In this document: piece by piece, positions 1 to 64,000 of the stretch | How positions within the stretch are numbered: position 1 is the first letter of the stretch | Layout of the letters: each line of letters opens with the position of its first letter | Source: Candidatus Caldarchaeales archaeon | GTDB lineage: Archaea; Thermoproteota; Nitrososphaeria_A; Caldarchaeales; Wolframiiraptoraceae | NCBI GenBank assembly: GCA_039630055.1 | Contig: JBCNVN010000001.1 | Coordinates: 160,544 to 224,543 of the forward strand | Direction: 5' to 3' | DNA length: 64,000 bases | Position numbers and translations under genes: made by a program | The notes under the pieces: model-generated | The model's database searches: none | Told to the model about the DNA's origin: nothing | The model's input: the letters and a program-made list of their open reading frames with translations, nothing else

Positions 1-1
1 G

Positions 2-172
2 GGCGAAGCTGCCAGAGAGTTCGCACAAGCTTTCATCCTCTTTCTCCAGTTGGCTAATAGAATGAATGTTGACCTCGAGGAAGCATTCATCAAAGAGATG
101 GAGATTATGAAGGAAAGATTCGATATGGAGAAGTGGAGAAAGTATCTGGAGGAGGCTAATTTTAAGGTTTGA
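2..172 (+). CDS. C-terminal fragment of a MazG-like (all-alpha) nucleotide pyrophosphohydrolase, truncated by the window edge
   Basis: An open frame runs in from the window edge to TGA at 170-172. The helical sequence EAAREFAQAFILFLQLANRMNVDLEEAFIKEM resembles MazG-type C-terminal helices. The call is by resemblance only. Confidence 0.35.
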   Translation, partial: GEAAREFAQAFILFLQLANRMNVDLEEAFIKEMEIMKERFDMEKWRKYLEEANFKV

Positions 173-1178
173 GCAATATTCTTCCAAAATGCTTTCTTTC
201 TCTGACGATCCTATGTGCTTGTTCAGCATGTTCTAATGGAAGTACGGATACGATAGGTTTAACGAATCCTCTGACTATTAGATCTAAAGCCTCTACCAGC
301 TCCTTCTTAGTACATGATATTGAACCAGCTATGCTGACCTCTTTTAAGATTATCTGTCCAGCCATGAAGGGTATAGGCTGGGGTTTAATATTTCCAACTT
401 GAATTATTCTACCTCCCCATTTCACAGACTTCAAGCTCTCTAAAATCGTTGCACCTACACAGTCTAAGACCATGTCTACTCCAACATCATTTGTAAGATT
501 TTTTACTATATTTGAGAATATGCCATCCTTCGAGATAACTACTTGGTCTGCACCTATCTTATACAATATATCCGAATACTCAGCTCTTCCTGTAACTGCT
601 ATAACCTCTGCCCCATAAGACTTGGCTAGCTGGATTGCATGTACTCCAACCCCTCCACTAGCTCCAGTGATCAAAACCTTCTCACCCTCAGATAATCCTC
701 CTCTTATCTTCAAAGCATGTATCAACGTTCCTACTACACATGCAGCGATAGCTGCGGCCTCATCCGAGACCTCTTCCGAAGTTTTTACTAAGCTTCTATA
801 ATCTGTTTTAAGATACTCTGCATAGGAGCCATCTAAATCCTCACCGAACCATAATCTCCTCCTACAAATGTTCTCCCGACCCTGAATGCATTCACTACAC
901 ATACTGCATGGAATATAGGTCAATCCTGCAACCTTATCTCCCCTCTTGAATCCTTCTACTCTCTCACCTAACTCGACTATGCGTCCACATATCTCATGTC
1001 CGATAATTATTGGAAGCCTCGTCTTGGGAAAATATCCATCAACTGTTAAAATATCCCTATAGCATACCCCGGTCATCTCAATCTTCAAGAGTACTTCATC
1101 AGCTCCAAGCTTAGTCTCAACTCCTACTTCTTCTATCTTTAATGGAGAATGAAATTCTCTTAATACTATGGCCTTCAA
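162..1178 (-). CDS. Zn-dependent alcohol dehydrogenase (medium-chain dehydrogenase/reductase family)
   Basis: 338-aa ORF with the catalytic-Zn motif GHEICG, the structural-Zn Cys cluster CSMCSECIQGRENIC and the Rossmann motif GASGGVG. Confidence 0.85.
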   Translation of the reverse strand: MKAIVLREFHSPLKIEEVGVETKLGADEVLLKIEMTGVCYRDILTVDGYFPKTRLPIIIGHEICGRIVELGERVEGFKRGDKVAGLTYIPCSMCSECIQGRENICRRRLWFGEDLDGSYAEYLKTDYRSLVKTSEEVSDEAAAIAACVVGTLIHALKIRGGLSEGEKVLITGASGGVGVHAIQLAKSYGAEVIAVTGRAEYSDILYKIGADQVVISKDGIFSNIVKNLTNDVGVDMVLDCVGATILESLKSVKWGGRIIQVGNIKPQPIPFMAGQIILKEVSIAGSISCTKKELVEALDLIVRGFVKPIVSVLPLEHAEQAHRIVRERKHFGRILLKP

Positions 1179-1190
1179 TAATCTACTACC

Positions 1191-1805
1191 TCATAGCAAG
1201 GTTTGTGCAGCAGCTATCGAACCATATCTAGCCTTGTTAAGATCATTTGCACCAGCTATTATGATTACATCGCCTTCTTCAGGTTTGAACTTTTCAATAA
1301 TCCTTTTTGAGAATTCTGGTCTCTCATCAGATAATACGCTGATGTTAGGCATGTGGAGCTTACCATCCACATAAATCATAATTAAAGCTGCTTCCGCCTC
1401 ACTTTTAATTGCTGCATCTCTCTGCTCCAATCCTCTTCTTACTAGATGTGAGCGGCCCCTCACAACTATACCATAGTTGGATGCATAACTCCATGGAAGC
1501 TCAATATCAACATGACCTACTTCTCTGATAATGCTAGTTATTTGATTGTATATGCTCATTCCTCTAGATGTTAAACTGCAGCCCTTACTAGTAATCTTAG
1601 CTATCTTAGCTTCTACAAGCCTATTCAACATATTTCTGACTACACCCTCTCCTAATCGAAGATCTTTACTTATCTTCTTCCTACCAACCGGAGCTTCTTT
1701 ACCTAGATAAAGTAGTAATGTCAGCATCTGGGTAGATGAAAATGATGGTGATGGACCAGGCCGGACCTTTACCAATTCATCTAATATCTTGTGAATACTT
1801 CCCAA
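1191..1805 (-). CDS. Uncharacterised archaeal protein with an N-terminal winged-helix-like segment
   Basis: 204-aa ORF. The segment GRKKISKDLRLGEGVVRNMLNRLVEAKI looks like a wHTH recognition region. No catalytic motif was recognised. Confidence 0.5.
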   Translation of the reverse strand: MGSIHKILDELVKVRPGPSPSFSSTQMLTLLLYLGKEAPVGRKKISKDLRLGEGVVRNMLNRLVEAKIAKITSKGCSLTSRGMSIYNQITSIIREVGHVDIELPWSYASNYGIVVRGRSHLVRRGLEQRDAAIKSEAEAALIMIYVDGKLHMPNISVLSDERPEFSKRIIEKFKPEEGDVIIIAGANDLNKARYGSIAAAQTLL

Positions 1806-1949
1806 CTAGATCTATGATCATCATCCTCATAGAGCTTAAAAATATTTTTCCTGATATTTCTCAAAATTCTCTTTTCTCTCTAATAGAAGCGATAAGAAAC
1901 TCTGTTGGAAGAATCTTCCAGTCTTACTGCCATGATTTTATCGGAGAAA

Positions 1950-2858
1950 TTAATGCTGGATCAATAATTGTTGGAATAATTTTTTGTTAAAAGGTTCAAG
2001 GTCTTCAAGCCTCTGACCTACTCCAACAAATAATAGGGGTCGTCCTATCGTATAGCTTATAGAGAGTGCCGCTCCACCTCTAGCATCGGCGTCAAGCTTG
2101 GCTAAGATAACATAATCTATCCCAACATATTCATTGAATCTCTTAGCTTGTTCCACGACCACGTTACCCAAGAGTGCGTCTCCGACATATATCACTAGGT
2201 CGGGCTTTACAACCCTCTTGATCTTCTTCATCTCTTCCAGCAGATTTATATCTATCTCGGTTCTACCAGCTGTATCTATCAAGACCAGCGGTATATTATC
2301 TGCACGAGCGCTCATTACAGCATCTAGAGCGACCGCTGCTGGATCAGCTCCATACCTCTGACTAATAACTCTAACTTTAATCGACTCTGCCAACCTCTTA
2401 ATCTGTTCTATTGCTCCAGCTCTAAAAGTATCTGAAGCAGCGATAACTGAGCTATACCCTCTATCTTTAAAGAATTTAGCGACCTTGACTACTGTTGTAG
2501 TCTTCCCTCCACCATTCGGTCCAACAAAGAGGATAATGAATGGATCTCCTTTCTTCTTCTCTTCTAATCTCTCTAGAACCTCCTCTACACTTCTCTCAGG
2601 AGGCAATACTTCTCCAACAATATTAGACATAATCTCTCTAACTTGACTAGATGGATCGGTAAATCTCTTAAACTTGAATTTAGAAAGCTCTTCTCTCAAT
2701 CTTTCACATAGTTTATCTGCTACCTCTACCGCCACATCACTGGAGATAAGCTGTAACCTGAATTCATCGATAAACTTTTCTATGTCTTTTTCCGATAGCT
2801 CAGACATCTTAATTTTTTCCAACATCCCTGAGAAAGCCTTCTTGAGATTCTCAAACAT
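1950..2858 (-). CDS. ftsY: Signal recognition particle receptor FtsY
   Basis: SRP-GTPase motifs GPNGGGKTTT (G1), DTAGR (G3) and AKLDADARGG (G4/closing loop). Size is 302 aa. Confidence 0.9.
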   Translation of the reverse strand: MFENLKKAFSGMLEKIKMSELSEKDIEKFIDEFRLQLISSDVAVEVADKLCERLREELSKFKFKRFTDPSSQVREIMSNIVGEVLPPERSVEEVLERLEEKKKGDPFIILFVGPNGGGKTTTVVKVAKFFKDRGYSSVIAASDTFRAGAIEQIKRLAESIKVRVISQRYGADPAAVALDAVMSARADNIPLVLIDTAGRTEIDINLLEEMKKIKRVVKPDLVIYVGDALLGNVVVEQAKRFNEYVGIDYVILAKLDADARGGAALSISYTIGRPLLFVGVGQRLEDLEPFNKKLFQQLLIQH

Positions 2859-2929
2859 TCCAAGTAACCATCTGTAAGGTCTAAATTTAAGATTAAACCA
2901 ACCTTCCAGTAATCAACTTATCTTTTATC

Positions 2930-3469
2930 CTATATCTTCTTAGACTCTGCTTCTAATGCATCTATCAATAGCTTGGCGCCTAGCAAAAGGTCTCTAGCAT
3001 TTAGATAATATCTCACAGAGTAGTTGTAAGATATGTTTGCAGCAGGTTGCGAGTAATCTTCTCTGCCTGCCTTCCATAATTGAGTTAATAACTGAACCTT
3101 GGGTAAGAGATAGAATGAGTAGCTTATTCCTCCAAGCTTCTCTCTTCTTCCACCAATCCTTTTACATGCCAGCTCGTATTTTTCAGGATAACTACCGAAA
3201 GTTCTCAAGAACGGTCTCACTACCGCTCTCCTAAACATCTCTAGATACTTCTTTGACTCTGGAAGTTTCTCAAACGGTATCCAGGTCTCAGAAGTTCTAG
3301 CTACTGTTGAATATGCGAGATATCTTAAAATTACCAATGCTAACTCTTTTGGAGGAGGTTTTCCAGAAACAAGGTCTACGATTTCTCTGCTATCTACTTC
3401 TACAGAATAAGTTTTGTTCAAGAAGTTCACGATAAATCTCCTATATCCTTTTCTCCCACTACCCTTCAA
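2930..3469 (-). CDS. DUF3786-like protein; the true N-terminus is probably upstream (see finding)
   Basis: The 179-aa ORF starts at TTG. Its pattern (FIVNFLNKTYSVEVDS..., WIPFEKLP, YLLPKVQLL) resembles the DUF3786 family. The frame stays open for 56 more codons upstream, to 3637. Confidence 0.55.
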   Translation of the reverse strand: MKGSGRKGYRRFIVNFLNKTYSVEVDSREIVDLVSGKPPPKELALVILRYLAYSTVARTSETWIPFEKLPESKKYLEMFRRAVVRPFLRTFGSYPEKYELACKRIGGRREKLGGISYSFYLLPKVQLLTQLWKAGREDYSQPAANISYNYSVRYYLNARDLLLGAKLLIDALEAESKKI

Positions 3470-3724
3470 GTATACTACGTTACACTTCTTACCAATCTCC
3501 TCTCCCTCAAGCTTAGTTAAATCAATAAATGCGGTGGATATCTCCTCATCGATTGATGGAGTGTAGATGTCTTTAAATAACAGTTTTGATAACCTCCTCT
3601 CTGACTGGTCTAGGTATTTAGATATTATCCAGATCTTTTAACTCTTTCGCATATTACTCGAAGCTAAAAGATAAAAGAGTTTAGAATTTTTTACCAAGTT
3701 TGTCAACATTTTACTGATGTATAC

Positions 3725-4564
3725 ATGGGGGATAGAGTTTTAAAGCAGACACTGTTCGAATTAATAACGGTCGGTTACGAGATTCTCGATGGTAGAATTC
3801 TAAACACTAACTCAAAATGGCTTGCGGAAAAGATAACCGGTATGGGTGGAAGAATTACTAGGATGATTACGATAGGAGATTCTATCCCTGATATAAAATC
3901 ATCTATTAGAGATGCTCTTAAAAGAGGTGTGGACTGGATTATAACCTCCGGTGGGCTTGGACCTACATATGATGACTTAACTCTTCAAGGTGTTGGAAAG
4001 GCGTTGAATAGAAGACTGGTCTTAAATACTAAAGCATATGAGATGCTTAAAGAGAGATATGTAAAGCTTGCAGAAGAAGGAGTGGTTGAATCATCTGAGC
4101 TGACTCCTGCAAGATTAAAGATGGCGATGCTTCCAAGAGGTTCTAAACCTCTACGTAACCCAGTTGGATCTGCTCCGGGAGTTCTGATAAAGCATGGGAG
4201 AACTTTTATCGCATGCTTACCGGGCGTTCCAGCAGAATTGCAAAGTATATTCGAAGAAGAATTGCAGCCTATCATAATTAAGACTATTAGGAAGGTTTAT
4301 AGAGCTGATAGAGTACTCCGCATAAGAAGAATTGCAGAATCCAGCCTCGCCCCCAAGATTGAGGAACTAGTTAGAAGATATCCGGAAACCTATATCAAAT
4401 CCCATCCAAAATCGATAGAAGCGGGAATCTCTAGAATAGAGATCCAGATCTCTTCCATGGCAAATAGAGAGGTGCAGGCTATGAAGAGAGTAGAAGAAGT
4501 TGAGAAGATTATTAGGAAAATCATAATGGAGATGGGTGGAGAGATTGAACCCCAAACTGAATAA
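3725..4564 (+). CDS. CinA/MoCF-biosynthesis (MoaB/MogA-like) domain protein
   Basis: The N-terminus ELITVGYEILDGRILNTNSKWLA...SGGLGPTYDDLT is the CinA-type molybdopterin-binding-fold signature. Confidence 0.7.
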   Translation: MGDRVLKQTLFELITVGYEILDGRILNTNSKWLAEKITGMGGRITRMITIGDSIPDIKSSIRDALKRGVDWIITSGGLGPTYDDLTLQGVGKALNRRLVLNTKAYEMLKERYVKLAEEGVVESSELTPARLKMAMLPRGSKPLRNPVGSAPGVLIKHGRTFIACLPGVPAELQSIFEEELQPIIIKTIRKVYRADRVLRIRRIAESSLAPKIEELVRRYPETYIKSHPKSIEAGISRIEIQISSMANREVQAMKRVEEVEKIIRKIIMEMGGEIEPQTE

Positions 4565-4635
4565 TCATATCCTCGAAAATGCCAGTCGGATAAAAGCATA
4601 TTTTTATTTCTTAGGTTGGTATAATCTTAATCTAG

Positions 4636-5022
4636 ATGAAGACTATAGATACGTTTAGGAACAGAACAGGAGAGTTTAAACAAGCGATAGTAGTTAGAAG
4701 CGACCTGAATATGAGTATTGGGAAGACCGCGGTTCAGGTAGCTCATGCATCTCTATCTGCTGCTGAAGAATGTAGAAGGATTCATCCAGAATGGTACGAT
4801 AGATGGATTAGAGAAGGTCAGAAGAAGATAGTTCTAAAAGTCAGAGGCTCTCAGGCTCTCTACGACCTTTTTGGAAAAGCTAAAGATATGGATCTTCCAG
4901 TAGCAATAATAGAAGATGCAGGATTGACAGAGCTAGAACCTGGAACGACAACCGCTCTAGGCATAGGTCCAGCACCCAATGAGAAGATAGATAAGATTAC
5001 TGGAAGCCTACCACTACTATAG
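4636..5022 (+). CDS. pth2: Archaeal-type peptidyl-tRNA hydrolase Pth2
   Basis: 128 aa with the motifs IVVRSDLNMSIGKTAVQVAHA and DAGLTELEPGTTTALGIGP, which are typical of Pth2. Confidence 0.9.
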   Translation: MKTIDTFRNRTGEFKQAIVVRSDLNMSIGKTAVQVAHASLSAAEECRRIHPEWYDRWIREGQKKIVLKVRGSQALYDLFGKAKDMDLPVAIIEDAGLTELEPGTTTALGIGPAPNEKIDKITGSLPLL

Positions 5023-5091
5023 CAAAATTATGATTCTATCCTCGTATTATTCTATCATGCTTATATTAGGATTAATCAAGTAGATTATTAG

Positions 5092-6462
5092 ATGGATGGC
5101 TATAAGCCTATACTAAGATCTCTTAAATCTACTGACATCGAGGAGTTTATTGGAATATCTAGATATATCTCTACTACAAAAGGTGTAGGAGGAATTATAA
5201 AATCTAGAGTAGAGGATTTCATGATCTGGGAGGTCCTCCAGAGTGGAGAAGACTCTGTAAGAGTGTTTGAATCAAACCTTTTTAGAGGAGGTTATGGGGA
5301 ACAACTACTATGTGTGATGAAGAAAGTCAAGCTAGATTCTATTAGAGCTGTCAGTTTAATTGCTAAAACTTTAAAGATAAAGAGTGTTAATATAGGGTTA
5401 TGTGGAATAAAAGATAAGGCGAGCATTAGTTGGCAGTATGTAACGATACCTGCAAATTTTTCAGGTTTTCCACAACCTTTTAAGATAAACAACTTCATAG
5501 AAGTCAAACCATTCAAATATGTTCCATACAAGGTCTCCCCACGTATGCTTTGGAAAAACGTCTTCAAGATAAAAATTAGAAGCCCAAAATACAACGACAT
5601 AGAGTTAATCAATGAAACTATAAGAGAGTTAAGTTCTAAGGGTGTCCCAAACTATTATGGTCATCAACGTTTCGGTATAACTAGACCTATCACATCTATA
5701 GTTGGGAAACTTATAATTAAAGATAGATTAGAAGAAGCCGTATCTGCATTCCTCTCAGAATATTCTATTCTAGAAAGTAGTAGGAGTAGAGAAGTAAGGA
5801 GGATGATAGCTGAATGCTGGAATTTGAAATGGGCTATAGAATCGATGCCTAAAAGCCTCGTTTATGAAGTGAAGATGATGAGATCTCTCATAGAGGATCC
5901 GGAAGATTATGTAAAATGTCTAAGAGTTCTGCCTCTGAGACTGAGAAGACTAATAGTCGAGTCTGTAGCCTCCGAGATATTCAACAAATCCCTTTCAAAG
6001 ATAATAGAAGAAGATAAATTCAATGAAGTAGAGGTTGGAGACTTAGTCTTATCTGTAGATCCTTTAGGACGTGTAAGAAGGGAGAGACCGATAATGGTTA
6101 CCGAGAGAAATCTTAAACAGATTAGTGAGATGGTTAAAGACAAGAAGATGGTGGTGGTATTACCTGTTCCCGGCTATCTTTCACCGATACCTAGAAGTTC
6201 AAAGGGTGAGAAGCTACTAGCAGTAATGGAAGAAGAAGGAGTCACCTTTGATGATTTTAAAGTTAAAGCTCTTCCCGAGGCCTCTACTAAAGGTTCACTT
6301 AGACCGATATCTATTCCATTCTGGAGTTTCTTTGTAGAGTCGATCAATGATGAGTCTATAAATATCGAACTATCCCTACCACCAAGCGCTTATGCGACGG
6401 TCTTCCTAAGAGAGATAATGAAGCCTGATAATCCATTAGCATATATTGGAATCGGTGGATAA
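5092..6462 (+). CDS. truD: tRNA pseudouridine synthase TruD/Pus7 family
   Basis: Motifs EDFMIWEV, GIKDKASISWQ (catalytic Asp region) and NYYGHQRFG. Size is 456 aa. Confidence 0.85.
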   Translation: MDGYKPILRSLKSTDIEEFIGISRYISTTKGVGGIIKSRVEDFMIWEVLQSGEDSVRVFESNLFRGGYGEQLLCVMKKVKLDSIRAVSLIAKTLKIKSVNIGLCGIKDKASISWQYVTIPANFSGFPQPFKINNFIEVKPFKYVPYKVSPRMLWKNVFKIKIRSPKYNDIELINETIRELSSKGVPNYYGHQRFGITRPITSIVGKLIIKDRLEEAVSAFLSEYSILESSRSREVRRMIAECWNLKWAIESMPKSLVYEVKMMRSLIEDPEDYVKCLRVLPLRLRRLIVESVASEIFNKSLSKIIEEDKFNEVEVGDLVLSVDPLGRVRRERPIMVTERNLKQISEMVKDKKMVVVLPVPGYLSPIPRSSKGEKLLAVMEEEGVTFDDFKVKALPEASTKGSLRPISIPFWSFFVESINDESINIELSLPPSAYATVFLREIMKPDNPLAYIGIGG

Positions 6463-6627
6463 GTTGATTTATCGGATTAAGTATATAGGTATGACTTATC
6501 AGATAGTTTATAACCTTAATATATAAAATATGTATTCAGGTATATCTTCATCTCAGTTCGGTCAACGTTTAACTGTTTCCACATAATTTATATCTATCTT
6601 CTACCACTACTTGGGAGGATTGAGAAA

Positions 6628-7263
6628 TTGTATATAGAAAGAAGTAGGAATGCTTATCTAACATGGACAATAATATTTATTAATGTTATCATCTTCTTAC
6701 TGGTCAATCTTAATCCAACCCTAGTCCTCTATCTCGGAGCAATACCGATCTATACAATTCTTCTGAGAGAGCCTTATAGATTGATAACATCTATGTTTAC
6801 CCATTACGATCCAGTCCACCTATTATTCAACATGTTTGCACTCTTTATATTCGGTCCAGACATAGAGAGAACAGTAGGCAAGACAAAGTATCTGGTCCTC
6901 TACTTTATTAGTGGTTTGATAGCTGCATTCTTTCATGCATATTATGTATATATATTCTTTCCAATTAGAACTCTATTAACTACTCCGGCCATAGGTGCTT
7001 CCGGTGCAATCTATGGAATTATGGCCGCTTATGGTGTCTTGTTCCCATTGAGAAGATTAGTAGCCTTCATAGGTTTTCCAATAATGGCTCCAGCGATAAT
7101 TGTAATCATTATCCTCGCATTAATCCAGACATTATATGCATTTGTTGCCCCATTCTCTCAAGTTGCCTATGCAGCTCATGTAGGAGGCTTCGTAGCAGGA
7201 TTGATCATAACAATATTCTATAGACCAGGTTTAAAAAGGCCGACAATCACCCCATACTTTTAA
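6628..7263 (+). CDS. Rhomboid-family intramembrane serine protease
   Basis: Polytopic membrane protein with the catalytic Ser motif GASGAIYG and the His motif AHVGGFVAG. TTG start. Confidence 0.85.
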   Translation: MYIERSRNAYLTWTIIFINVIIFLLVNLNPTLVLYLGAIPIYTILLREPYRLITSMFTHYDPVHLLFNMFALFIFGPDIERTVGKTKYLVLYFISGLIAAFFHAYYVYIFFPIRTLLTTPAIGASGAIYGIMAAYGVLFPLRRLVAFIGFPIMAPAIIVIIILALIQTLYAFVAPFSQVAYAAHVGGFVAGLIITIFYRPGLKRPTITPYF

Positions 7264-7339
7264 TACTTTTGGATACCAGATAAGGCTAAATTAGAGTTAG
7301 AGTAAATTTGAGATGAATAAACTAATAGAGGTCTGAGTC

Positions 7340-7999
7340 ATGGCTCTCGACCATTTCTGTTTCCTTAGGAGGCTACCTAAGAAGACAGGCATATTCGGGT
7401 ATACTTTAGCGAACTCAAAGAGCATTTTAGAAAGTATAGTTGAAGAAGTTGTTCCAATTGAAGAGAGAGAAGAAGCGCTTAAAGAGTATGGTATTAACAA
7501 GCCTTTAAAGATCATAAAAGATGGAGAAGTCAATTATGTTATCCAAGTTATAAAGAACAATTCATTGGTACGGTATCTAGTTAACTGGGGTAGAATGGCC
7601 TCCCTATGGCCTGCCCATATAACGACTGCATGTTGTAGTGTAGAGTTTGGAGCGATATCTAGCTCGAGATACGATCCTGAGAGGTTCGGCTGGTTACCTG
7701 CCACCGGCACACTCAGACAGTCTGATGTACTATTGATAGAGGGGACGGTGAATATTAAGATGGCTCAAAGGGTTCGAATGGTCTATGACCAGATGCCCAG
7801 TCCCAAATGGGTTATAGCTATGGGAGCATGCGCCATATCTGGAGGTCTATATGCTAAAGATTCATACAATGTAATTCAAGGGTTAAATGATATAGTGCCC
7901 GTAGATGTATACGTTCCAGGATGCCCTCCAAGACCAGAAGCATTATTCCAAGGATTATTGCTTCTAAGAGACAAGATCCTGAAGTCGAGGTTGGAGTAG
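7340..7999 (+). CDS. nuoB: NADH:quinone oxidoreductase subunit B (20-kDa / N2 cluster subunit)
   Basis: All four cluster-N2 Cys are present: VNWGRMASLWPAHITTACCSVEF, GACAISGG and GCPPRPE. There are about 70 non-conserved N-terminal residues. An in-frame TTG at 7565 is an alternative start. Confidence 0.9.
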   Translation: MALDHFCFLRRLPKKTGIFGYTLANSKSILESIVEEVVPIEEREEALKEYGINKPLKIIKDGEVNYVIQVIKNNSLVRYLVNWGRMASLWPAHITTACCSVEFGAISSSRYDPERFGWLPATGTLRQSDVLLIEGTVNIKMAQRVRMVYDQMPSPKWVIAMGACAISGGLYAKDSYNVIQGLNDIVPVDVYVPGCPPRPEALFQGLLLLRDKILKSRLE

Positions 8000-8000
8000 A

Positions 8001-8495
8001 ATGACATGGGAGAAGTTGAAGAAGATCATAGATGATTTAAAAGAGAAGTTTGGAGAGAAACTTGAAGCAGAGCTATATGTTGAGAAGAGGATAGCCAAGA
8101 TCGTGGTAAAACCAGAATCCTTGATAGAGGTCGCTAGATATCTTCGAGATGTGCATGGATTCGACCATGTCAAGGGAGTTACAGGTGTTGATCTAATAAA
8201 GTTGAAGGAGGGAGGGGGACCGTATATAGAAGTAATCTATCATCTTGGGTCTCTAAACTCACCTGAACTCATAGATACGATAATGAACATTTCGATAAGA
8301 TTAGATAGAGATAATCCTAAGACCAAGTCTCTGTATATGATCTGGCCTAGTGTTGAGTATCATGAGAGAGAAGTATATGAGATGCTGGGTGTAATCTTTG
8401 AAGACCATCCAAAACTTGAGAGACTTCTACTCCCCGAATACTGGATGGATATTCCTCCTCTTAGGAAAGAATACAAAATCCCGGGACGTGATTAG
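8001..8495 (+). CDS. nuoC: NADH:quinone oxidoreductase subunit C (30-kDa subunit)
   Basis: Motif EYHEREVYEMLGVIFEDHPKLERLLLPE. The gene starts 2 nt after nuoB. Confidence 0.9.
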   Translation: MTWEKLKKIIDDLKEKFGEKLEAELYVEKRIAKIVVKPESLIEVARYLRDVHGFDHVKGVTGVDLIKLKEGGGPYIEVIYHLGSLNSPELIDTIMNISIRLDRDNPKTKSLYMIWPSVEYHEREVYEMLGVIFEDHPKLERLLLPEYWMDIPPLRKEYKIPGRD

Positions 8496-8497
8496 AT

Positions 8498-9718
8498 ATG
8501 GTGAGGGAAGAGAGGAAGATTGTTGAAGTATATGATACAGGAGGCCCAAGACTAACCTTCAGCTATGGCCCACAGCATCCTGGAACGGGACATTTTAGAA
8601 TGATCGTGACCGTTAGCGGTGACACCGTTATAGATCTCGAACCTGATCCAGGTTTTGTCCATAGGGGTAAAGAGAAGATGGGTGAGTATAAGACTTGGAT
8701 TACTAACATTCCACATCTAGAGAGACCTGCAATCCTCGATGCAGCAGGAATGATCATACCCTACTGTATTACCGTGGAGAAGCTTATGGGGGTCGAGATA
8801 CCTGAGAGGGCAAAGTATCTTAGAACTATTGTAGCTGAATTGGATCGAATTGCAAGCCATCTCTACTGGTTCTCGCTGTACGGAGTATTTCTAGGACATA
8901 CAACCATGTTTCTATGGTGTGTAACTGATAGAGAGTACATTGTTGATTTAGCTCAATTGATAACTGGGCAGAGGTTTACTCATGCATACCCCGTGCCTGG
9001 AGGGGTGAGAAATGATGCTCCGAAAAATGTTCCGAGAGAGCTTATCAAAGAATTCAAGCTATACTATTCTAGACTTCTTGGTAGAGAGCCTAAGTCAGAA
9101 GAGCTTAATGAGGACTTCAAGAAATATCTGATGGCTGTTACAGACATGATGGATCATAGGCTTGAACACTACAATAACATGCTATTTAATAGTGAGATAT
9201 TTATTGAGAGGACGCGTAATGTAGGCGTATTGAAAAGAGAAGATGCGATTAGGCTCGGTGTAACCGGCATAACTCTTAGAGCATCTAATGTAAAATATGA
9301 TACTAGGATAATCGATCCATATGATGCCTATCCCTATCTAAATTTTGATATACCTGTAAGGACTGAGGGAGACTGTTATGCTAGAGCTATGGTTGGATTC
9401 CAGGAGATCAGGGAGAGCCTCAAGATCATTAGACAGGCTGTAGAGCAGATGCCTGATGGACCTGTAAAGCTTAAGCAGCATCCACTAGTTATCAAGGTCC
9501 CCAAAGGTGAATCTATTGGAAGAGCTGAAGCAGCAAGAGGAGAATTAATCTACTATATAGTTAGCGATGGAACAGATAGACCATATAGGCTTAGAATGAT
9601 AACCCCTAGCTTTAGACTACTTCCAGCTCTAAAACATCTAACCATCGGTAAGAGGATTGCAGATATACCGCCAACCTATTGGAGCTTAAACTATTGGCCA
9701 GTAGAAGCAGATAGATAG
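8498..9718 (+). CDS. nuoD: NADH:quinone oxidoreductase subunit D (49-kDa subunit)
   Basis: The N-terminal GPQHPGTGHFRM and the C-terminal ...VEADR are NuoD-like. The hydrogenase Ni-binding CxxC pairs are absent. Confidence 0.9.
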   Translation: MVREERKIVEVYDTGGPRLTFSYGPQHPGTGHFRMIVTVSGDTVIDLEPDPGFVHRGKEKMGEYKTWITNIPHLERPAILDAAGMIIPYCITVEKLMGVEIPERAKYLRTIVAELDRIASHLYWFSLYGVFLGHTTMFLWCVTDREYIVDLAQLITGQRFTHAYPVPGGVRNDAPKNVPRELIKEFKLYYSRLLGREPKSEELNEDFKKYLMAVTDMMDHRLEHYNNMLFNSEIFIERTRNVGVLKREDAIRLGVTGITLRASNVKYDTRIIDPYDAYPYLNFDIPVRTEGDCYARAMVGFQEIRESLKIIRQAVEQMPDGPVKLKQHPLVIKVPKGESIGRAEAARGELIYYIVSDGTDRPYRLRMITPSFRLLPALKHLTIGKRIADIPPTYWSLNYWPVEADR

Positions 9719-10026
9719 TTCTCCATACTCTCTAATATTTTTCTCCCTACAAGAAAAGTATCGACCTTTCAAAATCTTCAAGACCTAAACTCAGAGTTTA
9801 TGGATATTAATTTTTATACGGTCCTAAGCTATGGATTCCTATTCCCACTGAGAACTACTGTCCAAAAATCGTTACATCAAGCTCTTTTCCAGGTAAAACT
9901 TTAAGATAAACTATCAAGCCTAGTTAAAATCTATGAAAGACGAGATAGTTCTAGATATGATAATCTAAAATATCTAAGTTTTATTGATATGTAGCCCGGG
10001 CCGGATTCGAACCGGCGTCCCCGGGT

Positions 10027-10049
10027 ATCTTCTCTCAGCGGCCGATGAT
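10027..10049 (-). other. tRNA-Gln intron 2, canonical 37/38 position, 23 nt
   Basis: The sequence AUCAUCGGCCGCUGAGAGAAGAU interrupts CUUUGG / A-CCCGG. Removing it restores a 5-bp anticodon stem and a 7-nt loop. Confidence 0.8.
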
Positions 10050-10065
10050 CCAAAGCCCAGGATCC

Positions 10066-10094
10066 ATGGCCCCCTATCCTTCCGACCAGCTTGT
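10066..10094 (-). other. tRNA-Gln intron 1, non-canonical position in the D-loop, about 29 nt (boundaries ambiguous by up to 4 nt)
   Basis: 38 nt lie between D-stem strands GUCU and GGAU where 8-11 are expected. GGCC occurs at both junctions, so the exact splice point cannot be fixed by eye. Confidence 0.65.
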
Positions 10095-10302
10095 TTGGCC
10101 GCTAGACGACCGGGCTCCACATCTAACAATCTAATGGTAGTTTTTGTATTTTTTGCTCTCTCAAATAATAGAAAGGAGACTCGATCTCTTTTAATCTATA
10201 AAGACTGAGATCATCCAACTTTTAACATATCTGTAAACCTCTCTTCTCAATGATACCGACCCCCATGATTTATATATGTGGAAGAATCCTTTTTGATCTA
10301 GA

Positions 10303-10632
10303 ATGAGTGGCAAATCTATATCTTCAACTATATCGATGCTCGAACTCTTCGAGAAGAAGATAGATGAGCTAATATCTGAGAGTCAGGTTTTTAGAGACAG
10401 GATACTTGGGATAGCTGAAGAAGAATCCATAAAGATTAGAGAGAAGATAATCGCTGAGATTAGAGTTGAGATCGAGGAAAGTTTAAAAAAAGTTGAAGAA
10501 GAGGCTCAGAGAAAAGCTGATGAGATGCTAAAGAAAGCAGGTGAAGAAGCTGAGATGATAAAGAAGAAGCTTGAAGAAAGATTGGAAGAAGTAGTCGGCA
10601 AGGTTTTAAAGATGGTGCTTGGAGAATTATAG
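10303..10632 (+). CDS. A-type ATP synthase peripheral-stalk subunit (H/G-like)
   Basis: 109-aa, highly charged coiled-coil protein (EEEAQRKADEMLKKAGEEAEMIKKKLEE). It ends 2 nt before the subunit C gene. Confidence 0.45.
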   Translation: MSGKSISSTISMLELFEKKIDELISESQVFRDRILGIAEEESIKIREKIIAEIRVEIEESLKKVEEEAQRKADEMLKKAGEEAEMIKKKLEERLEEVVGKVLKMVLGEL

Positions 10633-10634
10633 AG

Positions 10635-11696
10635 ATGTCTAGTGTTAAGCTGGGTAAATACTATTCGATAGCCCGCTCATATGCTCTGAAGGGAATGCTT
10701 TTAGAATTCTCCATATATGAAGACCTGGCCCGATCAAAGAACTTGGAAGAGTTCGTAGATAGATTGAGGACGACAGTCTACGGTCAAGCTCTAACAGAGG
10801 CTCCAAAGCCTCTGAATTCAGAGAACTTAGAAAAGATCTTTGAGAGGGACCTGATAGATGTAGAGTATTCTCTAATCAGATACATGTCTAAAGCAAAATT
10901 TTTAGAAACCTATTTTCTCCGATATGCCTATAAGAATCTAAAACTGATCTTAAAAGCAAAGGCTCAATTAACCACCTATGAAGAGGTATATTCAAAGATC
11001 AATCTTAGAGCAGAGGAGCATCTAAGAATAAGAGACCTAATAGTAAAAGCATTAGCTGAAAAAGATTTGGAGACTGCTATCAAAACCCTCGAGGGAACGC
11101 CTATCTATAGAGATCTAGAGTTCGCCTTGGAGGTTTATGGAAGAGAGAAAGATCTCCAAGTATTTGAGACATCTCTAGATAGATCATTCTATGAGAATCT
11201 TCTCCAATCTATTAAATTTGTGGATAGAGATGAGAAGAAGCCTTTAAAGTCGTTGATAGCCTACGAGATAGATGGATATCTTGTTACGACCGCCTTAAGA
11301 TCAAGATTCTGGAATCTTACTCCAGCTGAAACTAGAAGATTCATGATCCAAAGTGGAATAAAACTCGATAGTAAAAAGCTTGAGAGAATGATACAGGCAA
11401 CTAAGATAGATGAGGTTCTAATGGTTTTGGAGGATACTGACTACCAGCGTATTATAGGCATGGTGGACCCCTCCCAGATACTAAAGACTATAAACATCGT
11501 AGATTCATGGTTTAGAGAAGAATTGATAAAGAGAGCGAAGAGAACTTTCTTAGAGAATATCTTCAGCCAAGCCGTCGTCTATTCCTTCATTAAGCTTAAA
11601 GAGATAGAGGTTAGAAATCTATCAGCATTGGCCTTCGGAATAGAGTACGGCCTACCTCCATCAGAGATACTCGCAAACGTGAAGAGGGTAATTTAA
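10635..11696 (+). CDS. atpC: A-type ATP synthase subunit C (V-ATPase d/AC39 family)
   Basis: 353 aa. The N-terminal pattern YSIARSYALKGMLLEFSIYEDLARSKNLEEFVDRLRTTVYG matches the AtpC family. Confidence 0.75.
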   Translation: MSSVKLGKYYSIARSYALKGMLLEFSIYEDLARSKNLEEFVDRLRTTVYGQALTEAPKPLNSENLEKIFERDLIDVEYSLIRYMSKAKFLETYFLRYAYKNLKLILKAKAQLTTYEEVYSKINLRAEEHLRIRDLIVKALAEKDLETAIKTLEGTPIYRDLEFALEVYGREKDLQVFETSLDRSFYENLLQSIKFVDRDEKKPLKSLIAYEIDGYLVTTALRSRFWNLTPAETRRFMIQSGIKLDSKKLERMIQATKIDEVLMVLEDTDYQRIIGMVDPSQILKTINIVDSWFREELIKRAKRTFLENIFSQAVVYSFIKLKEIEVRNLSALAFGIEYGLPPSEILANVKRVI

Positions 11697-11722
11697 AGAG
11701 AACTAAAACCTCCGATTCCGAA

Positions 11723-11935
11723 ATGAAGCGTATTTACAAGGTAGTTGTCTGTAAAAATTGTGGGCATATGCAGATAACCTCTGCAAAAGATACTTATAGA
11801 TGCTTCAAATGTAATCAGGTCGTTAAAATAGATATTGATAATGTTTTATTCAAGTCTATAGACCCATCTAAAGCAAGGGAGAGATTGATCTCACTTAAAT
11901 CACCTAAAGATAATGATAAGAAGATGAGCCTCTAG
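11723..11935 (+). CDS. Small C4 zinc-ribbon protein
   Basis: 70 aa with CKNCGH...CFKCNQ. Function unknown. Confidence 0.5.
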   Translation: MKRIYKVVVCKNCGHMQITSAKDTYRCFKCNQVVKIDIDNVLFKSIDPSKARERLISLKSPKDNDKKMSL

Positions 11936-12029
11936 TCATCTGAGATTATCAAAGACCAGATTATTAAAGAGAGATATAGATATATTCTTTTTAATTACTT
12001 CTTATCTTAAGTTTGTAGAGTGTCCGTGT

Positions 12030-12230
12030 ATGAGGCTCGATTGGACGAAGCTGATACCTAAGCCTAGGTCCGCATTCCTACTAGTACAATGTAATGAGTG
12101 CGGACATAAACAAGTAGTCTTCGATTGTGCAAAATCCGAGGTACCATGTCAAGTATGTGGAGCAGTTATAGCGAAGCCTAAAGGTGGGAAAGCAGAAATC
12201 CTAGGTAAAGTGGTTGATAGATATGGCTGA
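12030..12230 (+). CDS. rps27e: 30S ribosomal protein S27e
   Basis: 66 aa with the zinc ribbon VQCNECGHKQVVFD...VPCQVCGAVIAKPKGGKA. Confidence 0.9.
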   Translation: MRLDWTKLIPKPRSAFLLVQCNECGHKQVVFDCAKSEVPCQVCGAVIAKPKGGKAEILGKVVDRYG

Positions 12231-13017
12231 GCTAGAATCTCGTGAAGAGCCATCAGTCGGAGAAGCAGTTATCGGAATAGTGAAGACTGTGGATAAATTT
12301 GGAGTATATGTAAGTTTACTGGATTATCCTAGTTGGGAAGGATTCACCCATGTTTCAGAGATCTCCCTAAAATGGATTAGGAACATTAGAGAATATTTGA
12401 GGGAAGGTCAGAAAGAAGTATTCAAGATAATTAGGGTTAATCCACATCTACGTCAAGTAGACCTCTCATTGAGAAGGGTTGAGAAGAGGGAGAGAGAACA
12501 GAAGCTCCTAGACTGGAAGAGGGGGGAGAAGGCTCTACGTGTAATAAAAATACTAGCAGAGAAGACAGGGGTAAGTATAGATGAGTTAAAGAAGAAGATC
12601 GTTGAACCTGTCTCCAGTAGAGGTTTAAAGCTTTATGATTTTTTCCTTGAAGTACTGGAGTCTGAGACTCTACCTGAATGGCTTAAACTAGATGAGAACA
12701 TAAGAAGCAAGCTTATTGAGATCGTTAAACAAGAAGTCAGACTAAAGAAGGTGGTCCTCAGAGGAGAGATAATACTAAGTTGTAGAAGGGGAGATGGTGT
12801 CGATTATATAAGAAAAGCTATTGAGGAAGGATTGAAACTGGCTGAGAGAGGGGAATCGGTCAGTATAACGACGAAGGGATCTCCAAGATACATGATAAGA
12901 GTAGAAGCAGATATAGAGGATAGAGCGAGACAGTTACTGAAAGATGTAGCAGAGAAATGTATAGAGGTAATTAGAAGATATGGAGGTACCGGGGAGATGG
13001 TGGGGAAAGAAAGTTGA
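12214..13017 (+). CDS. eif2a: Translation initiation factor aIF2 alpha subunit
   Basis: N-terminal S1 domain (GEAVIGIVKTVDKFGVYVSLLDY). Size is 267 aa. It sits in the conserved S27e-aIF2alpha-Nop10 context. Confidence 0.9.
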   Translation: MIDMAELESREEPSVGEAVIGIVKTVDKFGVYVSLLDYPSWEGFTHVSEISLKWIRNIREYLREGQKEVFKIIRVNPHLRQVDLSLRRVEKREREQKLLDWKRGEKALRVIKILAEKTGVSIDELKKKIVEPVSSRGLKLYDFFLEVLESETLPEWLKLDENIRSKLIEIVKQEVRLKKVVLRGEIILSCRRGDGVDYIRKAIEEGLKLAERGESVSITTKGSPRYMIRVEADIEDRARQLLKDVAEKCIEVIRRYGGTGEMVGKES

Positions 13018-13187
13018 GATCACTTATAAAAAAATGTTCGAGATGTGGAAGATATACTATGAGAGATGATAAGTGTCCTTACTGTGGTGGAGAGGTTAGG
13101 TCAGCCCACCCTCTAAACATATCCTTAGACCATAGATATCTTTCTATGATAATTAATGCTCGGAAATCGGCTGTTGAACGGAAATAA
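13014..13187 (+). CDS. nop10: H/ACA ribonucleoprotein protein Nop10 (57 aa, below the ORF-track size cut-off)
   Basis: Own translation: MRSLIKKCSRCGRYTMRDDKCPYCGGEVRSAHPLNISLDHRYLSMIINARKSAVERK. This shows the Nop10 zinc ribbon plus the AHP motif. The TTG start overlaps the aIF2alpha stop (TTGA). Confidence 0.85.
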   Translation: MRSLIKKCSRCGRYTMRDDKCPYCGGEVRSAHPLNISLDHRYLSMIINARKSAVERK

Positions 13188-13457
13188 GAGCAAAACTTAA
13201 AAATATTGTAATCAAGATAGGAAATGAATTATAAACTATAAAAGGAAGCTATGGAGTGTAAACGGGTTGTTAGACGGAAACTCCCAGGAAATCTACGGTA
13301 GATTCTCCTCTCCAAAGACGGTATTTAAAATATCTAGGTTAGTTTTCCTTGAAGAGTATATAACTTGACACGTCTCCATATTCTTCAATATAAAGGAAGT
13401 TTATAGGATACTGGGACAAGTTAATAACTAAGGAGTACTGTTTAAAGTTGGGAGATA

Positions 13458-14252
13458 ATGGTTCAGAATAGATGGAGGTTTAATCAGCTCGAAGACTCTA
13501 AGATCTTCTTGACTAGAGAAGGGGAAAAGGCAGATCTAAGAAACTCCTACTTGATCGAGTCTTCTCCAAGTCCAGGTGCAGCTGGATTCATCGCCTTGAT
13601 GCATCTAATCGACCTTCTTAAACCTGTGAAAATAGGTGAAGTAAGATCTCCACACTTTCCACAGATTAGTATTGTTGATGAAAATGGGGTGGCGACATTA
13701 CCCAAGATCGAGCTATACTTCTTTAACGGAGAAGTTAAACTATTGTTTATGGTGAGAAACTTCCCGATAGAGAGTAGTGAAGGCTGCTATCATGTTTCGA
13801 GAAAGCTTTATGATTTCTTTAAATCTCGAGGGGTTAAAGCTTACTATGCATTGGCTAGCTCAAGGATTCTAGGAGAACCAATAGTTTACGTCGCCTCTAC
13901 TAGTATAGCCCATGCAAAAAACTTGCTCGATGCAGGTGCAAAGCTATCCCCAAACCTTGACACTCTACCAATCGATAAATTCACGGCCCAGATGCTCTCC
14001 TTCTTCACCAGATCCGATGAAAATGCCTTTCTACTAATCTCTGAAGTCTACTCTTATCTTCCAGACCCTGCTGCTGCAAAACGCCTACTTGAAGTCTTGT
14101 CTAGAGCTTTGAAGTTCAACGTGGATATGGAGAAGCTTGATAGAGAGATAGAAAAGCAGAGGAAGATGATTGAAGAGTTCCAGAGAGGATTTAGTCGTAT
14201 AATTCCAGAGAAAGAAGAAGAGCCTAGTAAAGAACCCTTCTATATAGGTTAG
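13458..14252 (+). CDS. PAC2-family (proteasome assembly chaperone-like) protein
   Basis: 264 aa. The segment SPSPGAAGFIALMHLIDLL...SPHFPQISIV resembles archaeal PAC2 proteins. Its position after nop10 is a common archaeal arrangement. Confidence 0.6.
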   Translation: MVQNRWRFNQLEDSKIFLTREGEKADLRNSYLIESSPSPGAAGFIALMHLIDLLKPVKIGEVRSPHFPQISIVDENGVATLPKIELYFFNGEVKLLFMVRNFPIESSEGCYHVSRKLYDFFKSRGVKAYYALASSRILGEPIVYVASTSIAHAKNLLDAGAKLSPNLDTLPIDKFTAQMLSFFTRSDENAFLLISEVYSYLPDPAAAKRLLEVLSRALKFNVDMEKLDREIEKQRKMIEEFQRGFSRIIPEKEEEPSKEPFYIG

Positions 14253-14262
14253 AATCTCTCTA

Positions 14263-16347
14263 TCAATCTACTATCTCGTAGATATAGATGTATGCAAAAC
14301 TGCTGTAAGGCTCGCTAGATCCATAGATGAGTAAGAAGTGATTTAGAGTAGAAGGCTGATAGACGTGTCCTGTAACACCCGAGTAGACTTGTTGAGGCTT
14401 GTAGGGTATAAGCTGACCGAGAAGAGTCTCTGACCAGAATTTGCTTGTAGGATTTCCCCGCTCATCGAGATAATCCTCCTCATTAAATTGGTAGCCCACC
14501 TGTTTGGCAATCCTCAGCATCCAGATCCATTTCGCCTCATCACCATATCCCAATAGGGTTGGAATGCTTCCAGAGGCTCCAGCCCTCCCTCCATGGGTTA
14601 CGAATATCAAGACATGTGTTGCTCCAAGCTTCTTAAATACTCTGTAAGCAGTCTCTTCGTCAGACATGAATGCATAGGCTACCTCTCCGATATGAGTAGT
14701 GTTCAACGTTGCATTATCAACCAAGCTGGTATGGTTTCCTAAGATGGTTATCCAGTATCCATAATCCCACCATGAAGCTACCACGGCATCGTTTGGAAGA
14801 TTATCTCTCATCCAGCTTAATGCTCTAAGCCAGTCTGCAATACTTGATTTGACCGGTAAGCTTGAAGATACAACGGTAGGTGGAGAGTATCCTGCATCTA
14901 TAGCTGAGATAGAGTATCTGAAGCCGTAGACGGCTGGAACAAGATTAACGGTCAAGAGTATCGTAATGATTATAGGGGTCAGAATATAGTATTCTACACC
15001 TATACTTCTCACTTTCTCCTTCTTTGAATATGTTACTCTAATGTTGTGGGCGAGACCTCTAAATATCTCGGCTAAACCATATCCGGCTACGATAGCTATA
15101 GCTGGAGCTGCCAAGATCGTTAATCTCACCATCGTTGAAGCAAAGTAGATGACGAATAATGTCAGTAGCACCATGAATATATCTATATCCTCTCTTCTCT
15201 TCAATAGATAGTATACTCCTGCTGGAAGTAGGAATAGTTTGAAGCCTGCATCAGAGAATAGTACGGCCCAGGTAGATATCTGGTTTTCTGCAACAGATAT
15301 AACGATTGGAAGCGTAGATCTTAAGGTTGGGACAACGGTGCTGAGGAATTTAAGCCCTGGAAGTCCGAGACTACCTATAGAGACCAGCGATACTAAAGCT
15401 ATTAAACCACCTATCAAAACATAGTGTGGGAGATTCCCGAGAAGATTCGGTCTAAGTTTTCTTACCTCAAATGAGGTCAAGTATATGAAGACAGCGATAG
15501 AAGTAATGACCGTTGCTTCTCTGAGAAAGTCAAGTCCGAGTTTAGGCACCATTACAGCTATAGAGGTATATAGAAGAGCTGTAATAGAGTATGAGACTAG
15601 AAGCTTCCTCCTATATCTACCGATTAAAGCTATAAAACCTGTGAATATAGGTATAAACATGATTGGAAATCTGGAGGCACCCCAGCTTGCTGTAACATAG
15701 CCTAGAGAGACCCCGCTGATTATCGAGTAGATTATGAGGCTCCTCCAGCTTCTATCCTTCTTGATCGCTAAGAGATATGTGAGGAACCCGAGCATCATAA
15801 ATGGGATGCTCACGCTCTCATCATCAAACCAGCCGAGATGGGTTCTACCTATACTTGCATTGCTCAAGGCCATTAGGAAGCCGGCAAAGAATCCCGTGGG
15901 CTTCCCTCCCAACTCTCTACCTAGTAAGAAGGCCAAGAAGACTGCTAATGTACCCATTATTGGAGGTAGGAAGGAGGCAAGTTCAAGTGGATCTACATGG
16001 AACCCCACACCATTGATTAGATGGTAGATGAACGCGGCTAGGAATGGTAATCCTGGAAAGGCAGTTTTACCTACATCCCTACCATATGGATACCATGATT
16101 CATAATCATGCCATCTGGAGAACTCTAGGAATCCACTCCAACCTCTCTCTACTACATACATCATCTCTCTATACTGCATCCATGGATCGAACTCGCTCAA
16201 GTATAGGCCCCATCTTAGAGGAAGTATCCTGACAAAGAACGCTATACATAGTATTAAAAACAATATCGTTACCTCGATAAATATTGATCTCCCTTGGAAA
16301 ACTCTTCTAATAGAGCTGATTATCCACCTTCTCCTCATCCTATCCAT
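14263..16347 (-). CDS. aglB: Oligosaccharyltransferase AglB (STT3 family)
   Basis: 694-aa polytopic N-terminal membrane domain with the WWDYGYWI (WWDYG) catalytic motif. Confidence 0.9.
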   Translation of the reverse strand: MDRMRRRWIISSIRRVFQGRSIFIEVTILFLILCIAFFVRILPLRWGLYLSEFDPWMQYREMMYVVERGWSGFLEFSRWHDYESWYPYGRDVGKTAFPGLPFLAAFIYHLINGVGFHVDPLELASFLPPIMGTLAVFLAFLLGRELGGKPTGFFAGFLMALSNASIGRTHLGWFDDESVSIPFMMLGFLTYLLAIKKDRSWRSLIIYSIISGVSLGYVTASWGASRFPIMFIPIFTGFIALIGRYRRKLLVSYSITALLYTSIAVMVPKLGLDFLREATVITSIAVFIYLTSFEVRKLRPNLLGNLPHYVLIGGLIALVSLVSIGSLGLPGLKFLSTVVPTLRSTLPIVISVAENQISTWAVLFSDAGFKLFLLPAGVYYLLKRREDIDIFMVLLTLFVIYFASTMVRLTILAAPAIAIVAGYGLAEIFRGLAHNIRVTYSKKEKVRSIGVEYYILTPIIITILLTVNLVPAVYGFRYSISAIDAGYSPPTVVSSSLPVKSSIADWLRALSWMRDNLPNDAVVASWWDYGYWITILGNHTSLVDNATLNTTHIGEVAYAFMSDEETAYRVFKKLGATHVLIFVTHGGRAGASGSIPTLLGYGDEAKWIWMLRIAKQVGYQFNEEDYLDERGNPTSKFWSETLLGQLIPYKPQQVYSGVTGHVYQPSTLNHFLLIYGSSEPYSSFAYIYIYEIVD

Positions 16348-16626
16348 TAAACATTCGATCGAGAATCCACGTATTTAACATTTTGTGCTAAATTATCGAA
16401 GCCTAATCTAAAACTATCTAGATAGATTCAAAATAGATATTGTAAATTCTATTTTAATCATGAACTGTAGGGTTGGGAGTTTTCAAAAATGGGAACATTA
16501 TCTGGAAGGAAGATCTAACTGATCATATTAAAAGTAGATGTATCGTGGGTATCCTATCTTTGTCCTAATCTATACTGTAGATAAAGTGCAAGAAGTGCTA
16601 ATGCAAAGATTATTACTGTAAATAGG

Positions 16627-17064
16627 TTAATCAGCTCCATTATTACCAATCTCCTTTGGTCTCGCTTTACTGAGTCTTGAGAGGATCAACAATAATACGA
16701 TTAGTGTTGCTAGCATGATCCCTAGAATTGCGGAGTAAGCTTCTACTGGTAGATAGCTATACACAGTCATTGTAACAATACTGGTAGAGATGATGGTAGT
16801 CGTTCTTAGCAGTAGCAATGTATCGGTCTTGAATAGGGTTGAGAATTCTGTAATAGTCTCCACCATCGTAATATATTCTCTAACTATCTTTGTAGTTGTC
16901 AAAGTAATTGGAGCGCCAGTATAAGTATACACTGTCTCTGTAATGGTAGGATTGTCGTTTAGATAATCTTTCACATCTGCTCTAGTAGTATTTGACAAAA
17001 CGCCTAAAGACAATATCAATAATAATAACAGTATAGACAATCTACTCTTCAATAGATCCATCAC
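16627..17064 (-). CDS. Small secreted Thr-rich protein with a C-terminal TM anchor
   Basis: It has a signal peptide (MMDLLKSRLSILLLLLILSLGVLS), a T/V/I/E-rich tract (ITETVYTYTG...VETITEF) and a C-terminal TM followed by a basic tail. It overlaps the upstream 800-aa gene by 23 nt. Confidence 0.6.
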   Translation of the reverse strand: MMDLLKSRLSILLLLLILSLGVLSNTTRADVKDYLNDNPTITETVYTYTGAPITLTTTKIVREYITMVETITEFSTLFKTDTLLLLRTTTIISTSIVTMTVYSYLPVEAYSAILGIMLATLIVLLLILSRLSKARPKEIGNNGAD

Positions 17065-19444
17065 CTTCTAGATTTAATCTCATCTTAAATTTCCACATCT
17101 TATGAAGTCTCCACACTATGATGGAGAGGATAGTGATCAAGGTTAGCTGGAGGAATATTATTAGAGGGGCATCGATTATAGGGGTAAGCACCCATAATAT
17201 CTGGATAACTCTATCCCCGTTGATCTCTTCGATCCCAAATGGATTTAGTGCTCTCCACCTGAAACCTAACAATTCCATGAAACTATCTGCAGGAGATACT
17301 TGAGGCTCAACCCTCCAAAATACTGTGGTCCCCTCAGGATATTCTCCTTCACCTATAAACAATCCTATATCGGTTTTTCCCTCTAATTTATGGTATCTTA
17401 AAATACTATAATGTATAGATATATCTAACGGTCTCTCAACATAGAATGAGATTTGACCTGGATTATGAAACTCTAGGTCTCCTATAAAGCCTTTCAAGAA
17501 AAGTACTAGTCCATCATCATTCTTGAATTTATCGGGAAAGTAACATGTTAGAATAGTGTTCCGTAAGACCCATGATTCAGCAATCCCATCTACATAATTC
17601 CATTCAACCATCCCAGGTGGACCATTACATATTGGATAAATATTCTCTAATCCCACAATTGTATGTACTCTTACAAGGAAATATCTTCTTACTTCTAACC
17701 ATATTGTTCCAGGAGAATCTACTCTTAGAATAATCTCTCTACTATCTTTGAGATATTTATAGTTTAAGCTCGACTTGAAGCTTATCAATTCTATCCTCTC
17801 ACCTACTGATCTAGGAGATAAAAATCTATCCAGCAATACTCTATACTCTCCACCGAGGGATACCCATTCCTCTTCTACATCCTCCCTATCAAGATCTCTA
17901 ACAACGATCTTTATCATAGCCTCAATATTATAGTATAACGTGATGGTATCCGGTCTATCTACGAATATATAAACAAGGTCTCTATCCATCTTTATATTCA
18001 AACTTGACACTATGTTTGATGGCTTAAATCTGTACTGTCCTGCTATAATCTCCTTAAATGGTATACGTAGAACCCCGTCCTTCTTTATCCAGTACTCTCC
18101 AACATATTCAGATATCTGGCTTGGTAGAATCTCCATGATATCTTCTCTCTTAAATATGTCTTTAGAGATCGTAGGCTCAAATAACAATCTTATCTTGTAG
18201 TATCTCTCATATACATAGCTTACACTATGAGTTGAATTTACTCTAAATAATCTAATATTATCATAATCTTTTCCATCTATTTTAATCTTTGAGAGTATAT
18301 ACATCTGGGAGCTGGTCTGTAAGATTCTTGGTGGCGAGACATCTACCTTACTTCCCGCCTTCACCCATTCTTTACCTTCGAGAATCTTCAAGACTATTTC
18401 ATCAGGTTCAACATCTCTAACTATTAGATACCATGGACTGTAGAAGAACTGTAGAGCAATCCTCCAACCAGGCTCAAGATATATTTCCCTTATACTGTTT
18501 TCCGCAACGTATTTTACATTGGTTGACAATTGAACCTCTTCTTGAACAGCAACCAGTAAAGTTGAAGCTTGAGATAAGGGAATGTCTAGATTATAGTCTA
18601 TACCTCCATATATGTACTTCTCAATGATGTCTCCACTAGGCAGTATTATCACCTGGACTTGTATCTTGAGGTTTACCGGTAAACCATTAACTCTAATCTT
18701 TATTGTTGTCGGTATCGGATGAACGCTTATCTTACATATCTTTTCTTCTACCATTATCCAGGTATTATTTTCAAGATTAAGGTACTCGAGAATAGAGATC
18801 ACTTCTATCTCGCCCGGTTCCGATGGAGGAGATACCTGTCTATATAATGGGATCGTACCATTACCTTCTAACTCAAGCTCGATCATGGTCTCAAGCTCTC
18901 CATCTACAATTATCCTCACCCTCGTCCTTATCTTATCTACCGAACTATACGTGAATGATAGATTCAGAGAGAACTTCTCATCGATTAATACATATGCTGG
19001 ACAGCTATAGTTAATGAATCTGAGAAATGGAGTCTCAGGTCTTGATCTTATAATTATCTTCAAGTATTCTTCTTCTAGAATCTGTCCACCATGCCATAGT
19101 TCTATCTTGATTGAATGATTACCTAACTCAGCATTCGGAGAAGTCTTTATATCTAAGATTGAGGTAAAAGGGGTCTCACCCGCTACTCTGGAGAGAGTAT
19201 AGTTTAACCATGGAGGCTTCTCCGGTATTACTATTCTAACCCTTAAACCTTGAACTTCTTTACCTACGTTTATTTTAACCGATGCCTCATCTCCACTAAA
19301 CAACTCTATCTTATCGGGTTCTAGAGAGATCAAGTCTAGGGGATAGACTGCTTGAGATGAGAATAATGCGAATACTCCGATCATGAGGGATAATATCTTG
19401 AAGTATAGTTTAATCATCTCGATACCACTTACCGCCTCTCTCAA
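17042..19444 (-). CDS. Large (about 800 aa) secreted protein with a C-terminal TM anchor, unknown function
   Basis: A long ORF. The probable real start is the ATG at 19417 (MIKLYFKILSLMIGVFALFSS signal peptide). The C-terminal TM is PLIIFLQLTLITILSIIVW followed by basic residues. No catalytic motif was recognised. Confidence 0.7.
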   Translation of the reverse strand: MREAVSGIEMIKLYFKILSLMIGVFALFSSQAVYPLDLISLEPDKIELFSGDEASVKINVGKEVQGLRVRIVIPEKPPWLNYTLSRVAGETPFTSILDIKTSPNAELGNHSIKIELWHGGQILEEEYLKIIIRSRPETPFLRFINYSCPAYVLIDEKFSLNLSFTYSSVDKIRTRVRIIVDGELETMIELELEGNGTIPLYRQVSPPSEPGEIEVISILEYLNLENNTWIMVEEKICKISVHPIPTTIKIRVNGLPVNLKIQVQVIILPSGDIIEKYIYGGIDYNLDIPLSQASTLLVAVQEEVQLSTNVKYVAENSIREIYLEPGWRIALQFFYSPWYLIVRDVEPDEIVLKILEGKEWVKAGSKVDVSPPRILQTSSQMYILSKIKIDGKDYDNIRLFRVNSTHSVSYVYERYYKIRLLFEPTISKDIFKREDIMEILPSQISEYVGEYWIKKDGVLRIPFKEIIAGQYRFKPSNIVSSLNIKMDRDLVYIFVDRPDTITLYYNIEAMIKIVVRDLDREDVEEEWVSLGGEYRVLLDRFLSPRSVGERIELISFKSSLNYKYLKDSREIILRVDSPGTIWLEVRRYFLVRVHTIVGLENIYPICNGPPGMVEWNYVDGIAESWVLRNTILTCYFPDKFKNDDGLVLFLKGFIGDLEFHNPGQISFYVERPLDISIHYSILRYHKLEGKTDIGLFIGEGEYPEGTTVFWRVEPQVSPADSFMELLGFRWRALNPFGIEEINGDRVIQILWVLTPIIDAPLIIFLQLTLITILSIIVWRLHKMWKFKMRLNLEGDGSIEE

Positions 19445-20079
19445 TAATGGTCTGTTAGAGTATAATGGAATACTTCTAGCATCTTCTTAACGACTAGTTT
19501 TTTGACTTTATCCATATCGACTTTTGTTTTAAGTATCTTCTCCATCGATGTCATGACTTCAGGGTCTAAACCGCAAGGTCTGATCAGCTTAAAATAATCT
19601 AGGTCGGTGTTAACATTTAAAGCAAATCCATGAAAAGTTATCCACTTCTTCAAAGCTAAACCTATAGAAGCTATCTTCTTATCTTTCACCCATACCCCAG
19701 GATATCCCTCAACCCTCTCTGCATAAATATCAAAATCTTTTAAAGTTCTAATCAATACTTCTTCAATTTTTTGAACGAATTCTCTTATCGACATGTTCAT
19801 AGAATTAAGGTCGACGATTAGGTAGCCTACTAACTGTCCTGGTCCATGGTATGTAGCCTCTCCCCCCCTCTCAACCTTGTAAACTTGGATATTGTCCACC
19901 TTAAAGCTGAGATCTTTCATTCTCTTACCAAGAGTTATCACATGAGGATGTTCAAGAAGAAGTAATGTGTCCGGGATCTTATCTTGAGCTCTCTCATCTA
20001 CAAGATTGAGCTGCAGGTCATGCGCCCTTCCATACTCTATCAATCCTAGATCTTTTACCTGGAGTAATCTCAATATCAC
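19441..20079 (-). CDS. lipB: Octanoyltransferase LipB
   Basis: Motifs RGGEATYHGPGQLVGY, KKIASIG (active-site Lys region) and RPCG. The GTG start overlaps the ancestral lpdA stop. Confidence 0.85.
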   Translation of the reverse strand: MILRLLQVKDLGLIEYGRAHDLQLNLVDERAQDKIPDTLLLLEHPHVITLGKRMKDLSFKVDNIQVYKVERGGEATYHGPGQLVGYLIVDLNSMNMSIREFVQKIEEVLIRTLKDFDIYAERVEGYPGVWVKDKKIASIGLALKKWITFHGFALNVNTDLDYFKLIRPCGLDPEVMTSMEKILKTKVDMDKVKKLVVKKMLEVFHYTLTDHY

Positions 20080-21457
20080 TTCACCAGCATGTGGATAGGC
20101 TTGAAGATGGCTGCCTCGGCGACTTCAGAGAAAAGCTCGCTGAAGGTTGGATGTGGATGAATCACCTCGAGAGCTGTTCTACTGTCAGCCTTCTCTTAAC
20201 CGCTATCCTGAACGCTTCTCCGATTAGCTCGGTTGCTCTAGCTCCAACTATTGTGAAATCTCCAGTATCTTTCCATCTTCCTGGTCTGGATATTATCCTT
20301 ATAAAACCTTCCGTTTCTTCATCTGCAATAGCTCTACCAAGTGAAGAATAACTGAATCTACTAACTTACTTTGTAGTCTTCTTCTCAGCCTCGCTCCTAC
20401 TATAAATGGACAGAGGCTATCTCTGGATTCTGTAGATCGCTATAGGCACTATCGTGGGATTGAACCTGACCAGCATATTTTCCGCCGCGATAATCCCTTG
20501 TCTAGAAGCTTTATGAGCAAGAAATGGTGGACCGGTCACATCTCCAACCGCATAGACATTCTCTAGATTCGTCCTACAATATCGGTCTACTCTTATAAAC
20601 CCTCTCTCGTCTAGATCTATCCCGAGATCTTCAAGGCCGAGGCCACTGATCGATGGCTTCTTACCAACCGCTACCAGAACGTAGTCTGACACCTCTTCTA
20701 TCATCTCCTTTGGAGTCTCTATAATAGTCTTAACTTTGTCTCCTAATATCTGTGAAGATAAGACCTTAGATGAGAGATTTATTTTTACCCCGATCTCTTT
20801 AAGCCTTCTCTCAACCATCTTGGTGACATCCTTATCGAGACCTGGTAATAGCTGATCCATTATCTCTACGATGGTTACATTACTTCCAAGCTTGGCGAAC
20901 ATTGTCCCAAGCTCTAGACCTATCGCTCCTCCCCCGACGATTAGCAGTTTCTCCGGAATCTTCTCCAACTCTAATGCCTCCCTCGACGTTATTATCTTCT
21001 TACCATCATAAGGAACAGTATTGAGAGATATCTGGGATGCACCTGTAGATACTATAAGATATTCTCCAGAGATCTCTCTTACAGAACCATTCTTCTCTTC
21101 TAATCTTATCTTTAAACTAGGCTTGATAGTTGCTTTTCCAGAATATATCTTTACACCATATCCTTTCAATAAGAATTCTACACCCTCTCTGATCTTTTCG
21201 ACAAGCCTCTTCTTCTTCTCTTGTAGATAGCCCCAATCTATTCTACCATTCTTCAAGACTCCTACTCTTGAAAGCCTATAATACTGGTTAACATTCTCTA
21301 TAAGTATCTTGGATGGTATGCATCCATAGTTTAGACATTCTCCTCCGAGAAGCTCCTTCTCAATTATCGCTGTCTTGATACCCAACTGCGCAAGTCTAAT
21401 AGCTGCTACATATCCTCCTGGTCCACCGCCTATTACGACTGCACCATAATTCTCCAT
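20076..21457 (-). pseudogene. lpdA: Dihydrolipoamide dehydrogenase (LpdA), disrupted by three in-frame stops and one frameshift
   Basis: The N-terminus is intact (GGGPGGYVAA, redox disulfide GGECLNYGCIPSK). The frame is then broken by TAG at 20417-20419, TAA at 20366-20368 and TGA at 20162-20164. The C-terminal domain is still readable (FSYSSLGRAIADEETEGFIRII...GARATELIGE) and continues in another frame as VIHPHPTFSELFSEVAEAA, ending at TGA 20076-20078. Confidence 0.85.
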
Positions 21458-21471
21458 TCCACTACAGCCTC

Positions 21472-22356
21472 CTATGTCTCTCCTCCTCTACTTATTATCG
21501 CTCTCAGATAGAATTCTGAAGCGAGATAAGAACTTCTAGCTAGCGGCCCTGAAGCAACATATCTGAAACCAAGCTCCTCTCCTATCCTTCTAAGTTTCTC
21601 GAATCTTTCAGGGCTTACATATTCTTTTACTGGTATCTGTCTTCTACTTGGTCTTAGATACTGTCCTAGAGTAAGGAAGTCTACACCGATACTCCTCAAA
21701 TCTTTCATGGCCTCGACCACCTCTATCTCCTCCTCTCCCAACCCGAGCATTAGAGAAGACTTGGTAAATAGCTTTGGATTAATTTCTTTAACCAGTTCTA
21801 GTGTTTTTAATGATTTTTCGTATCCAGCTCTAGGATCCCGGACGATTGGGGTCAGCCTTCTCACAGTCTCAAGATTGTGGCCTAAGACATCAGGACCACT
21901 CTCAACGACCATTCTTATTGAACCATAATCATTATTGAAATCTGGTATAAGTACTTCAACCAATGCTCCCGTATTTTTCTTTATCTCTCTTATCGTCTCG
22001 GCATAGATTGAAGCACCACCATCTCTCAAGTCATCCCTAGTAACAGATGTTATAACGACGTATCTTAACCCAAGTTTTTTCACTGCTTCTACAACTCTCT
22101 TCGGCTCATCTAAGTCAACTCTCCCCTCTGGGTTTCCAGCCTTCACTGCACAGAATCTACATGATCTTGTACATATATCTCCTAATATCATTATTGTGGC
22201 CGTACCATGACCCCAGCACTCAGAGATATTTGGGCATAAGGCTTCTTCACAGACAGTTTTTAGATTGGATCTCTTTAAAATAGCATTTACTCTCATATAC
22301 TCTTGACCAGAAGGCAATCTAACCCTAATCCAGCTAGGCTTGCGGAGGCTCTCCAT
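21472..22356 (-). CDS. lipA: Lipoyl synthase LipA (radical SAM)
   Basis: Auxiliary cluster motif CEEALCPNISEC and radical-SAM motif CTRSCRFC. Size is 294 aa. Confidence 0.9.
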   Translation of the reverse strand: MESLRKPSWIRVRLPSGQEYMRVNAILKRSNLKTVCEEALCPNISECWGHGTATIMILGDICTRSCRFCAVKAGNPEGRVDLDEPKRVVEAVKKLGLRYVVITSVTRDDLRDGGASIYAETIREIKKNTGALVEVLIPDFNNDYGSIRMVVESGPDVLGHNLETVRRLTPIVRDPRAGYEKSLKTLELVKEINPKLFTKSSLMLGLGEEEIEVVEAMKDLRSIGVDFLTLGQYLRPSRRQIPVKEYVSPERFEKLRRIGEELGFRYVASGPLARSSYLASEFYLRAIISRGGET

Positions 22357-22393
22357 CTACATAGTCTTAAAAATTGGATGATAGTAAAAAACA

Positions 22394-22495
22394 TATTCTT
22401 AACTATTTTTTAATATGAATTTAAGAATCTCATTATCGATAACCGTCGATTTAACAGTCTTCTTTCTGAAAAATAGTTAAGAATAGAAATTACAT
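22394..22495. repeat. 11-bp perfect inverted repeat AGTTAAGAATA (22394-22404 inverted, 22485-22495 direct) with a third TTAAGAAT copy at 22421-22428
   Basis: Read directly in the 158-bp divergent lipA / OFOR-gamma intergenic region. A regulatory role is inferred only. Confidence 0.4.
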
Positions 22496-22514
22496 ATTTA
22501 GATTTGAGGAACTT

Positions 22515-23069
22515 TTGATTGAGATCAGGTGGCATGGAAGGGGCGGTCAAGGAATAGTAACAGTAAGCGACATATTAGCGAGATCAATAATATTGGAGGG
22601 AAAGTATGCACAGCATTTTCCTGAGTTTGGACCTGAAAGATCTGGAGCACCAGTAAAAGCATTTACAAGAATCTCCGATGAACCGATAGAGATCCATACT
22701 GGAATATATGCACCTGATATTGTGGTAATCGTGGATGAGGGTATGTCTAAAAACTTCCATCCATATATTGAAGGATTGAAGGAGAATGGATTATTATTCC
22801 TGAATCTTGGAGATGCATCTAAGCTACATAAACAAGATCTTCCAAACAGTATTCGAGCATACGTAGTCAATGCTAAAAAGATATCTCTTGAAGAGGCTGG
22901 TAGACCGATATTCAACATCCCAATGTTGGGTGGTTTAGTTAAACTATTAAGAATGCCTAGTTTAAGTATAATCGAAGAAGTCTTGAGTAAGAGATTCTCA
23001 AGCGATCTGTTAGAGGTAAACATAAGAATATTGAAGAGAGCTTATGATGAGGTGGAGATTATTGTCTGA
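22515..23069 (+). CDS. porG: 2-oxoacid:ferredoxin oxidoreductase gamma subunit (POR/VOR-type G-D-A-B gene order)
   Basis: Starts IEIRWHGRGGQGIVT, with a TTG start codon. Substrate (pyruvate versus 2-ketoisovalerate) cannot be read from the sequence. Confidence 0.8.
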   Translation: MIEIRWHGRGGQGIVTVSDILARSIILEGKYAQHFPEFGPERSGAPVKAFTRISDEPIEIHTGIYAPDIVVIVDEGMSKNFHPYIEGLKENGLLFLNLGDASKLHKQDLPNSIRAYVVNAKKISLEEAGRPIFNIPMLGGLVKLLRMPSLSIIEEVLSKRFSSDLLEVNIRILKRAYDEVEIIV

Positions 23070-23364
23070 GATAGATGTTAAAAAGATTATTAGAGGACAG
23101 TTTTCTTGGAGGACCCTCCCACCAGCCGCAATGGTTTTAGTACCCACATCACTTGAGTATAAGACGTATACTTGGAGGATAGAGAGACCTGAAATAGATC
23201 AATCAAAATGTACGAGATGTTTACTGTGCTGGGTCTATTGTCCAGACATGTCTATAAGAAGACTTAATGATGGGAGGGTAGAGATTTACTATGAATTCTG
23301 TAAAGGATGTGGTATATGCGCTGAGGTATGTCCATCGAAAGCTATAAAGATGGTGGAGGAGTGA
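23044..23364 (+). CDS. porD: 2-oxoacid:ferredoxin oxidoreductase delta subunit (2x[4Fe-4S])
   Basis: Cys motifs CTRCLLCWVYCP and CKGCGICAEVCP. Confidence 0.8.
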   Translation: MMRWRLLSEIDVKKIIRGQFSWRTLPPAAMVLVPTSLEYKTYTWRIERPEIDQSKCTRCLLCWVYCPDMSIRRLNDGRVEIYYEFCKGCGICAEVCPSKAIKMVEE

Positions 23365-23367
23365 GCC

Positions 23368-24561
23368 ATGAGCAAAGTCGAGTATGCTAAAAGAGTGGCT
23401 CTGATGGGGGATGAGGCTGTAGCATATGCAGTTAAACAAGCAGATGTAGATGTTATAGCGGCTTACCCTATAACCCCCCAGACATTAATCGTAGAGAGGC
23501 TTAGCAAGTATGTTGCAGACGGAGAGTTAAATGCTGCCTTCATCCAAGCTGAGAGCGAGCACTCAGCTCTCTCTATCTGTGTAGGTGCTGCACTTGCCGG
23601 GGCTAGAACGTTCACGTCTACAGCAAGTCAGGGTCTCGCATTAATGCATGAGATACTCTTTATCGCCTCCTCTATGAGAGCGCCTATAGTTATGGCCATA
23701 GCCAACAGGGCACTTAACTCTCCACTAAATATTCACTGCGACCACTCAGATATTATGGATGCGAGAGATACTGGATGGGTACATCTGTTTGCAAACAATG
23801 TCCAGCAAGTATATGACCTTACCCTCATAGCCTTCAAGATGAGTGAAGATCAAAACTTGTTGCTTCCTGTATCAGTGAATCTAGACGGATTCATACTAAC
23901 TCATAGTATCGAGCCTCTCGAAGTCTTACCAGATGAAGAAGTTTGTCAGTTCATCCCCCATAGACCTTATCGATACGAGATAGATTTCGAGAAGCCTTTA
24001 GCATATGGGGTTATGGCCTTACCAGATACTTATATGGAGTTTAGGAAGCAGCTCTATGAAGCAATACTAGGAGCTCCAGAAGTATTAGATAGGGTAACTA
24101 GAGAATACTACAAGATCTCTGGGAGAAAATATAATCCTATAGTTTCATACTATACTGAGGATGCAGATGCTGTAGTAGTAGCATTGGGATCAACTGTAGA
24201 CACTCTGAAATATGTGGCTAGAAAGCTTAGAGAGAAGGGTCTCAAGGTTGGTGTACTTGGAATAACTATGTATAGGCCCTTCCCGGAGAGAGAAATCTTG
24301 GAAGCCTTAGAGAATGTAAAATGTTTAGCCATCATGGATAGAGCATATTCTTATGGAGGTGTTGGAGGACCACTATATACAGATATCCTCTCAATGCTTT
24401 ACAAGCATGGGGTTAGAAAGATAGTTGCAGACTTTGTCTATGGACTTGGAGGAAGAGACTTCAAGATTACAGATTCAGAAGAGCTATTTAGAAAGATGAT
24501 GGTAGCGATCGAGCATAATGGATATGATAGAGATATCTACTGGTGGGGGGTGAAAGAATAG
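23368..24561 (+). CDS. porA: 2-oxoacid:ferredoxin oxidoreductase alpha subunit
   Basis: 397 aa. GDEAVAYAVKQADVDVIAAYPITPQT is a typical alpha-subunit N-terminus. Confidence 0.85.
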   Translation: MSKVEYAKRVALMGDEAVAYAVKQADVDVIAAYPITPQTLIVERLSKYVADGELNAAFIQAESEHSALSICVGAALAGARTFTSTASQGLALMHEILFIASSMRAPIVMAIANRALNSPLNIHCDHSDIMDARDTGWVHLFANNVQQVYDLTLIAFKMSEDQNLLLPVSVNLDGFILTHSIEPLEVLPDEEVCQFIPHRPYRYEIDFEKPLAYGVMALPDTYMEFRKQLYEAILGAPEVLDRVTREYYKISGRKYNPIVSYYTEDADAVVVALGSTVDTLKYVARKLREKGLKVGVLGITMYRPFPEREILEALENVKCLAIMDRAYSYGGVGGPLYTDILSMLYKHGVRKIVADFVYGLGGRDFKITDSEELFRKMMVAIEHNGYDRDIYWWGVKE

Positions 24562-24562
24562 T

Positions 24563-25510
24563 ATGACCACAATCGAGAAACATTTCAAGACGATAAGAGA
24601 CCTGCCCGTAGAGGATTATTTCGCTCCTGGTCATAGACTATGTGCAGGATGCGGAGCCTCTCTTGCAGTGAAGCTTGCAATGAAGGCTATAAGAATGCCT
24701 ACAGTTGTAGTTAATGCAACTGGATGCGTAGAGGTTTCTACATCGATGTTTCCATATGTTAGTTGGAGGGTTCCATGGGTTCACATAGCATTCGAGAATA
24801 CTGCAGCGGTTGCAAGCGGAATATCGGAGGGATTAAAGATTCTAAACAAGAAAAGGGGTAAGATGATGCATGACGTCATCGCGATAAGTGGAGATGGTGG
24901 AACATTCGACATCGGCTTACAGGCTCTCTCAGGAGCTTTGGAAAGAGGTCATAAGATGCTCTACATATGCTATGATAACGAAGCCTACATGAATACAGGC
25001 GTCCAGAGGTCTGGGGCAACCCCTATAGGTGCGGCTACTACGACCAGCCCTATCGGACAATTGATCCCCGGTAAACAAGAGAGGAAGAAAGACTTGATAG
25101 GAATAGTTGCGGCTCATAGAATACCTTATGCGGCCACAGCCTCTATCTCTCATCCTCTAGACTTTGTAAACAAGGTTAGGAAAGCTCTAGAGATTGAGGG
25201 GCCGACGTTTATCCATGTTATAACACCGTGCGCCCTAGGTTGGAGGCATCCACCATCGCAGACGATCAAGATCGCTAGACTAGCTGTTGAGACTAGATAT
25301 TTCCCAGTATACGAGGTTGAGGAGGGTAGGGTTAAGATAAACATTAGAGTATCGAGACCTAGACCTCTTGAAGAGTTCTTGGAAGCACAGGGAAGATTCA
25401 AGCATCTCTTCGAACCTCAGAATAGGCATATTCTAGAAAATCTTAAAACTCAGATTGAAGAAAATTGGAATAGGCTTTTAAGGCTAGAAGAGCTAGGTAT
25501 ACGTATCTGA
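24563..25510 (+). CDS. porB: 2-oxoacid:ferredoxin oxidoreductase beta subunit (TPP / Fe-S)
   Basis: Motifs GHRLCAGCGASLA and ISGDGGTFDIGLQALSGA (TPP-binding GDG). Confidence 0.85.
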   Translation: MTTIEKHFKTIRDLPVEDYFAPGHRLCAGCGASLAVKLAMKAIRMPTVVVNATGCVEVSTSMFPYVSWRVPWVHIAFENTAAVASGISEGLKILNKKRGKMMHDVIAISGDGGTFDIGLQALSGALERGHKMLYICYDNEAYMNTGVQRSGATPIGAATTTSPIGQLIPGKQERKKDLIGIVAAHRIPYAATASISHPLDFVNKVRKALEIEGPTFIHVITPCALGWRHPPSQTIKIARLAVETRYFPVYEVEEGRVKINIRVSRPRPLEEFLEAQGRFKHLFEPQNRHILENLKTQIEENWNRLLRLEELGIRI

Positions 25511-25556
25511 TAGTTTTACCTTTTATCTCCACACTATTTTTTATAGATTTAGATTT

Positions 25557-26537
25557 TTATAGAATGTTGATCCCTGTGATAGCTTGAATCTTAGAGATTA
25601 TCGAACTAGTCAGTTTATCATCTAATCTTGTCCTAATATCATATAGAGATACAAGCATCTCATTTACCCTTCTAACCACCCTCTGAGGATATGGTATAGA
25701 CCTGAACTCTATATACAGTCTCTCCAAATCTTTATATGTTAAGGTTTTACCATAGAGAGCTCTGAGGATCGCTGACAGCTGGTTTAAAGTAGCCCTATAG
25801 CAATTTATATGTGAAGAATGATTGTATAGACAGTTACCACAGTTTGATGCTAAAAGCTCTCTCATAGGACCTCTATTAGTGATCCTTACATGTTTTGCAA
25901 CCTTGACATAGTTATCTTTCTTCAACCTAGACAAAGCTTTGTAGAGTGTACTGACGCTAATCCCTCCTTTAAGCACTCTCCTGAAAAGTTCATCTACAGT
26001 CGATTCTCCATATATACAGAGATAATCTATAATCTTCTGATAGAGTGTTGGTGGAGCTTTAGATAGATATTCTTCTAACTTCTTCTGTAGTAGGTTTAAC
26101 ATCATACTGTACTCTGGGACTGAGTCAAATCCTAGCCTTCTAAAACATGTCTCAACTTGAAGATTAAAATCGTTCATCATAGTAGATGATAAAGAATCAT
26201 AGTCTGTAGACTTCATATAAGAGTTAAGGAGAGACCATAAGTAGTATACGCATTCATCTTTCCATCCACTCCTAACAATCCACGAAAACTTATTTAATGC
26301 ATCTAGTGTAGATAGTTTATCTACAAAGTATATCTCCCTGGTAGCTTTCTTGAAGAAATTCTTGGATGATAGCCTCTCTAAGGCCTCTATACCCCTATTA
26401 TTCATAGCCACCAAGACAGCATCTTGATCGTTTGATCTCTCAACGAGAACAATAAGTGGAGACCTGATATAGTTCTCTTCACTAAATTCGTATGGTTTGA
26501 ATTCTGCTAAGAGGGATAGTAGTTCGACCTCTTTCAC
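25557..26537 (-). CDS. Uncharacterised protein with a winged-helix-like segment and a Cys/His cluster
   Basis: 326 aa. The candidate wHTH is TVDELFRRVLKGGISVSTLYKALSRLKKDNYV, followed by CGNCLYNHSSHINC. The gene lies antisense between the two OFOR operons. Confidence 0.5.
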   Translation of the reverse strand: MKEVELLSLLAEFKPYEFSEENYIRSPLIVLVERSNDQDAVLVAMNNRGIEALERLSSKNFFKKATREIYFVDKLSTLDALNKFSWIVRSGWKDECVYYLWSLLNSYMKSTDYDSLSSTMMNDFNLQVETCFRRLGFDSVPEYSMMLNLLQKKLEEYLSKAPPTLYQKIIDYLCIYGESTVDELFRRVLKGGISVSTLYKALSRLKKDNYVKVAKHVRITNRGPMRELLASNCGNCLYNHSSHINCYRATLNQLSAILRALYGKTLTYKDLERLYIEFRSIPYPQRVVRRVNEMLVSLYDIRTRLDDKLTSSIISKIQAITGINIL

Positions 26538-26626
26538 ATAGAAAATATTGGAAAAAAGCGAATATTAGCTTTTCTTTAAATAAGCCCGAACGATACAATC
26601 TATGTAAAAAGTCTGGGTGATAGCCA

Positions 26627-26911
26627 GTGTCATTAAAGATTATTAGAGAACCGATAAATAAGAATATACAAAAAATACCCCTCGGGATCATAAATATCAT
26701 ACCTGAAAGATGTAAAGAATGCGGTTTCTGTGTAGAGCTCTGCCCTAGGGATGTCCTAAAGGTTGGTGAAGAACGAAATATGAAAGGTTATAGGTGGCCA
26801 AAGATAGCGGATGGAAAAGCCTATGATTGTATCGCTTGTAGAATGTGTGAATGGATATGTCCAGAATTCGCTATATTTGTCAAAGAAGTCGATAGGAGGG
26901 AGTTCAGCTGA
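26627..26911 (+). CDS. korD: 2-oxoacid:ferredoxin oxidoreductase delta/ferredoxin subunit (KOR-type D-A-B-G order)
   Basis: Cys motifs CKECGFCVELCP and CIACRMCEWICP. GTG start. The symbol is assigned from gene order only. Confidence 0.7.
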   Translation: MSLKIIREPINKNIQKIPLGIINIIPERCKECGFCVELCPRDVLKVGEERNMKGYRWPKIADGKAYDCIACRMCEWICPEFAIFVKEVDRREFS

Positions 26912-28056
26912 TGTCCAGCGAGCTTAAGCTCTTAAAGCCGGGGATACACTTTATGATGGGTAATATAGCTTGTGCAGAGGCTGCGTTGATAGCTGGATGC
27001 GGATTTTATGCAGGATATCCAATAACACCCTCCAATGAAATAGCTGAGCATATGAGTAGAAGGATGCCTGAATTGGGAAGACATTTTATACAGATGGAGG
27101 ATGAGATAGCAAGTATAGTAGCAGTTCTCGGCGCTTCTGCAGGAGGGGTGAAGAGTATGACCGCTACATCCGGTCCAGGCTTCTCATTAATGATGGAGAC
27201 GATTGGTTTATCAGCTATGCTCGAGCTCCCATGTGTAATAGTAGATGTTCAGAGAGCGGGGCCGAGCACAGGGATCCCCACCTTTGTAGGTCAAGGAGAT
27301 GTCATGCAGGCTAGATGGGGATCTCATGGAGATTATGAGCTAGTAGTCTTCTCACCATCATCCGTTCAAGAATTCTTCGATCTAACTATTGAAGCATTTA
27401 ATGTATCGGAATGGCTGCGGATACCAGTGATCGTTCTGTCAGATGAGGTCGTAGGTCACATGTACGGTAAACTTGAAGTCCAGCCATACGAAAAGATCAC
27501 AATAATCAATAGAAAGAAGTATGATGGAGCTAAAGAAGATTATCTTCCATACGATTATGAGACACTAGTCCCATACTTTGTAGCTGCTGGGGATGGATAT
27601 AGAATACATATGACTGGCTTGACACATGATGAGAGAGGATATCCATCTCTAGAGATAGAAGACTCTAATAAACTTATAGAGAGACTGGTTATGAAGGTGA
27701 GGAAGAATGCAAGAAACCTATGGAAATACGAGAGCTACTTCATAGATGATGCGGATGTAATCGTTATAACCTTTGGCATAACAGCTAGATCGGCGACAGA
27801 AGCAGTTAAGAGAGCGAGAAGTGAGGGTTTGAAAGTTGGTCTACTCAAACTATTGACGCTGTGGCCTTTCCCAGAAGAACCTGTTAAGACCGCTACCCAG
27901 TATGCGAGGAGAGTTCTCGTAGCCGAGATAAATATGGGTCAGCTAATCCATCCGGTTAAAGAGGTTGCAGAATGTCCAGTAGCAGGAATAAATTATCCAA
28001 TAGGTTACGTTCCACCACCAGAATATATTCTAGACGGTATTAGGGCGGCGGTGTGA
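26911..28056 (+). CDS. korA: 2-oxoacid:ferredoxin oxidoreductase alpha subunit
   Basis: 381 aa with GNIACAEAALIAGCGFYAGYPITPSNE. It overlaps korD by 1 nt. Confidence 0.8.
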   Translation: MSSELKLLKPGIHFMMGNIACAEAALIAGCGFYAGYPITPSNEIAEHMSRRMPELGRHFIQMEDEIASIVAVLGASAGGVKSMTATSGPGFSLMMETIGLSAMLELPCVIVDVQRAGPSTGIPTFVGQGDVMQARWGSHGDYELVVFSPSSVQEFFDLTIEAFNVSEWLRIPVIVLSDEVVGHMYGKLEVQPYEKITIINRKKYDGAKEDYLPYDYETLVPYFVAAGDGYRIHMTGLTHDERGYPSLEIEDSNKLIERLVMKVRKNARNLWKYESYFIDDADVIVITFGITARSATEAVKRARSEGLKVGLLKLLTLWPFPEEPVKTATQYARRVLVAEINMGQLIHPVKEVAECPVAGINYPIGYVPPPEYILDGIRAAV

Positions 28057-28925
28057 TGGGGATGGCTCAGAAACAGATTCTGAGAGAAAATATCGTTGGA
28101 GAAACCCCGAGAGATGACCTTATAAGGAAAGATAGATTTCCTCACATATGGTGTCCAGGATGCTCTTTAGGAACGGTCTTGAAATGCTATGTAGAAGCTA
28201 TCGCATCTTCCAATATACCTGTAGATAAGCATGTGGTGGTATCAGGGATAGGTTGTACTGGTAGGATTGCTGGATACGTTAAACTCGACTCTTATCATGT
28301 TACACATGGAAGACCGATAGCATTTGCTGAAGGTTTAAGGATCGTTAGACCAGACTTAGAAGTAACAGTTATCAGTGGAGACGGAGACCTAGTGACCATA
28401 GGTGGAAACCATTTCATACATGCCATTAGAAGAAATGTCGATATAAACGTCTTCCTCGTCAATAACTTCATATATGGGATGACTGGGAACCAGATGGGAT
28501 CAACCACACCAATAGGAGCGAAGAGTTCTACGAGCCCATATGGTTGCCCAGAACACCCATTCAATCTTCCTCTACTAGTAGCATCCCTAGGAGCGCCATT
28601 TGTCGCAAGATGGACTACCCTTCATGCTAGACAACTTGCAGATGCGATGAAGAGAGCTATGCAGGTTAAAGGATTTGCATTTATAGAGATAATAACCTCA
28701 TGTCCGGTTGGATTCGGATCATATAATGAGTTGAGAGATGGTCTAGACTTCATAAAACTATTCAGAGAGAGCTGCGTAGTAGATCATACAGCAGATCTTA
28801 GCAAAGTTGGAATTACACTAAGACCTGGTGAGCCTATAATTCTTGGAAACTTCGTTGATAGAGAGGTCCCAAGCTATCATGATCTGGAAAGAGAGGTTTT
28901 CAAGAAGGCTGGGTGGTTAAAGTGA
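28053..28925 (+). CDS. korB: 2-oxoacid:ferredoxin oxidoreductase beta subunit (TPP)
   Basis: Motifs WCPGCSLGTV and ISGDGDLVTIGGNHFIHA. It overlaps korA by 4 nt. Confidence 0.8.
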   Translation: MMGMAQKQILRENIVGETPRDDLIRKDRFPHIWCPGCSLGTVLKCYVEAIASSNIPVDKHVVVSGIGCTGRIAGYVKLDSYHVTHGRPIAFAEGLRIVRPDLEVTVISGDGDLVTIGGNHFIHAIRRNVDINVFLVNNFIYGMTGNQMGSTTPIGAKSSTSPYGCPEHPFNLPLLVASLGAPFVARWTTLHARQLADAMKRAMQVKGFAFIEIITSCPVGFGSYNELRDGLDFIKLFRESCVVDHTADLSKVGITLRPGEPIILGNFVDREVPSYHDLEREVFKKAGWLK

Positions 28926-29449
28926 GATGGGATATTAGATGGGCTGGATTCGGTGGTCAAGGAGTTATTAGAGCTGGAGAGCTACTTGGGAGAGCCGCTG
29001 TGAGACAGGGATTGGACTCTGCTATGAGACCTATGTATGGTCCCGAGAAGACGGGTGGATGGTCTAGAGCCGATGTAGTCATCTCAGATCAGCCGATAAT
29101 CTTCCCCCTAATAGTTAGACCCGATATACTCGTAGCTATGTCTCAAGATGGTATGAATAGGGATGGTGCATCCCTCAGAAAAGATGGATACTTACTGATA
29201 GATGGAGAATTGGTGAAGGATATAAGATGTCATCCTTCCAAGATATACTCTGTCGAGGCAACTAGCATAGCAGATAATCTAGGAAGAAGGATAATGGCGA
29301 ACATCGTTATGCTGGGAGCTTTTACCAAGGCATTCAAGATAGTGGACCGAGAGATTCTTCTAAAGACGATAATGGAGACTTTTCCAAAAGCTGCTGAACT
29401 CAATAAGAAAGCCTTCCAGCTAGGTGAAGAAAATTTGAAGGAGGTGTAG
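28913..29449 (+). CDS. korG: 2-oxoacid:ferredoxin oxidoreductase gamma subunit
   Basis: Starts IRWAGFGGQGV. Size is 178 aa. It overlaps korB by 13 nt. Confidence 0.8.
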   Translation: MVKVRWDIRWAGFGGQGVIRAGELLGRAAVRQGLDSAMRPMYGPEKTGGWSRADVVISDQPIIFPLIVRPDILVAMSQDGMNRDGASLRKDGYLLIDGELVKDIRCHPSKIYSVEATSIADNLGRRIMANIVMLGAFTKAFKIVDREILLKTIMETFPKAAELNKKAFQLGEENLKEV

Positions 29450-29455
29450 ACATAG

Positions 29456-32400
29456 TTGCCTGATGAGGTATTGGTTATAGGTGGAGGTATAGCTGGGATA
29501 CAGTGTTCGTTGGACTTGGCCAATGCAGGTGTAAAAGTAGTTCTAGTCGAGAAGTCTCCGACCATCGGTGGGAAGATGGCTATACTAGATAAGAACTTCC
29601 CAACACTAGACTGTTCTATCTGTATCGAGGCACCTAAGATGAGCGAGGTTGGGAAGCATCCCAACATAGAACTACTAACTCTAGCCGAGGTAGTGAATGT
29701 AGAGAGAGATGGTAAAGACTATGTGGTTGAGATATATCAGAAGCCTCGATATGTAACAAGCGAATGTAGTAGATGTGGTCTCTGCATAGATGCATGTCCC
29801 GTACTCTTGAAGAATGAGTTCGATTATGGAATGGCTGTTAGAAAAGCGATATATACCCCTATACCTCAGTCAGAGCCTGGAGCATACGTCATTGATATCG
29901 AGAACTGCTTGAACAAGCCTCCAAACTATCTTCCATGCGATAGATGTATCCAAGTATGTGGCCCGAAATGCATAGACTTCTTCATGAAGCCTAAACTGAT
30001 AAAGAAGAAGGTCAAGGCGATAATCATAGCAACAGGGTTCGAGGTCTTCGATGCAACGAGAATACCTGACTATGCTTACGGACTACATCCAGATGTATTA
30101 ACCTCTATCGAGTATGAAAGACTTCTACAATCGACCGGTCCAAGCGGAGGAGAGATAGTCAAACCTAGTAATGGAAAACATCCTGAGAATATACTATTCA
30201 TACTCTGTGTTGGTTCGAGAGATCCTAGATATAACAGATATTGTTCAAGGTTCTGCTGTATGTATACTATAAAAGAGGCGGTCCAGACGGTGGAACATGG
30301 AATAAAGAATGTAGACATACTCTACATGGATATCCGAGCATATGGTAAAGGGTTTGATGGATTCTATAAGAGGGCTAAAGAAGAGGGTGTAAGATTCATA
30401 AAAGGGAGGGCTGGAAGAGTAATACCGGATGGAGAGAAGCTGAAGGTAAGATTTGAAAATATTGCTGATGGAAGGATGGAGGAGAAAGATTATGATATGA
30501 TTGTTCTAGCAGTAGCTTCAGAGCCTCCGCCAGACCTAGCCAAATTGGCGAAAATACTAGGTATAGAGTTGGATGAAGATGGCTTTGTCAAGACTACACC
30601 TATAAATGGAAAGATGGTGGCCACAAGCCGGGAAGGGATCTTCGTCTGTGGAGGAGCCTCAGGCCCCAAAGACATCGCAGATAGTGTTACAGAAGCGGGA
30701 GCAGCAGCCTCTGCAGCACTTGAATATATAAGAGAGAAGAGCTGGCCCTCGGAGGAGTTTAAAGAGACCATCCCATCGGAGGGAGAGCCGAGGGTAGGTG
30801 TATTCGTATGCCATTGTGGGTCGAATATCGCAGGGGTAGCAGATGTTAAATTGCTCGCTGAAGAGGCTGGAAAGATCCCTGGCGTAGTCCACTCTGAAGA
30901 TCTTAGATTTGCATGCGCAGGAGTATATACAAAGTACATTGAAGAAGTTATTAAAGAGAAGAAGATAAATAGGCTCGTCGTAGCCGCATGCTCTCCTAAA
31001 ACTCATACAAACGTATTTACTGGAGCTGCGATGAGGGCAGGCTTAAACCCCTACCTATTCGAGATGGCGAATATAAGAAATCTAGATACATGGGTTCATG
31101 CAGCTTATCCGAAGGAGGCAACAGAGAAAGCTCTAGACATGATAAAGATGGCGGTCGCCAAGGCGAAGCTGCTCAAGCCGCTTCACGTCGTCAAGCTTCC
31201 AGTAACTAGAAGAGCATTAGTCGTTGGAGGAGGTGTAGCAGGGATGGCGGCGGCCACCAGCTTGGCTCGTCAAGGTTTCGAAACATACCTTGTAGAAAAA
31301 GAAGATCGGTTGGGAGGACTATTGAGATACTTGGATACCATAGCGCCAGAGAATATTAAGGCAGAAGACCTCCTCAAAGAGATGGAGAGAGAACTATATG
31401 ATTCTGGGGTAAGGGTAATTCTCGGAGCAAAGATAGAGTCTGTCAGCGGATATATTGGAAACTTCTTGGTAAACCTATCTAATGGAGAGAAGCTAGAGGT
31501 TGGGTCGATTATACTGGCTACAGGTGCGAAACCCTATCAACCTCAAGGCCCATTCCAATCAAATGGTGGCCAGATAATTACTTCACTAGACTTAGATGGA
31601 CGGCTCAAGAATGGAGATAACATGGATGCCAAGAACGTTGTCTTCATAGGATGTGTAGGATCTAGATATGATTCAAAAGGCTGCTCTAGATTCTGCTGTC
31701 AAGTAATGATAAAGCAGGCTGTAAAGTTGAGAGAGATTGGAAAGAATGTGTTCATACTATACAAGGATATTAGAACTTATAGTAGGAAGGCGGAAGAATT
31801 ATATGAAAAGGCTAGATCTCTTGGAGTAAGATTCATAAAATATGACCCTGAGAAAAGGCCGGAAGAAGCGGTAAAGATAGAGAATGGATTTGTAACTGTT
31901 AGAGATGAACTACTTGGAGAAGATATCCAGATACCTGCCGACCTAATAGTCTTAAACATAGGCTTAACACCGAACGATGATATAAATCCAATAGTAGAAC
32001 AGTTGAAGATAGCGAGAGATGAGGCAGGTTTCCTACTCGAACTCCATCCGAAGCTGGGTCCAGTAGAATCTATGGTGGGAGGAGTATTCTTGGCGGGAAC
32101 AGCTCAAAACCCCAAAGATGTAAGGGAAGCGATCACTCAAGGTCTAGCCGCTGCAGCCAAAGCATCCGCACTACTCGCTAAAGATACTATCGATAAGGAG
32201 CCTCTAATGCCCAGGATCAACTATGATAAATGTACCTACTGTCAAAGATGTGTCCAAGTATGCACCTTCTCTGCTTTAAGAGGAGAGTTAAGAAAGAGTC
32301 TCGAGCTTATCAGTGCCCTCTGTCAAGGTTGTGGATGCTGCTCAGCTGAATGTATGGTTGGAGCGATAGAGGCTCCAGGATTTACAGATGAACAGATCAT

Positions 32401-32863
32401 TGCTCAGATAGATGCAGCTCTAGAAGATAAACCTTATGAGAAAGCTATAGTGTTCGCATGTAACTGGTGCTCTTATGCGGGAGCAGACCAAGCAGGTATA
32501 GAGAAGCTCCAGTATCCTCCAAGCTCTAGAGTCATCAGGACTATGTGCTCTGCCAGGATCTCACAGAAATTCATATTGAGAGCATTCGAGAAGGGTGCGG
32601 CAGTGGTAATGGTTACGGGATGCTGGCCCCAAGACTGCCACTATAATTACGCCAACCTCAATACCGAGAAGAGGTTTAGGCAGTGGAGAAAGATGCTTGA
32701 GGCGAGAGGCATAAACCCTGAGAGACTGATACTCCACTGGAACAGTGCAGCCGAGAGCAAGAGGTGGGCGGCGAAGATGAAGGAGGTTGATGAGCTGATA
32801 AGAAAGATTCCGAGAGAAGAGATTATCGAGACAATCCAGAAGATTGGAGGTGTAAAGAAGTGA
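29456..32863 (+). CDS. Giant HdrA-family flavoprotein: two FAD modules, an HdrA N-domain, a 2x[4Fe-4S] ferredoxin domain and a C-terminal MvhD domain
   Basis: 1135 aa. GGGIAG lies at aa 9-14, followed by LDCSIC and inserted Cys motifs (CSRCGLCIDACP, CDRCIQVC). The HdrA N-domain is VFVCHCGSNI...AACSPKTH...ANIRN (aa about 446-550). A second GGGVAG lies at aa 591-596. CVGSR...CSRFCC is present in both modules. The ferredoxin domain is CTYCQRCVQVC / CQGCGCCSAEC. The MvhD domain is FACNWCSYAGAD...TGCWPQDCHY. Confidence 0.8.
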   Translation: MPDEVLVIGGGIAGIQCSLDLANAGVKVVLVEKSPTIGGKMAILDKNFPTLDCSICIEAPKMSEVGKHPNIELLTLAEVVNVERDGKDYVVEIYQKPRYVTSECSRCGLCIDACPVLLKNEFDYGMAVRKAIYTPIPQSEPGAYVIDIENCLNKPPNYLPCDRCIQVCGPKCIDFFMKPKLIKKKVKAIIIATGFEVFDATRIPDYAYGLHPDVLTSIEYERLLQSTGPSGGEIVKPSNGKHPENILFILCVGSRDPRYNRYCSRFCCMYTIKEAVQTVEHGIKNVDILYMDIRAYGKGFDGFYKRAKEEGVRFIKGRAGRVIPDGEKLKVRFENIADGRMEEKDYDMIVLAVASEPPPDLAKLAKILGIELDEDGFVKTTPINGKMVATSREGIFVCGGASGPKDIADSVTEAGAAASAALEYIREKSWPSEEFKETIPSEGEPRVGVFVCHCGSNIAGVADVKLLAEEAGKIPGVVHSEDLRFACAGVYTKYIEEVIKEKKINRLVVAACSPKTHTNVFTGAAMRAGLNPYLFEMANIRNLDTWVHAAYPKEATEKALDMIKMAVAKAKLLKPLHVVKLPVTRRALVVGGGVAGMAAATSLARQGFETYLVEKEDRLGGLLRYLDTIAPENIKAEDLLKEMERELYDSGVRVILGAKIESVSGYIGNFLVNLSNGEKLEVGSIILATGAKPYQPQGPFQSNGGQIITSLDLDGRLKNGDNMDAKNVVFIGCVGSRYDSKGCSRFCCQVMIKQAVKLREIGKNVFILYKDIRTYSRKAEELYEKARSLGVRFIKYDPEKRPEEAVKIENGFVTVRDELLGEDIQIPADLIVLNIGLTPNDDINPIVEQLKIARDEAGFLLELHPKLGPVESMVGGVFLAGTAQNPKDVREAITQGLAAAAKASALLAKDTIDKEPLMPRINYDKCTYCQRCVQVCTFSALRGELRKSLELISALCQGCGCCSAECMVGAIEAPGFTDEQIIAQIDAALEDKPYEKAIVFACNWCSYAGADQAGIEKLQYPPSSRVIRTMCSARISQKFILRAFEKGAAVVMVTGCWPQDCHYNYANLNTEKRFRQWRKMLEARGINPERLILHWNSAAESKRWAAKMKEVDELIRKIPREEIIETIQKIGGVKK

Positions 32864-34005
32864 GCAAGACTGTAATGGTAAACCTGGAGTTTATGGAGAA
32901 ACTTTCACAACTAACAGCAAATACATCTAATTATTGTTATCAATGTGGAACATGTACCGCCTCATGTCCATTCAATATTCTTAAGCCTGACACGATAAAT
33001 CCTAGAAAGATAGTAAGGAGAGCTCTTCTCGGAGTACAGTATGATGATGGAAGCCTTTGGCTCTGCTCTACATGTGGATTATGTGAAGCTAAATGTCCAT
33101 GGAGTATAAGGATACCTGAAGTAGTTAGAGCCTTCAGACAGCTTGCGGTAGAGAAAAGAAAGATACCTCAGAAACTAGAAGAGACACTCTGGATGATATA
33201 TGAAGATGGAACAGCCTTCCCAGGCTCTAGTGTTGAGAGAGCTTCATGGATTGAGGGGATGAAGATCAAGGATGCCCTAAAAGAGAAGGTTAAGGTCCTA
33301 CTATATGTGGGATGCTTAACATCATTCGATAAGAGACTGCAGAAGATTGCAAAGTCTCTAGCAGCCGTACTAGCTAAAGCAGAAGTAGATTTTGGAATAC
33401 TAGGTAGAGAGGAGAGATGCTGTGGAGATGTAGTATACAATATTGGAGAAGAAGCTTTCCTAGAAGAACTGGCCACCCAAAATATTGAGAGATTTAACAG
33501 AACAGGTGCAGAGAGCATCATTACAATCTCACCCCACTCTGCCCACATGTTTAAGAAGATATATCCAAGATATGGATTAAAAATCCCTGCAATGCATTAT
33601 ATCGAGTTTCTAGCAGACCTTATCGAGAGAGATAAGATAAGGTTGGAGAAGCCTGTAAACGGCGTGGTAACAGTACATGATCCATGCTATCTTGGAAGAT
33701 ATCTGAAGTTATATGAAGAGCCGAGGAAGATGCTCTCAAACATACCGGGTCTAAAAATCGTTGAGATGAAGGATAACAGGGAGAATACGATATGCTGTGG
33801 AAGTGGAGGTGGAAGACACTTCCTCGAGACCCATGAAGAGAGGCTCAGCCATTACAGGATAGCGCAGGCGGCTGAAACAGAGGCTAAGACCATCGTAGCC
33901 CCATGCCCCTTCTGCATACAGAACTTTGAAGACAGCATAAAGATAAAGAGACTAGATATGAATGTTAGAGACGTAGTAGAGCTTATCAACCTCTCTGTAA
34001 GTTAA
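32860..34005 (+). CDS. HdrC/HdrB-type fusion (HdrD/DsrK-like) Fe-S protein with two CCG domains, the first lacking its terminal CxxC
   Basis: The N-terminal 2x[4Fe-4S] motifs are CYQCGTCTASCP and CSTCGLCEAKCP. CCG domain 1 is VGC-x34-CCG-x34-SPHS. CCG domain 2 is PCYLG...ICCGSGGG...PCPFC. Confidence 0.75.
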   Translation: MSKTVMVNLEFMEKLSQLTANTSNYCYQCGTCTASCPFNILKPDTINPRKIVRRALLGVQYDDGSLWLCSTCGLCEAKCPWSIRIPEVVRAFRQLAVEKRKIPQKLEETLWMIYEDGTAFPGSSVERASWIEGMKIKDALKEKVKVLLYVGCLTSFDKRLQKIAKSLAAVLAKAEVDFGILGREERCCGDVVYNIGEEAFLEELATQNIERFNRTGAESIITISPHSAHMFKKIYPRYGLKIPAMHYIEFLADLIERDKIRLEKPVNGVVTVHDPCYLGRYLKLYEEPRKMLSNIPGLKIVEMKDNRENTICCGSGGGRHFLETHEERLSHYRIAQAAETEAKTIVAPCPFCIQNFEDSIKIKRLDMNVRDVVELINLSVS

Positions 34006-34014
34006 GATATAGAG

Positions 34015-34992
34015 ATGATTGGAGATTATTATAGTGGAATATGGGTATTTTTAGAAAGGCGTAGAGACCAGATAGCCGAGCCATCCCTTGAAGTATTGGG
34101 AAAAGCACGACAGCTAGCCGATAAGCATAGAGATGAACTAGTAGGGTTGATAGCTGGCTCTCATAATCTAGATGGTCTCGGCGAACAAGCAATACAGTAT
34201 GGAGCCGACAAGGTCTACATAATCGAAGACCCACTACTAGAAGAGTACTCAACTATTCCATTTGCAGAAGCATTATCGAGAACCATCACTAGATATAAGC
34301 CGAATATACTACTTTATCCAGCTACCAGGAATGGTAGAGATCTAGCAGGAAGAATATCTGCAAAGCTCAATCTCGGACTGTCAGCCAACACCGTATGGCT
34401 AGACATCTTAGAGGATGGATCTCTATTAGCCGGGGTCCCCGGGTTCGGAGGCTCGATAATGGCGGTAACAAAATGTTTAACGAGACCTCAGATGGCCACG
34501 GTGAGACCTGGAGCATTCCCGAAACCCCGTCCAGACTCATCTAGAAAAGGTATAATTGAAAGAGTAGATGTAGGTAAGCTTCCAGAACCTAGAACCGTTG
34601 TAATAGAGAGGATGACTTTTGAGGTTGAAGATATAAGCAAAGCTGAGATGATAGTTGTTGCTGGCGCAGGCGTTAGAGATAGGGTCGAGATGGTTAAGGA
34701 GCTTGCTGAAGAACTGGGATGGGCATTTGGAGCATCTAGACCCCTCTCAGATGAAGGCCTCGTTCCTAGAGATATCTTTATCGGGGCGACTGGAAAGGTG
34801 GTCAGACCTAAGATCGCATTGATAATAGGTGTTAGCGGTGCAGCTCACTTCATCTCAGGGATAGCTGAAGCAGAGAAGATAATCTCGATAAACATCGACC
34901 CGGAGGCACCTATACACAGCTACTCAGACTACTCGATAGTTGGAGATGGATACAAGATAGTTCCAAAACTCTTAGAGAAGCTAAGGATGTGA
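34015..34992 (+). CDS. etfA: Electron transfer flavoprotein alpha subunit
   Basis: The C-terminal FAD domain is AFGASRPLSDEGLVPRDIFIGATGKVVRPKIALIIGVSGAAHFISG...YSIVGD. Confidence 0.85.
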   Translation: MIGDYYSGIWVFLERRRDQIAEPSLEVLGKARQLADKHRDELVGLIAGSHNLDGLGEQAIQYGADKVYIIEDPLLEEYSTIPFAEALSRTITRYKPNILLYPATRNGRDLAGRISAKLNLGLSANTVWLDILEDGSLLAGVPGFGGSIMAVTKCLTRPQMATVRPGAFPKPRPDSSRKGIIERVDVGKLPEPRTVVIERMTFEVEDISKAEMIVVAGAGVRDRVEMVKELAEELGWAFGASRPLSDEGLVPRDIFIGATGKVVRPKIALIIGVSGAAHFISGIAEAEKIISINIDPEAPIHSYSDYSIVGDGYKIVPKLLEKLRM

Positions 34993-34998
34993 AGTAAG

Positions 34999-35790
34999 AT
35001 GATGCATGTGATAGTATGTATGAAGATTACTCCAAAATCTGAACAAGTTAAGCTAGACCCATCGACAAAGACGATAATAAGAGAAGGGGTAGAGAATGAG
35101 ATAAACCCTGCAGATAAGAATGCATTAGAAGCCGCCCTACAACTTAAGGATAAACATAATTGTAAGGTAACCGTGCTTGGGATGGGGCCACCGATCTGGG
35201 AACCCTTCATGAAGCTGGCGATCGCTATGGGAGCAGATGATGCAGTTCTAGTATCAGATAAAGCTTTTGCAGGAGCAGATACATTAGCGACTAGTAGAAC
35301 ACTGGCAGAAGCAATAAAGAAGATAGGAGAATATCATATAATATTGTGTGGAGAAGAGTCTAGTGATGCTGGAACAGGTCACGTCCCCCCAAGCATCGCA
35401 GAGTTCCTAAACATACCCCAGATAACCTACGTTAATAGTGTTGAGATAGTTGATGGTAAGATTAGAGCGAAGAGAGTGCTTGAAGGAGCATATGAAGTCC
35501 TAGAATGTGGCCCTCCAGTTCTACTATCTATCGAGTATGGATCTAATACACCGCGATTTCCTGATTTTAGAAGAAAGAGATGGGCGGATAAAGAATTCAA
35601 GCTTAAAGTCTTGAGTATAAAGGATCTACAACTTAACGAGGAGGAGGTAGGGTTGAAGGGAAGCAGAAGTATCGTAGAAGAATTGAGAGAGATGGGTTTG
35701 AAAGAGAGGGCTAGACAGAAGATTACAGGGTCGGAGGATGAGATCGTATCCCAGATACTTGACATCATCAGGCCATACATCAAAAAGTAA
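34999..35790 (+). CDS. etfB: Electron transfer flavoprotein beta subunit
   Basis: Motifs VIVCMKITPKSEQVKLD...EINPADKNALEAALQLKD and CGEESSDAGTGHVPPSIAEFLNIPQITYV. Confidence 0.85.
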   Translation: MMHVIVCMKITPKSEQVKLDPSTKTIIREGVENEINPADKNALEAALQLKDKHNCKVTVLGMGPPIWEPFMKLAIAMGADDAVLVSDKAFAGADTLATSRTLAEAIKKIGEYHIILCGEESSDAGTGHVPPSIAEFLNIPQITYVNSVEIVDGKIRAKRVLEGAYEVLECGPPVLLSIEYGSNTPRFPDFRRKRWADKEFKLKVLSIKDLQLNEEEVGLKGSRSIVEELREMGLKERARQKITGSEDEIVSQILDIIRPYIKK

Positions 35791-35820
35791 GATAAGACAT
35801 AATAATTCCAAACCTCATAT

Positions 35821-36528
35821 TTGTATCTGGACGATATGCATAATCAGACCATCATAGTGGTATGGGAAGGAGTGGAGGGAGCTGGGAAGACAACCCTTCT
35901 AAAGAAGACTTCAGAGATCTTAGAATCGATGAATCTTAAAACTATATCTTATAAGACTCCAAGCGATACACCAACTGGAGTATTTGCAAAGAAGTATGGG
36001 AATAGGCTTGAGATCGACCATCTGACCCGAATGCTCCTATTCTTGGCCAATACATCTGACGACTCAGCCAGAATGAAGAAAGATATAGAACTCAACAATC
36101 CCGACTACTACTTCATAGATAGATACTACTTATGCTCTATAGTTTATGGATTTGCACTATCTAGATCGAGGGGAGAAGATGTTGGAGAAATAGAGCTTAT
36201 ACAGATGATCAACCTAATCGAGAAGGCTGGATCAAAGATCTTGTTGAAACCCGATATCTACGTTATAGTTGATGTTGTAGAAGAGGATAGGAGGAGAAGA
36301 TTGGAAGGTAGAGGGGAACAGAAAAGTATTGTAAGTATGGAAGATGTGATAGAGCAGGATACGACTCTACAGGATTTTGTCAGAGGATTCTATAGGGTCC
36401 TCTACGAAACTGGTAAGATGAGATTGATCTGGATAGAGAATGTTGAGGGAAGGTTGGAAGAGGCCGCCTGGAAGGTAGTCAATGAGTTATTGGAATTGAG
36501 GAAGTCTTACATAACATCTTTAAGCTAG
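35821..36528 (+). CDS. tmk: Thymidylate (dTMP) kinase
   Basis: P-loop WEGVEGAGKTT, DRY-type motif FIDRYYLCSIVYG and a lid rich in Arg (EEDRRRRLEGRG). TTG start. Confidence 0.7.
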   Translation: MYLDDMHNQTIIVVWEGVEGAGKTTLLKKTSEILESMNLKTISYKTPSDTPTGVFAKKYGNRLEIDHLTRMLLFLANTSDDSARMKKDIELNNPDYYFIDRYYLCSIVYGFALSRSRGEDVGEIELIQMINLIEKAGSKILLKPDIYVIVDVVEEDRRRRLEGRGEQKSIVSMEDVIEQDTTLQDFVRGFYRVLYETGKMRLIWIENVEGRLEEAAWKVVNELLELRKSYITSLS

Positions 36529-36545
36529 ATGGAAGAATATGGAGG

Positions 36546-37124
36546 ATGATGGCTGAGCTAACTAGAACATTCATCGCGGTAGACTTTGATAATCCACTCA
36601 TAATCAGTAGAGTTCAAGATATTCAGAGAGAGTTGAGAAGTTCGGGGATAGTGGCTAAGGATGTTGAGCCTGAAAACCTCCATCTTACACTTTGGTTCTT
36701 TGGAGAGGTAACACAAGAGAAGCTTAGGATCTTGATGGAGGAAGTAAGAAAGATCAGCTTCAAACAATTCGAGTTGATGGTTAGAGGGCTCAGATACTTT
36801 CCAGGAGGAGATAGGATAAATGTCCTCTGGATAGGGGTTGAAGATAGACAAGACATGCTGAGAAATATTCTCGACCAGTTGGTGAACAATCTTAAAAAGA
36901 AGGGTTTTAAATATGATGAGAGAGGTTTCACACCCCATCTCACAATAGCCAGAGTAAAATATATCCAAGATAAGCAGAAAGCTCTCAAAACTATTCAGAA
37001 TCTGAGCGATGTTGATTTAGGTGTTCAGATAGTATCATCGGTAAAACTTAAGAAGAGTGTATTAACGAGCAGAGGCCCCATCTATAGTGACCTTCTAGTC
37101 GTGGAGGCTGAGAAGAATCCTTGA
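36546..37124 (+). CDS. thpR: RNA 2',3'-cyclic phosphodiesterase (2H family, ThpR/LigT)
   Basis: Two HxTx motifs: HLTLWFFGE and HLTIARV. Confidence 0.8.
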   Translation: MMAELTRTFIAVDFDNPLIISRVQDIQRELRSSGIVAKDVEPENLHLTLWFFGEVTQEKLRILMEEVRKISFKQFELMVRGLRYFPGGDRINVLWIGVEDRQDMLRNILDQLVNNLKKKGFKYDERGFTPHLTIARVKYIQDKQKALKTIQNLSDVDLGVQIVSSVKLKKSVLTSRGPIYSDLLVVEAEKNP

Positions 37125-38509
37125 ACATAGACGATGTAATAGATGAGGCTCTCAAGATATATAAACCCTCTAAAGAAGAAGAAGATCATCTTCTCATGAT
37201 AGCGGATAAAATAATTAGAGGAGTTGAAGAAGAAGCCTCAAGATACAGAGGTATACTCAAGATATCTCTAGAAGGCTCGCTTGCGAAGGGGACATGGATT
37301 AGAGGTAGAGAAGAAGTCGATATATTCGTCCATTTTGATCCTAGGAAACCACGAGAAGAGATGGAGGATGAGATAATCGAGTTAGGATTCAAGGTCTTGA
37401 AGAATTTAGATGGAGAACCTAGGCTTATGTACGCCGATCACCCATACGTGGAGAGCAGGATAAACAATATCATAGTAAATATTGTTGCATGTTATAGTAC
37501 TGAGCCATCTAAATGGATAAGCGCAACAGATAGAACACCCTATCATACAAGATATATTCTCGAGAAGATGGATGAAAATCTAAGAGATGATGTAAGATTG
37601 ATGAAAGCCTTCATGGTTGGGTGTAAAATATATGGAGCAGAGATAAAGATCAGAGGTTTCAGCGGCTACCTTACAGAGCTACTTACACTAAACTATAGAG
37701 GCTTCAAAAATAGTCTTGAAGCAATATCCAGATGGAAACCTCCAATAATAATAGATATAGAGAGGAACTTTACCTCTGTTGAAGAAGTATCTAGTCTATT
37801 TCCAAAACAACCCTTAATCGTGATAGATCCAGTTGATAAGTTTAGGAACGTGGCCTCAGCGGTATCAGAGGAGAAACTATACGAGCTTATACTCGCCTCA
37901 AAACTCTTTCTAAGGTCTCCAAGTCTAAAATTCTTTACTGTAGAGGAGCATCACCCTAAATCATCCATACTAAAGAAGATGGTGAAAAATAGGTCTTTCA
38001 TTGCGTTATTCTTCAAGTTATCAAAGTGGAAGCCTCCAGACATCTTGTGGGGAGAGATCAAGAAGAGTGAAAGAGGAATTAGAAGAGCACTTGAGAAAAA
38101 TGGTGTTAAGGTTTACAGGTCTGCCTCTTGGACAGATGAAGAGAAGAAATGTCTGATAATACTTGAGCTAGAATCTAACATGCTCCCAAGTTTAGAAGTT
38201 CATGAAGGTCCACCCGTAGACCATCCCAACTCTCTAGAATTCTTAGACAAGTGGAAAAATAGAAAAGATAAGATTGCAGGTCCATGGATACATGGATCGA
38301 GACTATACATTCTTAGGCTTAGGAAGATAACTGAAGTCAAAAAAATATTGAGGAGAGAGATTGATGGGGATAGAGTTGCGTTGGCTAAGGGGTTAGCAGA
38401 AGATATTAAGAAAGGTAGGATCTTCACATCTATAGAGAGATTGGTTAGATATGATCAGCTTTCCACATTCATCTACGAATTTCTAAATGCTCATCCTCCC
38501 TACTTATAA
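37121..38509 (+). CDS. cca: Archaeal class-I CCA-adding tRNA nucleotidyltransferase
   Basis: 462 aa with the nucleotidyltransferase motif LEGSLAKGTWIRGREEVDIFV. It overlaps thpR by 4 nt. Confidence 0.85.
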   Translation: MNIDDVIDEALKIYKPSKEEEDHLLMIADKIIRGVEEEASRYRGILKISLEGSLAKGTWIRGREEVDIFVHFDPRKPREEMEDEIIELGFKVLKNLDGEPRLMYADHPYVESRINNIIVNIVACYSTEPSKWISATDRTPYHTRYILEKMDENLRDDVRLMKAFMVGCKIYGAEIKIRGFSGYLTELLTLNYRGFKNSLEAISRWKPPIIIDIERNFTSVEEVSSLFPKQPLIVIDPVDKFRNVASAVSEEKLYELILASKLFLRSPSLKFFTVEEHHPKSSILKKMVKNRSFIALFFKLSKWKPPDILWGEIKKSERGIRRALEKNGVKVYRSASWTDEEKKCLIILELESNMLPSLEVHEGPPVDHPNSLEFLDKWKNRKDKIAGPWIHGSRLYILRLRKITEVKKILRREIDGDRVALAKGLAEDIKKGRIFTSIERLVRYDQLSTFIYEFLNAHPPYL

Positions 38510-38564
38510 TCATGTTTCTCAAGACGAATCTAGAAGATGATGAAGCATTTCCCATAGGCAGAGA

Positions 38565-39341
38565 GTGATGATGGAGGAGAACATCGAGTCGAGTATACGC
38601 CTTAGAGATTTATGGGATAGGAGAGACCTTATAGTCCAACTGGCTTATCCATCACAAGAGATAGAGTATGCATCATCAATACTTAGAGAACTTGAATCAC
38701 TTCAAGTTGACTCGATCTTCATCGTTAAAGATACTAAAACATCTTTAAAACTTCTTGGAAAAGGATATAGAGGAATCGTGCTGAAAGCCTCGTATAATGA
38801 TACTATCTCTACCGTCAAGATACTTAGAACCGATTCGAGTGTATCCTCTATGTATAGAGAAGCTGAGATGATGATGCTCGCTAACTCTAAAAATATTGGA
38901 CCAAAAATATATGCTTTTTCTAAGCACGTAATACTGATGGAATACATAGATGGAGTAAGTTTTGATGCATGGTTGGATAATCTCGATGAGAATGATGAAG
39001 GTTCTCTTAGAAGAATTCTGAAGACCATCTTGGAGCAAGCTAGAAGACTAGATGAGATAAATCTTGATCATGGAGAGCTGAGCAATCCGAGAAGACACGT
39101 AATGATAAGAAAAACGGGTTCAGCAGTAATACTAGACTTCGGTAAGGCGAGCCTAACCTCCAAGCCTAAAAATGTTACTTCACTCTTTAGCTACATATCT
39201 CATGGAAAGCATCATAGAAAGATTATGAGAATGTTACATCTAGTAGATATACCCAGACATGTCATTAGAGAATATAAAGAAAATCCAACTAGAGAAAGAT
39301 TTGAAGAGATCATAAAAATCCTAAACCTGTTGGATAGATAG
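38565..39341 (+). CDS. Atypical (RIO/Bud32-like) protein kinase
   Basis: It has a Gly-loop LGKGYRGIV, a Lys in TVKIL, a catalytic-loop-like DHGELSNPRRHV and an ILDFGKA (DFG-like) motif. The subfamily cannot be assigned by eye. Confidence 0.55.
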   Translation: MMMEENIESSIRLRDLWDRRDLIVQLAYPSQEIEYASSILRELESLQVDSIFIVKDTKTSLKLLGKGYRGIVLKASYNDTISTVKILRTDSSVSSMYREAEMMMLANSKNIGPKIYAFSKHVILMEYIDGVSFDAWLDNLDENDEGSLRRILKTILEQARRLDEINLDHGELSNPRRHVMIRKTGSAVILDFGKASLTSKPKNVTSLFSYISHGKHHRKIMRMLHLVDIPRHVIREYKENPTRERFEEIIKILNLLDR

Positions 39342-39410
39342 TCCTATCCAAGAAGATTAGATTATGTTTTTATATCATTCTTCATGAAATAGTCTTAGAA
39401 TATCGTAAGC

Positions 39411-40133
39411 GTGTTAGCGATGTTTAAAGAAGAGATAAGAGAGAGGATCTGGAGGATTCTAGAGGAAGAGGGAGTCGCTAGATTTCCCAGACCTGTACAT
39501 GGTAGGATTCCCAATTTTGAAGGAGCCGAGATTGCTGGAAGAAGGATCACGGAGCTTGATGAGTTTAAGAAGGCTTACGTAGTCAAGGTTAGCCCAGACT
39601 CTCCCCAATACATCATCCGTTTAACATGTTTAAAGCATGGGAAGACCCTCATAATGCCTACGCCTAGGTTGAAGGAGGGATTCCTACTACTAGACCCATC
39701 GAGAATCCCTGAAAAATATTATGATAAAGCTGCGACCATTAGAGGAGCATTCACATTTGGAGAAAAGATAGATCCTGTGAAGCTTCCTGAGATAGATTTT
39801 ATAACGGTTGGCTCGGTAGCTGTAGGTAGAGATGGTTCAAGGATCGGGAAAGGAGAAGGATATAGTGAGTTAGAATATGCGATCTTAAGAGAATATGGAA
39901 AAATAGATGAGAAGGTTCTCGTTACCACGAATGTACATGATCTCCAAGTTCTCGAGAATTTGCCGCAAGACCCATTCGATGTCCCGGTTGATATAATTGC
40001 TACACCGAGTAGATTGATCCGGGTGACTGAGAAAAGACCTAAACCTACAGGTATAATCTGGAGTATGTTAGATGATGATAAGCTTAGAGAGATACCCCTA
40101 CTTAGATCTATGAAGAGTAGAGGAAGGTTGTAA
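39411..40133 (+). CDS. 5-formyltetrahydrofolate cyclo-ligase family protein
   Basis: Motifs [25 protein letters not shown] and [24 protein letters not shown] start. Confidence 0.65.
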
Positions 40134-40159
40134 TCATTCATCTACTAGAGTATCGTATG

Positions 40160-40672
40160 CTAGTAGGCTGTAACGCTCTTTACACTAGGTATCTTCAACA
40201 TCTTATTTACACCTTCACCTGAGAGAGGCTTATCTAATATAAGTATGAGCTTAGGCTCTGGGAAGAGTTCAGGATCCTCAGCGACTGCTTGTCTAATAGA
40301 TATCTTCTCATCAGCGATTATCTTTGCTGCTCCTGCAAGTATCCCAGCAGCACTTGGATCAGCTCTAATCTCTACAACATAGTATCCAAGCTCTTTTGCT
40401 ATAGGTACGAGAAGAGCCCCGGCAGGCTTAATCCCTGTAAAGATCTTCCTAAGCTCGTTATCCGCTAATATGTATTCAACTGTCTTTCTTACTATCCTTC
40501 TATCTACCCCGGCTGCTCTAGCTATAGATGCATCAGGTATCTCTACAGACCCGATCGTTATCTTACCATCTTCAGTTACTCCAACCCCATACTCAATCAT
40601 GATCCTTATTACCTTGAGTCTAGCGGGAAAATCCTTCAATTTACTTGATATCTTTCGCCACATACCCCACAT
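40160..40672 (-). CDS. ACT-domain regulator of amino-acid metabolism (COG2150-like)
   Basis: 170 aa with an N-terminal HTH-like part (ASIARAAGVDRRIVRKTVEYI) and a C-terminal ACT-like part. It is divergent from trpB2. Confidence 0.5.
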   Translation of the reverse strand: MWGMWRKISSKLKDFPARLKVIRIMIEYGVGVTEDGKITIGSVEIPDASIARAAGVDRRIVRKTVEYILADNELRKIFTGIKPAGALLVPIAKELGYYVVEIRADPSAAGILAGAAKIIADEKISIRQAVAEDPELFPEPKLILILDKPLSGEGVNKMLKIPSVKSVTAY

Positions 40673-40745
40673 ATATTCTTGATTGTATAGTTATATGCAT
40701 TCCTCTACCATTTTTGCGTTTTTATACTGAACCTAAGGTATAAAT

Positions 40746-42179
40746 ATGAGCTTTGACGCTAATTTTAGTACAGTGATGTATATGATCAAGAAGGTTTTAC
40801 TAACAGAAGACGAGATTCCTAAACAGTGGTACAATATCTTACCAGACCTTCCGAAACCACTCCCTCCACCCATAGACCCATCCACTAGAGAGCCAATCCA
40901 GCCTAAGAAGCTTGAAGCGATATTTCCAAAAGCATTGATCCAGCAAGAACTCTCACAGGATAGATGGATACCTATTCCCGATGAAGTCAGAGAGGCGTAT
41001 AGGTTATGGAGACCGACACCGCTGTATAGGGCTACCAGATTGGAGAAGGCTCTTAAAACTCCTGCAAGGATATACTATAAGTATGAAGGGGTCAGCCCAC
41101 CCGGCTCGCATAAACCGAATACCGCTATAGCTCAAGCATACTATAATCTGAAGGAAGGTGTAGAAGTTTTGACTACTGAGACAGGGGCTGGACAGTGGGG
41201 ATCAGCTCTAGCCTTCGCTACCAATCTATTCAATATGAAAGCGAGGATATACATGGTCAAGGTAAGCTATGAGCAGAAGCCTTACAGAAAGATTATGATG
41301 GAGGCTTGGGGTGCAGAGGTTATTCCGAGCCCGAGCAATATGACGAGGGTTGGAAGATCGATATTGGAGAAAGACCCGAATAATCCGGGAAGCCTAGGTA
41401 TAGCTATAAGTGAAGCGATCGAGGATGCAGTTACCCATGAAGGCGTAAAATACTCTCTTGGAAGCGTATTGAACCATGTATTACTTCATCAGACAGTTCA
41501 AGGACTAGAAGCTAAAAAACAGTTAGAATCCATAGATGAGTATCCAGACATTATTGCTGGATGCGTCGGTGGAGGAAGTAGCTTCTCAGGATTATTCTGG
41601 CCATTCTACTATGATGTAGTCTCTGGAAAGGCTCCGAAGAAGATTAGATTTGTTGCTACAGAGCCTACCGCTTGTCCAACTATGACCAAAGGAATCTACA
41701 CCTACGATTTCGGCGACACTGCTAAATTAACCCCCCTACTCCCGATGTACACTTTAGGATCCGATTTTATTCCAGCCCCGATCCATGCGGGAGGTCTTAG
41801 ATACCATGGAGACGCTCCAACCTTATGTCTACTTCTGAGAGAGGGGGTCATAGAGCCTTTCGCATATGATCAGGTCTCGGTATTTGATGCAGCTACCCTA
41901 TTCGCTAAGACAGAAGGGATCATACCGGCTCCAGAACCATCCCACACGATAAAATTTGTGATCGATGAGGCTTTAAGAGCTAAACAAGAAAACTTAGAAG
42001 AGGTTATCTTATTTAACTTATGTGGCCACGGATACTTCGACCTTAAAGCATATGAAGAATACTTCAATGGAAACCTTAAGCCTTATCACTATCCTGAAGA
42101 GATGATAGAGAAATCTATACAAAAGCTTATAAATGAGCTTCCATGGATAAAAGACCTACCCTACATTAAAGTTAAGTAG
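40746..42179 (+). CDS. trpB: TrpB2-type tryptophan synthase beta-like PLP enzyme
   Basis: 477 aa, with the long N-terminus typical of TrpB2. The PLP-Lys region is [21 protein letters not shown] is also present. Confidence 0.85.
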
Positions 42180-42194
42180 TAGCTTTTATGGAAT

Positions 42195-43169
42195 ATGTTA
42201 AAGGTTAGGAGGTGTTCGATATTTCAGATAAGGGTCTTAATTACGGACAGACTACATGAAGATGCCATAAGACTCTTATCTAGCTATAATGGTATAAAGT
42301 TCGACTATAAACCCGATATCTCTAGAGATGAACTGTACAGGCTAATCGGAGAATATGATGGATTAGTAGTTAGAAGTAGAACAAAAGTGACTAGAGAGGT
42401 CTTGGAGAGGGCTGACAAGCTAAAAGTTATCGTAAGAGCTGGAAGCGGGCTAGACAATATCGATTTAGACACAGCCTGTAGACTCAATATTAAAGTTTTA
42501 AATACCCCTGAATCCGTAGCATCATCCGTCGCAGAATTAACTTTAGGTTTAATAATAATGCTATCCCGCAGACTCTACAAGGCTGTAGAATCATTAAAGA
42601 AAGGTGAATGGTTGAAGAATCAATTAGTAGGATCTGAATTAAGGGATAAGAAGATAGGGATTATAGGAGTAGGAAATGTCGGTAGAAGAGTTGCTGAGCT
42701 AGCGGCAGCCTTCAAGATGAAGCCGTTGCTCAACGATATAATCACAATAGATGGAGAATTTGTAGAAAAAGTAGATGGAGAGATTGTAGATCTTGAAACA
42801 CTCTTAAGAGAATCCGATTACGTCTCTCTACACCTACCACTAAATAATTCAACTAGACGAATGATCAGAGAACCAGAGTTTAAGCTTATGAAAAAGACGG
42901 CTTTCTTCATAAATACCGCTCGTGCAGAGATAGTAGACTCAGAAGCTCTATATAAAGCTCTGATAGAAGGATGGATCGCGGGAGCAGCATTAGATGTCTA
43001 TGAAGTTGAACCTCCAATAGACTTAAAACTTCTCAAGCTTGAGAATGTCATCTGTACACCTCACATAGGTGCACAGACTGAAGAAGCAGGGAGGAAAGCA
43101 TCTATTCAAGCTATCAAGCTTGCATCATCATATCTATTGGAAGATGTTTGCAGTAGTGGGGTGGAATAA
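42195..43169 (+). CDS. serA: D-3-phosphoglycerate dehydrogenase / D-2-hydroxyacid dehydrogenase
   Basis: NAD motif GIIGVGNVGRRVA, plus ALDVYEVEP and PHIGAQT. There is no C-terminal ACT domain. Confidence 0.75.
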   Translation: MLKVRRCSIFQIRVLITDRLHEDAIRLLSSYNGIKFDYKPDISRDELYRLIGEYDGLVVRSRTKVTREVLERADKLKVIVRAGSGLDNIDLDTACRLNIKVLNTPESVASSVAELTLGLIIMLSRRLYKAVESLKKGEWLKNQLVGSELRDKKIGIIGVGNVGRRVAELAAAFKMKPLLNDIITIDGEFVEKVDGEIVDLETLLRESDYVSLHLPLNNSTRRMIREPEFKLMKKTAFFINTARAEIVDSEALYKALIEGWIAGAALDVYEVEPPIDLKLLKLENVICTPHIGAQTEEAGRKASIQAIKLASSYLLEDVCSSGVE

Positions 43170-43171
43170 GA

Positions 43172-44275
43172 TTGAGGCTCTTACTTACACCTGGCCCAGT
43201 AGATCTACATCCAAGAGTTAGGAGAGCTCTTTCGAGACAAGTGATTAGTCATAGATCCTCAGACTTCCATGAATTGGTTAAATCAATAGTAGAGAATGCG
43301 AGGAAGATCTTTAAGACAGATGGAGACATATTCATATTATCTTCTTCTGGAACACTTGGAGTAGAATGCGCTATAGCTAATAGCATCGATGCTGGAGAGA
43401 AGATACTTATCCCTGTCTATGGAGTATTTGGGGAGAGGATGGCGGAGACCGCCACCCAGTATGGTGGAAAAGTTTCGAGAATAGATCTTGAGTGGAATAG
43501 GGCGTTGAGCCGAGAAGTTCTCGAGGAAGCACTTCCTCGAGAGAATGATCTAAACGTTGTATCATTCGTCCATAATGAAACATCTACTGGAACTATGGTA
43601 AAAGATTTAGATAAGGTTTCTGATATTGTGAAGAAACATGATAAGCTTCTCATAGTAGACGCCATCTCATCTCTTGGAGGAGTACCCATATATGTAGATA
43701 GGCAAGGTATAGACCTCTGCATAGTAGGTGCACAGAAATGTCTTGGAGGACCTCCAGGTATAACCCTAGTATCTGTAAGTGATGATGCTTGGAAGAAGAT
43801 AATGAGTAAATCCTCTAAGACACCTTCCTACATAGACTTGAAGAAGCATAAACATTTTATGGAGAAGTTCGAGACTCCATTTACACCAGCTGTAAACCTC
43901 ATGTATGGTCTAGATGAAGCATTAAAGATAATTATAGAAGAAGGAGTGGAGAACTGGTGGCAGAAGCATAGTGATTGTTCACAACTATTGTATAATATCT
44001 TGGAGTCTACAGGATTTAAGATATATTCGATGGAAAACTATAGGTCGATTACAGTAGCCTCGGCTCTTCCTCCGAATGGAGTAAGCCCTAGGATAATTGT
44101 AGAAGAATTGGAGAAGAATGGTGTAACGATCGCTGAAGGGATGGGGAAGCTCAAAGACAAGATAGTAAGAGTAGCATGTATGGCGAATATAAATAAGAGA
44201 AAGATAAGATACTTTGGAGATATATTAAAACAGGTTGTAGAAGGTCTGGAGAAACGTATAGATACCATTGTATGA
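43172..44275 (+). CDS. Class-V aminotransferase (serine-pyruvate / phosphoserine aminotransferase-like)
   Basis: Motifs LLTPGPV and HNETSTG, and the PLP-Lys in VGAQKCLGGPPG. TTG start 3 nt after serA. Confidence 0.8.
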   Translation: MRLLLTPGPVDLHPRVRRALSRQVISHRSSDFHELVKSIVENARKIFKTDGDIFILSSSGTLGVECAIANSIDAGEKILIPVYGVFGERMAETATQYGGKVSRIDLEWNRALSREVLEEALPRENDLNVVSFVHNETSTGTMVKDLDKVSDIVKKHDKLLIVDAISSLGGVPIYVDRQGIDLCIVGAQKCLGGPPGITLVSVSDDAWKKIMSKSSKTPSYIDLKKHKHFMEKFETPFTPAVNLMYGLDEALKIIIEEGVENWWQKHSDCSQLLYNILESTGFKIYSMENYRSITVASALPPNGVSPRIIVEELEKNGVTIAEGMGKLKDKIVRVACMANINKRKIRYFGDILKQVVEGLEKRIDTIV

Positions 44276-44413
44276 ACAATATACCTCTGCACCTCTCTAA
44301 TCTCTACTTAATCAAGTATATTATTTATTACTGGTGAAAGATTGAGGATTAAATGATCACTCGATATAAAATTAGATTGCTTAGAACTCTGGATTCAATC
44401 TGACCTCATATTA

Positions 44414-45652
44414 TTGTTGAAGATATTTTCGGAAAAGGTTTTTAAATGCTTCACCCAGAAAAATCTGAGAATGTTCTCAAGGAAGGTTTTACTTATAATA
44501 GCTTTTACATCATATATTTTCTATGCGGTTCTAGCAACAGAGATAGGTCCAGTTCTCCCAGAGATAAGGATTGAACTTAACCTAAGCCAAGCTATAATAG
44601 GAATTATTGCCGGTCTACAATCTTTAGCTGGAATCTTAGCAGTCCTCGGAGGATTTTTATCCGACATCTTTGGGAGGACACGGTTTATATCTATCTCTTT
44701 AGCGATGATGGGGGTAGGCGCTATATTCATATCAACCTCTCCAACAGCATTGACGATTGGATTATCGTTCTTCATTATGGGAACCGGTTTCTCTTTTTTT
44801 GAAGCATCAGTAAATGCATATATCTCAAACTTATTCTCAGAGAAGAGAGGAATGTCTATGAATATACTCCATATAGGCTGGAGTGTAGGGTCGACCGCCG
44901 GACCACTTGTAGCTGCTATCATGATTCTAACGTATGGTAGTTGGAGATTAGGATACCTACTAATAGTCCCTTTAATAGTAATATTTTCTATCGTTTTCGG
45001 AGTCCTTATCCCAAAAACTTCTGATACATTATCTATGAAAGAGAAGGAAGAACTAGATCAAAAATATTCAAAGAAGAATATTATGATAAGTTCATTACCT
45101 ATCATTCTTGCATCTTTCTTGCTGATGGCCAGTAAGCTTGGGATGAACAATTGGCTACCATACATACTCCGAGATCAAGGGGGAACCATAATAGAATCTA
45201 GTCTAACTATTAGCATATTCTGGATGCTGATCGGGATTGGGAGAATAATATGGGCGCCATTCGTAGATAGGATAGGTTTCTGGAAAACAATAACACTTAA
45301 TAGTATAGGTGCTCTTATACTCTTTATATTTGCAGCCTTACCAATCCCACTATACTTCAGGATGATTTTGTACTCGATCGCTGGCTTACTCATGGGGCCA
45401 TTATACCCAACGCTACTAGCATGCGGTACTAAACTTTATCCAGAGAGAAGTGGAACCTTAGTAGGAGCTATCTATGCATCAGGTATGCTTGGAACAGTCT
45501 TCTCCACAATTATTATCGGGCTTATTATAGAGAGGCTAGGAACAACTATAGCTCAAATAATATTTCCAATCTCTATAGGTTTCATCACGATTATTTCATA
45601 CCTCTCTATCAGATATGATATAGGAAAAGTATCTAGAACATCAACAGGATAA
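44414..45652 (+). CDS. MFS transporter
   Basis: 412 aa with about 12 hydrophobic segments and the loop 2-3 motif GFLSDIFGRTR. Confidence 0.75.
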   Translation: MLKIFSEKVFKCFTQKNLRMFSRKVLLIIAFTSYIFYAVLATEIGPVLPEIRIELNLSQAIIGIIAGLQSLAGILAVLGGFLSDIFGRTRFISISLAMMGVGAIFISTSPTALTIGLSFFIMGTGFSFFEASVNAYISNLFSEKRGMSMNILHIGWSVGSTAGPLVAAIMILTYGSWRLGYLLIVPLIVIFSIVFGVLIPKTSDTLSMKEKEELDQKYSKKNIMISSLPIILASFLLMASKLGMNNWLPYILRDQGGTIIESSLTISIFWMLIGIGRIIWAPFVDRIGFWKTITLNSIGALILFIFAALPIPLYFRMILYSIAGLLMGPLYPTLLACGTKLYPERSGTLVGAIYASGMLGTVFSTIIIGLIIERLGTTIAQIIFPISIGFITIISYLSIRYDIGKVSRTSTG

Positions 45653-45707
45653 TAAAACTTCTAAGATGAAAAAAGTAATTAAAACCCTAGAAAAATAATT
45701 TGGTAGT

Positions 45708-45798
45708 GGGGCCGTGGTCTAGCATGGCTATGACTCCAGCCTGGGGAAATTAGATTATAGAACGCTGGAAATCCTGGGTTCGAATCCCAGCGGCCCCA
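45708..45798 (+). tRNA. tRNA-Pro(GGG) with a 16-nt intron in the anticodon loop
   Basis: Acceptor GGGGCCG/CGGCCCC. Anticodon stem CCAGC/GCUGG with loop CUGGGG+N. T-arm CUGGG-UUCGAAU-CCCAG. Discriminator A. No CCA is encoded. Confidence 0.85.
45747..45763 (+). other. tRNA-Pro intron (16 of these 17 nt; position 37/38 or 38/39)
   Basis: AAAUUAGAUUAUAGAAC lies between G37 and the 3-prime anticodon stem strand. One of these nucleotides must be position 38. Confidence 0.75.
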
Positions 45799-46010
45799 CT
45801 CCCCCAGAACAGGAAGATATTCTATTTTTCATAAGAAGACATGTCTAATCAGATAAGCCTTAAGATTAACGATGTATGAAGACCCTGCTCACTCTGCTAT
45901 AATAAATGATTTTACTTCAAGTTCTATCTAGAACAAATCTAAAACAAGTTACCGAGTTTAGAAAAATTTTCTCTCGTATAGAGACCTATAAGTTCAGAAA
46001 ATCTTTATCA

Positions 46011-46949
46011 CTAGATTGTTTTTGGCTGATAGTTTGAAATCTTTCTTATAATTTCTTCAACTTCATATTTTGTAGGTAAACCTGTTTGAGCACCGACCTT
46101 AGTGATCTTTACAGCAGCCGTGGCATTCGCCCAGATTACAGCCTCTTCAATGGGGTGCCCTTGTGAGAGAGCTGCAGCTAAACCTGCAATAAATGCATCT
46201 CCAGCACCTGTAGTATCTACTACGTCGACCTTAAAAGATGGATAGTGTACTGCCTTCTCATGAGATACTAATAATGCTCCATGACCTCCTAGTGTAATTA
46301 TCACGTACTTGACACCTTTCTCAATCAATCTTCTGCCAGCTCTTACAGCTGTTGGTATATCTCTAATATCTAATCCTGTTAATTGGGAGGCTTCTACCCT
46401 ATTAGGTGTGATTATCTCAATATATTTGAAGATTTCATCTGATAGTAGGGATGCTGGTGCAGGGTTCAGAATAACTGTTTTACCCTTCGATGAAGCAAGT
46501 TTACTGACATAAATATTAATGTTCATAGGTATCTCTAATTGGAGAAGGATTATACGTGAATTAAGTATAGCGTCTAATGCATCATTAATATCTTCTTCCG
46601 TTATCCAATAATCTGCTCCAGGATCGATCATAATCATATTCTCACCTGTATTTATGTTCAAGATTATGAAGGCTACGCCGGTATTATGTTCATCATCAAT
46701 CTTTACATGCGTGGTATCAACACCTGAATTCTTAAAATTATTTAAAAGAAATTCACTAAAATCTTTTCCTATCCTGCCGATCATGAAGGTTCTCACCCCA
46801 AGCCTACCACATCCAACTGCTTGATTCGCTCCCTTACCGCCTGGTGAAACCTGGAACCCTCTCCCGTATATCGTCTCTCCAATCATAGGAAATCTATCAA
46901 CCTTTATATAGAAATCGACATGGATACTCCCGACAACCGCTATACCCAT
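46011..46949 (-). CDS. rbsK: Ribokinase (PfkB family)
   Basis: Motifs SPGGKGANQAV and DTTGAGDAFIAG. Confidence 0.85.
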   Translation of the reverse strand: MGIAVVGSIHVDFYIKVDRFPMIGETIYGRGFQVSPGGKGANQAVGCGRLGVRTFMIGRIGKDFSEFLLNNFKNSGVDTTHVKIDDEHNTGVAFIILNINTGENMIMIDPGADYWITEEDINDALDAILNSRIILLQLEIPMNINIYVSKLASSKGKTVILNPAPASLLSDEIFKYIEIITPNRVEASQLTGLDIRDIPTAVRAGRRLIEKGVKYVIITLGGHGALLVSHEKAVHYPSFKVDVVDTTGAGDAFIAGLAAALSQGHPIEEAVIWANATAAVKITKVGAQTGLPTKYEVEEIIRKISNYQPKTI

Positions 46950-47147
46950 AACTATCCAACCCTCTCAGTCTCGATAATAATATTTATTCTTTAAATGATG
47001 GTGGGAAAACAGATAGTTACAGTCCTCTTTCATGTTTTCTGGAAGAACGATGTCTTACAAATCACCTGAAAAATATGGAAGAATCTACACCTAATACAAA
47101 ATATCTGGTGTGATTCAATGATTAAATACAAGTAAGGATTAATCAAG

Positions 47148-48392
47148 ATGGAGGCTATTTTCTCTATGGAAAAGCTTGAGATCGGGAATCTTTACTCTAT
47201 GATTCAGAAACTTTCCAATTTTGGATGTAGATGGCTAGATAGTGATGGTGAGAATAATGCTAGACAGTTCATATTGGATAAATTTGAGGAATTTGGATTG
47301 GAAAACATCTCTCGCGAATATTTTCTATGTCATAACTATATACCTAAAGAATATGGATTAAAAGTATTATCACCTACAAAGCTAGACTTAGTATGCAAGC
47401 CATTGGAGTACTCTGGAAATTCGGAGGTTGAAGGTGAACTTGTCTTCTTAGGAGAATTCAAGGAAGATGATGCAAACACCATCTCAAACCTCAATATCGA
47501 TCTAGAAGGAAAGATATGCCTTATAGTTTCAGATACGCCTGCTTTCTTCATACCTGCATTAGCAGAGAGAGGAGCTATTGGGATTATTGTTGCATCAGAA
47601 GCCCCCGATAATCTAATAAGAATGTTAGCAGCTAAATCTTATCCTCCCAATTTTGATGATCCTAGTAAGTGGAAGGTAGAGCTTCCAGGAGTTTCAATAT
47701 CTAAACGAGATCTTTATAGACTCCTATCCTTTACTAGTTCAGGAAAGGTAGTCGTGAGAATAGAACACCGATGGGAGAGTAAAATTTCTGAGACTTGTAA
47801 CATTCTTGGTGTAGTAGAGGGAGATACCGATGAATCGATCGTTGTAGGAGCTCATTATGATTCCCAGATGAAGACTATTGGTGTCTGGGACAACTTGACA
47901 GGGCTTACCACATTAATAGAGCTTGCAAGGATCTTCTCAAAGGTGAAAGTCCATAGAAGAATAATTTTCGTAGCCTTCGGTGCTGAAGAAATTGGCTTAT
48001 GGGGTTCAGCATTCTTCGTAGATAAACGTAGAAGCGAATTAAGAGAGAACTGCATCGCTATGTTCTGTTTAGATGCTTTGAGTAGTGCCTTCCCTGCAGA
48101 GAAGAGTCTTTGGTCAGAAGGAAAAATAAGAGAGTTTATAATCCAGAGAGCTCGAGAGTACGGCACACCGATCGATAATGTGAAAGAACCTATTCTAAGC
48201 TATAGCGATTACTATCCGTTTGTGGTCGAGGGTATACCTGTAGCGATGCTTTGGGAATACCCACCAATAAATCCATATTATCATACAGAAAAAGACTTGT
48301 TGAAATATGTAGATATAAGTAGACTTCATTCAATGGGTGAATTAAATAGAAAAATTATTGGGGAAGTAAATAGTGTAGGATACCGATTTTGA
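47148..48392 (+). CDS. M28-family metallo-aminopeptidase
   Basis: Motifs VVGAHYDS, WDNLTG and FGAEEIGLWGS. Confidence 0.7.
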   Translation: MEAIFSMEKLEIGNLYSMIQKLSNFGCRWLDSDGENNARQFILDKFEEFGLENISREYFLCHNYIPKEYGLKVLSPTKLDLVCKPLEYSGNSEVEGELVFLGEFKEDDANTISNLNIDLEGKICLIVSDTPAFFIPALAERGAIGIIVASEAPDNLIRMLAAKSYPPNFDDPSKWKVELPGVSISKRDLYRLLSFTSSGKVVVRIEHRWESKISETCNILGVVEGDTDESIVVGAHYDSQMKTIGVWDNLTGLTTLIELARIFSKVKVHRRIIFVAFGAEEIGLWGSAFFVDKRRSELRENCIAMFCLDALSSAFPAEKSLWSEGKIREFIIQRAREYGTPIDNVKEPILSYSDYYPFVVEGIPVAMLWEYPPINPYYHTEKDLLKYVDISRLHSMGELNRKIIGEVNSVGYRF

Positions 48393-48404
48393 GAATCCAG
48401 ATCA

Positions 48405-49640
48405 CTATCCATAGAACCATGGTTCTACAACGTTAGACCAGACCGGTATTGTCTTATAGTTTTCAGGCGTTACAGCCACTGCACGACAAACAATCCATCT
48501 ATGACCATGTAGTTCGGCGCAGACCGTCGGAGCCCAATATTGATCTCTGAAAGGTCTAACACCTTTAGGTGTCTCTATATCTTCTACAAATAGATTGTAA
48601 CTTCCATCTGGTTGTGGTCCAAGTTTCTTTGTTGGATCGGAGATTATAGGTTGCCCGATCTCGGGTAGCGCTCTCTCCCCTTGTTCCTTAATAATTCTCA
48701 GACATTTTAGTGCTAATGCGCCATAGAACAGGTTTGGTTGGTCCATCACTAGATCTACAAACCCTTCTCCTATCAACGGCATAATGCTTGGAGACGAGTC
48801 AATACCTATAACAGGTATATGTCCCTCTTTACCTCTTGGAACTGCTTTTTCAAGAGACTTCAAAGCCTCAACTGCTCCGAGAGTCTTGTTTAAATCTGTA
48901 GACATTATAAGGTCTGGAAAACCATGGGCAAGGATCGCCTCCGTCGTCGCCTTCTTACCTGTCTCTACAGAATGATATCCAGTGAACTCGAGAATCTCGA
49001 CATCGTATTTTTTGATGATATCTATGAATCCCCTCGCTCTAGCCATCTGAACAGGGTTCTCTGCTACGTCTCTCATCACAAATATCGTACCTTCAATCTT
49101 CCCTCCATTCTTTTCAACGAACTTAACATATTCTTCAGCTAATTGTTGCCCAATCTTAAAATTGTCCACAAGTATACTTATGCTTATCTTCTTTGTATTT
49201 GCACTCCCATCATAGGTAACGACTGGAACTCCCCTATTAACTGCTTCCTCGATCACGGCTACAGCGCCATCTTCAGTACATGGACAGCCCATGATACCGT
49301 CAACACCTTGAGCAAGCATATATCTAATATCCTTATTCTGAGATTCTTGGGAACCTCTTGGATCTAATGTTAACACGGTATCTCCAACATATTGAGCATA
49401 GTATACTAGAGCTCGGTTAAGAGCGATATACCACTCATCGGTCATAACATATGGAGAGTCTCCCCATAAATACCCTTTTTTCCTAGCAACGGTGGGAGTA
49501 GGTGGTGAAATAGCTGTGGTTGCTAGATATGTTCCAAGACTTCCCGCCACTATCCCTGCAGCTATCCCGACTCCAACTTTAGCCCCAGTACTTAGTGCCT
49601 CTCTTCTCGTTACACGTTTACTTAGAATATCTCTCTTCAT
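48405..49640 (-). CDS. Sugar ABC transporter substrate-binding protein (ribose/CUT2-type periplasmic binding fold)
   Basis: N-terminal twin-Arg-like TRREAL followed by a TM/signal segment, then a LacI/RbsB-like fold (DGIMGCPC..., VVTYDG). Confidence 0.7.
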   Translation of the reverse strand: MKRDILSKRVTRREALSTGAKVGVGIAAGIVAGSLGTYLATTAISPPTPTVARKKGYLWGDSPYVMTDEWYIALNRALVYYAQYVGDTVLTLDPRGSQESQNKDIRYMLAQGVDGIMGCPCTEDGAVAVIEEAVNRGVPVVTYDGSANTKKISISILVDNFKIGQQLAEEYVKFVEKNGGKIEGTIFVMRDVAENPVQMARARGFIDIIKKYDVEILEFTGYHSVETGKKATTEAILAHGFPDLIMSTDLNKTLGAVEALKSLEKAVPRGKEGHIPVIGIDSSPSIMPLIGEGFVDLVMDQPNLFYGALALKCLRIIKEQGERALPEIGQPIISDPTKKLGPQPDGSYNLFVEDIETPKGVRPFRDQYWAPTVCAELHGHRWIVCRAVAVTPENYKTIPVWSNVVEPWFYG

Positions 49641-49769
49641 ATCAGTTTCTCGATTTTTATAAAGTTGAGAATTATTTATTTATTTCTTCTTAATATTTAT
49701 TCTCATATCTTACAGCTTATCAAAAATTTATATTGTGCTGAATTTTCTAGGGTTTGTGGAGCTGTTAAG

Positions 49770-50552
49770 ATGGTAAAAGATTATGATTCGAGAGAGATTC
49801 CCCTTTTAAGATTACGAAATATTCATAAGTATTTTGGTAAAGTCCATGCTCTTAAAGGGGTTGATCTAGACATCTATGAAGGTGAAATTATTGGACTTAT
49901 TGGTGATAATGGTGCTGGAAAGTCTACTTTAACCAAGATAATCGCAGGTGTAATCCGTAAAGACTCAGGAGAGATCTACTTGAATGGAAGGAAAATTGAG
50001 ATTAAAAGTGTTAATGATGCTCGTAAGCTGGGAATAGAAGTAGCATTCCAAGAGATGACATTAATAGATTCTCTAGATATTGGATTGAATATATTTCTTG
50101 GAAGAGAGCCAGTAAAACAAAGATTACCCATCTTTCTCGATTATGATAAGATGTACAGCGAGTCGAGAAGCATCTTAAAGCAACTGGGATTAAGAACCTC
50201 GGATAGCCCTAAAAGAGAAGTAAGATTCTTATCTGGAGGAGAAAAACAAGGAATAGTCGTAGCTAGAGCGATGTTATTCCAATCTAAACTAGTTATTTTA
50301 GACGAGCCTACGAGAAACCTCTCAGTAGCAGGGGTTAGAATGGTGCTAGATTTTATAAGAAGTTTAAAAGAGAAAAAAATTGCATGTATATTTATCTCAC
50401 ATACGCTACACCATGTATATGAGGTAGCAGATAGGATCGTGCTACTCTCTCTAGGTAAGAAGATAATTGATGTTCCAAAGTCTCGCTATAACATTGAAGA
50501 ATTAGAGAACATGATTATAGAGAGAACTATGAAGCAAGATATTTCAGCATAG
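49770..50552 (+). CDS. ABC transporter ATP-binding protein (single NBD)
   Basis: Walker A GDNGAGKST, signature LSGGEKQ and Walker B LVILDEP. The track ORF starts at TTG 49665, but the ATG at 49770 (MVKDYDS) gives a normal N-terminus. Confidence 0.85.
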   Translation: MVKDYDSREIPLLRLRNIHKYFGKVHALKGVDLDIYEGEIIGLIGDNGAGKSTLTKIIAGVIRKDSGEIYLNGRKIEIKSVNDARKLGIEVAFQEMTLIDSLDIGLNIFLGREPVKQRLPIFLDYDKMYSESRSILKQLGLRTSDSPKREVRFLSGGEKQGIVVARAMLFQSKLVILDEPTRNLSVAGVRMVLDFIRSLKEKKIACIFISHTLHHVYEVADRIVLLSLGKKIIDVPKSRYNIEELENMIIERTMKQDISA

Positions 50553-50553
50553 G

Positions 50554-51579
50554 ATGGAAACATATTTATCTAATAGTGATGGAATAGAGAATATGAGAAG
50601 CAGAGATTATGGATTTAATCTAAGACAGAATACATTACTATTCATGTTGGAGAATGCTGTCTGGCCATTATTCATAGTAATATACATTGTTCTAGGAACA
50701 ATCCAACCTGTAATATTCTCTCCAAACTTCTTCATGTATATTATATATCTTTCAGTACCTTTAGGATTTGCAATACTCGCCCAGACAATATGCCTCATAG
50801 GAGGTGTGCTTGATCTCTCAATAGGAAGTATAGTCGGTTTCTCAGCGATGATCGCAGGCGTCATCTTGAAGGATTCCCCCTTAATTCCCCCACCTCTCTC
50901 GTTCATATTACCTATATTCTTCGGACTCCTATGTGGATTGTTTAACGGCTACTTCATAGGTTTTCTCAGACTCAATCCATTCATAGTAACTCTCGCTACG
51001 ATGATGGCCCTCCAAGGGTTAAAGATAATCGTTGCCGGTGGATTCACTATACCGGGCGGCTATCTCCCCGAGATCTATCTATTCCCAGGGTCGAACATAA
51101 CTTTCTCAATCGTTTCATTTCTATTTACAGTAGTATTAGTATGGATTTTTCTCCGATATACCAGGCCAGGTATACATGTTTACGTTGTGGGAGGGAATCA
51201 AGATGTTGCGCACATGATGGGTGTAGATCCAAGAAAGATGATATTTTTGATCTTTGGTATAAGTGGCATGTTCGCTGGCATATCAGGACTATACTATACA
51301 GGTTTTAACAGATCCGTTCCGATAACTTTGGGGAATGAAGTATTATTCCCAACCTTTGCAGCGGCAATCATCAGTGGCGTCTCTTTAAGAGGTGGCAGAG
51401 GTAACGTACTGAATGTCGTTGGAGGAGCTTTATTACTTGGAGTAATAGAAGCCTTTCTAGTAACTTTCGCTGTATCCCCTGAAGCTAGAATAGTGGGCTA
51501 TGGTCTCATGGTACTTATAGCTGTACTATTCAACCAGTTCAGAGATAATATTAGAGATAATCTCCTGAGACGAATTTAG
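50554..51579 (+). CDS. Sugar ABC transporter permease (RbsC/CUT2-like)
   Basis: 341-aa polytopic protein. It starts 2 nt after the ATPase gene. Confidence 0.8.
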   Translation: METYLSNSDGIENMRSRDYGFNLRQNTLLFMLENAVWPLFIVIYIVLGTIQPVIFSPNFFMYIIYLSVPLGFAILAQTICLIGGVLDLSIGSIVGFSAMIAGVILKDSPLIPPPLSFILPIFFGLLCGLFNGYFIGFLRLNPFIVTLATMMALQGLKIIVAGGFTIPGGYLPEIYLFPGSNITFSIVSFLFTVVLVWIFLRYTRPGIHVYVVGGNQDVAHMMGVDPRKMIFLIFGISGMFAGISGLYYTGFNRSVPITLGNEVLFPTFAAAIISGVSLRGGRGNVLNVVGGALLLGVIEAFLVTFAVSPEARIVGYGLMVLIAVLFNQFRDNIRDNLLRRI

Positions 51580-51632
51580 GCCTCAAAATAAATTTGGATT
51601 AGAGAATATTCTTTTCTATATTTCTCGGTTTC

Positions 51633-52391
51633 TCATATCTTCTTTGCCAGCCAGTTGATTATTCTCTCCCATAAAATATCGTAGTATTCCCAGTTTAAGA
51701 ATTCGTATGTCCCCCAGTGTGGAGCACAATCAGATGTAAATGCTGCGGTACGTCCTTTACCAATCTCCCAAACAGCTAGTATAGAATCATTGTTATACTC
51801 TGCTATCATAGTAGCATTCTTCTTTAATATCGTTTTATTGTAACCTAAGAGCATTGGCCAGACATCTGGTAGCTCTCTTCCAATAGGGTGATTTTTATTA
51901 GTGACTTTCGGATTAAATCCTTCAGGTACTTCTACTCTGTCATCGAAGTTTAATAATTCTACTGGAAGAATTTCTTCGATCGGAGAATTTTTATAACCGC
52001 CGATTCCATGTAAACCTTGAAAAGACAAGTAGCCACCGATCATCAAGAAACCCTTACCATAATTTATAACGTAATCTTTTATAAGCTTCAATCTGTTAGG
52101 TCTAGGTCTACTCTTTACGAAAACCTCTGGATGGAGCAGTAGGTTGTTACTACCAACATCACTTAAAATAACGACATCATACTTTAATATCTCATCAATG
52201 GTTTCAGGGAAAGCCATTGCAGCAGCCATCGTAGGTATATGCTCAACCTCGAAACCCCTCCTTTTTAATGCTTCTCTCAGAAAGGCCCCCTCATCTTCAT
52301 AGTTAGAGGCTATCATGAACTCTAATACTCCCTTATCAAAGAAGCGGTGTATAACCAGCGATTCACCAACAAAAAGAACTTTTGTCGACAT
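51633..52391 (-). CDS. Class-I glutamine-amidotransferase-like / ThuA-like fold protein (tentative)
   Basis: 252 aa. KVLFVGES... and VVILSDVGSN... suggest a flavodoxin-like GATase-1 fold. This is a weak call by resemblance. Confidence 0.35.
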   Translation of the reverse strand: MSTKVLFVGESLVIHRFFDKGVLEFMIASNYEDEGAFLREALKRRGFEVEHIPTMAAAMAFPETIDEILKYDVVILSDVGSNNLLLHPEVFVKSRPRPNRLKLIKDYVINYGKGFLMIGGYLSFQGLHGIGGYKNSPIEEILPVELLNFDDRVEVPEGFNPKVTNKNHPIGRELPDVWPMLLGYNKTILKKNATMIAEYNNDSILAVWEIGKGRTAAFTSDCAPHWGTYEFLNWEYYDILWERIINWLAKKI

Positions 52392-52586
52392 GTAATATAT
52401 GCTTCTAGGACCTTAATATTAATGTTCCGTGACAAAGAAAGTTTAAGATCGGTTTCGATCCTATAAATCATTCTGTTCGCGATTCTGGGTAAGCCTCATA
52501 ATAATCTAGAATAGTATCACGTATAACCTGAAAAATAATACTTAATTATCTAAGTTATTTCAAAAACTTATAATATCCCTTGTAAG

Positions 52587-54788
52587 ATGTTATCAGTTGG
52601 AATCCACATGGTGAAGATTATCGTCTTGATCCTGATATCTCAGCTGATCTTCTTACCATCATACATTATAAATGATGATAATTTACATGTCTCAGCGGTA
52701 GAGGATATTAGATATGGTCTAAACAGAGATGGAAACTTCATAAGATTATTGACTCCTGTAGCAGACCTCCTATCGGGACCAGTATGGCTTAGACTGCGTA
52801 ATATAGATGTATATGAACCATCGTTAACATCTAGTATTACTCCTTCGCAAGCTGCTCTTCCAGTAAAACTTCCATACAGAGTTCCATCCCCCAAATTTAG
52901 TAGAAATCTACTAATTTCATTGGATGTTAGTAGGATTCCTTATCAAGCTGAGACGAGTATAGCTGTAAATCCGAGAAATCCAGAGAATATCGTTATTGGA
53001 ATGAATGATTATGGTGTTTACAGTCCTTCAGCCTATGCTAGCCTCGATGGTGGTGAGACATGGATAGGTCCACATGCAATGACACCTCTGTTGAAAGATG
53101 ATTACGGCTCAGACGTGTCTCTAGCATTCGATAGAGAGGGAAGAGTCTACTTTGCATACATGTCTATCGGCTTCAAGTTCATAGTTGTTAATAGGATAGT
53201 CTTTGGAGATGAGAAGGCAAGTATAGTGGTCTCCAGGTCTGATGATGGAGGGTTTACATGGAGTTTGCCGAGGATAGCTGCCTTAGGAGACATATATGCT
53301 TTAGAGAACCATGTGATCATATTATTCCTAGATAGGCCGAGAATAACTATCGGTCCAGACCCGGAAGATCCGAAAAGAGATAGAATATATGTTACATACA
53401 CTGAGTTCGCTCTATCATATCCAATCATCCCAGAATATCCCTACGTACTCGCTCCAACAGTCAGTACGACGATTAAATTAGTCTATTCAACGGATGGTGG
53501 AGAGACTTGGAGTTATCCAAAAGCTGTTAGCCCAACCTACTCACATATACTTGGCGAGGAGAGAAGAAGAATAGTCCAGGGATCTAACCCGAAGGTTGGA
53601 AGAGATGGAACATTATATGTAGCCTACTATGACTCGATGGATGAGGGACCTTGGGATGGACTCTTTGCACCATCTATTGTAAAGAGTCTAGATGGTGGGA
53701 AGACCTTTACGAAGCCGGTCCATGTAGATTATTTACCGGAGATGGATTATGAGCTTCCGCCAACCCTATTTAGAGCATGGGTCTCTATGATGCCTCAAAT
53801 AGATATTGGACCTAATAAGGAGATCTATCTCGTAGTAGGTGCTAAGCCAGATGATTCAGATATATTCTTCTACAGGTCTCTGGATGGTGGAGAGACTTGG
53901 AGCATTGCAAAGAAGATTAATGATGATAGGACTAACAGAGACCAGTTTATCCCAGCCATATCTGTAAGCTCTAATGGAACAATTCATGTCTCATGGGCTG
54001 ATAGGAGAGACGACCCTAAAGATATTGAGTATCATATCTACTATACAAAATCTGGAGATAGAGGAGATACTTGGATGGAGAATGTGAGAGTTACAGATTA
54101 TCCATCGAATCCAAACTATGGACTCTATCTATACATTGGAGATTACTTCAGCATATACGCAACAGATGAAGATGTTTACGTTTCTTGGACAGATACGAGG
54201 CTGGGTAGTAGAGGATCACCGAATATGAAGATAGGCTTTGCAAGGACTAAGCATATCCCACTTCCAAGCATATTGATCTCTCCATCATCTGGATTTGGTG
54301 GACAAGAGGTAACCATCGTCGGTGAGAACTTTATACCAGACGGAGAAGTCTATCTTAGAGTTGGAGATGCATTCATCTCGGTTGTAAGAACAGATAAAGA
54401 AGGTAAGTTTCAATCAAAGATATTCATGCCGATCCTTGGTGAGGGACCCTACAAGATTGAAGCAATAGATCTTTCTGGTAATAGAGCGGAGACCTACTTC
54501 TACAGTGAGGTGGGACTAGATACCTTAAGGAAAGAAATACTATCGATAAGCATGGAGTATAATGAGATCTTGGACAAGATCAAGAATGTGAACGCCTCTA
54601 GCATAGAGACTGATAGTAGTAAAGAATTACTAGAGGAAATAGATGATCTAAAGGAAAAGATCTTTGATCTCGAGTCGCAGATATCCTTTATGGAAGGATT
54701 GATCTATCTTCTCCTAGCAATCTCGATAGCGGCGTTCATAGCATTGTCTATAACTTTAAGGTATAGGAAGGTTGTGAAGAATGAATAG
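52587..54788 (+). CDS. Secreted BNR/Asp-box (sialidase-like) beta-propeller protein with a coiled-coil and a C-terminal TM anchor
   Basis: It has a signal peptide and six Asp-boxes: SLDGGETW, SDDGGFTW, STDGGETW, SLDGGKTF, SLDGGETW and SGDRGDTW. An SRIP motif precedes the first blade. The C-terminal TM is LIYLLLAISIAAFIALSI. Confidence 0.75.
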   Translation: MLSVGIHMVKIIVLILISQLIFLPSYIINDDNLHVSAVEDIRYGLNRDGNFIRLLTPVADLLSGPVWLRLRNIDVYEPSLTSSITPSQAALPVKLPYRVPSPKFSRNLLISLDVSRIPYQAETSIAVNPRNPENIVIGMNDYGVYSPSAYASLDGGETWIGPHAMTPLLKDDYGSDVSLAFDREGRVYFAYMSIGFKFIVVNRIVFGDEKASIVVSRSDDGGFTWSLPRIAALGDIYALENHVIILFLDRPRITIGPDPEDPKRDRIYVTYTEFALSYPIIPEYPYVLAPTVSTTIKLVYSTDGGETWSYPKAVSPTYSHILGEERRRIVQGSNPKVGRDGTLYVAYYDSMDEGPWDGLFAPSIVKSLDGGKTFTKPVHVDYLPEMDYELPPTLFRAWVSMMPQIDIGPNKEIYLVVGAKPDDSDIFFYRSLDGGETWSIAKKINDDRTNRDQFIPAISVSSNGTIHVSWADRRDDPKDIEYHIYYTKSGDRGDTWMENVRVTDYPSNPNYGLYLYIGDYFSIYATDEDVYVSWTDTRLGSRGSPNMKIGFARTKHIPLPSILISPSSGFGGQEVTIVGENFIPDGEVYLRVGDAFISVVRTDKEGKFQSKIFMPILGEGPYKIEAIDLSGNRAETYFYSEVGLDTLRKEILSISMEYNEILDKIKNVNASSIETDSSKELLEEIDDLKEKIFDLESQISFMEGLIYLLLAISIAAFIALSITLRYRKVVKNE

Positions 54789-57354
54789 AATAAATCTTCC
54801 AGTACTCTCTATACTATTTTTATCCTTTTTATTAATGCCCATCACGACAATTATTGAAGAATATACGCCCCCACATGATGAGCCTGGGCCAGCAGTTGAT
54901 AGAGTTATCTTCAGGAAAGTTGATCAAGACCAAGCCCCCCTCCTTATAGAGAGAGGAGACATAGATCTCTACCTATATGGTTTGAAGATCGTTACCGCCT
55001 CCCAGTATTTGAAGAGCAAGGTGGTAAACATCTATCAAGCTCCCTCGACAACCATCTCCATCTTACTGAATCCATCTCCCGCAGGAGAAGGTGGGCTTAA
55101 CCCATTCTCTATCCCGGAAGTTAGATTTGCGATAAACTATCTAATCGATAGAGAGTATTTAGCTAAATCGATTTATGGTGGGTTCGCTCTTCCAATGTAC
55201 TCTCATGTTGCCTCGATCGACTACGACTATCTAGTCGTATCAGAAGTTCTCAGAAAATATCGATTATCTTATGATCCAGATTATGCGAAGACAGTTATAA
55301 GTCGAGCGATGGAGAAAGCTGGTGCAAAGCTTGTAGATGGTAGATGGATGTATAATGATAAGCCCATAACATTGAGGTTCATAATTAGAGTGGAGGATGA
55401 GAGGAGAGAGGTCGGAAACATGCTTGCAGAAGAGCTTGAAAAGATGGGCTTCACAGTTATGAGAAGCTATATGGATTTTGCTCAAGCGATCTCGCTAGTA
55501 TATAAGACGGATCCAAAATCATTTGAATGGCATCTCTACACTGAAGGATGGGGTAGAGGAGCCGCCGAGAGATATGATTATGCAACGATAAACCAGATGT
55601 GTGCTCCTTGGCTCGGATACATGCCTGGATGGCTAGAGTACGGATTCTGGCAGTACAAGAACGATAGAATAGATGAGATCGGCAAGAAACTCTTCAAGGG
55701 AGAATACAAGAGTATAGATGAAAGGAATAGGATGTATAGCGAAATGACGGAGATGTGTATATTGGAAGCTATCAGGATATGGGTTCTAACCGTAAATAAT
55801 CCACTAGTCTCTAGGATAGACTTGAAGGGAGTTTCCATGGATCTAGTATCAGGTTTGAGATCCATGTGGACTCTCCGATCAACATATACAGATAAGAATG
55901 AACTTGTAGTGGGTCATCTATGGGTTAGACCCTACATGGGGTCTGCTTGGAACCCGATAGGAGGGCTCACAGATATTTACAGTGTAGATATATGGAAGCA
56001 GCTCTATGATCCACCTTTAACGAGAGATCCGTCTACGGGGATACCGATACCTTTCAGGGCAGAGTTTAGAGTAGTAGAATCTAGACCTGAGAGTGTTATC
56101 GATGTTCCAGGAGATGCATTTATCTGGAGCGTGGAGACAGATAGTTGGTCCTACGTTCCTCCTGGAACAAAGGCTAAAAGTAAAGTCATCTTTAATTATG
56201 CTAAATACTTTAACTCGAGATGGCATCATGGAGTAGAGATCACACTTGCAGACCTATTATACTCGATCTATCAATCCTTTGAAATAGTCTATGACCCTGA
56301 GAAGTCACGTATAGAGGTGGCTCTCTCAGCGACTAGGAAACCTATTCTAGAAACATTTAAAGGATTCAGGATAATCAATCAGACAGCTATAGAGGTATAC
56401 GTAGATTATTCAAACCCCTTCATAGAGTATGTTGCAGAGTATGCGGAACCATGGGGAGCGGCCATGCCTTGGGAGCTACTCTACTCTATGGATATATTGG
56501 TTTTCGATGAAGGGTTTGCAGCATATACAGATACGGCCTCTGCCAGGTTACAGGTTAAATGGCTTGACCTGATAGAACCTCTACAATGTAGAAGACTAGT
56601 CAACATATTTGAGAGACTGTATGAACAGAGAAAGTACCCTTCAAACGTATTCAATCTACATGGTAGAGAGGTTGAGACGGTAGAAAATAGTCTGAAGAGG
56701 TATAGGGCTATGATTGAATGGTTTAGAGAACGGGGTCATCTGGTCGTGAGTAATGGCCCATTCTATCTAGAGAAGATGGGATCAGTTACTGAACAATATG
56801 CTGAGATAAAGGCTTTCAGAGATGAATACTATCCATTCAAGCCTAAAGATTTCTACTTCGGTATTCCGAAGAAGATTGAGTTATTCACACCGACATTTCT
56901 GAAGATAGCTAGAGGTGATGAAATCCGATTGGAGATAGATATTAGAGGGGTTGAGGAATCATATATCAAGATAGTGCTCACAAACCCATATACTCAAGAA
57001 TTTATCTATCGTGATGAGATTAAAGTAGAGGAGGGTAAAACATCCATAACTATTCCTAGAGATGTATCTGGAAGATTAGAGGTTGGTGTATACCAGATCT
57101 ATCTAACCGCTTACAGTCATTTAACATCTCTCATTTCTGAGAGAATCATCGAGTTAAGCATAACAGAGGAGGTTGAGAAGACTACGATTACATATAGAAG
57201 TGAAGAAACTACACCTACCCAAACTCTAACCGGGACACTTGAAGCCCCAACCACAATACTGATAATAATTCTAATCTTAGTCTCTCTTGCGATTGTAGCT
57301 TCATTTATGATAAGAAGGAAGGTTAAGAAGCCTTCTGAGAAGTCTTCTCCATGA
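54781..57354 (+). CDS. Family-5 (Opp/Dpp-type) ABC substrate-binding protein with a C-terminal extension, Thr-rich linker and TM anchor
   Basis: 857 aa with EVRFAINYLIDREYLAKSIYGG, typical of family 5. The C-terminus is TTPTQTLTGTLEAPTT followed by a TM. It overlaps the BNR gene by 8 nt. Confidence 0.75.
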   Translation: MNRINLPVLSILFLSFLLMPITTIIEEYTPPHDEPGPAVDRVIFRKVDQDQAPLLIERGDIDLYLYGLKIVTASQYLKSKVVNIYQAPSTTISILLNPSPAGEGGLNPFSIPEVRFAINYLIDREYLAKSIYGGFALPMYSHVASIDYDYLVVSEVLRKYRLSYDPDYAKTVISRAMEKAGAKLVDGRWMYNDKPITLRFIIRVEDERREVGNMLAEELEKMGFTVMRSYMDFAQAISLVYKTDPKSFEWHLYTEGWGRGAAERYDYATINQMCAPWLGYMPGWLEYGFWQYKNDRIDEIGKKLFKGEYKSIDERNRMYSEMTEMCILEAIRIWVLTVNNPLVSRIDLKGVSMDLVSGLRSMWTLRSTYTDKNELVVGHLWVRPYMGSAWNPIGGLTDIYSVDIWKQLYDPPLTRDPSTGIPIPFRAEFRVVESRPESVIDVPGDAFIWSVETDSWSYVPPGTKAKSKVIFNYAKYFNSRWHHGVEITLADLLYSIYQSFEIVYDPEKSRIEVALSATRKPILETFKGFRIINQTAIEVYVDYSNPFIEYVAEYAEPWGAAMPWELLYSMDILVFDEGFAAYTDTASARLQVKWLDLIEPLQCRRLVNIFERLYEQRKYPSNVFNLHGREVETVENSLKRYRAMIEWFRERGHLVVSNGPFYLEKMGSVTEQYAEIKAFRDEYYPFKPKDFYFGIPKKIELFTPTFLKIARGDEIRLEIDIRGVEESYIKIVLTNPYTQEFIYRDEIKVEEGKTSITIPRDVSGRLEVGVYQIYLTAYSHLTSLISERIIELSITEEVEKTTITYRSEETTPTQTLTGTLEAPTTILIIILILVSLAIVASFMIRRKVKKPSEKSSP

Positions 57355-57991
57355 TAGTTTTAAGCGATTCCAAGACCATTCCAAGCCCGATGATTATTGA
57401 GACCGAGAGTATCATTAACCCTAAAAACATCCATGGAAACCTTTCAATATATTCTACATGAGTGGTTCTCACGGTTTCGTAAACAGTCTTGGTAACAGTT
57501 TCTACAGTTATGATAGGTCTAGATATCGTTTCGTATACTGGAAACTTCTCAGTTATAGTAGTGGTGACAGTACTAGTCGGAAGATCCTCAACCCGTAAAG
57601 TAATCGTGTACAATCCACTAGAACCGAGGAATGGAACTACTACGATATAGTAGTATCCAGAGGAAGACGCTTGATAAGAGATCCTTTCATAGTAACCTCT
57701 ACCAAGATCGCTGCTCTCGATTAGCTCTCTTTCAGGGCTTAAAAGATATAGGTCAAAGTCGGCCTCGGATGGAACCCTGAGTACTATGTGGAGTATCTGA
57801 TTTGTATCCAACCAGATCTTGAAGAAATGATCTCTAGTACCATCCATATAGAGATCATATGTTCCAGTATGCAACTCGGTGGCGGTAGAGAAACCTATCC
57901 CCGGCTCGATCCTAGACAGAGCATAAACCGAGTATAAGGAGAATGCTAAGAAAATAGTCTGGGCGATAATAGCTAAGACCTTTTTCTTCAT
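57323..57991 (-). CDS. Secreted PPC-like (pre-peptidase C-terminal-type) domain protein with a Thr-rich stalk and TM anchor
   Basis: It has a signal peptide and the pattern HFFKIWLD...DFDLYLLSP...YYYIVVVPFLGSSGLYTITL. This is followed by TVTTTITE...VETVTKTVYETV and a TM segment. Its 3-prime end overlaps the convergent SBP gene by 32 nt. Confidence 0.5.
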   Translation of the reverse strand: MKKKVLAIIAQTIFLAFSLYSVYALSRIEPGIGFSTATELHTGTYDLYMDGTRDHFFKIWLDTNQILHIVLRVPSEADFDLYLLSPERELIESSDLGRGYYERISYQASSSGYYYIVVVPFLGSSGLYTITLRVEDLPTSTVTTTITEKFPVYETISRPIITVETVTKTVYETVRTTHVEYIERFPWMFLGLMILSVSIIIGLGMVLESLKTIMEKTSQKAS

Positions 57992-58716
57992 GTCAACTCC
58001 TCCAATATTCTCAGTGCCTCTCCGATATCAGAAATAACTACAATGTAGATTTCTTCTCTAAGCTTTGATATATTTGATCCATATGCTTCTGCTTCTGGTG
58101 GAAAAGAAAGAATCCAATTACATAGCTGTTCAGGCGTAGGATCTGATGGTATAGACTCAACCCAATCAAAGTAACTATCTAGATATAACATTATAGCATC
58201 TACTGTGATAGCAAGGTTTGGATTTATCTTGTATAAGCCGGCTCTTGTATCATTCCAGAATATTCTTGCCTCAGTTCGATTAGCCGGGGGCTCAGTTTTT
58301 AGGATAACCAGAAGCTCTCTATCATTCTTTAACCTATCTATAACTGTCCGAACTTCCATTAAACGGTTCTTAAGTTCTAGTCTCTCTCTACCACATTCTA
58401 CACATGAATAGTTTAGCCTCATGATCTCTCTATCTTTATCTTGTAGTTTAGTTATTAGTCTAGATAGTTCTTTATCGAGATGGTCAAGTTGGGTGTCAAG
58501 CTTGATCTTTTCAGATTCGAGTTTTAGAACTCTATCCTCCAGATGCTCTATAATAGATCTCAATTCACTATTCTCCTTTTCGAGTTCTTCTATTCTAGAT
58601 GTTTTTAAGGAGATCTGTTCTCTAGCATAGTAGTCGCTCAGATAGTATCCTGAAAGAAAGCTTACCACTACTAATATCAAGATTACTGTATAGATTAGAT
58701 ACACTGGGGCCCTCAT
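57988..58716 (-). CDS. N-terminally anchored coiled-coil protein, unknown function
   Basis: It has an N-terminal TM segment, then a heptad-rich region (EELEKENSELRSIIEHLEDRVLKLESEKIKLDTQLDHLDKEL). It overlaps the downstream gene by 4 nt. Confidence 0.5.
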   Translation of the reverse strand: MRAPVYLIYTVILILVVVSFLSGYYLSDYYAREQISLKTSRIEELEKENSELRSIIEHLEDRVLKLESEKIKLDTQLDHLDKELSRLITKLQDKDREIMRLNYSCVECGRERLELKNRLMEVRTVIDRLKNDRELLVILKTEPPANRTEARIFWNDTRAGLYKINPNLAITVDAIMLYLDSYFDWVESIPSDPTPEQLCNWILSFPPEAEAYGSNISKLREEIYIVVISDIGEALRILEELT

Positions 58717-58810
58717 TCTACGAGACCTTCAATCAGCACATATATATCTCTTTCCAAACTAATTAGAAAACTTAACTAGAAAGCAAGATTAAAAGTTTGT
58801 AGATACGGTC

Positions 58811-59851
58811 ATGCTCAAAACCGTAATATTGAGATCTATATCCCTACTGTTGGTAGTACCGTCAGTAGTATTATTGATGGCGGTAACCCTTGGGCTTACT
58901 GGAGTCTCAGATAGACTACTGACTTCGATGGCTGAGCAAACTCTACAAGAAGTTAAAAAGTCTCTTGCAACCCGTATACATGATCCTGAAGAGCTCGAAT
59001 CAGCGATAGAATCCCAGAGGAGAGCGATATACTCTAGTTATGGATTGGATAAACCTTGGTTTTACAGGATGTTTCAGATGATGGTTCAGATAGTGTTATT
59101 CGACTTGGGTAGGACTAGAGTTATTAAGAGCTTTACGGGAAGCCATGAAGTTTCTGAGATAATCTTGGAAAGAATACCCAATACGATAATGCTAGTAACT
59201 ATACCTCTAATAATATCAGCGGCAATCGGTATATGGTTAGGGGTTAAATTAGCTTCAAGACCTGGCACAAGACTAGATAGAACCATATCATACTTAGCAA
59301 TGATATCTTACACGCTTCCATCATGGTGGGTTGGGATAGTCTTCATAATCTTCTTCGGATTCTATCTAAACATATTGCCTACTGGAGGTATGTACAGTGT
59401 ACCACCCCCCACTGAATTGTTACACAAGATTATTGACCTGCTCTGGCATCTAATCCTACCCGTCGCAACACTAGTCTCTGTACAAGTCGGTGGATGGATC
59501 TACTCAACCAGGATGATCGTGCTAAACATTGCTCAAGAAGATTATGTTGGAGCTGCTAGAGCCAGAGGGATACCTGAACACATGGTTAGAGCTAGATATA
59601 TACTCAGAGTTGCTGCACCCACTATTATTACGAATATCACTCTTGGTCTAGCTGGGTCTTTAGGTGGAGCTATAATCACCGAGACCGTCTTCGGATGGTA
59701 TGGGATGGGAAGCCTATACTATCAAGCTATAATCTCTCTAGAAGAAAACTTGGTCATCGCATTAACCTTCATCTACACCTTGATCTATGTCATTGCTAGA
59801 ATAATCCTTGAAGTTATGTATGTAGTCTTAGATCCAAGGGTGAGATACTAA
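58811..59851 (+). CDS. Opp/Dpp-type ABC permease (DppB-like)
   Basis: Contains ARARGIPEHMVRARYILRVAAPTII...GGAIITETVFGWYGMG (EAA-loop region). Confidence 0.85.
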   Translation: MLKTVILRSISLLLVVPSVVLLMAVTLGLTGVSDRLLTSMAEQTLQEVKKSLATRIHDPEELESAIESQRRAIYSSYGLDKPWFYRMFQMMVQIVLFDLGRTRVIKSFTGSHEVSEIILERIPNTIMLVTIPLIISAAIGIWLGVKLASRPGTRLDRTISYLAMISYTLPSWWVGIVFIIFFGFYLNILPTGGMYSVPPPTELLHKIIDLLWHLILPVATLVSVQVGGWIYSTRMIVLNIAQEDYVGAARARGIPEHMVRARYILRVAAPTIITNITLGLAGSLGGAIITETVFGWYGMGSLYYQAIISLEENLVIALTFIYTLIYVIARIILEVMYVVLDPRVRY

Positions 59852-61302
59852 TGAGTATGAGGAAGGAGATTGTGAAGAATCTCTGGAGAAGCTGGTCTAC
59901 GAGAACAGGTATAATATTCTTAGCAATCTTAATATCTATATCAATTTTTGTCGTCATCCTTTATCCTTTGGATTTTGGTGTAAAGATATGGAGTAACCCA
60001 TCATACTGGGCTGACAATCCCAAGCTAGCACCTCCTAGCTGGACAGCTCTCTTTTCTAAGGAAAGAACTCCACCTCATATGGTGATCAAGCTAGACCAGC
60101 CTACAAGAGTGGATAGAGGATTCGAGGCTAGAATATTAGAGTACATATTTGATATAGATTACCATTATGATGATTATCCATCTTTCCTCCACATACTCGT
60201 AAAGAACATCACATACTATTCATCTAAACCTCCTAGGATAGAGTTATACATTGCTAGACCTGATGGTCTCGAAGTTAAGCTGTTAAGTATATTGGTTAGA
60301 GGACCCACCGGCTTAGAGGAACCACCTTATCGTAGATATGTAGAATCTCCCCATAGAATAATCTTGACAGAAGACTCAACATCCATTCTAACCATGATAA
60401 ACTCATTGAATAATATATACGGACTAAGTTTAATTCTAGAAGATGTTTCTAGAATAGGTTCAGAGAAGATCTTTTTCGGTTATCCATCTAATATTGATGA
60501 GAGAGAGTTCTCTGTTCTGAAGGGACGCTACACTATAAGTGTAAAAATCTTCTTTTATGATGGTTCGTCTATGGTCGAAGAAGTAAGATTGGTCCTAGGT
60601 GGCAGAGTCTATGGAATATTGGGCACAGACATAATCGGTAGGGATATAATGGTAGGTCTCCTCTTCGGTTTCCCAGTAAGCTTGATGATAGGGTTACTAG
60701 CTTCAACTCTCGTTACATCTATCGGTTCAATCCTCGGGATTGTAAGCGGCTATATAGGAGGTAGAACAGATACAATAATTCAGAGAATTAGCGATATAGT
60801 GATGAATATGCCTCTCCTACCGGTACTAATCTTCTTCACCTTCATATTGAGAGAATTCGGATTTAGACTCTTCCTAATAATATTATTATTAACAGCATTC
60901 AGCTGGCCTGGTTTAACAATAGTTATAAGACCGATGGTTATGCAGATAAAGACAAGCCAGTTTATTGAAGCAGCCATATCTTGTGGAGCATCTAGAAGAT
61001 GGATCATGGTGAAACATATCCTACCAAACCTAACACCATTCATTCTTGCACAAAGCATCTTTCTAGTACCCTCAGCAATATTAGCTGAAGCAGCTTTAAG
61101 CTTCCTGGGATTAGGAGATCCGACAATACCTACATGGGGTCAGATGCTTGAGTATGGGTTCAAGAGTGGAGCAATATATTTAGGATACTGGTGGTGGGTT
61201 ATACCTCCAGGCCTACTAATAGTAATCTCAACAATAACCTTCCTCTTGATAACGATAGGATTAGAGCCGATACTAAACCCAAGGCTGAAAACAGTCATCT
61301 AA
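59851..61302 (+). CDS. Opp/Dpp-type ABC permease (DppC-like) with an enlarged extracytoplasmic loop
   Basis: Contains LGTDIIGRDIMVGLLFG and AAISCGASRRWIMVKHILPN. About 200 aa lie between TM1 and the conserved core. It overlaps the previous gene by 1 nt. Confidence 0.85.
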   Translation: MSMRKEIVKNLWRSWSTRTGIIFLAILISISIFVVILYPLDFGVKIWSNPSYWADNPKLAPPSWTALFSKERTPPHMVIKLDQPTRVDRGFEARILEYIFDIDYHYDDYPSFLHILVKNITYYSSKPPRIELYIARPDGLEVKLLSILVRGPTGLEEPPYRRYVESPHRIILTEDSTSILTMINSLNNIYGLSLILEDVSRIGSEKIFFGYPSNIDEREFSVLKGRYTISVKIFFYDGSSMVEEVRLVLGGRVYGILGTDIIGRDIMVGLLFGFPVSLMIGLLASTLVTSIGSILGIVSGYIGGRTDTIIQRISDIVMNMPLLPVLIFFTFILREFGFRLFLIILLLTAFSWPGLTIVIRPMVMQIKTSQFIEAAISCGASRRWIMVKHILPNLTPFILAQSIFLVPSAILAEAALSFLGLGDPTIPTWGQMLEYGFKSGAIYLGYWWWVIPPGLLIVISTITFLLITIGLEPILNPRLKTVI

Positions 61303-61415
61303 AGATCTCTACAAAGTTCTTGACGAAATTTTAGACCTCTAAATGATATTTTAAGAAAATTTTGAAAAACATTCGAGTTTGCAAAATATAGAATTAAAGA
61401 GAAAAAAAGGAGGTT

Positions 61416-62615
61416 CTAGGATCTAAATGAAACATCTGAAAGCAAGGTGAGATCTTGATTTTCATAGATCTTGTATAGAGTTCCTGAATCAAGGTCGTAG
61501 AGATACAGAGATGATCTATGATCTGATAAAAGTAAACCTCTATCGATATCTACTCGGCGGCCTTCTGCTCGCATCGTAACTTCTTCAACATACCTTATTC
61601 CCATAATTGGGAACCCGAAGGTCGCTATTTTGGTTGGAGCTAAATTGGGATTGGTTACCAAGTATAGGCTTGCAGGAATAGTATTACCTGAAGAGAGATA
61701 GAGTCTACCTTGACTATCAAACTCAAAGTTTCCTGCCCAGAAACCATCTACATCCTCTAACCTTACCTCGTAGTAAAGCTTAGGCATGTTTTGAACTATT
61801 TTATATATCTTTCCATTACCTCCTGCTCCTGTCGCTTCACTAAAGTACATTCTGTTTTCAGGTCCAAATCTAATACATCTAACATAGGTAGTATGTTCAA
61901 AAACGACACCATAATCTCCTGACCCTAATAGAAACAATCGTATCTCCTTACTATTAGCATCTACATAGTAAACCTTTTCAGCTATTCCTGGATGGAATGT
62001 AAAGCAGTCTACTCGAGTAGGAGCGTTGAATAATCTTCCAAGATGGCGGTACTGATAATCATAGATATAGACTCCTCCAGGAGATTCGCGAGCTGATGAA
62101 AAATAGATACGATAAGGATTTACTAGTTCTGCCGATAGGTAGGGAGGAACAATGGTTGCGGTTGGTAGGGTAGGACTAACCGTAGCCGTAGTAGTAATCG
62201 TATGGGTGGTAGTAACTGTTGTCTGAGTGGTTTGTGTAGTGTAGGTTACAAGAGTTACAGGGATGGGAACAGTCTCCGTAATTGTTTCAGTGGTCTCTAT
62301 AGTTGAGGTGACAACTTGGCTCAAAGTAGTTGTGATGTAACGTGTTGAATTCGTTATAATTGTGGAGTTTCTATATATCGTCCTAGTCTCGTTAACCGTG
62401 TAAGCCCAAGTCCTGATCTCAGTGACTACAGTTAGACTGGTTAAGACGGTTGGGAAAGGTCTGGTCTCATTGCCTCTAGTTATTCCCTGACCTAAAAATT
62501 GAGAAAGAGGTGGATAGTTTGCAGCAGCATAGGCTCCAGCCGCAAACATTATTATAGCCATAATCGCTATAAGAGCTTTACTCAATTTCCACCCTCTTTT
62601 TTTACAGATTATCAC
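61416..62615 (-). CDS. N-terminally anchored surface protein with a long Thr-rich tract and a C-terminal beta-rich (propeller-like) domain
   Basis: GTG start. TM segment ALIAIMAIIMFAAGAYAA. The Thr-rich tract is TIETTETITETVPIPVTLVTYTTQTTQTTVTTTHTITTTATV. Function unknown. Confidence 0.55.
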   Translation of the reverse strand: MIICKKRGWKLSKALIAIMAIIMFAAGAYAAANYPPLSQFLGQGITRGNETRPFPTVLTSLTVVTEIRTWAYTVNETRTIYRNSTIITNSTRYITTTLSQVVTSTIETTETITETVPIPVTLVTYTTQTTQTTVTTTHTITTTATVSPTLPTATIVPPYLSAELVNPYRIYFSSARESPGGVYIYDYQYRHLGRLFNAPTRVDCFTFHPGIAEKVYYVDANSKEIRLFLLGSGDYGVVFEHTTYVRCIRFGPENRMYFSEATGAGGNGKIYKIVQNMPKLYYEVRLEDVDGFWAGNFEFDSQGRLYLSSGNTIPASLYLVTNPNLAPTKIATFGFPIMGIRYVEEVTMRAEGRRVDIDRGLLLSDHRSSLYLYDLDSGTLYKIYENQDLTLLSDVSFRS

Positions 62616-63100
62616 CTTTTTTTGGGGGTTAATATCTATTTCTAATGTATAGACCTAAAATTTATTCGTCATCCTTCAACCCTCATACAAATTTTTAAAC
62701 AAGATACCAAAATATTTCTTAGCTTAATCTCTTCTCAATCCATACTTTATCATTTTCAAACGGTTAATCTAGTTAGAGCTAGATTACTGTTAAGAGATAT
62801 GCACAATTATCTCAACAGCATCTACATACATAAAATTATCAACAATTATACGTGAACTTCAATATTGAATGCTCCTTAACTAACTGAATAATGTTGAAAA
62901 GATGAAGAGAGATATATTGGGTTTAAAATTCTAAATCTTTGAAAGATCATTTTATTGAAAATCTAGAGCATAAACAAAAGATGATTTATCATCATATCTT
63001 ATAGTATTCTTTACATCGCAGATGACGCCACGAGTTATTTATTTAGATTCTCCTATCCAAACGATAAAAAGTTAACGAATCAATAAACTTTCATAGGTAT

Positions 63101-63129
63101 TGGGCCCGGTGGGATTCGAACCCACGACC
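63101..63129 (-). other. Orphan tRNA 3-prime fragment (variable-loop end, T-arm, acceptor 3-prime strand, discriminator)
   Basis: The minus strand reads GGUC-GUGGG-UUCGAAU-CCCAC-CGGGCCC-A. No matching 5-prime acceptor strand (GGGCCCG) or D/anticodon arms lie upstream. The flanking sequence is AT-rich, unlike the two intact tRNAs. Confidence 0.65.
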
Positions 63130-64000
63130 ATCTATCCATAAATTTATAGAGAAACCTAATATTCTCTACCAAACCAACCTCACACTTATAATATATGTGG
63201 TCTATATCTGCATGAACCACAAACCCACCACCCTTAATATACAAGCATAACGATCTAACATGAAGCCTAAAAACCAATCCACCACAGAACCTACATTTCC
63301 CACCTCCACAAGGCCCAATAATATCTTTCCTAATTTTAACATCTTCTCCAGACCTTTCTACATCCTTATCCTCAACCCCTCCTCCAATAAAATCATCTAC
63401 AGCCTCTTCTCCAATAAAATACTAACCTCTCCTACGCCAACATAACCAGAAATATAAATAGAGCCTAGATTAAAAATAGCTTCATGGACTCTAATAGGGA
63501 ATAAATAGGAATATATAAAAAGGATTAAAGCCTAACAATCAAATATGTATCTACCACGTCCACGTCTTTTACCCTATCCCACCTATCTAATACTTCCAAT
63601 AGCTCCTTAAATGTAATCTTTTCACATCGCAGATCTATCTTTAACCCAGCCTTGACGCTGGCTACAACCTTATTCTCAAAAACATCGTCCACAATCAACT
63701 TTAAAAACTCTCATCCTAAAAGATTATGATAACGGTAGATTTCCATTCTGAAATGTTTTCTCCACTTCCACCCTCACCCCATGTCATTATAATAAGTTTA
63801 TATATTCTTTGGGAAGATCTAAATCTTCTAGAAGGTCTCCAGTATAGAATCTTCTAGCTATCCCATAAGCCTTCAACCTCAAACACCATCCAGCCTTCTA
63901 TAACCAGAAAGCTCTCTCAAAACAATATTAGAAACTCTTATAACTTTCCATGAGATAGATAGTGGTCTATAATAGCTAGATCTCTACAAACTATAGTATT

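Follow-up and report, generated by a model that had tools for sequence, protein, structure and literature searches.

A conserved eight-gene OFOR–HdrA–Etf cassette as a candidate flavin-based electron-bifurcating or -confurcating complex

A hot-spring archaeon carries eight tightly packed genes whose products seem to make up a single large, uncharacterised redox machine, in which a 2-oxoacid oxidoreductase is joined to two energy-coupling flavoprotein modules. The cassette is found with hardly any change in 80 or more species of archaea and bacteria. Its most likely function is that of a flavin-based bifurcating or confurcating complex that links 2-oxoacid/acyl-CoA, NAD(H) and probably ferredoxin, with the stoichiometry being inferred. 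That the eight proteins form one self-contained soluble redox complex on the Hdr/BamDEF blueprint, comprising an OFOR, HdrA, a CCG-protein wire and EtfAB, we regard as an even bet (roughly 50%). The proposal rests on observed gene content, cofactor ligands, conservation and homologies. An earlier note on this DNA had suggested a candidate uncharacterised bifurcating or confurcating module of HdrA-type, Etf-type and OFOR components, and domain content, synteny and the lack of any description in the literature searched all support that suggestion.

The window, meaning the whole 64,000-nucleotide stretch analysed, contains the cassette as eight plus-strand ORFs spanning 9.2 kb (26627–35790, ORF positions checked), preceded by a divergent gene:

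25557..26537, minus strand: divergent ORF, 326 aa, unknown function
26543..26582, plus strand: putative promoter/operator in the divergent intergenic region before korD, function inferred
26627..26911, plus strand: korD, OFOR delta subunit, 94 aa, 2x[4Fe-4S] ferredoxin-like
26911..28056, plus strand: korA, OFOR alpha subunit, KGOR/OGOR type
28053..28925, plus strand: korB, OFOR beta subunit, TPP-binding
28913..29449, plus strand: korG, OFOR gamma subunit
29456..32863, plus strand: HdrA pseudo-dimer + MvhD fusion, 1135 aa
32860..34005, plus strand: Fer4 + 2xCCG protein, BamD/EtfD-like, soluble, 381 aa
34015..34992, plus strand: etfA, Etf alpha (large) subunit, 325 aa
34999..35790, plus strand: etfB, Etf beta (small) subunit, 263 aa, cassette-specific subfamily

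Junction spacings from korD to etfB are −1, −4, −13, +6, −4, +9 and +6 nt. The earlier coordinates, strand and spacings were matched exactly, and every domain assignment made with them was borne out by Pfam and NCBIfam scans, the Pfam order being Fer4; POR_N+PFOR_II; TPP_enzyme_C; POR; 2x FAD/Pyr_redox_2+Fer4+FlpD(MvhD); Fer4+2xCCG; ETF+ETF_alpha; ETF. ORF starts are the first possible start codons and are unverified; those of korB and korG are shifted by 3 codons in the gene calls of the nearest relative, still without a real gap. A TATA-like box, TTTAAATA, lies at 26575–26582, 52 nt 5′ of korD, and no other TTTAWAWA match occurs in the 80 nt upstream of any cluster gene. It is preceded by two AAATATT(G/A)GA-like elements (26543–26552 and 26560–26569), a GGTGA ribosome-binding site stands before korD at 26616–26620, and alignment revealed that the intergenic elements upstream of korD are kept in five Ca. 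Geocrenenecus loci. A sequence scan detected no TATA-like box or oligo-T tract inside the 9.2 kb and no terminator-like signal after etfB. The sequence is compatible with a single transcription unit for the eight genes, which has not been shown.

The host is a Caldarchaeales/Aigarchaeota archaeon resembling Ca. Geocrenenecus, so the neighbourhood search was not to be restricted to Thermoprotei. Wherever the contig was long enough to judge, identical order and strand were observed in essentially all 80 related loci, with median spacings of −4 to +3 nt across all seven junctions; since about 80 loci share this order and strand with such tight junctions, the arrangement lies far beyond chance. 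Carriers amount to at least 80 species in about eight phyla, including archaeal Thermoproteota (Aigarchaeota, Bathyarchaeota) and Thermoplasmatota as well as bacterial Chloroflexota, Elusimicrobiota, Planctomycetota, Methylomirabilota, Acidobacteriota and Armatimonadota. A lack of conserved synteny had been named beforehand as refuting the proposal, and synteny proved near-perfect across both domains. The cassette behaves as a unit and is not a local oddity. No recurrent flanking family occurs in more than 8 of the 80 loci, which argues that a further dedicated partner is absent. Carriers include strict anaerobes, and the cassette also occurs beside N2O-reductase genes; consequently no single physiological role is obvious.

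Conservation of gene order does not by itself demonstrate a complex. The cassette might instead be a co-regulated operon in which a free-standing OFOR reduces ferredoxin, while HdrA-MvhD, the CCG protein and EtfAB constitute a separate soluble, Etf-linked ferredoxin:NAD(H) oxidoreductase that recycles the ferredoxin so made. The OFOR subunits lack unusual domains, a search for Rosetta-stone fusions between modules found none, an assembly of all eight proteins has no experiment or structure behind it, and coupling by a diffusible carrier would likewise favour gene co-transfer and co-evolution. Against this, order is fixed over two domains and about eight phyla, the korG and hdrA frames overlap or abut, and pairwise distances correlate among all eight families (rho 0.70–0.90; Mantel 0/999), with OFOR genes co-varying with Hdr/Etf genes as tightly as the latter do among themselves. 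Moreover, taking the OFOR away would leave only ferredoxin and NAD to an HdrA-type enzyme, which requires three redox partners. We therefore consider two separate enzymes quite unlikely.

The OFOR is assigned by its family matches to the four-subunit KGOR type. KorA contains POR_N and PFOR_II and scores 512 bits against NF006412 (‘2-oxoacid:acceptor oxidoreductase subunit alpha’; cut-off 411), with P. furiosus 2-keto acid:Fd OR alpha (1e-108) and 2-oxoglutarate synthase alpha (6e-84) as nearest solved relatives, followed by OGOR 6n2n (4e-65), versus only 1e-19 for PFOR. KorB matches TPP_enzyme_C (5.6e-30), its top NCBIfam match being 2-oxoglutarate ferredoxin oxidoreductase subunit beta, below cut-off, and KorG matches Pfam POR (1.8e-35) and TIGR02175 PorC_KorC (93.9 bits; cut-off 81.1). 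KorD, found within the cassette in 69 loci, matches Fer4/Fer4_7, shows two CxxCxxCxxxCP motifs in translation, and has OGOR_delta and OorD as top NCBIfam matches, each below cut-off. The most likely substrates, by inference, are 2-oxoglutarate and succinyl-CoA plus CO2. These subunits are ordinary-looking, and free ferredoxin could be their simple acceptor.

The 1135-aa fusion was mapped by three-segment alignment to HdrA 5odc_A and MvhD 5odc_D:

residues 5–430: flavin core 1, with an inserted 2x[4Fe-4S] ferredoxin domain and bifurcating-FAD hallmarks
residues 444–575: HdrA N-terminal [4Fe-4S] domain
residues 585–900: flavin core 2, lacking both inserted domain and hallmarks
residues 919–990: C-terminal 2x[4Fe-4S] ferredoxin domain
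residues 996–1118: MvhD [2Fe-2S], directly after the C-terminal ferredoxin domain

The protein is internally duplicated (34% identity, E 8e-27). The ligand residues of its cluster and flavin sites (seven [4Fe-4S], one [2Fe-2S] and two FAD) show next to no variation: 31 of the 33 predicted ligand cysteines occur in 78/78 orthologues, and C56 and C747 in 70/78. As judged from the alignment, bifurcating-FAD hallmarks are confined to the N-terminal half, where K273, E221 and DKNFPTLDCSIC are invariant apart from C56; Lys273, Glu221 and the DCSIC pair are not kept in half 2, and position 753 of that half is variable. Lys273, which we take to be the counterpart of HdrA Lys409, corresponds to BamE Lys280 by analogy with the BamE structure. 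The same B-FAD/NB-FAD asymmetry is found in that structure and has been predicted for fused HdrAs in the literature. Of the two potentially bifurcating flavoproteins proposed earlier, the HdrA-type one stands for its N-terminal flavin only, variability at position 753 speaking against the second.

The CCG protein (Pfam Fer4 and two CCG domains) is probably a His-capped, non-catalytic electron wire and Etf docking site, a proposed role based on its residues and on analogy to solved relatives. Its best solved relative is mycobacterial EtfD (9ojn_A, 2.3e-43), whose ‘GGxRMW’ motif and capping His it carries, and it is expected to be soluble because it has no hydrophobic segment. The second, proximal noncubane site (five Cys) and His226 are invariant in the family, and the distal site has been degraded repeatedly, reading S-P-H-S here and S-P-H-C in most members; three Cys remain in the present genome, and Ser replaces the first Cys of CxxC in 69/71. 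In the literature, the equivalent cluster is rendered non-catalytic by the capping His in EtfD, the His fills the substrate pocket in BamD, and BamD of BCRII binds ETF beside these clusters and hands it the high-potential electron. His226 occupies the same position. The cassette's own Etf, encoded directly after the CCG gene, is the likely partner, and this adjacency counts for CCG-to-Etf transfer.

The earlier note had implicitly assumed a true HdrB/HdrD-type disulfide reductase. HdrA bifurcation would then deliver its high-potential electrons to an unidentified thiol/disulfide couple, whose carrier would resemble DsrC, CoM/CoB or a lipoyl protein and be encoded elsewhere, with Etf as NADH input and the OFOR or ferredoxin on the low-potential side. 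All five Cys of the second domain are indeed present, four Cys persist at the first site in most family members, the top NCBIfam match is thiol-oxidising TfrB (3e-47, below cut-off), and NADH-input modules of BCRII join HdrA through MvhD-type adaptors. However, for HdrB to be catalytic both of its noncubane clusters must be open to solvent and have bridging Cys that can be displaced (literature), whereas here the first site is degenerate, the invariant His sits at the capping or pocket-filling position, and HdrB similarity is marginal (7e-6). Lipoate genes (lplA, lpdA, lipA) lie a few kb upstream in the Geocrenenecus lineage and would suit such a carrier, but they are lineage-specific, lpdA is interrupted in the present genome, and no thiol-carrier gene is conserved beside the cassette in 80 genomes. 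Disulfide reduction is thus decidedly improbable, and the unknown terminal disulfide may not exist. A second cluster or thiol chemistry in CCG proteins outside the present lineage is not excluded.

EtfA (ETF and ETF_alpha, no N-terminal ferredoxin domain) is closest to the bifurcating Etfs CarE (3.8e-63), C. difficile (2.7e-61) and T. maritima (1e-56), versus about 1e-26 for human and Paracoccus Etf. Similarly, EtfB (ETF, 2.6e-43) gave 6.5e-48 to 7.8e-36 against bifurcating and 1e-21 to 7e-13 against non-bifurcating Etfs, and the closest structures include LctBC. The Etf is accordingly predicted to be of the bifurcating type, as both subunits score far higher against NADH-using bifurcating Etfs. 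The EtfB motif flagged earlier as the bifurcating site turned out to be a family-specific variant, GEESSDG(A/S)TxQVP, versus the canonical GRQAIDGDTAQVGP, leaving the beta-FAD and NADH site unproven.

In the scheme we favour, iron-sulfur chains would connect the KGOR-type OFOR to an asymmetric fused HdrA dimer, with the N-terminal FAD of that dimer as the bifurcating flavin. The high-potential branch would run through the flavin-domain cluster and the Fer4+CCG wire to the alpha-FAD of EtfAB and on to NAD(H). The most likely place for the OFOR would be the inserted ferredoxin domain, on the low-potential branch, with ferredoxin as mid-potential third partner entering or leaving via MvhD and the C-terminal ferredoxin domain. 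Overall, the complex would reversibly catalyse 2-oxoacid + CoA + NADH + 2 Fd(ox, two-electron) <-> acyl-CoA + CO2 + NAD+ + 2 Fd(red). Spare driving force of 2-oxoacid oxidation would raise NADH electrons to ferredoxin in one direction, and in the other reductive carboxylation would be pulled by ferredoxin oxidation coupled to NAD+ reduction. The 2-oxoglutarate/succinyl-CoA couple lies at about −520 mV and NAD at −320 mV; their mean of about −420 mV falls in the ferredoxin range, suggesting an Nfn-like bifurcation balanced among three partners. Bifurcating-type Etfs normally have a ferredoxin branch of their own, which this simple scheme ignores. Physical assembly, port assignment, substrates and stoichiometry are all inferred.

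The OFOR port on HdrA is undetermined. Fmd, a low-potential CO2-fixing enzyme, is established as tethered directly to the inserted ferredoxin domain of HdrA, and PFOR is mentioned as one more partner that HdrA may have (both from the literature). The OFOR could instead enter via MvhD, as do Mvh, Fdh and BamGHI. If it fed electrons in at the C-terminal ferredoxin domain and MvhD, the complex would effectively be a 2-oxoacid oxidoreductase that reduces NAD+ and stands in for the lipoamide-dependent 2-oxoglutarate dehydrogenase complex. HdrA would send high-potential electrons to the Etf alpha-FAD and low-potential ones to ferredoxin or the Etf beta-FAD, to rejoin at Etf as NADH, perhaps with some net reduction of ferredoxin besides. 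Substrate-oxidising partners enter through MvhD in all characterised HdrA complexes (literature), and MvhD is fused here right after the C-terminal ferredoxin domain. In respiring bacteria that carry the cassette the useful product is NADH, not ferredoxin, and the Etf of the lactate dehydrogenase complex confurcates to NADH. Yet with Etf/NAD+ as high-potential acceptor, the low branch would fall far below the ferredoxin range or energy would be wasted. One flavoprotein subunit suffices for an NAD-dependent OFOR such as NADH-dependent phenylglyoxylate dehydrogenase (NCBIfam names), so there would be no explanation for why 33 cluster ligands and two coupling modules are so strictly conserved. 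To our knowledge, a donor at about −500 mV is also lower than any known HdrA input (−320 to −420 mV). Such an input remains a live but unlikely alternative.

The closest characterised system to the proposed complex is class II benzoyl-CoA reductase (BamDEF + ETF), which has a tungsten module where the cassette has an OFOR. Its BamGHI input module is absent from the cassette, and the cassette Etf differs in being encoded alongside and of bifurcating type. The earlier statement that no characterised complex of this composition was known to its author holds in that no description of an OFOR-HdrA-Etf cassette was found in the searchable literature, but BamDEF + ETF is a close mechanistic precedent.

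Among the ORFs checked, which were all those of roughly 200 aa or more, the window encodes no hydrogenase, FDH, DsrC/TusA, or acyl-CoA or lactate dehydrogenase, as had been claimed; a NuoD-like protein (8498–9718) lacks the NiFe cysteine motifs. The divergent ORF has no Pfam, NCBIfam or informative PDB match, and a helix-turn-helix impression comes only from reading its sequence. It occupies the same position only in Nitrososphaerota-type loci (L001–L007, L009, L010, L024, L025 and L039; 24–58% identity), L024 being titled only ‘bacterium’. It shares the conserved intergenic repeats with the cassette and may, with uncertainty, be a lineage-specific regulator. A second OFOR, of POR/VOR type and absent from the earlier note, lies at 22515–25510.

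Eight plus-strand genes at 26627-35790 encode a four-subunit, KGOR-type 2-oxoacid:ferredoxin oxidoreductase (OFOR), an HdrA protein fused to MvhD, a CCG-domain protein and both subunits of an electron-transferring flavoprotein (Etf). We assign a probability of about 0.3 to the reading that this cassette specifies an unrecognised, widespread electron-bifurcating class, in which an OFOR would for the first time be hard-wired to an HdrA flavin and a dedicated bifurcating-type Etf, reversibly equilibrating 2-oxoglutarate/succinyl-CoA + CO2, NADH and ferredoxin. Gene content, cofactor ligands, homologies and conservation are direct observations. The earlier note had described eight same-strand ORFs with junction spacings of -1, -4, -13, +6, -4, +9 and +6 nt, and both the ORF positions and all of its domain calls were borne out, the latter by Pfam and NCBIfam scans. 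Start codons were taken as the first possible ones, and a 91%-identical relative served as the comparison genome for the window contig. In the gene calls of the closest relative the korB and korG starts are moved by three codons, a shift that still opens no gap.

Gene content of the cassette (26627-35790, + strand, in gene order; Pfam and NCBIfam)
korD, + strand: two [4Fe-4S] sites
korA, + strand: POR_N and PFOR_II (Pfam); NF006412 at 512 bits against a cut-off of 411
korB, + strand: TPP-binding subunit (TPP_enzyme_C)
korG, + strand: POR domain
hdrA, 29456-32863, + strand: 1135 aa; two FAD/Pyr_redox_2 regions, ferredoxin domains and a C-terminal FlpD/MvhD domain
CCG gene, 32860-34005, + strand: 381 aa; Fer4 and two CCG domains
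etfA, + strand: ETF and ETF_alpha
etfB, + strand: ETF

Relatives were sought in one genome per species; 537 stretches encode one, and the best 80 of these were kept. Organisms with the cassette come from hot springs, sediments and groundwater and represent at least 80 species, with up to about 537 candidate genomes. Conserved synteny, which had been proposed as a check, was found by tblastn with the proteins of the window: the order korD-korA-korB-korG-hdrA-CCG-etfA-etfB and its strand are kept in essentially every long-enough locus among the best 80 of 537, with median spacings of -4 to +3 nt at all seven junctions in the related loci. The best 80 of 537 loci include archaea (Aigarchaeota, Bathyarchaeota, Thermoplasmatota) and bacteria of the Chloroflexota (Anaerolineae, Dehalococcoidia, Thermoflexus), Elusimicrobiota, Planctomycetota, Methylomirabilota/Rokubacteria, Acidobacteriota and Armatimonadota. 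Family members bear generic database names, and those on the longest contigs all come from MAGs. Archaeal and bacterial copies of the HdrA protein share 53-60% identity over their full length, which points to horizontal spread of the cassette under strong constraint.

The only clear rearrangement among the best 80 of 537 loci is in L028, from an Elusimicrobia genome, where the kor block (1339-4381) is inverted to G-B-A-D instead of D-A-B-G, so that korD still adjoins hdrA. In a second Elusimicrobia locus, L026, korD lies directly before hdrA at the contig start (1-183), and this locus may share the L028 order. In the Armatimonadota locus L082 the cassette is flanked (1-6078, 18733-23402) by a nitrous-oxide reductase cluster (nosZ-like, NosD, ABC transporter) and a molybdopterin oxidoreductase with an NrfD-type membrane subunit, respiratory neighbours that place the cassette also in organisms with anaerobic respiration.

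No flanking family recurs in more than 8 of the best 80 of 537 loci when the 625 flanking ORFs of at least 100 aa are clustered; genes for a thiol carrier, hydrogenase, acyl-CoA dehydrogenase or ferredoxin, considered as an extra conserved partner, were rejected because none is recurrent in these flanks. This makes the cassette self-contained, and common metabolites are to be expected as its substrates. Among the 56 loci with eight complete genes, pairwise distances correlate between all eight families (Spearman 0.70-0.90; Mantel 0/999). Shared species history adds to this correlation, so that co-inheritance is established and contact is not. No Rosetta-stone fusions between modules were found in the related loci, and the possible fusions, korA-korB in L030 and korB-korG in L032, lie within the OFOR only and may be artefacts. 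One of the main alternatives is a co-regulated operon whose OFOR works through free ferredoxin; that the eight proteins work together is inferred with good support.

Alignment of the HdrA protein to HdrA of the solved Mvh-Hdr complex (5odc) in three segments identified it as a fused, asymmetric HdrA dimer followed by MvhD.

Segments of the HdrA protein (29456-32863, + strand; residue numbers)
Residues 5-377: match HdrA 146-517; flavin core with inserted ferredoxin domain
Residues 444-610: match HdrA 3-169; N-terminal cluster domain and start of the second flavin core
Residues 812-991: match HdrA 470-652; end of the core and C-terminal ferredoxin domain
Residues 996-1118: match MvhD

Between the two flavin cores, identity is 34% (E 8e-27). 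An FAD domain with GxGxxG and an in-domain C..C...CC cluster site is present twice, as GGGIAG with C251/C263/C267/C268 in half 1 and as GGGVAG with C733/C743/C747/C748 in half 2, and the inserted ferredoxin, N-terminal cluster, C-terminal ferredoxin and MvhD [2Fe-2S] domains each occur once, split complementarily over both halves. Both flavin motifs with their cluster sites, and the ligands of the four single domains, are essentially invariant in 78 orthologues: 31 of the 33 predicted ligand cysteines are found in 78/78, with C56 and C747 in 70/78, and the conserved cysteines suffice for seven [4Fe-4S] clusters and one [2Fe-2S]. Half 1 carries the hallmarks of a bifurcating FAD, namely K273, E221 and the DKNFPTLDCSIC motif (D52-C53-S-I-C56), all of them invariant except for C56. 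K273 stands for the lysine near the flavin N5; its counterpart is, by our own count, presumably Lys409 of HdrA (Lys280 in BamE), and the cysteine pair corresponds to the Cys197 region. In contrast, the corresponding lysine position of half 2, 753, is variable (G/Q/N/K) and the cysteine pair is absent, so only one flavin qualifies as bifurcating. Its location in the first HdrA half is inferred with good support; coupled reduction has not been demonstrated. The top NCBIfam match of the protein is the HdrA2 model at 1137 bits, which passes the cut-off of 1100 only because the two halves add up, each alone reaching ~470-500 bits. Fused or tandem HdrAs with complementary domain loss have been read as built-in heterodimers (PMC9012536). 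One orthologue of the fused HdrA, P0063 from a Candidatus Caldarchaeum sp., is 1602 aa long with intein/homing-endonuclease domains (PF14890, PF14528), and an intein appears to have inserted into this highly conserved protein.

For the 381-aa Fer4/CCG protein the earlier note had implied a disulfide reductase, and reduction of an unknown disulfide remains one of the main alternatives. The best solved homologue is mycobacterial EtfD (9ojn_A, 2.3e-43); the match to HdrC is limited to the N-terminal Fer4 part and that to HdrB is marginal (7e-6). In EtfD, the noncubane [4Fe-4S] cluster of the second CCG domain is bound by five cysteines and His583, which stands in for the displaceable bridging cysteine of HdrB and leaves a non-catalytic cluster, and the first CCG domain holds a linear [3Fe-4S] (PMC13083937). 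The alignment to 9ojn_A covers residues 58-370 and keeps all D2, D3 and D4 ligands together with His583: all five cysteines of the second site are retained, H226 aligns with the EtfD histidine, and the motif after the second CC is CCGGGGRMW, as in EtfD. The first site of the window protein reads C152..C187C188..S224-P-H226-S227, with S-P-H-S in place of the EtfD C-P-H-C. Across 71 orthologues the eight Fer4 cysteines, the five second-site cysteines, Pro225 and His226 are invariant; position 224 is serine in 69/71, and position 227 is cysteine in 59/71 (S-P-H-C) and serine in 12/71. Losses of the remaining first-site cysteines occurred in several independent events, in Dehalococcoidia, Elusimicrobia and others. 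Since the first-site pattern is C..CC..S-P-H-(C/S) rather than the C..CT..C-P-H-C of EtfD, a linear [3Fe-4S] is unlikely.

Two complete CCG motifs and two substrate-accessible noncubane clusters, as in canonical HdrABC/HdrDE, are therefore not found in this protein. The degenerate first site, His226 and the lack of a conserved thiol carrier all speak against disulfide reduction. No hydrophobic segment or membrane anchor was found in the 381 residues either (maximum 19-residue hydropathy 1.29), and the protein starts directly with Fer4. It looks like an Etf-docking wire rather than a disulfide reductase, and we infer with good support that it would join the high-potential branch of HdrA to the Etf alpha-FAD.

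Both Etf subunits are closest to the bifurcating Etfs (Bcd, Car, Lct, EtfABCX). EtfB scores 127-167 bits against these and 52-81 bits against non-bifurcating Etfs, and EtfA 184-217 versus about 83-97 bits. EtfA has the alpha-FAD domain and lacks the N-terminal ferredoxin domain of CarE/LctC. The earlier note had flagged an EtfB motif as a test of membership in the bifurcating group 2; the scores place both subunits nearer to that group, and the motif is not canonical. Where bifurcating Etfs have G(R/K)QxxDGDT(A/G)QVGP, the window EtfB has GEESSDAGTGHVPP and the cassette family GEESSDG(A/S)TxQVP, so that the D-G-x-T-x-Q-V-x-P skeleton is kept and the remaining positions differ consistently across the family. 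This family-specific variant marks a distinct subfamily related to group 2, for which sequence does not settle a second FAD or NADH binding.

The OFOR meets the description of a four-subunit KGOR, with POR_N/PFOR_II, TPP_enzyme_C, POR and a 2x[4Fe-4S] delta subunit, and its alpha subunit is nearer KGOR/OGOR than POR/VOR/IOR. The closest solved relatives of KorA are a P. furiosus 2-keto-acid:ferredoxin oxidoreductase (1e-108), 2-oxoglutarate synthase (6e-84) and Magnetococcus OGOR (4e-65), compared with 1e-19 for PFOR, and POR-type models score about 4-fold lower. Specific OGOR equivalog models (NCBIfam) fall below their cut-offs, and 2-oxoglutarate is our best guess as substrate, as yet untested.

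The arrangement most like that of the cassette is the class II benzoyl-CoA reductase (BCRII) of Geobacter metallireducens, Bam[(BC)2DEFGHI]2 (bioRxiv 10.64898/2026.04.10.717634). According to this preprint, BamE fuses two HdrA units, the first core holding a bifurcating FAD (Lys280) and the second a non-bifurcating one, BamF is the MvhD adaptor from the input module, and the inserted ferredoxin domain leads to the low-potential catalytic module. BamD is described there as an HdrBC fusion fed by the flavin-core cluster, with a substrate pocket filled by His, Trp and Tyr, a proximal noncubane cluster bound by five Cys and one His, and a distal cluster disrupted in most homologues; ETF docks on BamD and accepts the high-potential electron. 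The cassette HdrA, MvhD, CCG and Etf match this description feature by feature, judged by sequence pattern against the preprint text without aligned Bam sequences, and both systems combine two flavin-based coupling modules. BamE was absent among the PDB matches of the HdrA protein. In contrast to BCRII, the cassette lacks the tungsten enzyme BamBC and the HydBC-like BamGHI, and the KGOR-type OFOR is the only other enzyme; modules resembling BamBC or BamGHI were found neither in the cassette or the window nor recurrently in the flanks of the best 80 of 537 loci. Furthermore, MvhD is fused to HdrA and without selenocysteine. The cassette carries its own Etf, which by similarity belongs to the bifurcating type; the Bam ETF is a non-bifurcating one that delivers electrons to a membrane ETF:menaquinone oxidoreductase. 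The cassette is also far more widespread, in archaea and many bacterial phyla.

With the methanogen Mvh/Fdh-HdrABC(-Fmd) complexes (5odc, 7bkb; PMC13580544) the cassette shares the HdrA flavin core, the cluster ligands, the FAD Lys/Glu, the inserted and C-terminal ferredoxin domains and MvhD. HdrA is homodimeric there and a fused asymmetric pseudo-dimer here; a single CCG protein, degenerate at its first site and carrying a capping His, takes the place of separate HdrB and HdrC; and the cassette has Etf but no hydrogenase or formate dehydrogenase, and CoM-S-S-CoB chemistry is not expected. In the Hdr-Fmd supercomplexes a low-potential CO2-fixing enzyme is wired to the HdrA low-potential output without free ferredoxin, and PFOR was named by the authors as a conceivable further partner (PMC13580544), a precedent for direct wiring.

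EtfD, an ETF:menaquinone oxidoreductase (9ojn; PMC13083937), has two cubane clusters, a noncubane cluster with five Cys and His, and CCGxGGxRMW, and works beside ETF; the CCG protein differs in lacking a transmembrane/heme b domain and a quinone site, and the far end of the wire would be HdrA rather than the membrane. Bcd-EtfAB (5ol2), CarCDE (6fah), LctBCD (7qh2) and EtfABCX (7koe) are nearest to both Etf subunits, but the partner of the cassette Etf would be the CCG protein with HdrA instead of an acyl-CoA or lactate dehydrogenase or FixCX, and EtfA without N-terminal ferredoxin and EtfB with its changes near the second nucleotide site set it apart. HdrA fused to MvhD is also known from HdrA2B2C2 of Methanosarcina acetivorans and from Moorella HdrABC-MvhD-MetFV, for the Moorella HdrA, too, a fusion of two HdrAs that have lost complementary domains has been reported; their partners are F420H2/heterodisulfide and NADH/methylene-THF, respectively, and OFOR and Etf occur in neither. 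Two Desulfobacterium proteins were ruled out as counterparts, HdrL because of its glutamate-synthase/NADH domain and the Etf-linked HdrF because it is bound to the membrane.

HdrA-type complexes have three ports: an input through the C-terminal ferredoxin and MvhD, a low-potential output through the inserted ferredoxin and a high-potential output through an HdrC-like wire. As OFOR and Etf are the sole dedicated partners and no other gene is conserved, a diffusible carrier is expected as third partner, ferredoxin being the simplest choice. Standard potentials are about -520 mV for 2-oxoglutarate/succinyl-CoA + CO2, -320 mV for NAD and about -420 mV for ferredoxin, which puts ferredoxin in the middle of a balanced three-partner reaction and thereby assigns the OFOR to the low-potential branch, the place taken by Fmd and BamBC. 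This is the reading we adopt. The net reaction would be:

2-oxoacid + CoA + NADH + 2 Fd(ox) <-> acyl-CoA + CO2 + NAD+ + 2 Fd(red)

The third main alternative makes the OFOR the input via MvhD, the port that serves this role in HdrA-type complexes, and the complex a net NAD+-reducing 2-oxoacid oxidoreductase. Support for the OFOR position and for the stoichiometry is weak. We consider the general architecture an even bet or slightly better, and the specific stoichiometry doubtful. Assembly, substrates and direction are all inference, in the absence of transcript, protein or activity data.

A description of the cassette was not found in the searchable literature, in full-text searches on subunit and gene names and on the lineage; some relevant subscription literature was not covered, so a mention is not excluded. 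That literature does hold precedents in BCRII and ANME, and the study of EtfD. Genome papers on Wolframiiraptor and Calditenuaceae mention neither Hdr nor Etf, and those on deep-sea Chloroflexi and Culexarchaeia describe other Hdr clusters. If assembly occurs as inferred, the cassette belongs to the HdrA-based bifurcating supercomplexes, with a new partner set and a wide distribution; its product would be the first such complex with an OFOR and the second, after BCRII, with two coupling modules. If true, many uncultured archaea and bacteria would possess a soluble, membrane-independent means of lifting NADH electrons to the ferredoxin level or, alternatively, of driving reductive carboxylation, which would bear on NADH/ferredoxin balance in anaerobes and microaerophiles and on what drives 2-oxoacid synthases during CO2 fixation. 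Non-methanogenic archaea and bacteria abound in Hdr-like genes, most of these without known function, and a function would follow for a large group of them. The cassette is a clean case, with eight genes, no further conserved partner and essentially invariant cofactor ligands. It would also broaden a very recent result, namely that CCG proteins of the BamD/EtfD type act as docking wires for Etf rather than reducing disulfides, which changes the annotation of 'HdrD-like' genes in metagenomes.

The HdrA protein is most closely related (85-91% identity) to proteins of Aigarchaeota/Caldarchaeales MAGs that bear the name Candidatus Geocrenenecus, a genus of Wolframiiraptoraceae described as strict anaerobes (PMC9246946; PMC12979851). 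Promoter and terminator signals were scored by a simple count of TATA boxes and oligo-T runs. A TATA-like box at 26575-26582, 52 nt upstream of korD, is the only one near any cassette gene start; together with two AAATATT(G/A)GA-like elements in the intergenic region (26538-26626) and a GGTGA site, it is conserved in five Geocrenenecus loci. By this count neither TTTAWAWA nor coding-strand runs of at least 6 T were found inside the 9.2-kb cassette, nor after etfB until 44794. This fits one promoter without internal termination; there is no expression evidence, and the transcript end has not been shown. Plus-strand housekeeping genes follow downstream (thymidylate-kinase-like, LigT, CCA-adding enzyme, RIO-like kinase and 5-FTHF cyclo-ligase).

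Opposite korD lies a divergent ORF (25557-26537, - strand, 326 aa) without Pfam, NCBIfam or informative PDB match. It is kept in place only in Nitrososphaerota-type loci at 24-58% identity (L024 being titled only 'bacterium'), shows by eye a helix-turn-helix-like stretch and a CGNC...C motif, and may be a dedicated cassette regulator, which is unverified. On its other side is a second four-subunit OFOR of POR/VOR type by Pfam (22515-25510, + strand, gamma-delta-alpha-beta), syntenic only in Geocrenenecus loci and found in another position or orientation in L006 and L009. A scan of the window's other large ORFs upheld the reported absence of hydrogenase, formate dehydrogenase, DsrC/TusA and acyl-CoA or lactate dehydrogenase. 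NuoB, NuoC and NuoD homologues stand in a row at 7340-9718 (+ strand), followed by an ATP-synthase C/AC39 subunit gene (10635-11696) and no further nuo genes; we rejected them as a hydrogenase, since NuoD lacks the NiFe cysteines, and they are of the complex-I type.

Two ORFs, at 17042-19444 (- strand, 800 aa) and 61416-62615 (- strand, 399 aa), have no Pfam match at E<=1e-5. A lipoate set on the minus strand (19441-22356) comprises lipoate-protein ligase (19441-20079), dihydrolipoyl dehydrogenase (about 20079-21457) and lipoyl synthase (21472-22356). In the dihydrolipoyl dehydrogenase gene the reading frame is broken by a stop near 20414 and a frameshift near 20150, whereas the closest relative has an uninterrupted orthologue of 462 aa; the gene is here either a pseudogene or the result of a sequencing or assembly error. 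A few kb downstream of the cassette, genes for a PLP-dependent (PALP) enzyme, a D-2-hydroxyacid dehydrogenase and a class-V aminotransferase, followed by an MFS transporter (40746-44275, + strand), may form a small amino-acid/2-oxoacid conversion cluster.

Follow-up and report, generated by a model that had tools for sequence, protein, structure and literature searches.

Two HdrA units in one polypeptide are an arrangement already described in several systems. The type II HdrAs of the 'A3+MVH' class, catalogued from mcr-carrying archaea and up to 1182 aa in length, carry two TrxR domains per chain, a complementary N-domain/Cys197 and a C-terminal MvhD (PMC12054007). BamE, part of the class II benzoyl-CoA reductase of Geobacter metallireducens, is likewise an HdrA dimer joined into one chain, with its domains permuted, and its partner BamD binds ETF and holds a noncubane cluster with five Cys and one His as ligands (bioRxiv 10.64898/2026.04.10.717634). 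Two TrxR domains also share one chain in HdrA3/4 of ANME and in the HdrA of Moorella MetFV-Hdr (PMC9012536).

The stretch of DNA analysed here (the window, 64,000 nt of a Candidatus Caldarchaeales contig) encodes a protein of this kind, HdrAA-MvhD. Its architecture is not new: a preliminary description had judged it non-standard, but it belongs with type II 'A3+MVH', has a solved relative in BamE (with BamF), and is widespread across phyla, and the comparison with HdrL made there is unsuitable, HdrL being the GltD-containing form. What appears to be undescribed is the operon context, which combines an OFOR, HdrAA-MvhD, an HdrD and an ETF; from archaea to bacteria, this operon appears to connect an electron-transfer flavoprotein with a 2-oxoacid:ferredoxin oxidoreductase.

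The hdrAA-mvhD gene and its domains

29456..32863, plus strand: hdrAA-mvhD, fused double HdrA with C-terminal MvhD (1135 aa; Pfam, NCBIfam and PDB matches, AF2 model)
29456..30745, plus strand: module 1, TrxR-like FAD domain 1 (aa 1-430; aligns to 5ODC HdrA residues 146-517)
29744..29989, plus strand: inserted ferredoxin (aa about 97-178; Pfam Fer4_7/Fer4_16 at aa 103-169)
30785..31180, plus strand: HdrA N-terminal-type domain between the modules (aa 444-575; aligns to HdrA residues 3-140)
31199..32179, plus strand: module 2, TrxR-like FAD domain 2 (aa 582-908; best PDB match of the module alone HdrA, 1e-50)
32201..32380, plus strand: C-terminal ferredoxin (aa 916-975; Pfam Fer4_21 at aa 920-972; HdrA residues 573-640)
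32441..32809, plus strand: MvhD domain (aa 996-1118; Pfam FlpD/MvhD at aa 998-1118, E 3e-43)

The gene begins with TTG, a start that fits because homologues open with M-x-D-x-V-L-V-I-G-G-G at 100% coverage. The host of the gene is Aigarchaeota/Nitrososphaerota-like (best match of the protein at 91% identity); the source DNA is a hot-spring metagenome. Matches to solved HdrA (E 7e-184 among PDB sequences) and to NCBIfam HdrA2 (1137 bits, cut-off 1100) are far beyond chance, the latter score being added up from three stretches of the protein, which exceeds the model in length by about 360 aa. The AF2 model (pLDDT 83.7, pTM 0.85) finds HdrA chains as its top Foldseek matches, and its units compare with the HdrA fold at TM-scores of 0.73-0.92 (normalised to the HdrA chain) and 34-44% identity.

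It is scarcely conceivable that the gene is an artefact in which a sequencing or assembly error joined two adjoining hdrA genes, and we rejected this reading. More than 120 full-length homologue clusters (1094-1166 aa, 94-100% coverage) come from independent assemblies of archaea and bacteria, at least about 600 genomic loci with homologues are found among the matches listed, and the ~1130-aa architecture is common across many archaeal and bacterial phyla. The inter-module junction is spanned by single Logan contigs from two hot-spring runs (29328-31558 and 30460-31791) at an even depth of 11-15x, with zero joints in these contigs and the sole listed indel outside the ORF.

The domains follow one another as TrxR1 with its inserted ferredoxin, HdrA N-domain, TrxR2, C-terminal ferredoxin and MvhD. 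Module 1 contains GGGIAG (aa 9-14), LDCSIC (aa 51-56; D52-C53-S-I-C56), E221 and K273, which correspond in the alignment to E356 and K409 of HdrA, and a Cys block (aa 246-276) with the [4Fe-4S] ligands C251/C263/C267/C268; the eight invariant Cys of the inserted ferredoxin (104, 107, 110, 114, 151, 161, 164, 168) predict 2x[4Fe-4S]. Residues 444-610, which include the N-terminal-type domain with its invariant C452, C454, C487 and C512, align to residues 3-169 of 5ODC HdrA. Module 2 contains GGGVAG (aa 591-596) and a second Cys block (aa 728-756; ligands C733/C743/C747/C748), and in the alignment and the homologue set it lacks DCSIC/CxxC, the inserted ferredoxin and the conserved Lys; aligned alone to HdrA, it skips HdrA residues about 232-315, the inserted ferredoxin. 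The C-terminal ferredoxin, again with eight invariant Cys, is predicted to hold 2x[4Fe-4S], and the MvhD domain, which matches PDB MvhD chains at 1e-28 to 1e-32, a [2Fe-2S] at its invariant C1002, C1005, C1031, C1056 and C1061. The predicted cofactors of the whole protein are two FAD, seven [4Fe-4S] and one [2Fe-2S].

The preliminary description had anticipated much of this anatomy. Every motif of the 1135-aa HdrA-family ORF, with its two FAD/TrxR modules and fused MvhD, lies where it had been placed; the Pfam FlpD match bears out an MvhD start at about nt 32441, and the complementary loss of domains is real, with the N-domain between the modules and module 2 without the inserted ferredoxin. 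Module 2, tested as a GltD/NfnB-type domain, proved to be HdrA-type instead (7e-6 to GltD). The claim of an internal duplication was right as to the two modules and overstated as to their origin: they share 34% identity over 205 aa, and module 1 aligns better to canonical HdrA (359 bits over 373 aa) than to module 2 (97 bits). The phylogeny of the A3+MVH class favours a fusion of two diverged HdrA classes, A6-like and A12-like (PMC12054007).

Asymmetry of the two flavin sites

K273, E221 and C53/C56 (DCSIC) of module 1 are each invariant in 64/64 homologues, and among the 33 tabulated predicted Fe-S Cys ligands 32 are kept in all 64 and C733 in 63. Position 753 of module 2, the K409 equivalent, varies (G21/S8/K6/A6/N6/T5), and position 754 is Gln in 59 homologues, as in HdrAA-MvhD (Q754), and His in five. 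Judged by sequence, the bifurcation hallmarks are kept by module 1 only across the homologue set. We predict that the module 1 FAD is the bifurcating site, and that the module 2 FAD is non-bifurcating and module 2 a scaffold-like pseudo-partner. This asymmetry appears to match the pattern in BamE, where the bifurcating FAD is accompanied by the N5 lysine Lys280 (K273 here) and the TrxR1 CxxC Cys59-Cys62 (C53-C56 here) and the non-bifurcating FAD by Gln768 of the second TrxR (Q754 here; bioRxiv 10.64898/2026.04.10.717634), an equivalence drawn for BamE, as for BamD, from published residue numbers (offsets 4-14) and shared features.

If both FADs branched electrons, two FBEB events would occur in series on each polypeptide, as has been proposed for type II HdrA of methane-metabolising archaea. 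Many type II HdrAs are argued to bifurcate possibly at each of their TrxR domains, and K409/E356 are reported for 75% of the sequences (PMC12054007); in module 2 of the window protein the matching residues are K753 and D714, and the FAD motif and adjoining [4Fe-4S] ligands of this module are kept in all or nearly all homologues. We nevertheless consider double bifurcation quite unlikely, as Lys is found at 753 in just 6/64 homologues, with G/S/A/N/T otherwise, module 2 has neither the CxxC pair nor an inserted ferredoxin of its own, and in BamE, the sole solved fused HdrA, the second FAD lies off the branching point and was judged structural. Alongside the preferred reading of a single bifurcating site, module 2 could yet stabilise a reduced flavin, since the window protein does have a Lys at 753.

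The operon, its HdrD and its ETF

26575..26582, plus strand: possible archaeal TATA box, TTTAAATA (read by eye, no archaeal promoter model)
26627..26911, plus strand: OFOR delta (porD), 94 aa, ferredoxin-like, 2x[4Fe-4S] (Pfam Fer4 families)
26911..28056, plus strand: OFOR alpha, 381 aa (Pfam POR_N, PFOR_II)
28053..28925, plus strand: OFOR beta, 290 aa, TPP-binding (Pfam TPP_enzyme_C)
28913..29449, plus strand: OFOR gamma, 178 aa (Pfam POR; NCBIfam TIGR02175 93.9, cut-off 81.1)
32860..34005, plus strand: HdrD/BamD/EtfD-like Fe-S protein, 381 aa (Pfam CCG x2 and Fer4)
34015..34992, plus strand: EtfA, 325 aa, without N-terminal ferredoxin domain (Pfam ETF, ETF_alpha)
34999..35790, plus strand: EtfB, 263 aa (Pfam ETF)

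The eight genes are ordered porDABG-hdrAA(MvhD)-hdrD-etfA-etfB with junctions of -13 to +9 nt, including 4-nt overlaps of the OFOR beta gene with alpha and of hdrD with hdrAA. The intergenic region ahead of porD is AT-rich and holds the possible TATA box, about 45-52 nt before the start of that gene. OFOR alpha matches NCBIfam PRK08659, '2-oxoacid:acceptor oxidoreductase subunit alpha', with 512 bits (cut-off 411); delta, which heads the operon in other phyla too, comes closest to the NCBIfam models OGOR_delta and OorD, and the beta subunit to 2-oxoglutarate:Fd oxidoreductase beta. The operon is found in Nitrososphaerota, Thermoplasmatota, Chloroflexota, Elusimicrobiota, Armatimonadota and Rokubacteria, with the full identical order at loci L001-L004, L008 and L015 and also at L081 (Armatimonadota), L082 (Rokubacteria) and L083; L005 stops inside etfA, and the incomplete loci L006, L007 and L036 are consistent with the same order. 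The flanking genes, compared across phyla, are not conserved. A second subfamily keeps porDABG-hdrAA-mvhD-hdrD and has hdrA(type Ia)-hdrC-hdrB, another bifurcating module, in place of etfAB.

In HdrD, C26/29/32/36 and C69/72/75/79 make up two cubane sites; the protein also has an intact CCG-2 (C276, C312/313, C349/352) and a degenerate CCG-1, in which C152 and C187/188 remain and the CxxC is replaced by S224-P-H226-S227. Its best PDB match is mycobacterial EtfD (9ojn_A, 2e-43), whose C581-P-H583-C584 aligns to this S-P-H-S. The SPH[SC] motif is present in 10/10 etf-linked HdrD orthologues and the etf-less ones have C[PA]EC, so that the His226 ligand and the degenerate CCG-1 are limited to etf-linked orthologues. 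By analogy with EtfD and BamD, we infer that HdrD serves as an adaptor of the ETF type, which conducts electrons like a wire and does not reduce disulfides. That the complex is a true heterodisulfide or thiol-disulfide reductase with HdrD as its catalytic subunit could be argued from the passed NCBIfam model, 'CoB-CoM heterodisulfide reductase HdrA2', and from the two CCG domains of HdrD, which resembles TfrB/HdrC/HdrB. This seems very improbable: the HdrA2 score is pooled over an overlong protein as noted above, the SPH[SC] replacement leaves the noncubane cluster pair needed for disulfide cleavage incomplete, and the retained His fully ligates the remaining cluster, as in the non-catalytic EtfD and BamD. 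Moreover, no hdrB or hdrC is present among the annotated subset of window ORFs, and the hosts include bacteria without known CoM/CoB use.

By similarity ranking among PDB sequences, the ETF is closest to bifurcating-type ETFs (4e-63 to 3e-53 for EtfA and 7e-48 to 8e-36 for EtfB, against about 1e-26 and 1e-21 to 7e-13 for non-bifurcating ones), although a divergent EtfB motif counts against this assignment.

A possible complex and its relation to known systems

We lean towards a soluble bifurcating or confurcating complex with an HdrAA-MvhD core that links 2-oxoacid/acyl-CoA, ferredoxin and NAD(H). The anatomy of the domains and the conservation of residues and operon are observed; what the cofactors do, where the subunits dock, which way the electrons run and what the net reaction is we infer. 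HdrAA-MvhD would be a pseudo-heterodimer within one chain, made of two diverged HdrA units and a C-terminal MvhD fusion, and assembled with an OorDABC-type OFOR, the BamD/EtfD-like HdrD and a bifurcating-type EtfAB. Module 1 (TrxR1 and inserted ferredoxin) would house the one electron-bifurcating FAD, and module 2 would stand in for the 'partner protomer' of the canonical HdrA dimer, supplying the N-domain cluster, presumably completed by module-1 Cys56, the C-terminal ferredoxin/MvhD entry path and probably a non-bifurcating FAD. By analogy with HdrABC and BamDEF-ETF, electrons of the high-potential branch would leave the module-1 FAD by way of the TrxR1 cluster, pass HdrD and reach the ETF alpha-FAD, and the predicted low-potential branch would lead by way of the N-domain cluster and the inserted ferredoxin to ferredoxin or OFOR delta; a third branch would pass through the C-terminal ferredoxin and MvhD. 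The OFOR may dock at the inserted ferredoxin or at MvhD, or may not dock at all. The ETF beta-FAD would supply an NAD(H) site, in which case the HdrD 'wire' would connect two bifurcating flavins.

As the net function we favour a coupling that could run either way between 2-oxoacid/acyl-CoA+CO2, NAD(H) and ferredoxin. Reduction of ferredoxin by 2-oxoacid and NADH together is a tentative candidate for the net reaction. A plain NAD+-reducing OFOR is rather doubtful, and an external partner at MvhD is doubtful to a similar degree. Two points count against the favoured complex: a plain 2-oxoacid:NAD+ reaction would make so much machinery unnecessary, and neither the operon nor the annotated ORFs of the window include an obvious mid-potential donor.

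Alternatively, acyl-CoA dehydrogenases encoded elsewhere could feed ETF and HdrD, with these electrons joining low-potential ones from OFOR or ferredoxin at the module-1 FAD and leaving through MvhD to an external partner, be it an Mvh-type hydrogenase, a formate dehydrogenase or an F420/NAD(P)-reducing module. EtfD-type proteins do accept ETF electrons, in every solved Hdr complex MvhD is the adaptor at which a donor or acceptor dehydrogenase docks (PDB matches; BamF), the MvhD Cys are invariant among homologues, and at L083 an acyl-CoA dehydrogenase gene lies about 5 kb off the operon. We regard such confurcation as unlikely, however, because no hydrogenase, Fdh, FrhB or acyl-CoA dehydrogenase was found among the annotated window ORFs, none of these genes is conserved beside the operon in other phyla, the host lineages, with a denitrifying Armatimonadota among them, are unlikely to share one such partner, and a bifurcating-type ETF and an acyl-CoA dehydrogenase can already confurcate without Hdr.

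Among known systems, the favoured complex resembles Bam, which shares the inventory of seven [4Fe-4S] and two FAD, an MvhD-type adaptor, an HdrD-like subunit with one altered noncubane site and ETF as partner of the high-potential branch. However, BamF is long, Sec-containing and separate, whereas the window MvhD is short and fused; the window operon lacks the BamBC tungsten enzyme and the BamGHI NADH/Fd module, co-encodes a four-subunit OFOR, and includes the genes of an ETF that looks bifurcating-type. Unlike the catalogued type II HdrAs, HdrAA-MvhD comes from a non-methanogen, and the neighbours of those proteins, HdrA3/4 and the Moorella protein are hdrBC, fdhB, an inactive molybdopterin protein or metFV, not OFOR, HdrD and EtfAB; in HdrA3/4 the N-domain-bearing unit comes first (Chadwick et al.), the opposite order.

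All domains and cluster ligands of HdrA in the methanogen MvhAGD-HdrABC and Fdh-Hdr-Fmd complexes (5ODC, 7BKB, 8RVU) are recognisable in HdrAA, and 7BKB wires the enzyme of a hard, low-potential reaction to an Hdr complex, as proposed here. Those complexes form symmetric homodimers in which both FADs are active, MvhD and HdrBC are separate and the substrate is a heterodisulfide, whereas HdrAA is a single asymmetric chain, without HdrBC among the annotated window ORFs and probably without disulfide chemistry. HdrA2B2C2 of Methanosarcina acetivorans (type Ia, PMC5296606) shares the C-terminal MvhD fusion and needs no separate dehydrogenase module for its direct use of ferredoxin, but HdrA2 has a single TrxR module (model 777 aa) and works with HdrB2C2 and CoM-S-S-CoB.

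The soluble domain of the EtfD/EMO-type ETF:menaquinone oxidoreductases (9OJN; PMC13083937) aligns to HdrD, and in both a His completes the noncubane cluster and the redox partner is ETF. EtfD, however, sits in the membrane, carries haem b and a linear [3Fe-4S] cluster, and feeds quinone; HdrD is a soluble protein without the Cys that this cluster needs, and its coupling is to HdrA. Finally, the bifurcating ETFs (Bcd-EtfAB 5OL2, CarCDE 6FAH, LctBCD 7QH2, EtfABCX 7KOE) are the most similar to EtfA and EtfB of the window, whose second FAD and NADH reactivity are putative; there, as here, ETF has a high-potential partner dedicated to it, which is a flavin dehydrogenase or quinone reductase in the known systems and would be the HdrD-HdrA module in this one.

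A fused, two-module HdrA-MvhD protein

The ORF at 29456-32863 (+), here called hdrAA-mvhD, is real, with a TTG start and 1135 aa, and the landmarks assigned to it in the preliminary description were all recovered at their residues: the dinucleotide-binding motifs GGGIAG (aa 9-14) and GGGVAG (aa 591-596), the two HdrA Cys blocks (aa 246-276 and 728-756), LDCSIC at aa 51-56 in module 1, and a fused MvhD domain, which appears as a FlpD/MvhD Pfam match at aa 998-1118 (3e-43) and is matched by PDB MvhD chains at aa 996-1118. Both TrxR domains open with the FAD motif GxGxxG (G9-G14 and G591-G596), whose glycines are invariant or nearly so among 64 homologues and at which several Pfam FAD Rossmann families match; dicluster ferredoxins lie at aa 103-169 and 920-972 (Pfam). 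The protein aligns to solved HdrA (5ODC_A) in three pieces, with an E-value of 7e-184.

Pieces of hdrAA-mvhD in the alignment to 5ODC_A
aa 5-377, HdrA 146-517: TrxR domain with the inserted ferredoxin
aa 444-610, HdrA 3-169: N-terminal domain and start of the second TrxR domain
aa 812-991, HdrA 470-652: end of the TrxR domain and C-terminal ferredoxin

Both copies of the HdrA-specific block CxGSR...CS(R)xCC align to that of 5ODC HdrA, and their cysteines (C251/C263/C267/C268 and C733/C743/C747/C748) are kept in 63-64 of the 64 homologues. The N-domain (aa 444-575; C452, C454, C487, C512) sits before module 2, and the DCSIC motif, in which C56 is the equivalent of Cys197 of HdrA, is found in module 1 only; we infer that C56 of module 1 ligates the N-domain cluster in trans. 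In an AF2 model built from the 64-homologue alignment (pLDDT 83.7, pTM 0.85), each half matches HdrA chains (Foldseek; target-normalised TM-score 0.73-0.92).

The preliminary description had raised the possibility that module 2 is a GltD/NfnB-type domain. It is instead HdrA-type: alone (aa 582-915), it reaches 1e-50 against HdrA but only 7e-6 against the GltD small chain, and the GltD/NfnB reading was rejected on this difference of 45 orders of magnitude. The alignment of module 2 to HdrA skips the inserted ferredoxin, an insert that the module therefore lacks. HdrL or type III HdrA, with an NAD(P)H-binding GltD/NfnB module, was ruled out because the Cys block occupies the position of the second Rossmann GxGxxG.

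Homologue lengths and spanning contigs likewise disposed of the suggestion that the ORF is an assembly fusion of two adjacent genes. The best 120 protein clusters in a collection of 5.8 billion proteins measure 1094-1166 aa, at 94-100% query coverage and 54-91% identity, with a putatively intein-bearing 1602-aa protein as the sole exception in length; their sources are Aigarchaeota/Nitrososphaerota, Thermoplasmata, Dehalococcoidia, Anaerolineae, Armatimonadota, Rokubacteria and Elusimicrobia. When one genome per species was scanned, at least about 600 genomic loci emerged. In two hot-spring metagenome runs the inter-module region is crossed by single contigs of even depth (11-15x), which show neither a joint nor any indel within the ORF. 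P0063, a 1602-aa protein of Candidatus Caldarchaeum sp., is 59% identical to hdrAA-mvhD and about 470 aa longer, and its precomputed matches to PF14890 and PF14528, which we take to be intein-related families, suggest a fused HdrA with an inserted intein.

The proposal of an internal module duplication held in part. Two TrxR modules are present, but they are just 34% identical (over 205 aa, E 9e-27), and a recent tandem duplication was rejected on that ground; module 1 is much closer to canonical HdrA (359 bits over 373 aa; 44% identity by Foldseek). Such divergence fits the published origin of type II HdrA by fusion of two diverged classes, inferred to be A6-like and A12-like, the A6-like class having neither N-domain nor C-terminal ferredoxin (PMC12054007).

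The eight-gene operon

The gene hdrAA-mvhD is the fifth of eight in a tight array with junctions of -13 to +9 nt, in which GGAGG-like sites precede the internal starts. RNA evidence for co-transcription was sought, and the sequence was found in DNA runs only.

Genes of the operon
26627-29449, +, porDABG: delta, alpha, beta and gamma subunits of a 2-oxoacid:ferredoxin oxidoreductase (OFOR), assigned by Pfam and NCBIfam
29456-32863, +, hdrAA-mvhD
32860-34005, +, HdrD-like gene
34015-35790, +, etfA and etfB, for an electron transfer flavoprotein (ETF)

The OFOR is complete and of the four-subunit OorDABC/KorDABG type (delta with 2x[4Fe-4S], alpha, TPP-binding beta, gamma), and its alpha and gamma subunits exceed curated NCBIfam cut-offs. 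Gene order elsewhere was read by tblastn of the window proteins against fetched homologous loci (L numbers). The full set of eight genes, in identical order, is present in Thermoplasmatota (L001, L008), Dehalococcoidia (L002), Elusimicrobiota (L003) and Anaerolineae/Chloroflexota (L004, L015). A further Elusimicrobiota locus (L005) matches the order until it stops inside etfA, and three incomplete loci (L006, L007, L036) agree with it. The operon is also present in Armatimonadota (L081), Rokubacteria (L082) and a further archaeon (L083), three extra homologues that were looked up. In L081 it adjoins nosZ/nosD and nitrate-reductase genes, which indicates that the operon is not confined to strict fermenters.

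When the flanking ORFs of 14 loci were clustered all against all, nothing outside the eight genes proved to be conserved, which argues that these form one transferable unit. A hydrogenase, Fdh, FrhB or acyl-CoA dehydrogenase as a conserved third partner was considered and dropped on this clustering and on a Pfam search of 20 other window ORFs, in which none of the four turned up. Phycisphaerae, Planctomycetes and Gemmatimonadota carry a sister subfamily (about 44% identity), in which porDABG-hdrAA-mvhD-hdrD is retained and is followed by a type Ia hdrA-mvhD, hdrC and hdrB in place of etfAB.

Several features of individual loci were also recorded. In the Phycisphaerae MAG (L035), an in-frame TGA at 15530-15532 falls exactly at Cys197 of the sister operon's type Ia hdrA-mvhD (MDCSI*IL) and is probably selenocysteine rather than a sign of a broken gene. 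In one Thermoplasmatota locus (L001, 16710-18428) a second, more distant etfB-etfA pair comes straight after the operon's etfA-etfB. The Armatimonadota operon (L081) is flanked at 1-3593 and 16733-19402 by nitrous-oxide reductase genes (nos_propeller/Cupredoxin, NosD) and nitrate-reductase-type genes (Nitrate_red_del, NrfD). The window itself carries a second OFOR set 1-4 kb upstream of the operon, with no delta seen and not conserved beside the operon in other phyla, and genes for lipoate just upstream of the OFOR/Hdr region. Hdr-like systems of sulfur oxidisers use lipoate-binding proteins.

Features of the window upstream of the operon
17042-19444, -, 800-aa ORF with no Pfam match at E<=1e-5
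19441-20079, -, LplA/B-type lipoate ligase
20417-21457, -, 346-aa thioredoxin-reductase-like flavoprotein, between the lipoate genes
21472-22356, -, lipoyl synthase
22515-23069, 23368-24561 and 24563-25510, +, gamma, alpha and beta of the second OFOR set
25557-26537, -, 326-aa ORF with no Pfam match, between the second OFOR set and the operon

The HdrD-like protein, the ETF and the two flavin sites

The best solved relative of the HdrD-like protein (HdrD; 381 aa, two CCG sites) is mycobacterial EtfD (9ojn_A, 2e-43). Its CCG-2 site is intact with all 5 Cys (C276, C312/313, C349/352). In CCG-1, S224-P-H226-S227 replaces CxxC and aligns to C581-P-H583-C584 of EtfD, whose His583 completes a noncubane cluster and makes it non-catalytic (PMC13083937). 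In BamD, the HdrD-like subunit of the Geobacter metallireducens class II benzoyl-CoA reductase, the proximal noncubane cluster has five Cys and a His as ligands, the distal site is degenerate, and His230, Trp325 and Tyr356 occupy the heterodisulfide pocket; BamD is the docking site for ETF, the high-potential acceptor (bioRxiv 10.64898/2026.04.10.717634). By numbering only, H226, F321 and F351 of the window protein lie at offsets of 4-5 from these three residues, and most orthologues have W and Y where it has F321 and F351. The motif SPH[SC] occurs in 10/10 etf-linked orthologues and C[PA]EC in the etf-less sister subfamily, a correlation that supports contact between HdrD and ETF. With a putatively His-completed noncubane site, an altered CCG-1 and etfAB adjacent to its gene, HdrD resembles the EtfD/BamD/FadF/DgcB type, and its sequence points to an ETF adaptor rather than a disulfide reductase.

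Although hdrAA-mvhD passes the cut-off of the NCBIfam model HdrA2 ('CoB-CoM heterodisulfide reductase'; 1137 vs 1100 bits), that score adds up 3 separate stretches, and the protein far exceeds the model in length. The name over-annotates the protein and should not be applied to it: hdrB and hdrC are absent from the operon and from the annotated window ORFs, and HdrD lacks the two intact noncubane sites that would serve in place of HdrB/HdrC in a canonical HdrABC system.

EtfA and EtfB match bifurcating-type ETF structures (CarDE, Bcd-EtfAB, EtfABCX, A. fermentans Etf, LctBC) at 1e-63 to 1e-36 and non-bifurcating ones at 1e-26 to 1e-13. CarE and LctC carry an N-terminal ferredoxin domain, whereas the window EtfA does not. 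The divergent EtfB segment SDAGTGHVPP resembles DGDTAQVGP, presumably the bifurcating-type motif, more than DDDCNQTGQ, which we take to be that of human EtfB. Ranked by similarity, the ETF would be of the bifurcating (group 2) type, which is marked by a second FAD in place of AMP in EtfB and by reactivity with NADH.

Conservation in hdrAA-mvhD was read from the columns of 64 full-length aligned homologues. In module 1, K273 and E221 (K409 and E356 in M. thermolithotrophicus HdrA numbering), D52, C53 and C56 are each kept in 64/64. Module 2 has no CxxC, and its K409-equivalent position 753 is variable (G21/S8/K6/A6/N6/T5; K in the window protein); the next residue, 754, is Q59/H5, and the E356-equivalent is E57/D6. 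The bifurcation hallmarks K409 and E356 are thus conserved as a pair at one flavin site only, that of module 1. The 33 predicted Fe-S Cys ligands that were tabulated (inserted ferredoxin 8, N-domain 4, TrxR1 block 4, TrxR2 block 4, C-terminal ferredoxin 8, MvhD 5) are all conserved, C733 in 63/64 homologues and the other 32 in every one, for a predicted inventory of 7 [4Fe-4S], 1 [2Fe-2S] and 2 FAD.

The closest precedent is BamE, whose bifurcating FAD lies in TrxR1 at the N-terminal end, with Lys280 at N5 and Cys59-Cys62 nearby, and whose TrxR2 has a non-bifurcating FAD with Gln768 (bioRxiv 10.64898/2026.04.10.717634). By published position and conservation, C53/C56, K273 and Q754 would correspond to these residues, at offsets of 6-14. 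From this precedent and the conservation we infer that module 1 holds the bifurcating FAD and that module 2 is a pseudo-partner supplying the N-domain cluster and the C-terminal ferredoxin/MvhD path; the FAD of module 2 is probably non-bifurcating.

Proposed electron paths and comparison with known systems

The following scheme starts from the observed anatomy, conservation and operon linkage and models its branches on HdrABC and BamDEF. The module-1 FAD would be a three-branch junction. A high-potential branch would run from the TrxR1 cluster through the HdrD cubanes and the His-ligated noncubane cluster to the ETF alpha-FAD, a low-potential branch from Cys53/56 and the N-domain cluster through the inserted ferredoxin to ferredoxin or OFOR delta, and a third through the C-terminal ferredoxin/MvhD. 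If the ETF is of the bifurcating type, its beta-FAD would bring in an NAD(H) site as well as a second site for ferredoxin, giving two three-way flavin junctions with one common high-potential wire.

The lack of a further conserved partner favours reactions that need only OFOR substrates, NAD(H) and ferredoxin. In our subjective weighting the leading, still rather doubtful, candidate is the reduction of ferredoxin by 2-oxoacid and NADH together, the reverse of which would be a ferredoxin-driven carboxylation co-producing NADH. With textbook potentials of about -520 mV for the 2-oxoacid and about -320 mV for NADH, we estimate that this scheme (1:2 stoichiometry) would be near equilibrium at an E(Fd) of about -390 mV. 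A plain NAD+-reducing OFOR with ferredoxin cycling seems to us unlikely, and an external partner docked at MvhD equally so. In known Hdr supercomplexes a hard reductive enzyme (Fwd/Fmd, BamBC) is wired to the inserted ferredoxin, which favours placing the OFOR at the low-potential branch; however, MvhD usually docks a donor dehydrogenase, a precedent that cuts the other way. Many hosts are respiring heterotrophs (e.g. the Armatimonadota of L081), which favours the oxidative direction.

Taken together, it is conceivable, at somewhat short of an even chance, that the eight genes encode an undescribed soluble supercomplex of OFOR, fused-dimer HdrA/MvhD, HdrD and bifurcating-type ETF, in which HdrD would be a 'high-potential wire' joining two bifurcating flavins, the HdrA module-1 FAD and the ETF beta-FAD, and which would directly link the oxidation of 2-oxoacids, or reductive carboxylation, to NAD(H) and ferredoxin. 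It would be horizontally spread over at least six phyla in both domains and, with the sister version (HdrA-HdrBC for ETF), would constitute a family of bifurcating machines wired to an OFOR, with Fwd-Hdr and BamBC-BamDEF as analogues. Should the products assemble into a single complex, this would be a new enzyme of flavin-based bifurcation or confurcation. It would then bear on how these lineages, without Rnf, exchange electrons of ferredoxin level, released by 2-oxoacid oxidation, with the NAD(H) pool, and would provide a second, independent HdrD-to-ETF branch, so far known solely from benzoyl-CoA reductase. The thermophilic source is practical for purification and cryo-EM.

The fused HdrA architecture itself is already known and catalogued, and hdrAA-mvhD is a further member of a class that was recognised several years ago and has had a structural example since 2026. 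What makes it notable above all is that, across non-methanogenic archaea and many bacterial phyla, it is consistently paired with OFOR, an ETF-type HdrD and ETF. The literature searched contained no description of an OFOR-Hdr-Etf operon, though an earlier description may exist; papers on HdrA diversity treat other gene contexts (PMC12054007, PMC9012536). With two TrxR domains in one chain and a C-terminal MvhD, hdrAA-mvhD matches the published definition of class 'A3+MVH' of type II HdrA (two TrxR domains; eight domains, up to 1182 aa; PMC12054007), and complementary loss of N-domain and Cys197 has been described in the fused HdrAs of ANME and Moorella (Chadwick et al., PMC9012536). The PDB sequences and the Foldseek library searched contained no solved fused-dimer HdrA, the entries of the benzoyl-CoA reductase preprint lying outside both. 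That preprint presents BamE, the first protein of this kind with a structure, as 'a fused HdrA dimer' whose domains are permuted, and BamF as an MvhD-type adaptor (bioRxiv 10.64898/2026.04.10.717634). The cofactor inventory of BamE plus BamF is identical to that predicted for hdrAA-mvhD. The two systems differ in what surrounds them: the operon, the annotated window ORFs and the related loci contain neither the BamBC tungsten enzyme nor BamGHI, and in the window operon the OFOR genes take the upstream position.
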